A stretch of 64,000 bases of DNA. It comes from Torpedo marmorata (Eukaryota). Below the pieces are notes generated by a model. It did no database searches, was not told where the DNA came from, and was given only the letters and a program-made list of their open reading frames with translations. Each line of letters opens with the position of its first letter. The first letter of the stretch is position 1. Positions 1 through 64,000 of this stretch are shown in pieces. A program made the position numbers and the translations under genes. The DNA is taken from assembly GCA_977017645.1 (NCBI GenBank), contig OZ360247.1, positions 12,028,001 through 12,092,000 of the forward strand. The letters run 5' to 3'.

Positions 1-215
1 CCGTGGTCACCATCCTTAGGGTTGTCTCCTCTGCTTCTCCTTCTCAACGGTGGGGGGGGGGGGGTGTTGGATGGTTGGGGGGGGGGATGTTTCTCCCTGT
101 TACTGCTGGCTTACGTCAGTTCACTGCTTCCCCCAGAGTCTGCAACCCCACAAAGCCGCTGCCAAACACAGGCGCCGCCATCATGGGTCCAGACCCCACG
201 GATGCAGTATTTTAA
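1..215 (-). repeat. Fragment of GC-rich non-autonomous retroposon family (also at 6430, 30066, 35385)
   Basis: Reverse complement resembles 30190-30345 (gatggcggcgcctgtgtt...gaaggagaagc...gtgaccacgg). Confidence 0.6.
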
Positions 216-1116
216 ATAAAAGCACCATCAGCTCCCCTAACAGGCCAGTTAAAGCCTGTACGGAGCCGTCAGCAGTAGGACTGGGCAGTAGGACCCCGCG
301 TAGGAGCACTGTGTCTCCGCTCCTTGCTCTTTCTGGGTCTGCACCAGTGGCAGCGCTGTCGTTAGAGCAGCTCCGGCAGCGCCGCCATTCTTTTTTCTTG
401 GACCAAAGAGCAAAGGTGGACCGACACCAAGATAATTCAGAAGAAGCTTCTCACCCCCACCAAGTGGCAAGAACGTGGAATTCGTTACCACAGTATTACA
501 CAAATGTAGGGAACACCATTTCTACAGTTAAGTGGACTCCAACCAAAATTAGAAGGGTTTGAATTACTATTTTCAGTTCAATTCAGGGTGTTACTCAATT
601 ATCATCATTGTTTGGAAAAATGAGGTACTTTCAGTTACTTAAAAGAAAAATTGGAGGAAAATGCATCAAGTTTTCATTCCCATAAAAATGTACCGGTAAT
701 TAAATTGCTAGCTGTAATAATGATACCAACAATTTCAATGTCATCCATTGCTTTCAACAGGATCGTCCTAATGACTTTGAGGTTGTTGTCATTGACCACC
801 TGATTATATTTATCATAGGTAAACATGTTTGCTTATCGGTCTACTGCAAGATAATTGCACTTTGGAAGCCACAATCTTCAACATCACCTGTGCATTTTCT
901 TTATGAAACACTTTGCCAATGCAGAACTTTACCAGCACAAGTATAAAAACATTTGAGAGCAGATTCAGAGGATTTCTAGCCCTGCCCCCTTAGTTATTAT
1001 CAATTAAAACTAAACAATCGAAGCCCAATGGACGGGAACAGTTGGAGTGAGGAAGTATGAAGTCAAGCCTGTTCTGTGCCGCAAATTATGCATCAAGAAC
1101 AAACCAAGATCCTTTT

Positions 1117-1400
1117 GTTCAAGTCCAGTTTATTTTCATCCGATTGTACAAGTACAACCCGATGAAACAGCGTTCTCCGGCCCTCAGTGCAAAACACCCA
1201 GACACAACACACATACAGATACATGTGCAGGACAAGCATTCATCTATACAAATAAATAAATAAATATTGTTTCAGGAATATGAGAGTCTCGGATGGTTAG
1301 TGTGAGCAGTTCCTTTGGTCGTTCAGCATTCTCACTGCCTATGGGAAGAAGCTGTTCCTCAGCCTGGTGGTGCTGGCTCTGGTACTCCTGTATCTCTTTC
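1117..1400 (-). mobile_element. Rex1/Babar-type LINE 3' fragment
   Basis: Near-identical to 8147-8390. Carries the gggaagaagctgttcctcagcctgg antisense ORF end (TRLRNSFFP-like). Confidence 0.6.
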
Positions 1401-1441
1401 TGTTCTAAGACAATCAACAGACCTGTCCAGTGAATACTCAC

Positions 1442-1549
1442 ATTGCTGACAATTTCCTGGTTTTTCTTGATACGTTCAAGCTCCGGGGTGCTGGCCACTG
1501 CACTGAAGCCTTTCCCTTTATTCTTTTCAAAATCTTCTTTGTATTGTAC
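1442..1549 (-). CDS. LASP1: LASP1-like exon 4 (second half of nebulin repeat 1 to start of repeat 2), [36 protein letters not shown]
   Basis: 108-bp phase 0/0 exon, acceptor ctctag and donor gtgagt. Peptide closely resembles recalled human LASP1 [36 protein letters not shown] and is closer to it than to NEBL/LASP2. Orthologue versus paralogue not resolved. Confidence 0.88.
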
Positions 1550-2529
1550 CTAGAGGACAGAACATTGAATAATGTTAAATCGATTTCAAATGGAAACTAG
1601 ACCAGTGCCAAGATAGTTCCATAGAAGTTAATTACAGGCCATTCAGCCCAACTAGCCCATGCACTCCATCCATATCCTCCATACATCCTATATCACGCAC
1701 TGTAAAAATTGGCCAAGTTAACTTTGAAGATGTTTTTGGAAGAGTTGGGATATTGGCTTTTGGACTGATATAACATATTAAATGTGCTTGCTTAATAAAC
1801 TTAGGTGTAGTAAAATTCACTGTTTGTTCACATCTGACACGTTCACTGTAGCAATGATATTGTAAAACATTTTTTAAAAATTAATAGAATAAACAGTTTT
1901 AATATGTGGATTGACACTTGTTTCCTCATTGTAGACTTGATGCTTATAGGGGGTAAATTAAAGATATTTTAAATCCGAGAATTTTCCCCCAAAGTTTAAG
2001 TCACTATAAGGAGCGATGGACTTACCTTCACCCCCATTCCATCCCATAAAGGATGGATAACTTTTTCCGTAGATGTGCCTGACCTGCTGAGTGTTTCCAT
2101 CATTTTCAGAATTTGTAAGGGCAACTTTTCATTTCGTTGTGTTGTGTTTTTATTTCTGTGTTCGAGCAACCGAGTCAATTGGGCACAGGGTTTCGAGGAG
2201 ATGGATTCATTCTGCCAGTGAGGAGATTAACGCGTGCAATGGAGCAAGTCACTGCATGACGGTCCTGGATAAGGTCAATGGTCACAGTCCTTTTTTTTCC
2301 CCCCCCCCCCACCCCGGGAAGGGGAGTCTAAAACTAGAGAGCATAGGTTTAAGGTGAGAAGGGGAAGATTTAAAGCGATCGTGAGGGGTTACAATATCAA
2401 CGAGGAGGCCGGGGTGGGGGGTGTAGGGTGTGTGTGAAACATGTCAGAATCAGAATTTATTGTCATGAACAAGTCATAAAGTGCGAGAGGCAGGTATAAT
2501 GATAACATTTTAATAGAAATTGAGTTCCA

Positions 2530-2936
2530 GGGAAAGGTTAAACTGGTTAGGACTTTATTCCCTGGAGCATAGAAAAATGAGGAGAGATTTGATAGAGGTA
2601 TACAAAATTAGAATGGGTATTGACAGAGTAAATGCAAGCAGGCATTTTCCACTGAGTTTAGGTGAGATACAACAAGAGGACATGGGTTAAGGGTTAAAGG
2701 GGAGAAGATTAGGGGGAATTTCTTCACACAGAGAGTGGTGGGAGTATGGAACGAGCTGCCAACTGAAGTGGTGATTGCAGTCCCAATTTCAACATTTAAG
2801 AAAAATTTGGACAGGTACATGGATGGGAGGGGTATGGAGGGCTATGGAAAGGGTGCAGGTCAGTGGTACTAGGCAGAATAATAGTTCGGCACAGAATAAA
2901 AGGGCTGAAGGACTGGTTTCTGTGCTGTAATTATGG
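2530..2936 (+). mobile_element. CR1 LINE 3' fragment
   Basis: Encodes GLYSLEHRKMRRDLIEVYKI-type CR1 ORF2 C-terminus and the typical 3' tail. Confidence 0.8.
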
Positions 2937-3750
2937 AAACATTTACTTTTTACTCTTACTATGTATCTATTAATCAATGATTATTTACTATGTATCCATT
3001 GAACAATTTACTATGTAACAATTTACTGTGTACTATTTACTGTGTATCGTGAGTGGATGTGTACGGAGGGATGGTATACTCTGAATAATTGTGTGAAGGA
3101 TTCTGTATAACAAGGGGTTAATGGCTTTTGTAGAGAGCAATGCTGCTTTTGGTTTAACTATGTTTAGGTAGAAATCCTTACTTATACACATATTATAAGT
3201 CCTTACTTATTCATTAAGTCCTCACTTATTCACATATTAGAAACCTTATTAATTAGTATTCTAATATAACATATTTGCAGTAAGCATTACTTCATTTAAT
3301 TAGTATTTTAATATAACTTATCTGTAGTAAGCATTTGTGACCTTCACTAGAAGCTGGTACTTCCTGAGACATAGACACACAAGGTGGCCTTGGATGTGGT
3401 GGCCGCAAACAGGAATGTAGTTGCCTTAGAAACCAACACATCCTTAAAACAAGTTACCGGTAATTGAATTTCTTCGAGCAACCTTGGAACAAGATATCTC
3501 AAACAAGCTAGCACAGAGTGTTATCACAATCTCCCAAAAACTACTGAGATATGTGGTTATGAATGAATGAATGCAATGATGTAATTAAGTCAGGAAACTA
3601 ACATAAAAAGGAGGGTATGCGCTGTGTTCAGTGGGAAATCAGTGACTGGCTCGCTGACTGTCACAGCTTTTGTTTGCAAATAAAAGTTTAAAACTTCTTG
3701 AAAATCTTCTGCGTCTCCTGGTCATTTTCGGGCTACGGTAAACCACGACA
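2937..3750 (+). mobile_element. Probable solo-LTR-like insertion in a CR1 tail
   Basis: CR1 tail resumes at 3751. ATGG is repeated at both junctions. TATA-like cataaaa at ~3602, AATAAA at ~3678, ends ...CACGACA. Short internal ttactatgt repeats. Confidence 0.4.
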
Positions 3751-4903
3751 TGGTTCTAAAAGACATTTAGTCAGGTGCATGGATAGGAAAGGTTATGGGC
3801 CAAACATCACGTATCTGTGGATCCCAAAAACCATGTAAACAAGCCATCGTTTTCTGACCCAGTCACACCCTGTACGTTTGTGCAGTTTAGCAGTTTACAA
3901 AGACTTGGTGGTCCTTTTTAATTTGGACATCCTTGTGATGCTAGAACCAAAATGGTCAACTTTCTCAAACAGCAGTGTGGGATCTTTTATATCCATTAGG
4001 GTAAAATGGAGAAGAATTCAGTTTGACAGTTTGTTTGAAAGAGGGCACTGTGGCACTCCTTCAGTACAAGTCAGGCAGTGGGATCCGAACCCACAACTTT
4101 CTGACTCCAAGATGAGGCAGATTAGTGACCTCGTGTTAAAACGTAACACTAGACTGTTAATTCTCAGTGAACCAAAGTAGCTGCTGAACAAGAGAGCTGA
4201 AGAAAACATCCTGCCCACTCAGAGTTTGTTTATGCAAAATAACGAGAGGCCTTTCTCCGTCAGAAACGCCATATGCCGGCTTCCAGCTTCCTTTTATGTA
4301 AAGTAATTCAGGGTCCAATCCGATTTGCATAGGCATTGAAGCAAATCTCACAAACTAGACAACATGCCTCAGGGTCTGCCTCTCTAACAATCTCGAACTG
4401 TAACTCAGCACAAAAGCTTCTAAGCTTCTCATCAAAAGGTTAAGCTTCCCAATTCTACAGGAGGATAAAGGACAGGATGAACCCCCTCACCCCCCCCCCC
4501 ACCCACCCACCACCCTTTGGCAGCTTATTACATTTCAATTGGGAGAGTTAGAACAACTTAGAGCATCCAAAGATTACTGTGAAATTCCACGATTGCTGCA
4601 ATGGCAAATTTGGGAGCCATTTTGTGCAAAGCGAGAACCCACAATTGGCAAGAGAAACCGCTAACTAGCTCACAGAATATTCCAGGGCAATTGGCGGTCA
4701 TTTGACCTGTTGTTTTATGAAAAGTGTTCTCTCGGTTTGCTCTTTCCCACAGAAAGTAAATTCTCTCGTTTTTTTTTTGGTGATGCTGATCGCAGGAAGA
4801 GCATTCATTGCCTAAAAGGCCAGGAAAAAAACCTCAAATTGTGCCTAGAATTTTTTTAAGGCCATCTCATCCACGGGAACATGTGTATTTTATTTATTTA
4901 TTT

Positions 4904-5147
4904 CGACATACAGCACGGTGACAGTTCCTTTCGACCCACGAGCCCGTGCCGTCCAATTACTCCCGATTAACCTATAACCCCCGGTACGTTTTGAAGGGTG
5001 GGAGGAAACTGGAGCCCCCGGGGAAAACCCACGCAGACACGGGGAGAACGTACAAACTCCTTACAGACAGCGCGGGATTCGAACCCCGGTCCCGATCGCT
5101 GGCGCTGTATCAGCGTTGCGCCAACCACTACGCCAACCGTGCCGCCC
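4904..5147 (-). mobile_element. tRNA-derived SINE with CR1-like tail
   Basis: Head gggcggcacggttggcgtagtgg with B box gttcgaatcc. About 10 copies in the window. Confidence 0.85.
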
Positions 5148-5220
5148 TTTTGAATAACGTATTGTCTTAGGTTTATTGGAGAGTAAAATAAACCTCCATC
5201 CCTTTAACTTTCGATGAATG

Positions 5221-5440
5221 TTTAGACATACAGCACGGTAACAGGCCTTCCCGGCCCACAAGCCTGTTAACCTACAACCCCCGTTCGTTTTGAAGGGTGG
5301 GAGGAAACCGGAGCACCCAGAGGAAACCCACGCAGACACGGGGAGAACGTACAAACTCCTTACGGACAGCACCGGATTCAAACCCGTGTCGCTGCCACTG
5401 TAATAGCGTTGCACTAATCGCTATGCTAACCGTGCCACCC
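5221..5440 (-). mobile_element. tRNA-derived SINE, same family
   Basis: Similar to 4904-5147. Confidence 0.85.
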
Positions 5441-6429
5441 GATGACTTGCTGAGTTTCTCCAGCACTTTAGTGCACTGCACAAAAGATATTCTGGATTAA
5501 ACGCCATAGACTGGGGTACAGTGAAAACTGGACAACCTCTGAAGAGCAAGAGTTGTTACGAACGTAACAGGTTCAAAATCTCCATTGGGCAATAGTACAA
5601 TCACACGCTAAATTTAAATTTAAGTTACTTTTCTCATGCTAACCATCCAAGTGAACACCCCTACATTCTTCGAGGCACCGGCACACCCATGCATACTCAT
5701 TACAGATACTCCTTTAGAATTCTGCGGAAAATAAATGAGGAAACCATTTATTGAAAAGCAAAAATGTCCCTGCCTGTCCATTTCCTCCTTATAATTCAAC
5801 CCCACCCAATCCTGGTAACATTCCCATGAATGCTACATTCCAAGTATACAACATTCAATACAATGTTCCAAGTATAGGAATTCCCTCCCTTATATCACCA
5901 TTCTTAAAACACACGAACACATGACTGTCCAAATACTTGGTCACCCTGTCCAAACATCGCAAGTGACTTTAGTAAGCGATGAAATATGAAAACGCATCTC
6001 CAAAGTGCCATGTGTTGTTGTTCTGCATTACAAAGGTACTACATAAATGCAAGTTGTTCTTGCTGTACATTGGGTCCTCTAGTGCTTGGAACCAGTGTCT
6101 TGGCAGGAGCTTGTTGATGAAATTGGCCGCACATTTGTCTGGCTGTAAAGAGAATGCACTGCTCGCTGCCATGTCGAGCAGTTACAATGAACAGCAAGAC
6201 AGTTTTTGGGAAGCTATTAGGTTCAGGAGGGGGAAAGGCTTAGGAAAATATAACGATGTGCGGTGGTGGCTGCTCTGCCACTGGTGGGGACCTAGAAGAG
6301 GGGGAAGCGGAGAGGTTTCCTCCAGCGCTGCTCCCCGAGGTCCTACTGCCCGGTCATTACGCCGATGGCCCCGCACAAGTTTAAATGGTCCATGCAATGG
6401 TGCCGACTGTGTTTTTTTTTTAATATAAA

Positions 6430-7058
6430 CATCAGAGAAGCCAAGAACGTCCGTGACCAAGATGGTGGCACACACGCTGTGCAACCCAGACCATGAAGGT
6501 CATGGGCTCTGGGGGAGCCATGGACCGACGCAGGGCACCAGAGCAGAGGAACACCACCCCAAGAAGGAGGAGAAGCCTGGGAGAGGACCCTGCAAGGTAG
6601 GAGACCACGGCAGTGGAGCAGAGCGGGGCACAGCAGCTAAAGGACACACACCAGGCCGCGGGATGCTGGAGACCAGGTATTGGGACCAGGATCCGCGAGG
6701 GTGTCGATGTCGAGCAGGGTTCCTGAAGGGCTTTGGGCGCGGACAGCTTCCCGATCGCATCATGGGTTCAGAACCAGGGACCGAGGAGGGCAACTCAGAC
6801 GCCTGGAGCTCGGGTACACCACTGCATCGGACAGGAGGCCGTGCAGCTATGGAGGTTACAGCAGCGCAGGAGACGGCGGCATCGGAGGAGGTGGCGGGAT
6901 CCACGGACTCTCTGAAGGGACTCTCCTTTGCTTCCCTCTCTGTTCTCGCTGGGGGTGCTGGACTGGTGGTGCCTCTTTGTGTGGTTTTATGAGCAAACAA
7001 AGGTAAACAAATTTTGTGTATTATGTACATGACAATAACAGAACATTGAACCTTGAAG
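6430..7058 (+). repeat. GC-rich non-autonomous retroposon with LINE-like tail
   Basis: caagatgg head motif, ggactctcctttgcttcc core and gacaataa...ttgaaccttgaa tail shared with the 30066 and 35385 copies. Confidence 0.6.
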
Positions 7059-7304
7059 TCATGTGCATGGGGCTCCTGTGTACAGAATGGTGGCCTGCAA
7101 TACTGAAATTGTTAGACAATGAATATGGTTTTACAAAAAATTCTACAACTATAAAGCTATTTAGGAGGCTAAGTTCCTCGCCCTGCTGATTTTGAGAATT
7201 CAGTTTTCTAATCCATTTTTTCAAGCAGATCTGTTTATTTCAATCCCCAAATTATTCAGACCCTGGAGCTTAGATCCTGATCTGGCTCTGGACAAACTGT
7301 CTTA

Positions 7305-7657
7305 TGGTTTTTACACAGCCGCTGGGTAACGGGAAATTATCGCAAAATTCCCGCAACGCAGGCTGTGTTAAAATTTCAGAACGGAAATGAGTGACTCTTT
7401 CCCGTTCCGAAATTTTTCCTGCTGCAGCTCTAGACATAATTGCGGACTGCCTGCAGTCCAAACTGAACTGCAGGCGGTCCGCCGCAACAATGGGCGACGT
7501 CGACCCACGTCCAGCTACGTAAGTACCACACCTCAGGTACTTAAGTCTAAAAACGCGGCGATATCCGTGCAGAGATCGTTCTGTGTGAACGGCCACTCCA
7601 GAAGGTAGGTGTGAAAATTGCCGACGGAAAAAAACCATCGGTTTTGTGTAAAAACCA
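7305..7657. mobile_element. MITE (PIF/Harbinger- or TcMar-like)
   Basis: TIRs tggtttttacaca...tgtgtaaaaacca flanked by TA on both sides. Confidence 0.7.
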
Positions 7658-8146
7658 TATCTGATTTCCTAGCTAGTGAGACAATGGGTATAACTGACTG
7701 CAGCATCAAACTAAATCAAGCAGTCCTTATAAACAGCGCGCAGGTAACTGGATCTCTAGAAAGAAAGACCAAGCAGCTAAAAATGTGATACGTCTGTGAA
7801 ACCGGAGAATTAATAGACTGTAAGCAAACAATCTTTTCAATGGAAGTCAACTGTATTTACAATTTACCAATTAAATTGCCACAGAAATTTTCCTCCATGC
7901 ATATTGAGCACTTGTACAGTTACAAGGCTGAGCATTAGTCACAGAGCTCTTGAATCCTCTTCAGAATAAAGGAAGTTGCACAATGAGATCATTCACGCTG
8001 CTGGATAGATTTAAACAACAGTGTCTGCTACAGACAATTAAATAGTCACTTCCGACCCATTTGTATGTTAACTAGCATCCCAGTATCTCCACATTCAACC
8101 AGCCAATTGTTATTGCATTTTAATAAAGCTGTCTAAATACTGAGCA

Positions 8147-8390
8147 AGTCAAATGTATTGTCAGCTGATTGCACAAGTGCAACCCGATGAAACAGCGTTC
8201 TCCGGTCCTCGGTGCAAAACACGCAGACACACAACCAGACATAACACACATACAGACAAACAATACATATGCAGGACAAGTATTCATATATACAAATAAA
8301 TACATAAATATTGTTTCATGAATGAGAGTCTCGGATGGTTAGTGTGAGCAGTTCCTTTGGTCATTCAGCATTCTCACTGCCCGTGGGAAG
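8147..8390 (-). mobile_element. Rex1/Babar-type LINE tail truncated by the Gypsy insertion
   Basis: Matches 1117-1350 up to gggaag, where the LTR begins. Confidence 0.65.
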
Positions 8391-9324
8391 TGTTATGGAC
8401 CATGACTGACCATTTGGACTGCGGACGGTCAGCAGGAAGGATGAATGAAGTCTTTTGGAGAACACACTGGGACCTGGTACTGAAAGAGTTAACTTGCCCA
8501 GGACTTCTTGTACTTACCGAGAGAGAGGCACCAGAGGGAGACAAACTGTGGAAAGAGATACTTGGTTGGACTTTTGAAAAAAGGCAGGTGAAATCGTGGA
8601 AAACTAAATCAGTGGCAGTTTTGGAGTTGCAAAGGCGGGAGAACCCAGCAAAATCCAGGCTTGTGCATCCCAGAGAAAAATGCTGGGAGAAAAGTACAGA
8701 GCCTCATGAATCAGCAAAATCCAGGCTTGTGCATCCCAGGGGAAAAGGATGGGAGAAATACAAGGCCTTGGTGATTCAGCAAAATCCTGAGTTGAAGGCA
8801 ACTTTTGTGAAGAACAGGCGTGAGATCAGCAAGACAGGCTGTGAGATCCAAGTACACGCCTCAATCCTAAATGGATTTGGAGTCGCAATCTTTGTGAAAC
8901 TACCAGAAGGGAAAGTCATCAGAGAAGAAAAGCAAGCCAAGCATTCGTAAGCATAAACAGTCATTGTCTCTCTCTCCAACGTTCATTAAGAAGTCCTTCT
9001 TGCCAGCAGACAGAGCTGAATTTGGATCCTGAACATAGAGAGTGAATTTTTGTGGACTGTATTTTGGGACTGACTTGTTTTTATGACTGACCTGGGGTTT
9101 TTTGGGGAAGGTTTTCCATTTTTACATAAGGGTTGGGCACAGACTGTAATGGTCTGGGCTTTACACACACACACACCTTTTAGATAAGAATAGTGTTTAT
9201 AGACGTTTATAGTGGGGTTAATTGTTGTGAAATTATATGTTTAATTGTCTTTAATAAATATAAATTTCAATTTTACCCCTTTTGCATTGCGTCTTCTGTC
9301 GTTGCTGGTTTGAATTTTGTAACA
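8391..9324 (+). repeat. 5' LTR of Gypsy copy 1
   Basis: TGTTATGG...TGTAACA, repeated at 14104. Internal duplicated cagcaaaatccaggcttgtgcatcccag and an AATAAA. Confidence 0.95.
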
Positions 9325-9328
9325 AAAT

Positions 9329-9352
9329 TGGGGGCTCGTCCTTGGATTTGAA
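9329..9352 (+). promoter_or_regulatory. Primer-binding site, tRNA-Pro
   Basis: TGGGGGCTCGTCC(TT)GGATTTGAA is complementary to the tRNA-Pro 3' end. Confidence 0.9.
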
Positions 9353-9456
9353 TCAAGATCCATCTTGGTAATTGAAGAAATCCCAGTCTGGTTTAAGACA
9401 TTCCTTTTGTAAAGCTAATTAAAAGCTAGTGTGTGTGTAACAAAAAACCAGCAACA

Positions 9457-11189
9457 ATGGATGAAGAAAATTTTTTGAAATCACCTGAACCTGATACTTT
9501 AAAAAAGGCGAAAAAGGAACAGTTAGTGGCTATAGCAACAGAGTTGGGCATTCCTTCTGTAAAACCATCAATGAAAAAGGCAGAGATTGGGAGAAAAATT
9601 GTCAAATACTATATAATAGGAAAAAAGTTTGAGGAGAGCATGTTAGAGCAGTTTCCCAAGGGTAAACCTTCTGAAAACATACAGTTGGAACTAAAGAAAT
9701 TGGAATTGGAACAAAAGAAATTGGAATTGGAGGTAGCCAGGGAACAAAAGAGATTAGACTTAGAGAGAGAGGAGAACATTAGGCAATATGAGCTGGAAAA
9801 GATTAAGTTGGAAAATGAGAGGAGACAAGAAGAGCACCAAGATCAAATTTGTGGTCCTGTTGAGAGGTTTTTGGCCAGTAGAAAAGTTAGGTTGGTTCCT
9901 CCATTTGAGGAGGCAGAAATAGATAAGTACTTCCAGCATTTTGAGAAGGTGGCTGTGAAATTAAAATGGCCACAAGACCAATGGTCTCTTCTGTTACAAA
10001 GTGTAATAAAAGGAAAAGTTCAGCAAGCTTATTCTACTCTTACCACGGAGCAAGCTGCTGATTATGAAACGGTGAAAAAGGCTATACTCCAGGCTTATGA
10101 GTTAGTTCCAGTGGCTTATAGACAGAAGTTTAGAAATTTAAAAAGATCAGCAACCCAATCTTACACAGAGTTTGCCTATGAAAAGGTTGTGTGTTTTGAC
10201 CGGTGGTGCACATCCAAGGCGGTAAACAATGATTACAATCAATTGAGAGAATTGATAATAATTGAGGAGATAAAAAGGTGTGTTCCTGAGGATATTAAGG
10301 CATATTTAGATGAAAAGGAGGTGAAAACTTGGCAAAATTCAGCTAAGTTAGCAGATGAATATGCTTTAACACACAAGCTAAAGTGGACGTCAGGCAGAAT
10401 TTTCCAAAAGGGCACTGTGGATAATCCCAAGCAAGTGGAAGGTAAATTTGGAAGTGGTGTTAAGGAAAGGGATGAAGGAAAGTGGAAAAGGGAAAACCCT
10501 TCAGGTCCCATTTGCCACTACTGTAGGAAGGCTGGTCATATGCTAGCAAGCTGTCCAGTGTTGAAAAAAAAGAGAGAAAAGGATGCAACACCTAATGCTT
10601 GTATTCAGAGTGAGAAGAGGCATAACACCCAGGAAGGAGATAAAGTTTCTGACAAGGTTAGGGATGTATTTAAACCTTTTGTGACTGATGGTTTTGTTTC
10701 AGTTAAGGCAGGATCAAAACAAGTTCCAGTGAAAATCTTGTGAGATACTGGAGCTGCTCAGTCACTTGTGTCAGATAGTGTCTTGGAATTTTGTGAAGCT
10801 ACTGACACCGGTGAAATGAATTTAATTAAAGGAATTGGGGGTGATGTTGAGTCCATTCCTTTGCACAAAATAGTGTTGGACTCAGCGTTGGTGGAAGGAT
10901 CTGTTATAATAGATCAGATTTGCCAGTAGAAGGAGTCTCACTGTTGCTAGGCAATGACGTGGCTGAGGGTAAAGTAGTTCCTGCAGTGCGAATGACCACT
11001 AAGCCAGTCATTGATAAGTCAGAGAAAGACTCTGATATTTATCCGGCATGTGCCATAACCAGGGCCATGTCTAAGAAAAATGTCACTTTAGAGAATGCAG
11101 TGGAAACTAAATTGGTGAAAGAAAAAGTGAGTGATAATCAAGAACACCTGGAAAAGCTTGAGCAATCTCATGTTACACCCATACACTGA
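9457..11189 (+). pseudogene. Gypsy gag (SCAN-like capsid, CCHC knuckle) and protease, disrupted
   Basis: CHYCRKAGHMLASC knuckle. Protease motif KIL*DTGA has a TGA where copy 2 reads KILRDTGA. Frameshift near 10915. Confidence 0.9.
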
Positions 11190-11311
11190 TAAGACACCTA
11201 AAAGCACAGATTTGTCACTATCCCGACAGGAGCTAATAGCAAGGCAAAAGGACGATCCTGATCTTGCTGAGGTGAGGGATAAGGTTCTCTCTGAAGAGGA
11301 GGTTTAAAAAG

Positions 11312-12460
11312 GTGCCAGTGGGTTATTATGAAAAAGATGGGGTGTTGATGAGAAAGTGGAGACCATGTGATGTTCCTGCCAATGAAGAATGGGCAGTAGT
11401 GCAGCAGGTTGTGATCCCTAAAGTATATAGGGATGCAATAATAACTTTGGCTCATGGCACACCCTTAGGTGAAGAAAACTATAAGGAAGATAATGAAACA
11501 ATTTTATTGGCCCAGTTTGAGAAGGGAGGTTGTAAGCTTTTGCCGGGCCTGTCACACTTGTCAGGTGGTGGGTAAACCTAATCAGGGTCCCCCGGTGGCA
11601 CCCTTGCAACCTATCCCTGCTTTCGGTGAGCCTTTCTCGAGAGTGATTGTGGACTGTGTTGGCCCATTGCCCAAAACCAAAGCGGGGAATGAGTATTTGT
11701 TAACAATTATGTGTGCAGCCACCAGATATCCAGAGGCCATTCCTCTGAGAAACATTAAAGCAAAAGCAATTGTAAAGGCTATAGTAAAGTTTTTCACCTT
11801 GGTAGGTTTGCCAAGGGAAATTCAATCAGATCAGGGCAGTAATTTCATGTCAGGCATTTTCCAACAAGTGGTTGATGGACTGGGAGTTAAACAGAATATA
11901 TCCTCTGCATACCATCCAGAAAGTCAAGGGGCCTTGGAGAGGTTCCATTCGACTTTGAAAAACATGATTAGAACCTATTGTTGTGAGAAGGAAAAGGATT
12001 GGGATGAGGGGGTTCATTTGTTGTTATTTGCAGCGAGGGAGTCTGTCCAAGAATCACTTGGTGTTCGTCCATTCGAGTTAGTTTTCAGACATGAGGTGAG
12101 AGGTCCTTTAAGATTATTAAAAGAACAGTGGATTAATAGTGATGTGCATTTAAATCTGTTAGATTATGTTTCCAAATTTAAGGATCGGTTGCATAGGGCT
12201 TGTGAGATGGCAAAGGAGAATTTAAAGGCCACTCAACAGAGAATGAAGGTTTGGTATGATCGAAAGGCCAAGATGAGAACTTTTAAACCTGGTGAGAACG
12301 TATTAGTTCTGTTTCCCATCCATTCAAATCCTCTTAGAGCTAGATTTTCAGGACCCTATAGAGTAGTCAAAGATTAATGATGTCACCTATGTCATAGAAA
12401 CACCTAATCGCAGACGAGACACACAGGTCTGTCATGTGAATATGATTAAGCCATATTTTG
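11312..12460 (+). pseudogene. Gypsy integrase, frameshifted
   Basis: HHCC remnant (CRACHTCQ), VIVDCVGP, IQSDQGSNF, SAYHPESQGALER and GPY motif. Confidence 0.92.
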
Positions 12461-12569
12461 AACAGGTGCCGCACAAAGAGACTGAACATTTACCAGAGGT
12501 GCTGGTTATTGATCAGGGTAAGGAGGAGACAGATAAAACCAGTTTCAGAGAGGGTCAGGGACACAGAAA

Positions 12570-13975
12570 TTGATAAACCCGAGGTTAGAAAATTCCATGA
12601 TTTTGTGCAATCTGGAGACAAAGTTGGCTCATCTGAAAACTTCAGAAAAGGAAGAGATGAGTCAGTTATTTTTAAAATTTATAAATTTATTTCCCGATGT
12701 GCCTCAGAAAATTTCCATCGCTTATCATGATGTGGATGTCGGAGATGCAAGACCGATAAAACAGCATCCCTATCGAATCAATGCGGAAAAGTGCAAACTG
12801 GTGGATCAGGAAATTGACTACATGGTAAAGAACAATATCATTCGAAAGTCTACTTCCAATTGGAGTTCCCCTTGTGTTTTAGTGCCTAAACCTGATGGAA
12901 CGGTTAGGTTTTGCACTGATTATAGGAAAGTAAATGCTGTAACAAAGACAGATGCTTATCCTATTCCTAGAATAGACGATTTTATAGACAAGGTGGGGAA
13001 GGCCAAATTTCTTACAAAAATTGACTTATTGAAAGGGTACTGGTGTGTTCCTTTGACAAAAAGGGCTAGGGAGATTTCTGCATTCGTAACACCTTTTGGG
13101 CTGTATGAGTATAATGTTATGCCTTTTGGCATGAAGAATGCTCCAGGAACATTTCAGAGAATGATTAATTCAGTAATTCAAGGGTTGAAAAACACAGGTG
13201 CTTACAATGATGATTTAATTGTAAGTAGTGACACCTGGGAAGAGCATGTCTTTGAGCTAAAACAATTGTTCGAACGACTGTCCAAAGCGAATCTCACAGT
13301 TAATTTAAGTAAAAGTGAGTTTGGACATGCTACTGTTATTCATCTGGGTTATGTAGAAGGACAGGGGCAGTTGGTGCCAGTAGAGGCAAAGGTAAGAAAA
13401 CTCTGAGGAGGTTCCTTGGAATGATTGGCTACTACCGCAAGTTCTGTAAAAACTTTGCAGATCTTGCGCTCCCTCTCACAAATTTGCTTAGAAAGAGAGA
13501 AAAATTTGTGTGGTCGACAGGTTTTCAGGAAGCATTTGTCAAAGTGAAAGCCATGTTATGCCACCAACCTGTGCTTAAGTCACCTAATTTAGAACAGCCG
13601 TTTTCTTTAGCCGTGGATGCCAGCGATGAAGCTGTGGGTGTGGTGCTGTTACAGAGGAAGAACGAAGAGGACATTGACCATCCGGTATCCTACTTCTCAA
13701 AGAAGTTCAATGATCATCAAAGGAATTATTCAACCATAGAAAAAGAGTTGTTAGCTCTTGTGTTGGCTCTACAACACTTTGATGTGTATATCTGTACAGC
13801 TCAAAAACCACTCATAGTGTATAATGACCATAATCCATTGGTTTTTCTTTGTAAAATGAAAAATAAGAATTGACGGTTGTTGAATTGGAGTCTAATTTTG
13901 CAATAATATGATTTAGTAATAATACATATAAAAGGGAAAGATAATGTAATTGCTGATTGTCTTTCCAGATGCTAA
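12570..13975 (+). pseudogene. Gypsy reverse transcriptase and RNase H, disrupted
   Basis: RFCTDYRKVN, MPFGMKNAP, YNDD at the YxDD site, AVDASDEAVG, YSTIEKELLA. Break near 13400 and a stop at 13871. Confidence 0.92.
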
Positions 13976-14872
13976 ACTTTATAAATGAAAATAGTTCATA
14001 TTTTGTGTTTGTGGATGAAAATTGTGGGTTTTGTTTATATTGTAACACCTCAATTTCCAAAATTTTGTTCTTGCAGACCAAAATTTTCTTTGTGGGTGGG
14101 AGGTGTTATGGACGGTGACTGACCATTTGGACTGCGGACGGTCAGCAGGAAGGATGAATGAAGTTTTTTGGAGTGCACACTGGGACCTGGTACTGAAAGA
14201 GTTAACTTGCCCAGGACTTCTTGTATTTACCGAGAGAGAGGCACCAGGGGGAGACAAACTGTGGAAAGAGATACTTGGTTGGACTTTTGAAAAAAGGCAG
14301 GTGAAGACCTCTGCAGGACGGCCTTAAAGTTCAGTCGTGGAAAACTGAATCAGTGGCAGTTTTGGAGTTGCAAAGGCGGGAGAACCCAGCAAAATCCAGG
14401 CTTGTGCATCCCAGAGAAAAATGCTGGGAGAAATGTACAGAGCCTCATGAATCAGCAAAATCCAGGCTTGTGCATCCCAGGGGAAAAGGATGGGAGAAAT
14501 ACAAGGCCTTGGTGATTCAGCAAAATCCTGAGTTGAAGGCAACTTTTGTGAAGAACAGGCGTGAGATCAGCGAGACAGGCTGTGAGATCCAAGTACACGG
14601 CTCAATCCTAAACGGATTTGGAGTCGCAATCCTTGTGAAACTACCAGAAGGGAAAGTCATCAGAGAAGAAAAGCAAGCCAAGCGTTCGTAAGCATAAACA
14701 GTCATTGTCTCTCTCTCCAACGTTCATTAAGAAGTCCTTCTTGCCAGCACACAGAGCTGAATTTGGACCCTGAACATAGAGAGTGAATTTTTGTGGACTG
14801 TATTTTGGGACTGACTTGTTTTTATGACTGACCTGGGTTTTTTTGGGGAAGGTTTTCCATTTTTACATGAGG

Positions 14873-17800
14873 TTCTGGATGGTACGCAGAGGATACAATC
14901 TGTTTAACTCCTAGTCCATCAACCACTTGTTGGAAAACGCCTGACATGAAATTACTGCCCTGATCTGATTGAATTTCCCTTGGCAAACCTACCAAGGTGA
15001 AAAACTTTACCATAGCCTTTACAATTGACTTTGCTTTTATGTTTCTCAGAGGAATGGCCTCTGGAAATCTGGTGGCTGCACACATAATTGTTAACAAATA
15101 CTCATTCCCCGCTTTGGTTTTGGGCAATGGGCCAACACAGTCCACAATTACTCTCGAGAAAGGCTCACTGAAAGCAGGGATAGGTTGCAAGGGTGCCACC
15201 AGGGGACCATGATTAGGTTTACCCACCACCTGACAAGTGTGACAGGCCCGGCAAAAGCTTACAACCTCCCTTCTTAAACTGGGCCAATTAAATTGTTTCA
15301 TTATCTTCCGTATAGTTTTCTTCACCCCAAGGTGACCACCTAAGGGTGTACTATGAGCCAAAGTTATTATTGCATCCCTATATACTTTAGGGATCACAAC
15401 CTGCTGCACTACTGCCCATTCTTCATTGGCAGGAACATCACGTGGTCTCCACTTTCTCATCAACACCCCATCTTTTTCATAATAACCTACTGGCACCTTT
15501 TTAATCTCCTCTTCAGAGAGAACCTTATCCCTCACCTCAACAAGATCAGGATCGTCCTTTTGCCTTGCTATTAACTCCTGTCGGGATAGTGACAAATCTG
15601 TGCCTTTAGGTGTCTTATCAGTGGATGGGTGTAACATTGGAGATAGCTCAACCTTTTCCAGGTTTTCTTGATTATCAGTGTCTTTTTCTTTTCCCAAGTT
15701 ATTTTCCACTGCCTTCTCTACAGTGACATTTTTCTTAGACATGGCCCTGGTTATGGCACATGCCGGATAAATATCAGAGTCTTTCTCTGACTCATCAATG
15801 ACTGGCTTAGTGGTCATTCGCACTGCAGGAACTACTTTACCCTTGGCCAAGTCAGTGCCTAACAACAGTGAGACTCCTTCTACTGGCAACTCTGATCTCA
15901 CTCCTATTATAACAGGTCCTTCCACCAAGTCTGAGTCCAACACTATTTTGTGCAAAGGAATGGACTCAACCTCACCACCAATTCCTTTAATTAAATTTAT
16001 GTCACCGGTGTCAGTAGCTTCACAAAATTCCAAGACACTATCTAACACAAGTGACTGAGCAGCTCCAGTATCTCGCAAGATTTTCACTGGAACTTGTTTT
16101 GATCCTGCCTTAACAAAAGGTTTAAATACATCTTTAACTTTGTCAGTAAATTTATCTCCTTCCTGGGTGTTATGCATCTTCTCACTCTGAATACAAGCAT
16201 TAGGTGTTGCATCCTTTTCTCTCTTCTTTTTCAACACTGGACAGCTTGCTAGCATATGACCAGCCTTCCTACAGTAGTGGCAAATGGGACCCGAATTGTT
16301 TTCCCTTTTCCACTTTCCTTCATCCCTTTCCTTAATACCACTTCCAAATTTACTTTCCACTTGCTTCTGATTATCCACAGTGACCTTTTGGAAAATTCTA
16401 CCTGACGTCCACTTTGGCTTGTGGGTTAAAGCATATTCATCTGCTAACTTAGCTGAATTTTGCCAAGTTTTCACCTCCTTTTCATCTAAGTATGCCTTAA
16501 TATCCTCAGGAACACACCTTTTTATCTCCTCGATTATTATCAATTCTCTCAATTGATTGCAATCATTGTTTACTTCCTTAGATGTGCACCACCTGTCAAA
16601 ACACACAACTTTTTCATAGGCAAACTCTGTATAAGATTGGGTTGCTGATCTTTTTAAATTTCTAAACTTCTGTCTATAAGCCTCTGGAACTAACTCATAA
16701 GCCTGGAGTATAGCCTTTTTCACCATTTCATAATCAGCAGCTTGTTCCGTGGTAAGAGTAGAATAAGCTTGCTGAGCTTTTCCTTTTATTACACTTTGTA
16801 ACATAAGAGACCATTGGTCTTGTGGCCATTTTAATTTCACAGCCACTTTCTCAAAATGTTGGAAGTACTTATCTATTTCTGCCTCCTCAAATGGAGGAAC
16901 GAACCTAACTTCTCTACTAGCCAAAAACCACTCAGCAGGATGACGAATTTGATCTTGGCGCTCTTCTTGTCTCCTCTCATTTTCCAACCTCATCTTTTCC
17001 AGCTCATATTTCCTATTTTTCTCCTCATTCTCATATCTCTTTTGTTCTCTGTCTATCTCCATGTCTAATCTCTTTCATTCTAATTCCATGTCCAATTTCT
17101 TTTGTTCCAATTCCAATTTCTTTATTTCCCTGTCTGCCTCTAATTTCTTTAGTTCCAACTGTATGTTTTCAGAAGGTTTACCCTTGGGAAACTGCTCTAA
17201 CATGCTCTCCTCAAACTTTTTTTCTTTTATATAGTATTTGACTATTTTTCTCCCAATCTCTGCCTATTTCATAGATGGTTTTACAGAAGCAATGCCCAAC
17301 TCTGTTGCTATAGCCACTAACTGTTCCTTTTTCGCCTTTTTTAAAGTATCAGCTTCAGGTGATTCCAAAAAATGTTCTACATCCATTGTTGCTGGTTTTT
17401 TGTTACACACACACTAGATTTTAATTAGCTTTACAAAAGGAATGCCTTAAACCAAACTGGGATTCCTTCAATTACCAAGATGGATTTTGATTCAAATCCC
17501 GCAACGAGCCCCCAATTTGTTACAAAATCAAACCAGCAACGACAGAAGACGCAATGCAAAAGGGGTAAAATTGAAATTACTATTTATTAAAGACAATTAA
17601 ACATATAATTTCACAACAATTAACCCCACTATAAACGTCTATAAACACTATTCTTATCTAAAAGGTGTGTGTGTGTGTGTAAAGCCCAGACCATTACAGT
17701 CTGTGCCCAACCCTTATGTAAAAATGGAAAAAAACTTTCCCCAAAAACCCCAGGTCAGTCATAAAAAACAAGTCAGTCAAAAAAAAAGGATAATACAGTC

Positions 17801-18417
17801 TACAAAATCCACTCTCTAAGTTCAGGCTTCAACTTCAGCTCTGTGTCTGGTAGAAGTACTTCTGAATGAACGTTGGAGAGAGACAATGACTGTTTATGCG
17901 TACAAATACTTGTTTTCTTCTCTGATGACGTCCCCTTCTTGTATGTTCATAAGGATTGCAAGTACCAGATCAGTATACCACTGATTTAGGCGTGTGCTTG
18001 AATCTCACAGCTAGTCTCGCTGATCTCACGCCTGTTCTCCACAGAAGTTGCTTTTTCTCAGAATTTCTCTCTGAGACAAGAGGCCATGTGCTCTTCTGCC
18101 AGTGATTTTCTCTGGCTTGCACAAGCCTGGATTTGGCTGTGTCCTGTAGCCTTTGCAACTTACAACTGTCTGCTTTTCCTGCAGAAATCTGCACCTGCTT
18201 TTTGCAAAATTGAAACAAATGTATCTTGTCCAGTCTGTCTCTCTCTGGTCTCTCTCTGTCTGGGTACACCAAGAGTGCAACAATGTATCTTGTTTGGGTA
18301 CACCAAGTAGCTGGGGAAGTTAACTCTTTCAGTACCTGGCCCCAGTGTATACTCCAAAAGACTTCATCCTTCCTGCTGACCGTCCGCAGTCCAAATGGTC
18401 AGTCATGGTCTATAACA
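14873..18417 (-). mobile_element. Gmr1-like Gypsy copy 2, inverted, truncated within integrase
   Basis: LTR 17518-18417, PBS 17491-17514, gag ATG at 17386 with early stops, then open gag-PR-IN 17062-14873 ending at SAYHPE. Confidence 0.95.
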
Positions 18418-18436
18418 TTTCACAGCCACTTTCTCA

Positions 18437-18822
18437 GAAAAAAAAAGAAAAGCATTATCACATGTTCCATTAATCCATCCATAACAGAGTATATATTACA
18501 GATATATATCAATTTTTTTTCTTTACATTATAATACCAACAGGTATAAAAAGAACCAAGCCACAAAAAAAAGATAATATAGTAATTTCATCATAATATTT
18601 TTTTATAAAAGCTAAAGCCATCTAAACTAAGCCTACCACCAAACCCCACCCCAGAATTGCACTGACCTGTAGAAATAATATAACTTCAAATCATGAGGAA
18701 TCATAAACTCTGATAATAGTCGATAAAGGAACCCCAAATATTAGTAAATTTTAGGTTTAATTTAATATTTGAACATCTAATCTTTTCCAATGTTAAATAG
18801 GACATTGAACTTGATAGCCAAT
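18437..18822 (-). mobile_element. L1-clade LINE 3' end fragment
   Basis: Minus strand encodes SYLTLEKIRC...KFTNIWGSFIDYY*, an L1 ORF2 C-terminus, followed by an AT-rich UTR. Confidence 0.65.
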
Positions 18823-19698
18823 CTTCATTTTAGCAAGATTGGTAGGTTCTTGATTAGTCAGGGCATCAAAGGTTATGGGGAGAAGGCCGCGCAGTGGGGC
18901 TGAGTGGGAAAATGGATCAGCTCATGATTGAATGGCGGGGCAGACTCGATGAGCTGAATAGCCTATTTCTGCTCTTATGTCTTATGGTCTTGTGGATTTT
19001 CTTTTTTCACTCCATTTTGAGTAGTCATGGGCCAGGGTTCTCACATTAGTTACATTTTATTTTTATTCCTAGGGGGGCCTTGGAGATCATCCTTGAAGTA
19101 TTTTATTGGCCTAACTAATCTTACTGAATGTCTTTAAGGAAGGGCAGGATATGCCAAAAGATTTGCAAACCAACTCTTCCTGTTTCGATCAGGATGAAGC
19201 CATAGTCAACACATTCAGGGAACAATGGTTTGACTCCACTGTTCAGGTGAAGGGGACAGGTGCAAATCCAGGCCAGAGTACATACCAATGAGTGTGGCCC
19301 AAGGATTTCAGTTTCAGTCTTGCCTCACCTACTCCCACCAGCCCCATTCCCAAACCACCCGAAGCCCACCAGACAAACCACAACCCTCAGCAACCCATCC
19401 CGCAACCTCACCAACATTGCCCTCCATCTTACTTCCATTGCCCAACCCACCCCAGGTAAATATTACCAGCAAATTCAAAAGGTCACCACAAGGGCATTCT
19501 TTTTATTTCTCCAGTTGTCTTTGACCAAAATGATTACCACAGATGCACCCAATAGTACAAACTGATTCTAACTGCAGTCAAGAAAGAGCTCTTTGCAACC
19601 AAAGCCAAGTGCTTTAATTTCAATCTCACACAAGGATCGTCCTCTGATGGGAGGTGAAGGGGGGAGTGGGGTGAGGGAGCAAGGGAGGAAAAACTAAC

Positions 19699-19759
19699 TG
19701 GATTATCCCATTTGTAGCTGAGATCAAATTCCTTCATGAAGTTGGAAATCTCAATCCGA
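19699..19759 (-). CDS. Candidate exon of nested transcript (SRIEISNFMKEFDLSYKWDNP)
   Basis: Acceptor gttcag, donor gttagt, phase 2/0. Both sites are weak. Confidence 0.25.
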
Positions 19760-20244
19760 CTGAACATTCAGTACATCATTTCAAACAGAGAAAAATAACA
19801 TTGTTAGTGTTTTAATCCATGCCAGTGAATAGCGGCTACACGCTTGGTTTCACAGTGAATGCCAAATCCTTCACGGTTTTAAAAATCTGATTTTCTTCCC
19901 TTCTATAAATAGATGTCGTTGGAGGACTAGGAGAGATAAATCTGCCAACACATCCTGTGGACTTGTTAAGATCACCAGTGAAGCCAGAAGTGTAAAACTG
20001 ATTAATGATTCAACACAATGCATTTATCAGCACCTCTCAAAGCAGAATGTGCCGGCAGGTTCACACTCACACCGTTCCACCCACTTGAAGGGCAGTGGAG
20101 AAATGCCAAGGCTGTACCTTGTGGCACAACACACAGGATTCCTCGTTTGGAAACATGACCGCGCTGCCTTGGGCACGCTTCAACTGGTGACACATCAAAT
20201 AGATATTAAGGGCCTTTCTCCAGGACACTCGATATTTACTTAGA

Positions 20245-20617
20245 ACCATAGAACATTACAGCACAGAAACAGGCCCCTTCGGCCCTTCTAGTCGATGCCG
20301 AACCATTTTTCTGCCTAGTCCCACCGACCTGCACCCAGTCCATAGCCCTCCATATCTCTCTCATCCATGTAACTGTCCAAATTCTTCTTAAAGGTTAAAC
20401 TTGAGCCCGCATTCACCACATCAGCTGGCAGGTCGTTCCACACTCCCACCACTCTCTGTGTAAAGAAGTTCCTCCTTATGTTCCCCCTAAACCTTTCCCC
20501 CTTAACCCATGTCCTCTGGTTTGTATCTCACCTAACCTCAGTGGAAAAAGCTTACCTACATTTACTCTGTCTATCCCCCTCATAATTTTAAATACCTTTA
20601 TCAAATCTCTCCTCATT
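20245..20617 (-). mobile_element. CR1 LINE 3' fragment
   Basis: RMRRDLIKVFKIMRGIDRVN...TRGHGL motif. Confidence 0.8.
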
Positions 20618-21080
20618 CTGCTGCGGGGATGAATTAAGAAGCCTTTGCTCAGGGGATGCAGGGGCCTATAATTCAAGTTTCTTTTATTGCCATGTAATAG
20701 TACAGAACATGTAATATTACATGAAATTGCCTTCTGCCTGCCGTAAGGCAGACAAAGAGTCACCATTAGTGTCTCCCGGTGGCCCATACAATAATTGCAT
20801 CACTCTAAAAATGCATAAATAACATGGAGAGAACAACGAGACAGAATGTAAAGAGGAACAATTACAGAGTGCATGCAGAGCTCAGGGGAGGTCACCACGT
20901 CAGAAAGATTCTAAACAAAATGCTGGGGGTGTTCAATCTAGCTTCAGCAGAGAGGCAAACGAGCCAGGATTATACTGTTGATCTGAATCCAGCTGCAGAC
21001 ATACTCATTCTCGATAAAGGGTCCCAGCCTGAAGCGTTGACTGACCATTTCTCTCCACAGACGCTGCCTGACCCGCTGAG

Positions 21081-21826
21081 TCAGAATCAGAATCAGAATC
21101 AGAATTTATTGTCATGAACAAGTCATGAAATTCGGTGTTTTGCGGCAGCATCATAGTGCAATTAACATTCATATTAACCATCTAACGACATTACTATATA
21201 AAAAATTATAAACAATAGTGCACTAGTGTCTTTGGTTCATTGATTGTTCAGGAATCTGATGGCAGCGGGGAAGAAGCTGACCTTGTGCCGTTGAGTGCTC
21301 GTCTTTAGGCTCCTGTACCTTTTCCCCGATGGAAGCATCGTGAAGAGGGCATGGCCTGGGTGGTGGGGGTCCTTGAGGATAGAGGCTGCTTTATTAAGAC
21401 ATCGCCTCATGTAGATGTCCTCGATGGAGTGAAGTTTGGTGCCCGTGATGTCACAGGCCGAGGTAACAACCTTCTGGAGTTTGCTCTTGTCCTGGGAGTT
21501 GGTGCCTCCATACCAGGCAGTGATGCAACCAGCCAGAATGCTCTCCACGGTACACCTGTAAAAGTTCACGAGAGTCTTTGGCGACATACCGAATCTCCGC
21601 AATCGCCTCACAAAGTATAGCCGCTGACGAGCCTTCTTTGTGATTGCATCCACGTGGATGCTCCAGGACAGATCCTCGGAGATGTTGACACCCAGGAATT
21701 TGAAGTTCTTGACCCTCTCCACGACTGAGCCCTCGATGAGGACTGGGTTGTGTTCCCCTGACTTCCTCCTGAAGTCCACAATCATCTCCTTGGTTTTGCT
21801 GAAGTTGAGCTCGAGGTTGTTGTCAT
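21081..21826 (-). mobile_element. Rex1/Babar LINE, 5'-truncated, (ATTCTG)n tail
   Basis: ORF 21237-21851 with NNLELNFSKTKEMIVDFRR...KARQRLYFVRRL...SFFPAAIRFLN. Near-identical to 48394-49552. Confidence 0.9.
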
Positions 21827-22407
21827 TTTGTTCATTACAGAGCACAATCATTGGGCTTTGGATAACCTTTTGACAGGAACAATGTTTTCAAGGATGCTCA
21901 TACATCTCCAGATGCGTCACATGACCTGAACAAAATTTCAGGCAGGTGCCCAAAACTTTGATCATGCGAGCTTTTATATTTTCCCAATCAGGAGATAAAG
22001 AAAAAGAGTTTATGAAGTGAATGCTAGCCTGCTGAAGCAGGAGTTGCTCGTGGTGAAGCAATTAAAGTGGGAGGTAAATGATGTGCTGTGGATTGGGAGG
22101 GGGTCGAGACCTTGGAGGAATTGGGAATCCACAACTATCTCTCCCTGTTGCCTCAATGATGGATTCCACCCGAGTTGTGTTCACCCACCATCTTTACAAG
22201 AGCAATTTTGCAAGATAAATTCTTATTTTAAATGCAGAACACCCAATATCATTAGAAAACACCATGATCAAGTGACAGAGGGAAGATAAACTTTTCGAAC
22301 CAGGGTCGCTGGCGCTGTAATAGCGTCACGTTAACCGTGCACTTCCCTGCAATAATTTTAAACAGCATATAGTAAGCAAATATTCCATAAATCGCTAGCT
22401 GATTAAC

Positions 22408-22543
22408 CTGCTCTGTGTAGGATCAGGTAAGGATGCTGTGTTCTTATTTATCAACCAATCTAGAAGCTCATTTTCCCCTTCAGCCTGAACTGAGAAACCG
22501 TTCTCCTGAAACCTCCCCTCTTTCAATTTGATTTCCAAGAACC
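22408..22543 (-). CDS. Candidate exon of nested transcript (GFLEIKLKEGR...ELLDWLINKN...PTQS)
   Basis: Acceptor tttgactttgcag, donor CAG|gttaat. Only the phase 1/2 frame is open. Confidence 0.3.
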
Positions 22544-22958
22544 CTGCAAAGTCAAACTCAAACATAACGAAGAGAAACACTTTTGGGATATGTGGGATTA
22601 GTTGGGATTTGCAAAAATATTCCAAGTATGCCCACAAAAGTGAAATGAACTCCATTATTCCCAGCTGCAGCGAGCAGAATTCGAGATCGCCGTGGGCGCT
22701 CTAGAGTTAAACCGCAATAAACTTCAACACCACACTTCAGCCAAAAGTCATGGTGCTTCAGGGGAGAGGAGGTGGTTGTGATCCTGCCTTGAATTTCTTG
22801 CAGTTAAATCACTAAAACCATTGACCAAGTTTTAACGCCCCTCACGGTGCAAAAGAAAAAGGTGGTGGGGGAATGTGGTGGATCAGGCAGCATCTGAAGA
22901 GGCAAAGACATGGTTGACATTTCAGCCTGAGGCCCTGCATCAGGACATTCAGGATGCT

Positions 22959-23254
22959 AAGCACCACCAGGTTCAGGAGCAGCTGCTACCTCTCCACCAT
23001 CAGACTCCTCAACAACAAACTCAATCAGGGATTCATTTAAGGACTCTTACTTTTGCACTTTATTGATTTTATTTTTTCTATCTCTTTATTGCACAGTCAG
23101 TTTGTTTATATGTCTTTATTGGTTAACATGTGTACATTGAGAACAGTTTGTTTTTTTTGCACGACCGATAAGTGGTAATCCTGCCTCGCCCGCAGGAAAA
23201 AGAATCTCAGGGTTGTATGTGATGACATGTATGTACTCTGACAACAAATCTGAA
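22959..23254 (+). mobile_element. Rex1/Babar-type LINE 3' tail
   Basis: caccaccaggttcagg...aagaatctcagggttgtatg tail, repeated at 38420-38735. Confidence 0.65.
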
Positions 23255-24238
23255 ATACAAGTTCTCTCAAGGCACCCGTGAATGGCAGCACTCGTAACAC
23301 AGAGAGCTTGCCTTCGTATTGCTGCAGGTTCAGAAGTGTGAGCTCTGACTTGGGGGCGGGGAAGAAGGAGGTGGGGGAGGTGTTTAGGGGGAGGGGTGGC
23401 GAAGTCACACAGTTTGGCTGTATGCAACTGCCCTGTCCTATTGTGAATGACGTGTGCGCCATTGCGTTCATTCCAAAGGTGTTGGACGAAGCCTGCGTGC
23501 GTTACAAGGTTCGCGTCCATAGCGACGACTGGGCAAAAGAAAAACCCACAGCTGGCAAGACTTTTTATACAGTGGCATCACGTCTCCTTTCCGTGCAATC
23601 GGCTCCCTGGGAACCAATGGCCCAGAGAGGCAGGTGAGCGTTAAGCAAAGCCATTACAAATCAGTACAGGACAATGCCCAGGTGTAACAAAGCTGCCGCA
23701 GGAAGTCAACAACAAGCTCTGTTCTGAATGCGGCTAAATGCAGCACATCATGTCATTCCCAGACTGCACAGCTGCCAATCAGAAACATCTTGAGTGTACC
23801 AATATACTTGCCAGGTTCCTCATGGGCAGTATTTGACACGTGGAAAGATGTGACGCTTGACATATGGGAAAATGCAGCAAAATTCCAATCCAGCAACCAA
23901 TTGTTTGGAAATCTGATGGTTCATTGTTTCGTTCACTCATCAGTTCATAACACAAGCTGGGGTGGGGTGGGGGCAGAAAGCAGGCAGCCGGAACCAGTCA
24001 TCTGGAGGGTGGGCCTGGAGTTGGGATCTGGAATACAGGGAGGTCTGTGGCTGGACGGAGTCCAGAGTGCTTATATATTTGCCGCTCCCTTCAAATTTAC
24101 TGCCTTCACTGCAAACTTCATTGCACTACTGTGTAACATATGTGTGGGAAAGAGTTTGGTTATTAATAGGATTAACATCCAGCAGTCAGGAAAGTCTGCC
24201 AGTTCACTATCACCAAGGGTCTCCAGTTTGACAGATAA

Positions 24239-24851
24239 CACTGGACAACGAAGATTTTGTTTCCTGAACTCTTTTGGGTGTATTTTATGTATTTTTGGCT
24301 GCTGATCATGAAAATCACCTTAAATTTTCCTGTCACATACCGTTTTTTTAGATATAACATACTTTTGTGATTTCCTGTCATATTTTAAGTCTACTTCAAG
24401 CATACAAAACCATGAAGTACAACGTCATTGAAAATTAATTTTCTGCATTCACACTTGGACTTCTTCCCTGCTGATCTTGGTGCAGTCAGTGACGAACATG
24501 GTGAAAGGTTTCACCAAGACATTGCGACCATGGAAAAGCGGTATCAGGGCAATTGGAATCCATCAATGCTGGCCGACTATTGTTGGACACTGACACGAGA
24601 GGCATCAGATGCTGAGTACAAACAAAAATCAGCGGCAAAACATTTTTAGGTCAGTTGAACAAATGCAATGTGTCAGCATCATTATGCGATTAAACATGCT
24701 AAATTCAATAAAAGTTAATTTAATGTTTCTCCAACTTCCTACGTGATACGGCAAATCTGAAATTATCTTTGTGTTCAGCTTGAAGTTGTCTATCATAACC
24801 CCCATTTTTCTTTCAGGAAACAAACTTTTTGAAAAAATGTGTTGCCCAGTG
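24239..24851 (+). mobile_element. Chapaev3-type (CMC) non-autonomous DNA transposon
   Basis: Termini CACTGGACAAC...GTTGCCCAGTG. Transposase C-terminal fragment FLHSHLDFFPADLGAVSDEHGERFHQDI...LADYCW. Superfamily call from recalled termini. Confidence 0.8.
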
Positions 24852-25732
24852 TTATCAGAGTTTCTTGCAGGAACACAAATAATCAAAAACCTGTTCCTGG
24901 TTCAGTTTCAATTAGGACTTTGAGGAGGAGGGAAGCATCTCTCGGGCTTGAATATCTGGAGACACTGCCCGCTAGAGAGGGACAAAGGTTCTTATGGGTG
25001 CCCAAAGCCAAGAGCAGTGTCTGCAGACAGCTACTGAGATAAAGAGAAAACCATGAAGGGAGCTCTTAAATACGAGGTACTCCAGGGCCATGAAACAGTG
25101 CAGGTCATCAAGTTCAAGGCCGATAGGCTAAATGAAATTTGGTATGAGGGTAACCTAATGCAGCACATGGTAAGTAGACATTGACAGATGGGAAAGGTCA
25201 CTGATGGACCAATGAGGTTGCGGGTGACAGATCTGCCAAAATCTAGTTCCTTCCATCTAATCTTTGTTACAAGTAAACATGGACCCAGAAATTAAGATCA
25301 TGGCACCCTTTATTTTCCCATTGTTATGTGATTAGAAATGCAATCACCTCACAATGAAATCTGCTAATCCCATAATTTCTTCTTATTGCACAGTGCCCAC
25401 CTCTCCTGCCCCACCTACTCCTCTGGTCTGACTGCCAGCCCTTCCCACATCCTCAGCTGCCAGCCTCCTTGACCAAGGGTCAACAACCCCACGAGGGCAC
25501 ACACAAGCTCCCTGGGACTACGTGTAGCCTCTCTGCACAAGTTGTCTGCAGTCACGCACTCCTCCATTCAAAAATGCAAAGTCCTGACCTTGGGTGTTTC
25601 TGAAATTTGCAGCAAGCAGTTAACATTAGAAATAATCCCCGACACCTTACACAATAAAGCACACCCACTGTGTTGCACAAGGTTTTCTGGGCAATAAAAT
25701 TCGGGAGGTGGTGTTTAAAAATATAAACTTTA

Positions 25733-25965
25733 GGCACAGTTAGTGTAGCGGTTAGCGCAACGCTATTACTGTGCCAGCAACCCGTGTTCGAATCCGGCGC
25801 TGTCTGTAAGGAGCTTGTACGTTCTCCCTGTGTCTGCATGGGTTTCCTCTGGGTGCTCCGGTTTCCTCCCACCCTTCAAAACGTACAAGGGTTGGAGGTT
25901 AATTGGTGGATTTGGGCAGCACAGGCCGTGGGCCGGAAGGGCCTGTTACCGTGCTGCAAGGCTAA
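25733..25965 (+). mobile_element. tRNA-derived SINE
   Basis: Same family as 4904-5147. Confidence 0.85.
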
Positions 25966-26619
25966 ATGTTTTTAAATATTCAAAAATTAAATTTTAAATT
26001 TTAAATCATTAGTTTATGTCAAATGCTCACCAGAAAATTGAAATATTTCTACCACAGTAAATTAATGCAATCCATCTCACTGATCCCAAGGCGCACGTAC
26101 TCCCACATTCTGACCTCTCTTTGCTACGTCAAGTTTCTGCCAAACCTTATTTTTATATAGTCGACACTCCCCACCTCCACTGTCTCCCAGGCAGTCTGCC
26201 CTGTACCTGCATCGCCCTGTGTGACTGTCAGCCGTGGCTCCGTATAAAGCCCTACAGCCTCTTGAGTCAGAAGGCTGTGGGGGTCATCACATTCCCGTGA
26301 ACTTCAGCCAGACACTGCAAGCTGCAGGGACACAGGCTTTCTCTTATCTGCAAACCCACAGCCAACCTCAAGTAGTCTTTGCAGACCACCTACAACAAAC
26401 CCGTGCTCCACCAGTGGAGAGCGGCGGGGGGGGGGGGGGGGAGGGGGCTCTAGCGAGCTCGAGGCCCAACCGAGACTACCGGCGGGGTTTTTGTTTTGGT
26501 GGGAAAAACTTCTGGAGAATTTTTATTATTTGCTCATCAAATTTACAACCTTGCTTTACGTGTTACTTTGGAGTTCAACAAGAAAGTCTGCAGAGGCTGT
26601 GATTGTAGTTTGCACAAAA

Positions 26620-26900
26620 ATGTGGAGAAACTCAGCAAGTCACGCAGCTTTCTTTATATAGCAAAGATAAAGATACATGGCCAAGGTTTCGGGCCTGAGC
26701 CCTTCATCAAGGTATGAGCAAAAAGCAGGCAAGAGCCTAAATAAAATGGTGGGGTAGGGGGAGGAGCACAGGCCCACTGGCAAGACTCGTGCCCTCCCAC
26801 CCATATCCAACCTCTTGCCTTTGAGCCAGTGCTCCCCTGCCCCTTCCCCAACCATTTTATTCAGGCACCTGCCTGCATTTTGCTCATACCTTGATGAAGA
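26620..26900. mobile_element. Penelope-derived inverted pLTR pair
   Basis: Reverse complement of the 41100-41215 pLTR followed by a forward partial copy (ttgctcataccttgatgaag). Confidence 0.7.
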
Positions 26901-27234
26901 GTGCAGGGGTGGAGAAAATGGCTGCCCACATTTCAGGCCATATCTGGTGATGCTTTTCCAGAGAGTGAGTGAGTGTGTGTGAGAGAGAGAGAGAGAGCAA
27001 CAGACAAAAAAGGAGAAAAAGGAATTAAGATACTTTGATGAATGGATTATTTCACGTCAATTCTAAGGAATTCTCTGCTTGCTATTCATCATCGGGAGCA
27101 GGGAGATCTGTTTCTGCATTCCTAACAAAATTCCTGTTGTATTAAATGTTGCATTCCACTCAACACCAAATTCCTTGCCTTTTTAGAGAGTAGTACATCG
27201 GTGGACTTGCAGAGCAAAGCCACCAGTCAGATAA

Positions 27235-27800
27235 CACTGGGCAACAATTTTTTTTCAAAAGGTTTGCTTCCTGAAAAAAAAAATGGGGGATTATGATAGA
27301 CAACTTCAAGCTGAACACAAAGATAATTTTAGGTTTGCTGTATCTGGTAGGAAGTTGGAGAAACATTAAATTAACTTTTATTGAATTTAGCATGTTTAAT
27401 CGCATAATGATGCTGACACATTGCGTTAGTTCAACTGACCTAAAAATGTTGCCGCTGATTTTCGTTTGTACTCAGCATCTGATGCCTCTCGTGTCAGTGT
27501 CCAACAATAGTCGGCCAGCATTGATGGATTCCAGTTGCCCTGATACCGCTTTTCCATGGTCGCAATGTCCCGGTGAAACCTTTCACCATGTTCGTCACTG
27601 ACTGCACCAAGATCAGCAGGGAAGAAGTCCAAGTGCGAATGCAGAAAATGAATTTTCAATGACGTTGCACTTCATGGTTTTGTATGCTTGAAGTAGACTT
27701 AAAATATGGCAGGAAATAACAAAAATAGGTTATATCTAAAAAAAGAAACCTTACACGATAGGAAAATTTTAAGGTGATTTTCATGATCAGCAACCCAATC
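27235..27800 (-). mobile_element. Chapaev3-type element, copy 2 (one end lost)
   Basis: Same transposase fragment (27426-27659) and a CACTGGGCAAC terminus. Confidence 0.8.
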
Positions 27801-27939
27801 CCCAAGAAGTTCGGATTTTAGGACTTTTACTGCACATTGTTACATTCATTTTCTATTTAGCAGCATTGCCACCACTGTGGCACCCTGTCGATACTCCCAG
27901 CTCTGCCCCTCAAAGCCCGGTAACAGAAGGACTCTAGAC

Positions 27940-28188
27940 CAGCCGTTCTCAACCTTTTTTTGGCTATGGCCCCCTGAGGAGTCTGCTCAAAGTTTATGGG
28001 CCCCCTTCCCTGTGAAGCAGTCAGGTTTTGGTTTCTTCCGTACCTCTCTCCAACTGACTGCGTAAGAAACGTAAAAAATATTTATGTTGCGTGGGGTGAA
28101 AAGAAAACAAGGATCTTACTTAAATGTACTGTGCCCCCCCCCCCATCCCCGGGGGGGGGGTCCATTGGGCCCCCATTGAGAATGGCTG
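27940..28188. mobile_element. hAT (Charlie-like) MITE
   Basis: TIRs cagccgttctcaa...ttgagaatggctg with a degenerate 8-bp TSD ctctagac/ttctacac. Confidence 0.7.
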
Positions 28189-28429
28189 TTCTACACTGTG
28201 GTCCTTCCCCACAGCCTCAGTGCCTCAGCACGTACTCCTGCAGCCTGGAATGTGCCAGTGCTGCACTGACAGGCGAATTGTCACTCAGATAAATCAATAC
28301 CACCCTACTTGAGGCTTACTAGATCAAGTGATGATATTTCAAAGTGGAGCAAATGGCTCCTCCCCCAACTCCCACCAAATATTCACCCATGAAACAATAT
28401 CTCGAAGATAATTCTGTTGTCATTAGCTT

Positions 28430-28563
28430 TCTGCATGCAAGTCAGAGGCTGAGTTAACTGCATCACAACAATGATGACACTCCCAATCATTTCATTGGCT
28501 GTAAAGCAGTTTGAAACCTCTGGCAAAATAAGTGGAAGGCACTATAGAAATGCAACTCTTTAT
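28430..28563 (+). mobile_element. Deu-SINE (SacSINE1/AmnSINE-like) 3' tail remnant
   Basis: ttcattggctgtaaagc...aaggcactatagaaatgcaa matches the recalled consensus tail. Confidence 0.6.
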
Positions 28564-28743
28564 TGTTTGTGCTGAAAGCAGGCGAGCTGCAGTCAGATAA
28601 TCAAAACGCGCCCAAGGCGGAGCTTTGTTCGATTAGATCGAAACTGGAAACGCTGGCAGATTTTCTCCTTACCCTGGACAATGTTACACCTTTCATCCTG
28701 ACTAATGACTGTGCTCGAGGTAAACTAACAGTCCTTCGCTCAC

Positions 28744-28813
28744 CTGGTCTATCTGCCAACACATTGAATAAGCCTGCCAATATACATGTAGACAGCAACC
28801 TTCCCCTCTCTCT
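28744..28813 (-). CDS. Candidate exon of nested transcript (RERGRLLSTCILAGLFNVLADRP), signal-peptide-like
   Basis: Strong donor CAG|gtgagc, weak acceptor gctacag, phase 0/1. Confidence 0.3.
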
Positions 28814-29314
28814 CTGTAGCATCCATACATTTCACAACATAACTAGATCTGGCTTACTGCATCATACAGAGCACTGGAATTGCTTTGGTTGCCATAGGGA
28901 TCTCTCCCACAGGCTGTGATTTTTATAAATAGAAATCATTGTGCACTTAGTTTACTGACCTTGGGTATTTTCCAGAGGGAAGCGATCAAGCCTTCTGACC
29001 TGTATTCCATCAGATATTGTGTTTCCATTACCTCCACCCAGAGTTTCCTCCGGTTCACCTCGCCTCCCCTTTTGTTTACCATCCATCAACAATCCACTGC
29101 CCGCGTTTCAGCATTCTAAACGCACACCTCGACACTGCAAGGTGGTTAGGGTCCAACTCCCCATTGCCAAGGACACCACATCAGTTATGTTCCTCGGGCA
29201 ATTCTGATGCCTAGTCCGTTAAGTTGCCAGCACCGTGACTGACATTCTTCCCTCAACTTAGATGCAGAACAAGCCAAAGTTCTTTTCATTGGATACAATC
29301 CCAAAGGATGAATT

Positions 29315-30063
29315 GAGGTCATCAAGAGTACCAAGCTTCTTGGTGTGCACTTGGCGGAGAATCTCACCTAGTCCCTCAACACCATACTTTGATGAAGGGC
29401 TCAAGCCCGAAACGTCGGTTATGTATTTCTACCTTTGCTACATAAAAGACACTGTTTGACCTGCTGAGTTTCTCCAGCATTTGTGTTTTTTTACTTTTTT
29501 TTTCCCTCAACACCAGCTCCATAGGCAAGAAAGCCCAGCAGCGCCTCTACTTCCTGCGAAGGCTGAGGAAAGTTCATCTCCCACCCTCTACAGAGGATGT
29601 ATTGAGAGAATTCTGAGCAATTGCATCACCGCTTGGTTTGGAAACTGTACCATCTCGGACTATAAGACCCTGCAGAGGATAGTGGGGTCAGCGGAGAAAA
29701 TTATTGGGGTCTCTCTTCCCACCATGACGGACATCTACAACACACGATGCATGCGGAAGGCAAATAACATTGTGAAGGACTTCTCTCACCCCTCTTGTAA
29801 ACTTTTCTCCCTTCTGCCATCTGGAAGGAGGTACCGAAGCACTCGGGCCCACACGTCCAGATTGTGCAATAGCTTTTTCCCCCAAGCCATCAGGCTCCTC
29901 AATTTTTAGATATATATGTGTATTAACATGTTATAGTTTTTTTATTGTATTATGCTATTTATGTAAATTTGCTCATGGTCCTGGAGAAACGCTATCTCGT
30001 CTTTACTGTGTATATGGTAATGAACGACAAATAAAGGTGACTTGACTTGACTTGACTTGACTT
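29315..30063 (+). mobile_element. Rex1/Babar LINE fragment with (GACTT)n tail
   Basis: YRGCIERILSNCITAWFGN...SFFPQAIRLLN. Interrupted by the 29385-29502 insert. Confidence 0.85.
29385..29502 (+). mobile_element. Penelope pLTR mini-insert with hammerhead motif
   Basis: Near-identical to 41121-41230. Flanked by the 13-bp duplication tccctcaacacca (29372-29384 and 29503-29515). Confidence 0.8.
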
Positions 30064-30065
30064 GC

Positions 30066-30780
30066 GTAGCTGAGGGGGCAACACTGGTGTGGAGGCTGAG
30101 GAACCCACTGGAAAAAACAAAGGGTTTGTTGGATGCCCTGCAATTTGGAGATACTTTCTCCAAAAGAGCATGGAGCTGGTCTGAGTCCAAGATGGCGGCG
30201 CCTGTGTTCGGCAGCGGTCTCGAGGGGTTGCAGACTCCAGGTGAGAAGCAGACTGGTGCAGGGCACCAGTAACGGAAACACCTCCCCCCCCACCGTTGAG
30301 AAGGAGAAGCCGAGGAGACGAACTCAAGGACGGTGACCACGGTGGTGGGCCAGCAAGGGGTTCTGCAGGTAAAGGGCACACACAGGCTGCGGGCAACTTG
30401 AGGTCAAAGGACACATGTCAGCTGCTGGAGACTGGCTCATGAGAACCAGGTATCGGAACCGGGATTCAAGAGGGTGCAGAGGGCTCTCGAAGGGCCCTGG
30501 GCGCTGAAGGCTTCCTCATTGTGTCAGAGGTTTGGATCTGGGCTCGGGTTGTCGATGGTTTGAACTGAACTGGAGTCTTGTGTGGCTGCAGAGGCCACGG
30601 GAGTGCTGGAGGCAAATCCACGGACACTGAGCGACTCTTGGAGGACTCTCTTTTGCTTTTCTTTCTCTGACTGTAAGGGGCGCTGGGCAAAGCTGATGGC
30701 GAATCTTTATCTGCCTCATGGCACACTGAAGGCAATTTCGTGTAATATTACATTTCTGTTTTATTACACAACAATAAATA
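30066..30780 (+). repeat. GC-rich non-autonomous retroposon
   Basis: caagatggcggcg, accaggtatcggaaccgggat, ggactctcttttgct core and LINE-like tail shared with 35385-36140. Confidence 0.7.
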
Positions 30781-31121
30781 GTACGTGATCTGATCAAAGA
30801 CCAGATGTAGACTATGGTCAGTTGGCTGTTGACCAGAAAACAGTGGCCAACAAAAGCATGGGATTTGAGAACTGATTCTTTGTATCCGATTGTAACTCAC
30901 AATGGAATATTGCTTATAGATGAGTTGTCTCATAAAGGGATACAATATAAAGAAAACTAAGCCATTGTAATTTAAAAAAATAAAATGTTAACAGAGGCAT
31001 TAATTCTATTGCCAACGTCTGCACACGCTTCAGTGACTGGTCTCAGAAGTTCCATCTGTTGTCTAACAAGAGTGTTCGTTCCCTACAGTCAAGTCTCTGT
31101 GCACTTTTTGCATACCAATAA

Positions 31122-31733
31122 CACTGGACAACAATTTTTTTTCAAAAGGTTTGCTTCCTGAAAAATAAATGGGGATTATGATGGACAATTTCAAGATGAA
31201 CACAAAGATAATTTCAGATTTGCTGTATCACGTAGGAAGTTGGAGAAACATTAAATCAACTTTTGTTGAATTTAGCATGTTTAATCTCAATGATGCTGAC
31301 ACATTGCATTAGTTCACCTGACTTAAAAATGTTTTGCCACTGATTTTCGTTTGTACTCAGCATCTGATGCCCCTCGTGTCAGTGTCCAACAATAGTCGGC
31401 CAGCATTGATGGATTCCAGTTGCCCTGATGCCGCTTTTCCATGGTCGCAATGTCCCGGTGAAACCTTTCACCATGTTCGTCACTGACTTCACCAAGATCA
31501 GCAGGGAAGAAGTCCAAGTGCGAATGCAGAAAATGAATTTTTAAATGACGTTGTACTTCATGGTTTTGTATGCTTGAAGTAGACTTAAAATATGACAGGA
31601 AATTACAAAAATGGATTATATCTAAACAACGGTACGTGATAGGAATTTTTAAGGTAATTTTCATGATCAGCAGCCCAAAATCCATAAAATACACCCAAAA
31701 GTGTTCTGGAAGCAAAATCTTCACTGTCCAGTG
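31122..31733 (-). mobile_element. Chapaev3-type element, copy 3, both ends present
   Basis: CACTGGACA...TGTCCAGTG termini, TAA target duplication, same transposase fragment. Confidence 0.82.
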
Positions 31734-32006
31734 TAATCTGCTGAATTAACTGCAGAGAAATATCCCAACAATGGCAAGTCAGCATCATGTGCAAATACTC
31801 AGAAAATGCACGTGCCCAACCTATCAAGAGCAGGAATATAATCAAGTTATTTTTTTTCCTCCAGGTATGTAGAGGTCCTGAAACAACAGTTTGAAGACTG
31901 CATTTAGTAGGGTGGGGTCAGAGCTACTAGTAAGAGTGCAACCCAATCTCTCAGTCATTACAACCTGAGCAAAATTTCGCCCCAGGGACTTACAGTTTAT
32001 CCTTAC

Positions 32007-32063
32007 CCTTTCCATCACAATTTCAGCCCCACAAGATTCTGAATGTTTCAGCAAGAACAAGAA
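32007..32063 (-). CDS. Candidate exon of nested transcript (FLFLLKHSESCGAEIV-MER), possible start ATG
   Basis: Good acceptor ttctgcttttag and donor AGG|gtaagg. gtgATGG Kozak context. No homology recognised. Confidence 0.35.
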
Positions 32064-32998
32064 CTAAAAGCAGAAATTTAATCTTAGTGGAATCTGTACA
32101 AAAAGCTGTGGGAAATGAAAAGTTGAGTCCAGCCTTAATACGTGTGAATAAATCAGGAAGCTGCTTTGCTCTCCAGCTATGTAAATATTTAAATACGGCA
32201 TTTCATTCCTTAAAAACTTAAGTTGAGGGATGCAATGGCCCAGAGTTACTGACATTCCTCCCACACTAAGACTCCTCAAACTGTACAGTAAACGACCTGC
32301 CTTGCACCGTTCAGAGACAGAGCTGGGTCCTTGGGATCCAATGGAGTTTAGTGCAGGAGGACGAGATGAATTTTCCTCCCACACTGTGCTATTTCTCATC
32401 AGGGATTCTGCTGTAAAACCAGAGGCTTTGTGACAGAACCGTGCATCTGCTAGCTCCATCAACTCAGACACAGCGGGAGGGCTGGAGACCTGTTAAATGT
32501 GCGCGTCTACTGTACATTTTTGTGAAGGATTTTTTTATATATCTGTTCCAACCCCTCTCCACTTGAGCTTCAACCCATCCACTACCACAGCACACAACTT
32601 TATTTTCAACAACTTATTTCAAGCCGTTTTTGCTCCGTCCACCATCTGAAGCAACACGACACATTGCCCGGCGCTCAGGGTCCTTTCCACCATCACCCTA
32701 CGTACACTGGCCTGAACTAACTCTCAGTCCAACGAGTCCATTCTAAACTTTCAACTATGTACCAACACAATCTCACGCTACATTAACTCCGATGGTCATC
32801 AGTTCTGAGCCTTTCCAGGAATTACAGATTTCTCAACTTTAACCTCAAGAAGTCTCTCTCATTTCCTTCATTCAAACACTGGCATACTTTTCATACCTTA
32901 CCTTGAACTTGGAATTATAGTCTCTCCAACCCCTTACTCCTTTCAGTTGCTCATTTCTGGATCAAATATCTGAACGTCACCTTCTGGAGTTTAAATTT

Positions 32999-33218
32999 AA
33001 ATATACAACACACTAACAGGCCCTTTCGGCCTACGAGCCTGTGCCGCCCAATTAACCTACAACCCCGGTATGTTTTGAAGGGTGGGAGGAAACCAGAGCA
33101 CTCGGAGGAAACCCACGTGGACACGGGGAGAACGTACAAACTCCTTACAGACAGCGCGGGATTCGAACCCCTGTCACTGGCGATGTAACTGTGTTGTGCT
33201 CACCACAATGCTAAATGC
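32999..33218 (-). mobile_element. tRNA-derived SINE
   Basis: Same family as 4904-5147. Confidence 0.85.
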
Positions 33219-33327
33219 CAATCTATCTCACTAATCATTCTAGAACAAACTTAAAAACTGGATTACACCTATTTCTAGATATTTTTGGAAGAAAGAAAAA
33301 GGAGGATTGGACGTCCCTGGATTAGAG

Positions 33328-34083
33328 CAGGGTTTCCTAAACAGGGTTCCGCGGAAGAAGTGACAGGGAGTAACAACGATCAATGGTTTCATAAACAGGG
33401 TTCCGCGGAAGAAATGACAGGGAGTAATAACGATCAATCTGTTTTTCTTTAAATTACTTTTTACCTCTGTCTTTAATTCAATTTGTTTCCGGGGGGAAGA
33501 CAAGATGGCGGCCGCGGGGGGGGGAGAAGGGGAGACGCGCGCGACCCTCCGCTGACGCTCACCTCGGCTGCTCATTTGCATAATACCCGCCCCTTCCCCC
33601 CCCACCGCTCCAATCGGTGCCCGGGCTCGGCCTGTCCGTCAAAGGGTCCGGCGGCAGGGTTCCGGACCAATTAGCAGGCGGAATGATAGGGGGGGGGGGA
33701 TTGTGACATCTCTTCTCTCCGCCCGCGCAGCCAATCACCGGGCCGCGGCCCCATTGTGACGTCGGTGGGAGGACAGACTCCCACCCACCTCGCCTGTCAA
33801 TCAACGGCCGGCGATTCTGGCGTGGCGGAGGAGGTGACGTCAGCAGTGGAATGGTCTTCTCTTGTCAGTCGCCGCCCGGACCAACTGCCGAGAGGACACC
33901 CCCCCCATTGTGACGTCGGAGGGCAACAAATGATTTCAACGTGGAGAATGGTGAGCTTATTTACTTTCTTACTCTGCTTGTGCATATACCAGGTCTTTTA
34001 AACTGTAATTGACGATTGAGGTTCCACGATTTCCAAGTGCTCCCCAAAAGGGTTCCGTGAGCTAAAATGTTTGGGAAGCCCTG
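33328..34083. mobile_element. Non-autonomous hAT element carrying a CpG-island promoter-like cargo
   Basis: TIRs CAGGGTTTCCTAAACA / TGTTTGGGAAGCCCTG (14 of 16 match), perfect 8-bp TSD GATTAGAG (33320-33327 and 34084-34091), subterminal gggttccg motifs. Confidence 0.88.
33488..33925 (-). promoter_or_regulatory. CpG-island-like promoter cluster with 5' splice donor
   Basis: YY1-like CAAGATGGCGGC at 33501, GAG|gtgagc donor at 33563, octamer ATTTGCAT at 33574, GC boxes, several CCAAT boxes, three TGACGTC CRE-like sites, high CpG density. Confidence 0.7.
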
Positions 34084-34909
34084 GATTAGAGGATTATGTG
34101 CACATTGGTTCAACTTAAACAGCAGTATGTTCATCAAATAAAATTCGGCTTAGTGACAATTAGTTCATTTTTCAAAACACCATTGAAAGATTTTTTAAAT
34201 CATTTTTTCCATATTTTACCAAACTTTATTTGACACAATGAAACTGTAAAACCCGTCAGTCCAATATCATTGGAATAGGACTTCAAAACACTGATTTTTT
34301 TTTTTCCCTTTGTGCTCTCAAGATTACAAGGGACAAGGAATACATACAATAAACCGGAGAAAAGGGTCTGCATTATCGTGGTTCTTCCCAATAATGGGGA
34401 GGGATGGAGGGGAAGCGACTTGCACACCGGTGCAAATTGTGCTGTACCCGTTGTACTGTGTCAGTGTAAGTTGGCAACAGAACCAATTGTGACAGATTGT
34501 AGGTTGGCAACTGAACCAATTATAGCATTTATGAAATGCGCCTGATTTCCCTCCGCTGAACAATGTGCAAAGAGCAACAAGTGACTTATTAATCCTTTCA
34601 CCACTTCTTATTTTCCTAGTCCAGCTTTTCACCCAGCCCCCTCCCGCCAGTGGTCTCCTCCCCTGCCTGATGCCCAAGTCCACCTCTCCCACCTTCAGTT
34701 GACTAGTATCCTATTAACTCGGCCCCTTCCCAGTCCTTCCCTCTCCCTACTCCTTTCCACACTTGCTATCTCTCCTTACCACCTTGGTCTCAAAAAGGAG
34801 CCAAGACCCAAAACATTGATTGTCCATTTCTCTCCATGGATGTGTCCTGACCTAATGAGCACCTCCAGCTTCTCATTGCTTGCTCGACGTAGTAATTTAA
34901 TTTATTTAA

Positions 34910-35147
34910 TTTAGAGATACAGCACGGTAACAGGCCCTTCCGGCCCAGGAGTCCGTGCCGCCCACACACACACCCATGTGACCAATTAACCTACTAACCC
35001 CGTATATTTGGAAGGGTGGGAGGAAAGCAGAGCACCCAGAGGAAATCCAGACAGACGTGGGGAGAACGTAAGAGCTCCTTACAGACAGCGCCCGATTCTA
35101 ACCCGGGTCGCTGCCACTGTAATAGTGTTGCGCTAACCATGACGCCC
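34910..35147 (-). mobile_element. tRNA-derived SINE
   Basis: Same family as 4904-5147. Confidence 0.85.
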
Positions 35148-35384
35148 ATATTAATCGGTTTAATGTGATACAGGGCAGATTACAGACATGATCAGAACAG
35201 AATTAGAAAAGGTACAAGGAAAAATGAAAGCAAGACCTTTGTGGTTGGATATTGACAATATTGTACTAATGGTTAATTATTGACAGAGCTTCTGACTGCT
35301 TGCCATCAGATTCCTGAATGGACAATGAACCACAGTCACTGCCTTACTTTATCTTTTTGTGCACTATTCTTATTTATTTTGTAA

Positions 35385-36140
35385 GGAGCGGAGATACAGT
35401 GCTCCCGCGGGGTCCAGCTGCCCAGTCGACTGCCGTCGGTTCCGCACGGGCTTTGAGGGAGCCGACGGTGGTTTTATTTACGATCCCGCGACCGCGGGGT
35501 CTTCGCCCAAGATGGCAGCGCCTTTTAACCGGCAGCAGCCACGAGGGGCTGCAGAGTCCGGGGAAGCGGAGGACTGGAGCAGGGCACCAGAGGACGGGAA
35601 GATCACCCCCCCCCGTCTGAAAAGGAGAAGCGGAGGGGACGACCCACGGGATGGTGACCACGGCGGCGGACCGGTGAGGGGCTCTGAGGCTGAAGGACCA
35701 GTGCATGCGGCGGGCTGCTGGCGACTCGAGGCGAGGAACCCGCGGAGGCTGTGGGCTGCTGTCGGGGGACTCACCCCGGGCTGCGGACTGCCGGAGGCTG
35801 GCTCGAACTGGCTGGAGGAGTACCAGGTATCGGAACCGGGATGCGAGGGCGTGCCGAGGGCGCCCTGACCGTGTTGGAGGTTCGGATCTGGAGCTCGGAT
35901 TGCCATGGTTTGGACTGGACTCTGTGTGGCTGCAGAAGCGATGGAGGCGAATTTACGGACACTCGGTGGCTCTGGGGGGACTCTCTTTTGCTTCTCTTTC
36001 TCTGACTGTAAGGAATGTTAGAGGCGCTTAGGCAATTTCTGCCGGTGGCGAATCTGTCTGCCTTGCAGCAGGCAAAAAGAAATTTCATGGAATATGACAC
36101 TGTCTTATTACTATGACAATAAATTGAATCTTGAATCTTG
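35385..36140 (+). repeat. GC-rich non-autonomous retroposon, most CpG-rich copy
   Basis: Shares core with the 30066 and 6430 copies. Ends aataaattgaatcttgaatcttg. Sits inside a Rex-type tail. Confidence 0.7.
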
Positions 36141-36710
36141 AATAAATGTTTGCACTGTGATGCTGCCGCAAAACAACGAATTCCGGTGACACGTTCATGG
36201 CAATAAATTCTGATTCTGATACATCTAAACCAAGTGGATGTGCTGATCAGATAAATGGATGAGCATCTCCAAGACTCAGACTTGTGCATTGCTTTTCAGA
36301 CAATTCAACTGGATTCACACAAGCAGATCTGACCTGGATGTGCGCCCCCTTTATCTCTTTCATGGGCACGTGGAGGAAACAAGCGAGTAGGAGTCTTGAA
36401 AAATCCACCGTGTGTATTTGTTCCCTCCCCACTTTCTACCAAGGACATACCACTGCCAACGATCAGTGTAGGCGCACAAAGCAATGGGCCAGCAGGAGCA
36501 GGATAGCGGGGGCGAGACTTGACGGGGTGCTCCTGGAACCAGAGGTGCGTCGATCAGCCTGTGCTTCTGGCAACTGGGCAGATCAGCCATAGAAGTACAC
36601 TGCCCCTCACTCAACCTGTGCTGGTAAACCTTACATTAGTAACTCAAGCAGCAACCTGGACCCAATTGCTGGGCAATTTGCGTGGGTTAATATTAATAAC
36701 ATAGCAACAT

Positions 36711-37330
36711 AACGTAAGAAATAGGAGCTGGAGTAGGCCATCCAGCCCGTCAAGCCTGCTCTGCCATTCAATGAGATCATGGCTGATCTGACCCACCTAC
36801 CTGCCTTTTCCCCATATCCCTTAATTCCCCTACTATGTAAAAAATCTATCCAACCTTGTCTTAAATATATTTGCTTCAATGGGCAGTGAATTCCATAGAT
36901 TCACCAACCTCTGGGAAAAGCAGTTCCCCCTCACCTCCATCCTAAATCTACTACCCTGAATCTTGAGGCTACGTCCCCCAGTTCTAGTCTCCCCCACCAA
37001 TAGAAACAACTTAGCTACCTCTATCTTTCATAATTTTATACATTTCTGTAGGATCCCCTCTCATTCTTCTAAATTCCAGCGAGTACAGTCCCAGGCGACT
37101 CAATCTCTCCTCATAGGCTAACCCCCTCATCTCTAGAATCAACCTGGTGAACCTCCTCTGCACCACCTCCAAAGCCAGTACATCCTTCCTCAAGTAAGGA
37201 GACCAGAACTGCACGCAGTACTCCAGATGCGGCCTCACCAGTACCTTGCATAACCTTCCTGCTCTTAAATTCCATCCCTCTAGCAATGAAGGCCAACATT
37301 CCATTTGCCTTCTTGATAGCCTGCTGCAGC
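36711..37330 (-). mobile_element. CR1 LINE 3' fragment
   Basis: LVRPHLEYCVQFWSPYLRKDVLALEVVQRRFTRLI...GLYSLEFRRMRGD. Confidence 0.9.
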
Positions 37331-38419
37331 TGCAAATAACTGGTGAAGTCGTTCTGTTTCCCAACCCATCCATCCTCCCACCCCTCCCTCTGCCTTTCCC
37401 CTCTCCCCCACCCTTCCTATTTCTCCATGCTTTCCTCCTCAGCCTGGCAGGCCCTTCCCAGTACCTTCCTCCCAACTCATCTTGGTCCGAACAGTCTCCT
37501 GGTTCTTGGAACTTGCTGGCAGCATACCATGAGCAGTGAACCTCACAAAGACTGAGAGGCCCATTCCTTAGATATTAAATGCAGCATCTTCTGTACAAGT
37601 CGTGGAACCATGCAACACAAGGCCAAGTCACATGACCATGCTCCTTGGAATACTTCCAACCAGAACTGACAAGCCCACACATCAGTATCCCACAAACAGC
37701 AATCAATTACTTCAGAGAGCTTGACTAATAAATGTTGGCATGCTGTTTGATTCTGTCTTCCCAGACCTCACAACATCGCAGCACCATTCCTACAGATCAG
37801 ATTAACAGAGTGGTTGCAACCCCACATCCTATATTCCGACTCCAATTCTCAAAACGTCCATTAATTTGATGTTTGCATTTGCAACACTTCCTCCCTGGAA
37901 AGTCCCAGCTTTGAGCCTCACATCGTCACCAGTTTCAAACTGCGCCAAATCGGCAATACATTCCTTAACTAGTTCCCACCACTATTCCATTGCTGACCAG
38001 TACCACAGGAGGGTTGGGAACCCTTGGAAAGGCTCGACAAGACATGAAGACAATTTCTGAACGGGCAACGAACCACAGACACTAGCCCATCTTCTCTTCT
38101 ATTGCACTAATTTATTTATTTTTAAATGTAATTTATAGCAATGTAATTCTGCCGCAAGTCACTGAACTTCATGACATGTTCTTGACAATGAATTCTGGTT
38201 TTGATTCTGAAGTGTCAGCAGCCCGAAGCAGCTTTAGCATGCAAATAGGGCATTGTTACAATTGTCATGGGGGATTTCAACGTGCAGGTTGACTGGGAAA
38301 ACCAGGTTGGTACTGGATTCCAAGAGAAGGAATTTATCAAATAGATTCAGGAAAATAAAAAATACAAGCTTATGGTATACTGGTCTTCATTAGTCGGAGG
38401 ATTGAGTTCAAGAGTCCAC

Positions 38420-38735
38420 ATCACCTAGCACATCTGTTCTCACTGCTACCATCAGGAAAGAGGTATAGGCGCCACAAGACTCACACCACCAGGTTCAGGA
38501 ACAGCTGCTACCCTCCACCATTAGACTCCTCAACGACAAACTCAATCAGGGACTCATTTAAAGACTCTTACTTTTGCACTTTATTGATTTTTTCTCTCTC
38601 TGTATTGCACAGTTTACATTTCTTTATTTGTTTACATGTGTATGTTGAGTACAGTTTTTTTGCACTGCCAATAAGTGGCAATTCTGCTCACCCGCAGGAA
38701 AAAGAATTTCAGGGTTGTATGTAATGTCATGTATG
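38420..38735 (+). mobile_element. Rex1/Babar-type LINE 3' fragment
   Basis: Encodes HLFSLLPSGKRYR...TTRFRNSCYP. Tail as at 22959. Confidence 0.7.
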
Positions 38736-39073
38736 TACCGTATTTTCACTCATATAACGCGCACACGCATATAACTCGCACACACATATAACGCGCGGGT
38801 GTAGTATTCTAAATTCCGACTGACAAAAGCAATTTGCATTTAATTGGGACATGAGACAAACACATTCCATAGTCCCAGTATCTGCCAGTTAATCTCCCCA
38901 AATTTACACCCATTCAACTTCCCCCAGCAGTGTAAATTGCTCATTATATAGATGATATCCTCCTGCAACACATTAACAAGCTTTGGAGAGGAATCAATTA
39001 AATAGATCGAAGACAGGCTTCAGAGTTAAGCAGGATTTAATTCTGTCATGATTTAAAAAGCCTTTCTTTAAAA

Positions 39074-39448
39074 CAGTGATTTTCAAACTGCCCCCCTAAA
39101 CTCACATTCCACCTTAAGCAATCCCAATGCCATAAGTGCTCTGTGATTAGTAAGGGATTGCTTAAGGTGGTATGTGAGTGGAAAGAAAAAGTTTGAAAAC
39201 CACTGTTTTAATTGTACCTAATTGACTCGTTATGTGCACGGTTTCATAACTACAAAGGAAATGGGCCAATGACAATTTTTCTCAAGCAAAATATTTCAGT
39301 AACAATTGGGTCTAGAGCAGTGGTCCTCAACCTTCCCTTCCCACTCACATACCACCTTAAGCAATCCCTTACTAATCACAGAGCACTTATGGCATAGGGA
39401 TTGCTTAAGGTGGAATGTGAGTTTAGGGGGGCAGTTTGAAAACCACTG
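39074..39448. mobile_element. Composite hAT MITE
   Basis: CAGTG...CACTG termini and 8-bp TSD CTTTAAAA. The empty site is visible in the duplicated segment at 41403. Confidence 0.9.
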
Positions 39449-39861
39449 CTTTAAAATAAACCTTAACTTGTTAAAAATAGTGTGCAATTGAGAAATTTAT
39501 GATTTGATTTGATGTAATGAGGATGATTAAACTGATGCCATAGGGCAGAATCATCCTAATGTTGTCTCAGATCAGAGGCACTTGATATGTTAATCTCCTC
39601 CCTCAGGGGACGGGTCTGGGCAATTAACATTGATAAGGTGCAGTGCCCCAGCCAGAATATCCTGTTTCTCAAAATACCATGGCACTCAGGCCAAAGAGAT
39701 ATTCCCAAAATCAAAATTTTGAATTTTGCCATTTTGTATGTACCCAATTCCCACGCTCGCTATAAATTGTACGTGTTCTTTCATTGCCACTATTGCATTC
39801 CCACGCTCGCTATAAATTGAGCGCGTTCTTTCATTGCCGCTATTACATTCCCATTATAGCT

Positions 39862-41268
39862 GCAAGCCTACACAGGCAAGACCCCTCATCTCTTCCTCCG
39901 TTATATCAACGCCAACATCGGGGCTGCCTCATGCACCCGCGATGAGCTTGTCAACTTCCACCCCGATCTCAAACTCACCTGGTCCATCTCCGATAACACT
40001 CTCCCCTTCCTGGATCTCTCTGTCTCCATCTCGGGAGACAAGCTTTCCACCGACATTTACTACAAACCCTCCAACTCCCACAACTATCTGGACTACACTT
40101 CCTCACACCCTGTCCCCTGCAAGGATTCCATCCCCTTCTCTCAATTTCTCCGTCTCCGCCGCATCTGTTCCCAAGATGAGGTCTTCCAGTCCAGATCTTC
40201 TGAAATGTCTGCCTTCTTCCACAAACGTGGCTTCCCCTCCACCACCATCAACTCAGCCCTCACCCTCATCTCCTCCATTTCCCGCTCATCTGCCCTGGCC
40301 CCCTCTGCCCCCAGGCGCAACAAACATAGAATCCCCCTCATCCTCACCTACCACCCCACCAGCATCTGCATCCAACACATTTTCCGCCGGAATTTCCGGC
40401 ACTTACTACAGGATCCCATCACCAGACACAGTTTTCCTTCTCCTCCCCTCTCGGCCTTCCGCAGGGACCGCTCCCTCCGCGATTCCCTCGTGCACTCATC
40501 CCTCCCCACCCACCGCACCCCCGGCACCTTCCCCTGTGCCCGCAGGAGGTGCAACACCTGCGCCCACACCTCCCCCCTCACCACGGTCCGGGCCCCAAAC
40601 AGGCCTTTCAAGTGAAACTACACTTCACTTGTACATCCAGAGAACTTATTTACTGCATCCGGTGCTCCCTTTGTGGCTTTCTCTACATCGGAGAGACCGG
40701 TCGTAGATTGGGAGATCGCTTTGCTGAGCACCTCCTCTCCGTCCACAACAACAGCGACCTCCCGGTAGCCAGCCATTTCAATTCCGAGTCACACTCCCAC
40801 ACTCACAGGTCTGTCCATGGCCTTATGTACTATACCACCCAGACTACCCGCAAATTGGAGGAACAACATCTCATATTCCGTCTCGGCACTCTCCAGCCAG
40901 ATGCCATTAACATTGACTTTTCTGCTTTCCACTAAACCTGCTTGTCTTTTCCTTCCCCTCCCCCTCACCTGTCCTTCCTGTTTTTTTTCCACCCACCCAG
41001 CCATCCCTCCTCCCCCTCTTTGCTGCTGTCCCCTCCCTCCTTTCTCCACCTATCATCTCCTGCCTTTGCCAACCCCCCCTCTTCCCCCCCACACTCTTTT
41101 GTTCTGCCAGCATTTTCTCATACTTTGATGAAGGGCTCAAGCCCGAAACGTCGGTTATGTATTTCTACCTTTGCTACATAAAAGACACTGTTTGACCTGC
41201 TGAGTTTTTCCAGCATTTGTGTTTTTTACTTCAACCACGGTGTCTACAGATTTTTGTGTTTTACTTTA
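39862..41268 (+). mobile_element. Penelope-like element, 5'-truncated (RT C-terminus, GIY-YIG endonuclease, pLTR)
   Basis: PFLDLSV...DIYYKP...HP...IPFSQFLRLRRICS, then IYCIRCSLCGFLYIGETGRRLGDRFAEH. pLTR carries a hammerhead-like motif. Confidence 0.9.
41119..41159 (+). ncRNA. Minimal hammerhead ribozyme-like motif
   Basis: CATACT-TTGATGA-A-GGGC TCAA GCCC-GAAAC-GTC-GGTTATG: UGAUGA and GAAA cores, 4-bp helix II, palindromic ACGT helix III. U replaces the usual C at core position 3. Confidence 0.6.
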
Positions 41269-41699
41269 CAGCTATAAATTGAGCGTGTTCTTTCATTGCC
41301 GCTATTACATTCCGACGCTAGCTTTAAATTGTGCACGTTCTTTCATGCGCAGGCTTCAGAGTTAAGCAGGATTTTAATTCTGTCATGATTTAATAAGCCT
41401 TTCTTTAAAAGAAACCTTATCTTGTTAAAAATAGTGTGCAATTGAGAAATTTATGGTTTGATTTGATGTAATGAGCATGATTAAACTGATGCCAGAGGGC
41501 AGAATCATCCTAATGTTGTCTCAGATCAGAGGCACTTGATATGTTAATCTCCTCCCTCAGGGGATGGGTCTGGTCAATTAACATTGATAAGGTGCAGTAC
41601 CCTTGCCAGAATATCCTGTTTCTCCGAATACCATGGCACTCAGGCCAAAGAGATATTCCCAAAATCAAAATTTTGAATTTTGCCATTTTGTATGTACCC

Positions 41700-41933
41700 A
41701 ATTCCCATGCTCGCTATAAATTGTACGTGTTCTTTCATTGCCGCTATTACATTCCCACGCTAGCTTTAAATTGTACGCGTTCTTTCATTGCCGCTATTAC
41801 ATTCCCACACTAGCTTTAAATTGTTCGCGTTCTTTCATTGCCGCTATTGCATTCCCATGCCCGCTATAAATTGCGCGCGTTCTTTCATTGCCGCTATTGC
41901 ATTCCCACGCCCGCTATAAATTGTGCGCGTTCT
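41700..41933 (+). repeat. ~49-bp minisatellite (ctataaattg..cgcgttctttcattgccgctatt.cattcccacgc)
   Basis: About 4-5 tandem units here, with further units at 39747-39855 and 41270-41346. Confidence 0.85.
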
Positions 41934-42045
41934 TGGGACATGAGACAAAACACATTCCATAGTCCCACTATCTGCCACAGTTAATCTCCCGCGATTTACA
42001 CCCATTCAACTCCCCCCAGATGTGTTAATCGCCCATTATATAGAT

Positions 42046-42417
42046 CAGTGGTTTTCAAACCTTTTCTTTCCACTCACATACCACCTTAAGTAATCCCTAG
42101 CCTAGCTCTGTGATTAGTAAGGGATTACTTAAAAGTGGTATGTAAGTGGAAAGAAAAAATTTGAAAACCACTGTTTTAATCGTACCTAATTGACTCGTTT
42201 ATGTGCACAGTTTCATAACTCCAAACGAAATGGGCCAATGACAATTTTTCTCAAGCAAAATATTTCAGTAACAATTGGGTCTAGAGCAGTGGTTCTCAAC
42301 CTTTTTTTCCCACTCACATACCACCTTAAGTAATCCCTTACTAATCACAGAGCACCTATAGCATAGGGATTACTTAAGGTGGTACGTGAGTGGAAAGAAA
42401 AAGTTTGAAAACCACTG
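42046..42417. mobile_element. Composite hAT MITE, copy 2
   Basis: Same two-arm plus core layout as 39074-39448. Confidence 0.85.
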
Positions 42418-43746
42418 ATCTAATTGGTTTAAATGTACTGGTCACAAAATATCCAATCTCGATAAAGGGTCCCAACCTGAAACATTGGCTGACTATTTCT
42501 ACCCATGGATGCTGCCTGACCTGCTGAGTTCCAGCAGCAGTTCTTTGTTTGCTCAAGATTCCAGCAACTACGTGCCTTTGTGTTTCTCTAAAGAGAACAA
42601 ATGACTGAGTGTGTGCACATGAGGCAGGAAACAAGAGATGTTGTGAAAGATAAACCAGAGAAGAACAAAGAGCAGGCAGGGGGACATAGTCAAGCTGAGT
42701 GAGATCTACCAGAGAGCAAATCGGGTCAAATAATTGGCAACTGTGACGAAGACTGGAAACGGAAATGATCCCATTCCCATCACCCAGCCGGGGAAACAAG
42801 GAAGGGGCCACCCTTGATTCCGCTTCCACTCCCGTTCCAGTGGTGTGATATTCACCCACTCAGCACCCTTCTCTCTCACACACACACTTTTCCCTTCTCT
42901 CGCTCTCTCCCTGTAGAACCTGAGCAAGGGTCAGTCTTCTCAGGAGAAAATACATTCTCATTTAGAAAAATCGATGTGCACTGTGCAGGGTTAATACCAC
43001 AAATACAACTCATTCTCTGCAGCGGAAACAATGGGCAGTTTGAAGAACCAGTGCATACAGAATCCAAAAATAGCTCTGGTTGCGTTTTGAACTCTGTATA
43101 TCAGCGACTTTGACCAGGCACTGTATCATCTCAAATCCGGCTGCAAACCGTCCTCCTCAACTGCCACTTCAAAATCAATGAGGTGAGAGATTGCTCAACA
43201 AAGGCAAAGGAGATTTAGTTCAACCATCCCTTAAATGAAACTGAATAGACATAGTCTTCCCAAATAGTTCAGACCAACCCCCCTCCCCGCACGCACACAC
43301 TTGTGGATGAGGAGCTGTGGGGAAAATTATAATATCTCCCCATGGCTTTTTTGATATTACTCCCAAGTCCCGATATTTTAGCTGTGCCTAGTAGAATAAA
43401 AACATGATTTGTATCACGTAACCACTGCACCGGCTTTGTAGAATCAAAACGTAATAAAAAAAAAACTACAAACAGCATTTGTTTCCAACTATTAACGTTA
43501 CGAAGGCAATTTTGTTCCAGCGTGCATATTGTGGCTCTTTGTGCTGATGTTGCAAATGCAGTTATGCAGAACGAGTGCATGAAATATCATCAGGGTATTT
43601 CAGTCAGTTACCTAGAGTCCCATACTCTGCTATATATACTCATTGCATTATTCACAGACAATTCCTCCTTGCGAGAACAACACTCCGGGGACAGAGGGAG
43701 ATTCGTGCTGTTTTAAAGCAAGGCTGGAATGTAAAGCAAGGCCCAT

Positions 43747-43988
43747 TTAGACATACATACAGCACGGTAACAGGCCCTTTCGGCCCACAAGCCCGTGCCG
43801 CCCAATTACACCCAATTGACCTTCAACCCCGGTACGTTTTTGAACGGTGGGAGGAAACCGGAGCACCTGGAGGAAACCTACGTAGACACGGGGAGAACGT
43901 ACAAACTCCTTACAGACTGCGCGGGATTCGAACCTCGGACCCGATCATTCGTGCTGTAACAGCGTTGTGCTAACTGCCACGCTAACCA
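43747..43988 (-). mobile_element. tRNA-derived SINE
   Basis: Same family as 4904-5147. Confidence 0.85.
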
Positions 43989-44566
43989 TGAGTTAAAGGC
44001 AGTTAGTTCTCGGCTGCGATCATACTTTAAATAAGAAATGAGAGGCTGGAGTCTGCTCTATTCAATCGCTGTGGACTTGTACATTGCCAGACGTTTATCA
44101 ACAACAGGCTGTCTGAGAGAAGCAGATTTGCATTTTAATTGAATTGATAAGCGATGCAATCAGAGCTTCCCCACCCATGGGTCTATGCTTTAACAGAACT
44201 AATGAAGAGAGAAGTTTACTACGAGTTTATTTAAAATTAACTGCAAGTGCATTTTATTTAGATGGCTGGCTCCAAACACAAGAGTGATCTTCGTGACATA
44301 TTTGGGTGCTTAAATGGGCAAGCCATCTCAATGTACACAAAGGAGACTGCAGATGCTGGAATCTGGAGCAAAAAAAACAATCCACTGGAGGAACTCAGCG
44401 GGTCGAGCAGCATCAGTGGGAGTAAAAGAATGGACAATGTTCTGGACCAAAATGTTAACCATTCTACTTCTCCCACTGATGCTGCTCGACCTGCTGAGTT
44501 TCTCCAGCGGATTGTTTTTTTGCCGAGTGTGCTTCTGATTGCATTATATTTAGGACAGCTCTTTTT

Positions 44567-44792
44567 TTTAGACATACAGCACGGTAACAGGCCATTTCGG
44601 CCCGTGCTGCCAAATTACACCCAATTGACCTACAGCCCCGGTACATTTTTTTTTGAAAGGTGAGAGGAAAACAGAGCACCCAGAGGAAACTCACGCAGAC
44701 ACGAGGAAAAGGTACCAACTCCTTAAAGACAGCGTGGGATTCGAACCCCGGTCCCAATCGTTGGTGCTGTAACAGCGTTGCGCTAACCGCTA
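44567..44792 (-). mobile_element. tRNA-derived SINE
   Basis: Same family as 4904-5147. Confidence 0.85.
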
Positions 44793-46471
44793 CACTAACT
44801 GTTGTTCATTCTGGAAGTTGGTGAAGGATCAGCTGCTGAGTTTGATGGCTCCACTCCTGCTCTGATCAAGTATGTGAGACGCAACACTTCTCCAGAAGGG
44901 GAATTAAAATGTGCCACTGAACCAGGAAACCATAACGTCACTACATTGCACACATCACAAGGAGAAAGAGAAGAGTGCACTCCTTTGCAAGAATGCAAGC
45001 TGTAAAATGCCTGACGTGGCTCTGTGGGTAGCCTCAGTGCAAGAAGGTTTTAGGTTCAAGTCCAACAACAGAGTCTATCTAGCCTGTCATACTGCCAGGG
45101 TTTAGTACAGAACAGGGAGAGACTTGTACCAACATGCTGTTATTGCTCAATTGAAACATGAAGCTGAGGCCCCATCAGTTCTAGTTCAGCTCGGATGGCC
45201 TAGACGAGAGTCCGTGATCGAGGCGTCGGGAGCTCCGGTGGGCGGGCGGCCAGGGCCAAAAATAGGGGAGGGGGGGTCGACTTTTACACAGGATATTATG
45301 GAAAATACCAGATATTTTGGCTAAAAATAGGGGGACCGACTTTTACATGGTATCAACTATTATAAGGTACTTCAAGTTTATTGTCACGTGGTGCAGTGAG
45401 AAAGTTGTTTTATGTGCAATCCAGATGGTCAATCTATACATAGAACATCAATAAAAATACAGTACAGAGTTAATGAGAGAAATCAGTTTGGAACAGAGCA
45501 AAGGCCACATGATTTTACTAATGCAAGTTTCATTGGGAGTCTGATAATGGCAGAAAAAAAAACATCCTTGGGAATCTGGTAGTGCATGATCTCACATTCG
45601 TGAATATTCTTCCCAAAGGAAGGAGGGAGAAGGGAGTGTGGCTGTGGTTCTTTCTGGTGGACATAGAGCTCCTCTGTGACACAATAAACTGCAGATGCTG
45701 AAATCTTGAGCAAACAGAAGCTAGAGGGACTCAGCAGACCAGGCAGCATCCGTGGAGGGAAATGGAGAGTTAACCCTTCAGGTGGAGACCCTTTATCAAG
45801 ATGGTCTCAATAAAGGGTCTCAACACGACTGTCCTTTCCTCTGCATGGATTCTTCCTGAAGTGCTGAGCCCCCACCCATCCCTCTCCCCCCACCTCCCAG
45901 TTTCTTTGCAGACACCAGCTGTGATATTTCAAACAGCAGGGGATTGGTCTGCCATTAACTACATCCCAACCACCCAGCACCAAAGAAACAACAACGAGGT
46001 ACTGGGGAGACTTAGCAGGGCAGGCAGCATCCGTGGAGAGAAATGGTCAGTCGGAACTCTTCGTCGAGTCTCAAAAAATGGTCCCAACCTGAAACGTTGA
46101 CTGACCATAACTCTCCGTGGATGCTCCTCCAGTCTCTCATAGTTTGATTGTAGATTCCATCATCTGCAGTTCTTTCGTTTCTGCAACAACCCACAAACAG
46201 CAAATAGCCTGCGTGTTGGATGGTGCAGTATTCAAATAGCCTGCGTTGCCACTGCCACAGTGACTATGCTATCAAAGAAATAGCCGTATGGTCCTTTCAA
46301 CTGGCAGGAGAGGGATACTCCACATTAACAAGCCTTTCTTCCTTTTTGCTCAACCCTTGGCAGAACTGGTACGCTTCAACGGCTCTTGGGAACGGGTAGA
46401 ATGGTGATGAGAGGAAAGCAAGCAACCCAACACCCTGCAAGAAGTCAGATACCAGAAGGTGAAATACTCAC

Positions 46472-46556
46472 TTGACTCTGCAACTTGCTTTGTTTCTTCA
46501 GACGCAGGTTTTCCGGAGTGTCTGCCACAGCGGTGAACGAAGATTTTGGGTAGTGC
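46472..46556 (-). CDS. LASP1: LASP1-like exon 3 (end of LIM linker, start of nebulin repeat 1), [28 protein letters not shown]
   Basis: 85-bp exon, acceptor ttttgcccag, donor gtgagt, phase 2 in and phase 0 out, so it joins 1442-1549 in frame. Matches recalled LASP1/LASP2 [28 protein letters not shown]. Confidence 0.9.
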
Positions 46557-47304
46557 CTGGGCAAAATAACAATGAAAACAAACACCTTTAGTTTCCATGG
46601 CTACATACACATTCCCAAAAGGCTTTGGTTAATTACCAGGGATTCCAGAATTACAAGAAGCTCTTCACCCACTTGGGTAGAGAACATTAAACACCCCGGC
46701 TGCACTCTTCCTTCAAAGAGCTAGCACAGGCACAAAGGGCCAAAAGTCATCACGAAGTGAGGTAATGGCAGGGATTTCAAGTCGGAATTCCTATGATTAA
46801 AATGGATTCCAGAATAATTGAATCAGGTTTGCATTATCTAAAATTTCAATTCTAGTCAGCAGCCTCCAATGTTCTTATACCTTCACCACCAAAGCCAAAC
46901 ACATAAACTAAACACCTCCATGAGAAATCTCAATAGATTTTCAAAATACAATGTAACTAAGGAACGTGGGAACAAGACACAAAAGTTCAGCCACAGCATA
47001 ATTAGGGCTTGAATTTCAATAATTAAAATTTAACAGAAGAATGTAAAAATTAGATGCAAGCGCAGGGAATTTAGCTATTTGAGTCTGCCCGGCCATTCAA
47101 CAGGACTATGCTGATTTTTAACCCCAGCACTAATTTCCTGCACGGTCCCCATTTCTCTTCATTCACATTACATCCAGAAATCTATCAACCTCTGTTTTCC
47201 ATGACCAAGCCTTTACTGCCCTCCAGGGCAGATAATTCCAAAGATTTGGCCACCCTGAGGTAGAAACCTGCCCTCACCTCAGTCCTAAATAGCCCATCCA
47301 TTAT

Positions 47305-47545
47305 TGGGCGGTGCGGTTAGTGTATAGGTTAGCGCAATGCTGCTGCAGCGCCAGCAACCCGCGTTCGAATCCCGCGCTGTCAGTAAGGAGTTTGTACGTT
47401 TTCCCTATGTCTGCATGGGTTTCCTCCGGGTGCTCAGGTTTCCTCCCTTCCTCCAAAAACATACGGAGATTGTAGGTTAACTGGCATATTTGGGCAGCAC
47501 TTGGATCATGGGCTGGAAGGGCCTGAGACCATGCTTTATGTCTAA
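47305..47545 (+). mobile_element. tRNA-derived SINE
   Basis: Same family as 4904-5147. Confidence 0.85.
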
Positions 47546-48393
47546 ATTAAAGAAACAACATAAATTAAAATTAAAGGATAAATAACGTCCACAACGCCAA
47601 GCACAAATCCCCAAGTTACTGCAAAAATTTGTGCCCTCATGAGAGAGCAACAAGCACCTCGGTATTTTACCTCAGCTTCTTGAGGTACTCTGGGGCTACT
47701 TTCAACTCGGGTGCTGTCTGTGCAGTTTGCACAATCTCCCCATGATTGCAGGGATTTTTATCCTTCATCCCAAGTGAACCAGTAGGGAAGTGAATTGACT
47801 ACTGTAAATTACCCTTTGGTGTAGGTGGGCGGTAGATGATTCAGTATAGAACTGATGGACGTGTGAGATTTTTTATTTAAAAAAAGGAGGGAATAGATTC
47901 CCATTGGACCTTCAAATTGGCCCGCAGAAAAAAGAATCTCAGGGTTTTATGTGATATCAAGTATGTACTCTGACAATAAATCTGAAATCTGAATCTGAAA
48001 TCTGAATAAAGGCAGAGCTTCCAAATACACCCAAGGGACTTAAAAGGGCCTCTGGTTTAATAATAAAGACAATAAATAGCAAGGACAGAGAACCTGATTG
48101 TTTCCAAGATAAGTGGTCTTACTGACAGACAAGTTTAGAGATAACAAGATCTCAAGTTCATTATCATCTGACTGTACAAATAGAACCTAAAGAAACAGCG
48201 TTTCTCTGAACCATGGTACACACACATACACACGCAGTAATAATAATCACCTATGTACATAAATATATAATTTAAATATATATACATATTTTGGGATAAT
48301 TTACTGGGTTACAGGATAGTGTTCATCAATCTCAGCCTGCGATAAGAAGCTATTTCCAAGCCTGGCAGTCCTGATTTTGATGCTCCTGTACCT

Positions 48394-49552
48394 CCTCCAC
48401 TCAGCTCTGGATCACCTCGAAAACAGTAATTCATACATACGGCTGCTCTTCATCGACTACAGCTCGGCCTTCAATACCATTATTCCCTCAGTGCTGGTCA
48501 AGAAACTACAAACTCTAGGCCTCTGTACCCCCCTCTGCAACTGGATCCTTGACTTTCTCATCGGAAGACCAGTCAGTACGAATTGGAAACAACGTCTCCT
48601 CCTCACTGATTATCAACACAGGCGCACCCCAAGGATGCGTGCTTAGTCCACTGCTCTACTCGTTATACACCAATGACTGTGTGGCCAGGCACAATTCCAA
48701 TGCCATCTACAAGTTTACTGATGACACCACAGTTGTCGGCAGAATCACAAACGGCAATGAGGAAGCGTACAGGAGGGAGATAGATCAGCTCGTTGAATAG
48801 TGTAATGGCAACAACATTGAGCTCAACGTCAGCAAAACCAAGGAGATGATTGTGGACTTCAGGAGGAAGTCAGGGGAACACGACCCAGTCCTCATCGAGG
48901 GCTCAGTAGTGGAGAAGGTCAAGAACTTCAAATTCCTGGGTGTCAACATCTCCGAGGATCTGTCCTGGAGCATCCACGTTGATGCAATCACAAAGAAGGC
49001 TCGTCAGCGGCTATACTTTGTGAGGTGTCTGCAGAGATTCGGTATGTCACCAAAGACTCTCATAAACTTCTACAGGTGTACCATGGAGAGCATTCTGGCT
49101 GGTTGCATCACTGCCTGGTATGGAGGCGCCAACTCCCAGGACAAGAGTAAACTCCAGAGGGTTGTTAACTCGGCCTGTGACATCACAGGCACCAAACTTC
49201 ACTCCATCGAGGACACCTACATGAGGCGGTGTCTTAAAAAAGCAGCCTCTATCCTCAAGGACCCCCACCACCCAGGCCATGCCCTCTTCACTCTGCTTCC
49301 ATCGGGAAAAAGGTACAGGAGCCTAAAGATGAGCACTCAACGGCACATGGACAGCTTCTTCCCCGCTGCCATCAGATTCCTGAATAATCAATGAACCAAA
49401 GACACTGCCTTACTTTTCGTGCACTATTGTTTATAATTTTTTATAGTAATGTTGTTAGATGGTTAATATGAATGTTAATTGCACTCTGATGCTGCCGCAA
49501 AACACCGATTTTCATGACTTGTTCATGACAATAAATTCTGATTCTGATTCTG
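48394..49552 (+). mobile_element. Rex1/Babar LINE, 5'-truncated (RT domain to tail)
   Basis: [41 protein letters not shown] and an (ATTCTG)n tail. Confidence 0.92.
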
Positions 49553-50941
49553 ATGGTAGTGGGTCAAAGATACTGTGTGCTGGATGGAAAAAAAAAATTT
49601 TGAGGTCTGTTTAAGCAATGGTCCCAGGCGACTCAATCAACCTCATAGACTGCCCATTAGGGACAAGTTATAGTGGCCAATTAATTGACCAATCTGCACA
49701 TCTTTGCAATGTGCAGGAAATCTATTGGGTGACAGGGAGAACATGAAAATTCCCTGCACACAAGCACCGGAGGTCAGGATTGAACCGGGTACAGTGACTT
49801 CAATCCAACAAATAGTCACTTGGAGGCTAGGTGAGATATCCGTTCATGACGCGTTTCAATTGATTTACTAACAAGTCCAATAGGTTCAAAAACTTTATTT
49901 ACACTCGATGACTTGTAGCAATCTTCAATGACTTAAATATCTTCTTTAACGAAATATAAACAATTCTTGATAACGATGCTTAATAACGATTCTTTCTAAC
50001 ACTCATTTAAACGATTCCTTTAAACGATTCTTTAAACTTCCTTTAAACGGTCAATGAAAGTTATGCCGATCTCACTCACCCTCCTCTCGGTCGCCATATT
50101 CTTATACTTCTTCTCTGATTCGCGCATACTCAACGCGCATACTCCACCGCGCATGCTGCACTCTCTTCCCCACTGTGCATGCTCCAGCCACTTCCCCACT
50201 GCGCATGCGCCCGTCGGCACTCCCGTGCATGCGCAGAGTACTCAATAGGCCTAGCACGGCCTACTAATCTCCGTAAGTCCTCCGAAACCCGCTGGGCCCA
50301 TCAGACCGTCGCGATGAAGGTAAGTAACCAAGCCTATGGCTCTTACACCGGCCCCTAATTATTATAACGAGACGCAATGTCTTAAATAATAATTACACAA
50401 TCAATTACAAATAACAATAACCATATAACATTCAAACAATATACAAACCTTCTTCCTTCTTTCTTCTCAAGACCAGAGTTTACCATAACTCTGGATCAAT
50501 AAAAGTCTGTAACCTGTGTAGTATACAACAACAAAATAAAGTCAGTTTGTATTTATCAAAGTTCCTTTATCTCCAGAATCTTGGAGTTAAAACGTCGACC
50601 AGTAAACCTCAAATCTTCCTCAGACAAAATAGATAGTTTTTTCTTTTGAATTTAACACGAGGTACTTCTTCAGCATGTCGTTTCACTTTCTTCCTTTCTT
50701 CAGCATTCCACTTTTCATATGAAGAATTTAAACTCTTAGAACCAGAATTTGAATATTTATCTGATCCTCTCGATTTTAATAAACGAGTCTCTTTAACCAC
50801 TCTGGTTTCTATTGCCTTTTCCTGCAATTCCAAATCCAATTTTGCAACTTTCAATTCAGTCTCAGTTCCTTCCGAGAAATTAATAACTTGATCTGAAGTG
50901 AAAATATCATGTGATACATTGGTACTTCTATTGTCAATCCT

Positions 50942-51250
50942 GCTGAGGTAAACTTGAAATATTTGAATTTCTTCATCTTGCTTGTTACATTGCTGCAATG
51001 CAATATCACTTTCTTTCTGCATTGTTAATAACTGAACCTTCAATTTACATTCTTGATTGTTTTCTATAATCAACTGTTTTGTGTTATTAATCAATAACTT
51101 GTTGTCTTTCAAAATATGAATCTATTCCTCCAACATTTTACATCTTAATAATGCTGAATCTCTTTCTTCAATAACTGTATTTATTTCTTCAGCAGTCATT
51201 CTTTTCTTCCGCTTTCTGACTTTGCGAATTTTACTTACAATTAAATCTTT
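50942..51250 (-). pseudogene. Captured MIPOL1-like coiled-coil segment within the BEL element
   Basis: RMTAEEINTVIEERDSALLRCKMLEE*...ENNQECKLKVQLLTMQ...EEIQIFQVYLS versus recalled MIPOL1 RITAEEMSALIEERDAALSKCKRLEQE...ENNQERALKAKLLSMQ...EEIQTLRVYYS. Confidence 0.75.
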
Positions 51251-51639
51251 CTGATTACTTTTTTCATGATTATCCAATATTTCCAATTCCCCTTTCAACA
51301 TTTTGTTCTCTGAATTCAATTGCATTAAATTATCATTCACATTCTTCTTTATTCCATCAGCACAATTTTCTGCCTCTGATTCAATTCCACATGAATAATC
51401 ATTAGTATTATTTGCAACATCTTCTAATACTTCATTTTTATCCATTTCTGATGAAAATAATTCCTTCAATGTTGTTTTAAATACCTTTGATTTATTTTCA
51501 CATTGATCCATTTTCTTTTCTTCAAAAGTGATTTTCTTATTCACAGTCTTTTGCTCTTCCCTTAACTCATCAACTTTCACAACCGAAATCCTGTTAATAT
51601 TTATCGCTAACTGTTCCTGTGCAATATCATTGTTTCTTT

Positions 51640-54287
51640 CCAATGGTCCATTGATTGTCCAACCAAGCTTGGTTCTATCAGCGTAAAGTCCATTCCCTCT
51701 ACTCCGTATTACTTCTAGTGGTTCCAAAATCTGAACCAATCAGCATTTCTATCTCAGAGTTAACTTCAGGTAAATAATCCTTCCACAGATAAGACAAATG
51801 ATGGAAATCATTTTGATGAGGAATGTTTCCTTCATGCACAGGCATAGTCTTCTGAATATATAAACTTGGAAGATCACAAAAATTTTTGTCATCCAATCTA
51901 GCAACCTCTAAGCCTGAAACAATGCTGGTTTCAACGACCTTTTCTTGTCCCATGGTTTTCAACATAATTCTTGACCTTCTTCCTTGAATATTAAGTTTGT
52001 TCATTAGTCCTTCCGTGCAAAAAGATGCAGTGCTACCTGGGTCGAGAAATGCATATATATGTACTGTTGCATCCCCTTTCTTGGTCTTGACTTATACAGG
52101 CACTATTGAAAGTTTGCAGTTATCCACACCGGCCCCGGTAAGACCACTTGTCTCAACCGAGGTTATAACATTGTTTTCTGTTGTTTCCTTTGTTTCTGTT
52201 TGCTCCTTTTCCAATTCCTTCTTTCTTTGATGGATATGTAACATTCTAGGATGTTTCAAATTGCATATGTTACAGTTAAGTTGCTTCTTGCAGTTTTTAC
52301 TGATGTGTCCTTTACACAGACAGCTAAAACATACTCCATTTTCCTTTAAGAAAGCAATCTTCTCATTATGTTCCTTCTTTTCCAACCGTAAACACATTTC
52401 CAAAGCATGTCCACAACTCTTCTCATTAGTCAAACTTTCCTTTTCCTTATTTACTTTATCCTTTTCTTTATTTATAACTGACACATTAGTAGCAAAAGTA
52501 CTCCTTTTCAATTTCAGACAAGGCTGTGAGTTAGACCTCCTTACATCTTTGCTCCCCATTGAATTGTTTCTGGTATTTTCATATATTGGATCTGTTTCAA
52601 TGTAGACCTGTCGTTCAAGAAAATTTACCAAATCCTTTAAGGTAGCTCTTCGACCGTAATTTCCTTGTAAATCACAAGCCAAATTTCTCCATCTATCCCA
52701 CAACTTGTAAGGTAATTTTTCTAAGATGATTCGCATATTACCAGGCACTTCAAGCTCACGAATATTATCGATATCTTCCATGACATTACAACATCCTCTT
52801 AAAAATAGAGTATATGCTTGTAGAGCCTTTACATCATTCTGTTTTATTGATGTCCATTTAAGAGCTTTATCCATATAAGCTAAAGCAATTCGATGCTTGT
52901 TGCCAAAATGTTGTTCTAGTAAAGACTTAGCTCTGTCTCATCCTCTTTCTGAGGACATATGTTGACAACTCTTTACAAGTTCTCTTGGCTGTCCCTTTGT
53001 GAACATTTCCAAATAATAAAGACATTCATCAGGGTCTTGGCATTTATTTTCAATATTGCGTCTAAAAGATTTCATGAACGCTTGGTACTGAAGTGGATCA
53101 CCATCAAAAGTTTGAATCTCTTTCTTGGGCATAGAAGAGAGAGACTGTAACTGAATCAATGATGCAGCAATTTCATTTTGTCTTCCATTGGGTGATAACA
53201 CATTGCTCTGTTCACCACCTCTTGTTACAGGTAATGTAACTGGAAACCTCACTGGTGTAGTTTCTCCTGTATTTCTGAAGCTTGACTCGAATGCCAAGGG
53301 ATCTGCAGCGTTTGACCGAACCCAAGCCGCAGCTTTGTCTTCGGATGTTACCACTGGTACATGTGACTCGATAACACCATGCTCTTGAAGCATTTGTCCT
53401 TGTATTTGCAAGTCTTGTACCCTTGGTATTAAAATATCTACCCTTTTGGTTGGTTTCTTTTCCTGTGGCTCTTTTTTAAAATATAACTTCTTATCATCGC
53501 ACACTTTAGATAATTTACTCCGAGCACCAGATACCATTGAGCCTTCTAGTACCTCTTTTTTTGCCTTGGCAATAATAATGTTTGCTTCCAGCTCCTGCTG
53601 CTCCTTTCTCTGCCTTAGCTGCTCCTTCTCTTGCCTTAGCTGCTCCTTCTCTTGCCTTAGCTGCTCCTCCTTTTGCCTTAGCTGCTCCTCCTTTTGCCTT
53701 AGCTGCTCCTCCTGTTGTTCTAAAATATGTTTATCCTTGTTTTTTGTTGCGCAAGAAGAGTGGCCAAGTCAACTTCAACCTTTGTACATGACGATGCAGA
53801 ACTTGAAGTACGAGTAACTCTGGAGCTCGAACCAGAACTTCGTTTGCTTCTCCTGCTTTCAACATTCGAGACACTGTCACATGCTTGTATTTCATCCTGC
53901 AGGTCAGATGTTGTCTTCTTATTTACCTCCTTCACCAATTCGAATCGTACATACTTTGCATCTTCATCCTCTTCGTTTTCTTCATCATTTGGTGACACAA
54001 TTTCAGCCATTTCCACATTGCTGTCTTCTTGTTCAGTCGTTGTCTTTTGCAATGTCTTCATTCCCATCAACCAAAGCCGCCTGTTCTTCCATTGCCAGCT
54101 TCAGCCTTGCAATGAGAACCCTTTTATTTCCACTTGTATCTAGTTTCAGTCGCTTCAATTCTTCTTTGAGATCCACAACCTTCATGTCTTCAATACATTG
54201 GTCCTCAACAGCAACATCAGCGGCTGCTGCAGCCATTTTACTCGTCTTGTTCCACTGTCCTTCACTAGCCAAATCAACAGTCCCCAA
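51640..54287 (-). pseudogene. BEL/Pao gag-protease with N-terminal SAP-like motif, frameshifted
   Basis: MKVVDLKEELKRLKLDTSGNKRVLIARL (SAP-like), CFSCLCKGHISKNC, CNICNLKHPRMLH, YAFLDPGSTASF. Confidence 0.88.
53590..53712 (-). repeat. 21-bp tandem repeat encoding EQLRQ(K/E)(E/K) heptads in gag
   Basis: tgccttagctgctcc unit repeated 5-6 times. Confidence 0.85.
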
Positions 54288-54861
54288 TGGACCAGTGGCA
54301 GCAAATCCAATCTGTGTTCAAACTTTCCAAAAATACACAGAAGGAGTCCACAGACTTATGCCAACCACTTCAGATGACTGTAATGTGCTGCTATTCACAA
54401 GCGAGCTTCCACCACAGCATCCGTCAATAATATCGCTGATTTTCAAGAAATGTTTTTTCCAACGTATTTATAGGACACTTTACTATAAGATTTGAAGCTC
54501 TATATTCCTCTCTGGTTGTTACTCATGGCAGATGGATGTGGATTACAAACTGCCCCTAACTCGAGGCATATCCAAGATGGCCACCATCTTATTTTAAATA
54601 TCAGTCCAAAGCACAGAGAGATTATTCTATCTTCTTTACTTCAATTTTCTGTTCCAAACAATAAACTTTCATTGACTAACCATATAGTGATTTCAATCCA
54701 ACAAATAGTCACTTGGAGGCGAGGTGAGATATCCGTTCATGACGCCTTTCAATTAATTTACTAACAAGTCCAATAGGTTCAAAAACTTTATTTACACACG
54801 ATGACTTGTCGCAATCTTCAATGACTTAAATATCTTCTTTAACGAAATATAAACAATTCTT

Positions 54862-57800
54862 TTTTTTTTTTCAAAACAATCATTTATTTTCTTAATTCCT
54901 TTTTGAAACCAAATTTTAAATAGTTGATTATTTTTTATTTATTTTTTTTTTAATTTTTATTTAGTTTTTAAAATCACAAAATACATAGTCAAAAATAATA
55001 TATTATTCAAAATACATGTGATATATTTACCATCCCCCCTTCCCTCCCTCCCCTCCCCAGCCCTCCCACACTATTCTAATAAAGAGAAAAAAAGAATATA
55101 TAGAAATGTTAGTTAAAAGGAAAGAAATAGAATGAGAAATAAAGTTAAGAGAGTTAGTATGAGGAGAAAACTATTTCAGACTAACTCTATTTGTATATGG
55201 AGGTTACTTTTGTCAGCGGTACTAACTTTTAGAGAATTAATTCATACCCATAATTCTCATATATGGGCTCCAAATTTTCAAAAAGAAATGATATTTATCT
55301 CGTAAATTATACGTAATTTTTTCCAGTGGTATACAAGAACGTAACTCTGCATGTAATCTATCTAAATTCAAATCTAAATCTGATTTCCAAGTAATAGCAA
55401 TACATTTTTTTGAAATAGCTAACACAATTCGTAAAAATTCTATTTGGTACATATTTAATCTATTTCTAATACTAATTTTTTTAATATCTCCAAATAAAAA
55501 TATCATAGGATCCATTGGAATCATAATATTAAAAATTCTATCTAAAAAATCTTTGACTTTAGACCAAAAATTTTTAATTTTCAAACATGACCATGTACAA
55601 TGTACAAAAGAACCTATTTCATCTTTACATCTAAAACACATATCTGACAATGCCGGATTGAATTTCTTTAATTTTTTGGGTGTTATATATAATTGATGAA
55701 AAAAGTTATACTGTACTAATCTATATCTAACATTAATAATCTTAGTCATACTCAATTTACACAATTCTTTCCAGTGTTGTTCATCTATATTAGTATTTAG
55801 ATCTGATTCCCAATTTAATCTAGATTTATGCAATCCTACTTTAGGTATCTTTTTCTGAAATAATTTATACATTTGCGATATAAATTTATTGACATTTCCA
55901 TTAGTAATTAATAACTCTAACCCATCCTGTCTAGGAGATATTAATTGATTCCCTAATTTCTCAACTAAAAATCCTTTAACTTGATAATAAGCCAAAATTG
56001 TATTATCCATTATTCCAAATTTTTCTTTCAATCTAGAAAAAGTAACAAATCTTCCTGCCTCAAAACAATCTTTAATCTTCTTAATTCCTTTTTGATACCA
56101 TAATTTTAAAAATTGATTATCCATAGAAAATGGTAATAATAAATTCTGATATAATGGCATATTTAAAGAAATTGATCCTTTTCGCCCTATTTCATTATCT
56201 AATTGATTCCAAATCTCTAATAAATGTCTAATAATCGGTGACTTTTTCTTTTTAATCAATAATAATTTAGAATTCCATTTATAAATAATATCTTCCTTAT
56301 TTCTTTCTCCTATATTACTTAATTCTATATTAATCCAAGCCGTGTTTTTAGTTAAATCAAATAATTCATTTATAAATTTTAATTGTGCTGCCTTATAATA
56401 ATATTGAAAATTAGGAAGTTGTAATCCACCCATTTCATATTCCCAAGTTAATTTATCCATACTTACTCTTGCCAGTTTTCCTTTCCATAAAAACTTTCTA
56501 ATAATAATTTTTAAATCTTTAAAAAATTTTTGAGGAATACCAAAAGGTATAGATTGAAAAAGATATTGAACTCTTGGAAAAATATTCATTTTAATACAGT
56601 TCACTCTTCCTATTAAAGTTATAGGTAAATCTTTCCAATTATCCAAATCCTTCTTTATTTTCTGAAATAAAGGTATGTAATTTAATTTATATAAATTTTC
56701 TAACTTTGTATCCACTTTAACTCCCAAATATTTAATAGCTTCTTTAGCCCATTTAAATTTTGTAACTTCTTTACATTTAGTATAGTCTCCTTGAGATAAA
56801 GCCATTATCTCACTTTTATCCGAATTTATTTTATATCCAGATATTTCACCATAATCCCTCAATATTTTATCTAATTGTTGAAGTGATTCAATAGACTTTG
56901 TCATATATATTAATACATCATCTGCAAACAAACTAATTTTATGCTCTTCTGCACCTACTTTTATCCCTTTTATATTCATATCTTTCCTAATCATTTCCGC
57001 CAACGGTTCTATTGCCAATACAAATAAGGCAGGTGACAATGGACATCCTTGTCTTGTTGACCGTGTCAAAGAAAATTTAGATGATATTTGACCATTTGTA
57101 ATTACTTTAGCTGTAGGTTCCTTATATATAGTTTTAATCCAATTTATAAACGTATTTCCAAATCCATATTTCTCTAAAACCTTAAATAAAAACTTCCACT
57201 CTAACCTATCAAATGCTTTTTCTGCATCTAATGCTATCACTAACGGTAAATCCTGTTTCTTCTTTTGTAAATTAATCAAACTTATTAATCTTGCTATATT
57301 ATCCTTTGAATATCTATTTTTAATAAATCCTGCTTGATCTGGATGTATTAAAAATGGTAAAAACTTAGCTAGTCTATTTGTCAAGATTTTCGCCATTAAT
57401 TTATAATCTACATTTAACAATGATATAGGTCTATACGATTCAGTTTTCAATACATCTCTATCCTTCTTTGGTATAACTGTAATAACAGCATTTAAAAAAG
57501 TTTTCGGTTTAACTGAGTTTCCTTTATTTGAGTCAATACTTCCATATATATAGGTATCAATAAATCTTTAAACTTCTTATAAAACTCTACAGGAAATCCA
57601 TCATCACCAGGAGATTTACCACTATTCAATGATGATAAAGCTTCACCTACTTCTCTCATTGTAATTGGTAGATCTAACAAATCTCTATTAGAACTATTTA
57701 ATTTGGGCAACATAATTTTAGATAAAAAATCGTCAATTTTTACAACATCTTGACTCATTTGTGAAGTATATAAATTTTGATAATATTCTTTAAAAGAATT

Positions 57801-58050
57801 GTTTATTTCTTGAGGTTTATAAGTTATATCTCCATTACTTTTCTTTATAGCATTTATAGTTTTAGAAACTTGTTCTTTCTTTAATTGCCATGCTAAAACT
57901 TTATGTGCTCTTTCTCCCAATTCATAATATCTTTGCTTTGTTCTACCAATTAATTTTTCCATTTTTCGTGTTTGTAATATATTATAATGTAATTTTTTCC
58001 CCATTAAACGTTGTCTCTTAAGAATTGTTTTGTTTCTTTGAAAATCTTTT
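54862..58050 (-). mobile_element. L1-clade LINE, 5'-truncated, inserted in the BEL 5' LTR
   Basis: ORF2 pieces 57492-58050 and 55237-57450 (YRPISLLN, DAEKAFD, RQGCPLSP, FADD, CFRC...HCTWSC). Poly(A) tail and 16-bp TSD aatataaacaattctt (54846-54861 and 58051-58066). Confidence 0.95.
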
Positions 58051-59019
58051 AATATAAACAATTCTTGATAACGATGCTTAATAACGATTCTTTCTAACAC
58101 TCATTTAGACGTTACTTTAAATGATTCCTTTAAACGATTCTTTAAACTTCTTTTAAACGGTCAATGAAAGCTATGGCGATCTCACTCACCCTCCTCGAGG
58201 TTGCCATATTCTTCTCTGATTCGCGCATACTCCACCGCGCATATTGCACTCACTTCCCCACTGCGCATGCTCCAGCCACTTCCCCACTGCGCATGCGCCA
58301 GTCGGCACTCCCGCGCATGCGCAGAGTACTCAATAGGCGTAGCATGGCCTACTAATCTCCGTGAGTCCTCCGAAACCCGCTGGGCCCATCGGAACGCCGC
58401 GATGAAGGTAAGTAACCAAGCCTATGGTTCTTACACCGGGGTCACTGGAGGTGTGAGACAGCGGCTCTACGCATTGCACCACTGTACCAATGCAGTTTCT
58501 TTTTCTCCAAATTCAAAAATAACATTTGGACTAACAAAAATATGATGAGCTTTCCTGAAGGCTGAGGTTTGAACTCAAGAAATAGGAGCAGAAGTTGGCC
58601 ATCGAGCCTGCTCTGCCATTCAATAAGATCATGGCTGATCTGGCCGTGGACCCAGCTCCACTTACTTACTCACATATTCTCCGTAACCCTTTTACTTCAA
58701 GAAACCAGGGAACAGCTGGCCCATCTGTCCAATAGAAAGGGATTCTTCACGAATCTGCTCCCGTACATGGAGGTTGCTCCACAGAAACGAGGGGGTTTGA
58801 GTCCAACTGGTCCATGCAGTGTTTACGCTCCACACCAGCATCCCACCTCACTCTCTTCATTGCATTTACGTAGCCACCCGAAACATTTCTGTGCTGTTCG
58901 CCTCAATTGTTCCATGTGAGGATATTTCATGTTCCAATTCCTTCATCATGAATGTGTCACCCATAGACTTTTTAAGCATGGGACTGTTTCACTAGACTCC
59001 CCAAACCCACCTCTCTAAA

Positions 59020-59238
59020 TTTAGACTTATTTGCAGCACGGTAACAGGCCCTTCCGGCCCACGTGCCCGTGCTGCCAAAATACCCCAATTAACCTACAAG
59101 TTTTGGAACGTGGGAGGAAACCGGAGTACCCGGAGGAAACCCACGCAGACACGGGGAAAACGTACAAACTCCTTACAGACAGCGCCGGGTTCGAACCCGG
59201 GTCGCTGGCTCTGTAATAGCGTCGCACTAACAGCTACG
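59020..59238 (-). mobile_element. tRNA-derived SINE
   Basis: Same family as 4904-5147. Confidence 0.85.
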
Positions 59239-59364
59239 TTAAAATTTGTCTCTGGTCCTAAACTCCCCTCTGTGGCTCACTGCCAAAATTTGTCTCAATT
59301 TTGATATTTTCCTGCATCCAAATTGCAAAAGAGGATATTTGTTCCCATCAAAGAACAGGGCAGC

Positions 59365-60535
59365 AAAAGAACAGGCCCTTTGGCCCATGATGTCTGCACG
59401 GAACAAGTTGCCAAATTAAACTAAATCTCTGCTGCTTGTACAGGATCCACATTTCTCCATTCCCTGCACATTCATGTGTCTACATAGAAGCCTCTTAAAT
59501 GCTACCTTCATATCTGCTTCCAATCCCATGCAGCCTGTTCCAGCAGCTACTACCCTCTGTGTACATAAACTAGCCCCGCAAATCTCCTTTAAACTTTCCC
59601 TCTTAAACTTAACATATTTACCCTGATTGCCTACCCTATCAATGCCTGCCATAATTTTATAAACTTCTTTGAGGGATGCCGACCCTGAAGAAGTTCTCCT
59701 CTCTTTGAAGGAGGGTCTGTGGGAGACTCTCACACTGCCCCGCCCCCCCCCCCCCCCCCCCCCATTATCCCTGCTGCTCTCAAGCTCCTCGACCACGTAC
59801 ATGTTTGTGTATTGCACGTTTTATAAACTGATCACATCACCCCTCAGCCTCCGACACTCCATGGAAAACAACCAAAGTTTATCCAACCTCTGCTTGTGGC
59901 TTATACTCTCCAATCCAGGCAGCATCCTGGTAACTCTCTCATAAGAACATAAGAAATAGGAGCAGGAGTAGGCCATCCGGCCCATCAAGCCTGCTCCGTC
60001 ATTCAATGAGATCATGACTGATCTGATGATAGGCTCATCTCCACCTACCTGCCTTTTCCCCATATCCCTTAATTCCCCTACTATGTAAAAATCTATCCAA
60101 CCTTGTCTTAAATATATTTAGTGAGGTCGCCTACACTGTTTCAATGGGCAGAGAATTCCATAGATTCACCACCCTCTGGGAAAAGCAGTTCCTCCTCATC
60201 TCCATCCTAAATCTACTACCCTGAAACTTGAGGCTATGTCCCCTATAGTTCTAGTCTCCCCACCAATGGAAACAACTTGCCTACCTCCATCTTATCTATG
60301 CCTTTCATAATTTTATACATTTCCATAAGATCCCCTCTCATTCATCTAAATTCCAGCGAGTAATCCTGCAGTAATTCTCGGTAATCCTTTCCAAAGCCTC
60401 CACATCCTCTTGTAATGGGGCTATCAGAATTACACACAATACTCCAAACCAAAGTTTAATATCGCTGCAACACAACTTCTTTATTCTTGCAGTCAATGTC
60501 CCAACCATTGAAGGTAAGAATGCCATAAGCCTTCT
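59365..60535 (-). mobile_element. Nested CR1 fragments
   Basis: Older CR1 (59365-59938, 60361-60535) interrupted by a younger CR1 tail (59939-60360) similar to 36711-37080. Confidence 0.75.
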
Positions 60536-60575
60536 ATAGTGGTCTACTTTGGGTTTTTTTTGGTTTTTTTTTTAA

Positions 60576-60802
60576 TTTAGACATACAGCACGGTAACAGG
60601 CCATTTCGGCCCACGAGCCCGTGCCACCCAATTAACCTACAACCCCCGGTACGTTTCGAACAGTGGGAGGACCCAGGAAAAACCCATGCAGACACGGGGA
60701 GAACGTACAAACTCCTTACAGACAGCGCGAGATTCGAACCCCGGTCCCAATTGCTGGCGCTGTAACAGCGTTGTGCTAACCGCTACGCCAAACGTGCCGC
60801 CC
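60576..60802 (-). mobile_element. tRNA-derived SINE
   Basis: Same family as 4904-5147. Confidence 0.85.
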
Positions 60803-61214
60803 TCAAGAAGCCACTTTGAAGAAGGAAATCTCACCGTCATGTCCCACCTCTGTAGTCCTCATTCAATAAAGTTCCGTTTATACAGCGTATTTCACAATTC
60901 CGGACACTCATGAGGACCCATTTTAGAGGTGGTGGTGATTATGAGACCAATTGCCATCAGATCAGCAGGAACAAGAAACAGAGAACATGCTGGAAACACC
61001 AACACTGGCTTGGTTTCTCTTTCCACAGTCGCTACCTGTCCTGCAGGGGAGTAACAATATTTTCTGCCTTTGTTTCAAATTCCCACTTCATTTTATTTTC
61101 GTTCACCAAAAATTAGGAACTGAATTATTTAAATTCAAGTTAAAAAAAAATCTGGAATTGAAGCACTTCTCCTTAAAGATAACCACAAACTACCAGATGG
61201 CTTTAAAGGAGAGG

Positions 61215-61702
61215 GGTCAGAGATGATACCAGGAATGAAAGGGTTAGCATATGAGGGACGATTGTCAGCTCTTGGTTTGTACTCGTTAGAGTACAGAAGG
61301 ATGAGGGGGGGGGAATCTCATAGGGGCATTTTGTATGCTGAAAGGCCCGGACAGAGCAGATGTGGCAAGGATGTTTCCCTTGGTACAGGATTCTAGGACA
61401 AGAGGGCATAATTTCAGGATAAAAGGGCATCAATTTAAAACAGAGATGCGGAAAAATTTCTTTAGACAGAGGGTCGCGAGTCTGTGGAACTTGTAGCCAC
61501 AGATAGCTGTGGAAGCGAGGTCGTTGGGTGTATTTAAGACAAGAGATTGACAGGTATTTGATTAGTCAGGGCATCAAGGGTTATGGGGAGAAAGCTGGGG
61601 AGTGGGGCTGAGTGGGAGGATTGATCAGCTCATGATTAGAATGGCAGAGCAGACTCGATGGGCCAATGGGCCTACTTCTGCTCCTATATCTTGTGATCTT
61701 GT
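61215..61702 (+). mobile_element. CR1 LINE 3' fragment
   Basis: MIPGMKGLAYEGRLSALGLYSLEYRRMRG...SRTRGHNF and the typical tail. Confidence 0.85.
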
Positions 61703-62514
61703 AAAGGGAGAAGAAATACTGGTGCTCTAAAGGTGAAATAAAAACAAAGGGCTAGACATAATCAGCAGGTCGGGCAGCATCTGTGGAGAGAGATCAACTT
61801 AAAAAAATAAACAATCTGGTTCACTCCTGTCTGGCCTACTTTCAACTCCTGACCACCTAAACAGAGGCTTCTTAATTGCCTCCTGAGCTCAAAACTAATT
61901 AAAGATGGACAAGATTGTCAGCAATGCCCACCAAAATCTGGGGATGTTTATCATGTCCGAAGTGGTCACTATTAAGTCGGCGGGAACACAAGAGACTGCA
62001 GATGCTGGAAACAGGAGCAAAATTTTAAAAAAGCAAACTGCTGGAGGGACTCAGCCGGTCAAGCAGCATCTGTGGAGTGAAAGGGTTGATTGAGGTTACA
62101 AGTCATGATCCTGCAATAGGACATGGGCAACTTGGCAACAACATGTGCTTATCAACAACATATCCACCCGAGCTAACGTGCAAATAAATGCTAGGACAGC
62201 GAGAACAAACAGCCAGCATATTTGTGGAAAATAAACCAGATTTGATTTTGTTTCAAGGACTGAGACAAAGAGAAAAAGATTGCTTTTGATAACATGTCAG
62301 CTCAAGTAAAATTAACAACAAAATCTCTATCTACTTGCAGTAATATAACACCAGTTATAATGTAATCTCAAAACACTGGCTCATAAGTGAGTAAATTTCC
62401 TTACTCAAAGGAAAGTACTAAAAGGCTTGTACAGTGGTGCAAGGGCAACTACATATCAATGGCTCCGTCGTAGAGAGAGTGGGGAGCACAAAGTTCCTTG
62501 GCATCCATTTAAAG

Positions 62515-62863
62515 CAGTGGTTTTCAAAATGCCCCCCTAAACTCACATTCCACCTTAAGCAATCCCTCTGCCATAAGTGCCCTGTGATTAGTAAGGGAGT
62601 GCTTAAGGTGGTATGTGAGTGGGAAGGGAAGGTTGAGAATCACTGCTCTAGACCCAATTGTTACTGAAATATTTTGCTTGAGAAAAATTGTCATTGCCCC
62701 ATTTCATTTGGAGTTATGAAACTGTGCACATAACGAGTCAATTAGGTACGATTAAAACAGTGGTTTCAAACTTTTTCTTTCCACTCACATACCACCTTAA
62801 GCAATCCCTTACTAATCACAGAGCACTTATGGCATAGGGATTGCTTAAGGTGGTATGTGAGTG
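62515..62863. mobile_element. Composite hAT MITE, copy 3 (second arm interrupted)
   Basis: Same arms, core in the opposite orientation. Confidence 0.85.
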
Positions 62864-64000
62864 TAGGCCAGAACAGAGAGGGGGCCAGGTGGGCCAGTTG
62901 ACATGGGCCTATGATTTTGAGGGGGCCTCTTCCCCCTGGTAGAGGCAAAGGGGGAACCTTTTGCCTTGGTAAAGAATATTGATATTGTAAAGAGAGTCAA
63001 GGGGGGAATCCTTTAGCACAAAATATTAATATTTAAAGATTCATAAAAGATTAATACAGATAAAATATAGATAAATAAATGCAGTTAACTGAAACCAACT
63101 TATGTTCCAAATTTATTATATGTATCTTGTTGTGGTGGCCACACACACAAATAAAAATATATCTTTTCCCACTCTTCTCACGACCGCCACAACGATCGCT
63201 GTGCACACGCATCGCGTGGGAACGAGTAATCATGTCTGCCTTGCTATCGAGCGGTAGCTCGATAGAACCTGTCTTCCCCCATCATTTTCTTCGTGCTCAT
63301 ATATCTGTTGTGTTGTGTAATTGGTTTATAAATAGATATCTGCGTTGAGCCTGCGCAGCACCCACACACACTCATGACACAACATATCTCTTTAATAAAT
63401 TTCAGGAAACTTGGCTTTGACAGCAGATAAATGCTATCACTTTGAGTAGTCAGGCCTGTGAGTAGTTTCAATGCTTGCTGATAAAAGATACATTATTATG
63501 TTTTAAATTAATTGTTTCATTATTAGCTTTGTTGTTTAGTGCTGTCTTTTGTGTTTTATACACTCTTGTTTTTATTTTTTGTTAACTGTTAATGCAAAAT
63601 ACTTTTTATGCTAATATATTTTATATTATGTTAAATATAATAGAGCTGCAAAGTTTGTGAAAATCTTCTAGGTCAGTAATTTTGCTACCACATACTGACC
63701 AATAGATTTTACAATATTGGTAGTAATATTTTATTTTTAACCAATGTTAAACAAGTAAAGTAACAAAAAAATTACACACTTAACATTGATTCTTGTTTTA
63801 TTGGTTAATATCAAAATATTACTACCAATATTATATAATCTATTGGTTAGTGGGTGGAAGTAAAATTAGTTACCTAGAAGATTTTCACAATGAAAAAAAT
63901 GAGTGGGGCAGCAAAAAGAAAGCGTGCCAAATTGCAAGAAGAAGCTGTCAAAAAGTCCAAATCAATTACAAGGCCTTTTCACACCGCAGAGTTTATGTGG
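62864..64000 (+). mobile_element. Probable left end of a larger hAT element with start of a transposase-like ORF at 63890
   Basis: Interrupts the MITE arm. GGGCC-rich terminus then AT-rich interior. ORF MKKMSGAAKRKRAKLQEEAVKKSKSITRPF resembles hAT transposase N-termini and runs off the window. Confidence 0.45.

Follow-up and report, generated by a model that had tools for sequence, protein, structure and literature searches.

An intronic Buster-type hAT element of Torpedo marmorata with a replaced, promoter-like interior belongs to a multicopy family that also carries a captured ZNHIT3 first exon

A 64,000-nucleotide stretch of the Torpedo marmorata genome (contig OZ360247.1, forward strand, positions 12,028,001 to 12,092,000; hereafter the window) harbors a short GC-rich segment with promoter-like motifs enclosed by the ends of a DNA transposon. 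The question raised by this locus is whether a hAT transposon captured the promoter and first exon of a host gene and now acts as a mobile promoter able to start internal transcripts in introns, as proposed in a sequence-only reading of this DNA. The present analysis inclines, somewhat on the probable side of even, toward a Buster hAT that has lost its own promoter and transposase gene in favour of a promoter-like insert derived from a host gene's 5' end, which exists in many copies and is likely methylated and silent at this site. This reading builds on the ends and the target site duplication (TSD) of the element, its parent, the exchange of its interior, its presence in many copies, later deletions, CpG decay and the capture of the ZNHIT3 5' end in the same family.

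The element spans 33328-34083 (756 bp), and its terminal 16-mers form inverted repeats (TIRs) with 14 of 16 bases paired. The hAT TIRs and the perfect 8-bp TSD reported earlier were verified, together with their coordinates. The element is built as follows.

33320..33327, plus strand: left copy of the TSD, GATTAGAG, 8 bp, with TA at positions 4-5
33328..33489, plus strand: left arm, common to the autonomous Buster parent, with the TIR at 33328-33343
33490..33921, no strand assigned: GC-rich insert, termed cargo A, missing from transposase-bearing copies
33922..34083, plus strand: right arm, common to the parent, where it follows the transposase stop codon on the 3' side, with the TIR at 34068-34083
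34084..34091, plus strand: right copy of the TSD, GATTAGAG, a perfect match to the left copy

The left arm of this copy contains a 54-bp tandem duplication (33331-33438) that was present in none of the aligned copies. Cargo A is 432 nt long in this copy as against 722-750 nt in full copies, about 300 nt having been lost between internal repeats, plus a transposase remnant. The five bases preceding the left TSD (33315-33319) are the same as the last five bases of the right TIR, giving an apparent direct repeat of 13 bp; no left end matching this repeat was found in the window, and the likeness is probably due to chance. The element is a non-autonomous Buster-type hAT with a replaced interior, located in an intron of a LASP1-type gene on the minus strand. 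The name LASP1 and the LIM and SH3 labels are presumed from the translated sequence and the order of domains; only the nebulin match was obtained from Pfam. The two host exons that bracket the element are given below.

46472..46556, minus strand: host exon on the upstream side of the element, encoding the first nebulin-type repeat of the LASP1-type gene
1442..1549, minus strand: following host exon detected on the downstream side, matching Pfam Nebulin (E 9.8e-7) and starting in phase 0

A LIM-type exon is present upstream of the window and an SH3-type exon downstream, also placing the host gene on the minus strand; the element accordingly has the same sense as its host, as had been stated. 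It lies between two nebulin exons that are 45 kb apart, and no further exon was detected in this interval by Pfam analysis of 150 of the 210 frames of at least 75 aa along with motif scans. Searching PDB with the host exon gave no useful information.

Cargo A had been described as the only promoter-like CpG island of the window. That description did not hold, as three regions passed a test with a 500-bp window, GC content of at least 0.55 and an observed/expected ratio of at least 0.65: the region at 35251-36200 is richer than the element (62 vs 53 CpGs), and the one at 40051-40950 is borderline. The island at 35251-36200 is a dispersed repeat, partially copied at 30178-30779 and 79-325. It has a YY1-like start and a 3' tail of short repeats, and is probably a derivative of a non-LTR retroelement. 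The window also contains two inverted, ~90% identical SCAN-domain gypsy-type elements at 8348-18424 (SCAN, zinc knuckle, integrase, RT and RNase H) and, on the minus strand at 50600-58100, an AT-rich retroelement region with SAP, aspartyl-protease-like and 776-aa RT frames.

All the motifs reported earlier for the insert (CRE-like, CCAAT, GC boxes, octamer, splice donor and YY1) were located at their reported positions, and a DECA motif absent from that report was added. The factor names attached to them, including the YY1 label, are putative. Those tracked across 47 other copies, and those with a bearing on the origin of the insert, are listed here.

33502..33511, plus strand: YY1-type motif AAGATGGCGG, intact in 27 of 47 other copies
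33557..33565, minus strand: splice-donor-like site, last exonic base 33563, GT retained in 42 of 47 other copies
33574..33581, plus strand: octamer ATTTGCAT, intact in 19 of 47 other copies and read as ATTTGCAC in 16 of 47
33587..33921, no strand assigned: what is left of a degenerate array built from CCAAT, GC-box, TGACG and TGTCAATC modules
33794..33803, minus strand: perfect DECA motif TGATTGACAG, a Pbx/Prep site according to the available part of PMC6023610
33835..33842, no strand assigned: full CRE palindrome, at the centre of a 20-29-nt stretch resembling the promoter of the parent

CRE half sites are present at 33757 and 33911, CCAAT at 33610, 33667 and 33731, and GC boxes on the minus strand at 33587, 33719 and 33872. 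Read on the minus strand, the YY1-type motif follows the donor at a distance of ~50 nt. The octamer is altered in 28 of the 47 copies. The units of the array are 70-78% alike, and its internal deletion of ~300 nt maps to the repeat at 33749-33769 and 33903-33923. A degenerate internal array of this kind is expected more of a transposon promoter than of a host one. A histone-type promoter, presumably suggested by the set of octamer, CCAAT and CRE, was also considered as an origin. Individually, the motifs are commonplace in the window, since AGGTGAG occurs 11 times on the minus strand and 10 times on the plus strand of the 64 kb, the octamer five times and the YY1 10-mer twice. The promoter motifs and the splice-donor-like site are both contained within the element, which is the layout of a mobile promoter.

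The nature of the interior was addressed by comparison with transposase-bearing relatives. Some copies of the family retain the last transposase codons on the plus strand, and a pattern for the transposase C-terminus had 63 matches in the genome, 20 of which were opened with long flanks. All 20 loci aligned to the element only at bases 1-166 and 595-756; the interior bases 167-594 were matched by BLAST in none of them, the lack of homology expected of a Pack-TIR interior. Copies retaining the transposase start codon have a different, AT-richer promoter of ~180 nt. One parent copy is 2,882 bp long with a perfect TSD and a 425-aa ORF containing a BED finger; the closest named relatives of this ORF are ZBED5-like (up to 64% identity), and the Buster placement of the parent rests on these best named matches rather than on a tree. 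ZBED5 corresponds to Buster1 (PMC3606216, in the part available). That the cargo might simply be the native transposase promoter had been named beforehand as one outcome that would refute a capture; because the transposase-bearing relatives share only the two arms (20/20), this is not the case at the loci opened.

The other check proposed earlier, a search for further TIR-flanked copies of the cargo, was positive. As a lower bound counted among the loci examined, 78 distinct copies of the donor/octamer core of the insert were found, 76 of them with the left arm at a distance of 260 bp or less; of the remaining two, one is split by an insertion and the other is found at a locus edge. First-look candidates in the 6.2-Gb genome numbered 1,843 for the whole element and 173 for the insert at 33495-33760 alone, 40 being scored in each case. 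Among the loci examined, 99 distinct TIR pairs were recognized, 55 of which are flanked by a perfect TSD and 84 by a TSD matching at 7 or more of 8 positions, so the ends of the element are defined beyond chance. TA is found at positions 4-5 in 52 of the 55 perfect TSDs, and the Buster consensus is an 8-bp nnnTAnnn (PMC3517528, in the part available). The same chimeric structure is thus present at several loci with differing TSDs, as in a multicopy Pack-TIR. The element is a deleted member of a multicopy family, a point missed by the sequence-only reading.

Several variants of the family were seen. Four near-identical copies of subfamily C with the same truncation (L158-L161) lie on two contigs, G000:C69 and C70, which suggests segmental duplication or haplotype duplicates of the assembly, and copy counts may be slightly inflated by such duplicates. 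In subfamilies of ~1.4 and 1.95 kb (L089:1790-2655 and L152:790-2374), the start of cargo A is joined to other foreign segments, namely B (866 nt, 3,337 first-look candidates) and X (~700 nt). A terminus of segment B resembles the end of a probable third hAT, and a 120-aa frame in insert B showed one weak, unrelated plant match and no Pfam match, giving no evidence of coding. Two loci (L013:1890-2600 and L027) share an extra 750-nt insert within cargo A, with no Pfam match in two frames. A nested MITE of ~540 nt with a palindromic interior, present in many copies (L173, L175, L176, L181, L182, L183 and L187), sits at a TA of the left arm and was amplified along with the Buster copies.

Different interiors between the same ends were also encountered from the left side. 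From a total of 372 left-end matches, 19 plus-strand places spread over the first 100 in the list were opened; nine contained the parent promoter, one the start of cargo A, and others had different interiors. Two of the 19 carried an ATG-initiated zf-HIT exon followed by a splice donor and a GC-rich intron, one of the two being internally deleted. In the intact copy (L186), this first exon lies within Buster ends and matched the zf-HIT family of Pfam with an E value of 3.7e-7; ZNHIT3 was the best match in a PDB search, but at an E value of 0.23. The ZNHIT3 insert gave 827 first-look candidates. Thirty of these loci were fetched: Buster ends enclose the insert in 10, and the other 20 are members of a second hAT family. 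The Buster copies mostly begin with the first bases of cargo A. A search for ZNHIT3_C returned a single genomic locus, and an exon 1 region with an 82% match to the insert over 342 bp (E 6e-93) is located 13.5 kb upstream of it. This donor (L235:6948-7267) has no TIR nearby and is followed downstream by exon 2, as expected of a TIR-free parental locus. From the TIR-free match, the exon 2 and the copies in both hAT families, it follows that one hAT captured and amplified a ZNHIT3 fragment comprising the 5' UTR, the first exon and the beginning of the intron, which was later carried by another hAT. The second hAT-like family (L194:1339-2173 and 19 further loci) is 835 bp long, with TIRs of its own and an 8-bp TSD in the copy read, and carries the ZNHIT3 fragment along with ~380 nt of other sequence. 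This 835-bp element is also nested into the Buster family.

Capture of a host promoter and exon 1 therefore stands for the sister insert within the same ends; for cargo A, the donor was not found. Likewise, the term Pack-type hAT is apt insofar as the interior is foreign (absent from 20/20 transposase-bearing loci); the parental host locus of cargo A was not recovered by searches that also missed the known ZNHIT3 donor. Pack-type capture of host 5' ends with multicopy spread is observed in the family and would by extension apply to cargo A.

The BLASTN-type donor check suggested earlier was pursued by six routes, none of which led to a TIR-free locus for cargo A. An exact CpG-rich 35-mer of the insert occurs at two places in the genome, both family copies, one being the present copy. 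In a DNA search with the cargo only, the best 30 of 40 scored places were fetched and all had the left arm; one further place from this search proved to be a family copy as well. A pattern excluding the junction on the YY1 side matched 13 distinct places, 12 of them family members and one an unrelated 17-bp match, and the right-junction pattern had no match. The exclusion pattern on the donor side matched six places, four of them family copies and two judged to be so from the printed match. BLAST of the insert against ~300 kb of window neighbours plus the ZNHIT3 region, and against the parent loci, gave no alignment. This blank weighs little because the same searches missed the real ZNHIT3 donor, which did not rank among the 30 loci fetched for its own insert. 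One candidate donor (L125, G000:C100) was rejected, its intron sharing only a 17-bp YY1-type stretch with the insert. This locus is the 5' end of a gene that, judged from its translation, is probably HCFC1-like, with a C-rich minisatellite in intron 1. An origin from the 5' end of a LINE was likewise considered: the G-run and YY1 start of the insert presumably resemble L1, and no copy examined runs on into a retroelement ORF.

Under the preferred reading, in which a Buster hAT acquired its interior from the 5' end of a host gene, a break in a parent copy would have been repaired from an ectopic CpG-island template, either directly or via another Pack-hAT. The repair may have proceeded by gap filling or template switching, the capture models put forward in PMC8277862, in the part available. 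As to microhomology at the capture junctions, a G-run coincides with the GGG of the parent at the left junction of the insert. The composite would then have been moved in trans by the parent transposase, its spread being evident from the distinct TSDs. The CpG loss suggests that the copies were subsequently methylated in the germ line and drifted neutrally. The orientation in the same sense as the host gene would be a coin toss, without adaptation.

A serious though rather improbable alternative is that the insert was the promoter of another, older transposon, such as a related hAT or the 5' region of a retroelement, which was tandemly expanded and swapped into Buster ends. The parent promoter contains the same kinds of motifs in the same order and on the same strand as the insert (YY1-type, CRE and CCAAT). 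In 3 of 12 same-strand comparisons, a CRE-centred alignment of 20-29 nt between the insert and the parent promoter beat 200 of 200 shuffles; as the shuffles do not keep the CRE, this match is inflated and may reflect a shared motif rather than descent, and the interior had no BLAST match in the 20 parent loci. The modular array is in agreement with an older transposon, as is the tendency of Buster ends to pick up transposons, namely the second hAT family, the probable third hAT end and the palindromic MITE. Against such an origin, no TIR remnant is present at either insert junction, and none of the 78 insert cores was shown to lie outside Buster arms (76 with the arm, one interrupted and one at a locus edge).

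The methylation history of the insert was assessed from CpG decay. In the proximal insert of 47 copies, which were chosen for likeness to this copy so that the rates may be biased, 411 of 1,560 CpG cells read TG or CA (26%). This copy has 5 of 34 CpGs so changed, and 8 of 58 over the whole element. At 14-15%, its loss is at the low end of the per-copy range of 11-32%; such a value would allow for a part-time lack of methylation. The loss over the whole element is below the family rate without reaching significance (P 0.08) and above its own rate of non-CpG transitions (P 0.006), loss before insertion being indistinguishable here from loss afterwards. The true ZNHIT3 promoter lost 1 of 22 CpGs as compared to 183 of 665 cells in its 30 copies, the promoter standing further from the copies at other sites (7/130). 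Divergence was the same in motif columns (77/1,958) and non-motif columns (229/5,853), both at 3.9% (P 0.95). The CpG protection and motif constraint of a functional CpG-island promoter were therefore not observed, this single copy being borderline. Both ATGs preceding the donor would splice in phase 1 to the phase-0 host exon, with a stop after 11-13 codons. These observations point to methylated, neutrally drifting DNA in the copies. The proposed mobile promoter starting internal transcripts finds no support in the CpG decay, the unconstrained motifs and the out-of-frame splice; judged from the sequence, this copy is likely a silent passenger in the intron, and the element is probably inert at this site.

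A bolder view, which we hold to be unlikely, is that hATs of this genome, in the manner of plant Pack-MULEs and bat HelibatN3, repeatedly capture housekeeping CpG-island 5' ends with promoter, first exon and splice donor, swap them between families by nesting and deletion, and scatter them in hundreds, promoter cargo being favoured for keeping the donor site open to the transposase, and that some copies, including this one, fire as alternative promoters splicing into host genes. Narrower, and still less probable in our estimate, is the view that this copy is a working alternative promoter whose minus-strand transcripts are spliced from 33563 into the downstream host exons. This copy retains every motif as well as the GT, holds one of the only two occurrences of the exact CpG-rich 35-mer, has lost fewer CpGs than most copies and lies in the same sense as the host gene, and HelibatN3 of bats offers a precedent (PMC4778049, in the part available). 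Its CpG transitions are nonetheless above background, the array has lost ~300 nt, both ATGs are out of frame with an early stop, the motifs are unconstrained across copies, and the bat precedent itself yielded only three transcripts starting within the insert. That the element is a plain internal-deletion derivative with the native transposase promoter as its GC-rich interior is very improbable: the interior does occupy the promoter position, 5' of a transposase remnant in some copies, but copies with the transposase start codon carry the different 180-nt promoter and the interior was found in 0 of the 20 transposase-end loci (20 of 63 opened), so that some rare autonomous subfamily carrying it may still exist.

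Taken by itself, the insertion into the LASP1-type intron is probably of little importance; the interest lies in the family and the ZNHIT3 trace. Multicopy gene-capturing TIR transposons have so far been very rare in animals, as far as the available part of PMC8277862 indicates, and in this genome promoter-like inserts, one of them traced to the 5' end of ZNHIT3, occur in hAT subfamilies at tens to hundreds of copies. With one promoter sequence dispersed over numerous sites and the parental locus as an unmethylated control, these subfamilies form a natural panel for asking if a CpG-island sequence is by itself protected from methylation, and if a non-autonomous element spreads more readily once it has captured promoter DNA. 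For genome annotation, such copies mimic orphan CpG-island promoters and zf-HIT exons.

The closest known systems differ in scale and element type. In the portion of the animal Pack-TIR survey available (Tan et al., 2021; PMC8277862), four multicopy cases are described in 100 genomes, Pack-hAT-N8_XT having three copies. Similar to the present element, this frog case has hAT ends, a foreign interior (a 5' UTR fragment) and a distinct TSD for each copy; here, in contrast, one insert is present in at least 78 copies, the ZNHIT3 insert has 827 first-look candidates and occurs in two hAT families, and the inserts are composite. The definition of a Pack-TIR in that survey requires a parental locus, which was found here for the ZNHIT3 insert and not for cargo A. 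The element works like a Pack-TIR, full membership hinging on the donor, which was demonstrated only for the sister insert. In the part of the literature covered, no vertebrate Pack-hAT carrying promoters at high copy number is described, though such cases may be included in the supplementary data of PMC8277862. With the Busters described in the available parts of PMC3517528 and PMC3606216, the family shares the 8-bp nnnTAnnn TSD, short TIRs and, in the parent, a ZBED5-like transposase with a BED finger; ordinary Buster MITEs are deletion derivatives, whereas the interior of this element was replaced. Rice Pack-MULEs are likewise TIR elements that duplicate GC-rich gene pieces, the unexpressed ones being methylated, but they belong to the Mutator superfamily of plants (PMC5861414, in the part available) and the present family to Buster hATs in a 6.2-Gb vertebrate genome. 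HelibatN3 similarly represents a cassette of promoter, first exon and splice donor amplified by a DNA transposon. According to the accessible part of PMC4778049, it contains the NUBPL promoter, first codons and splice donor, traps exons, and is the start of three endogenous transcripts; it is a rolling-circle element with demonstrated exon trapping, unlike the TIR- and TSD-bearing hAT described here, for which exon trapping is a proposed activity. What is new relative to these cases is the scale and the type of element, that is, hAT-borne promoter-like inserts in tens to hundreds of copies that move between families. By analogy, the family may be regarded as the hAT counterpart of Pack-MULEs and HelibatN3.
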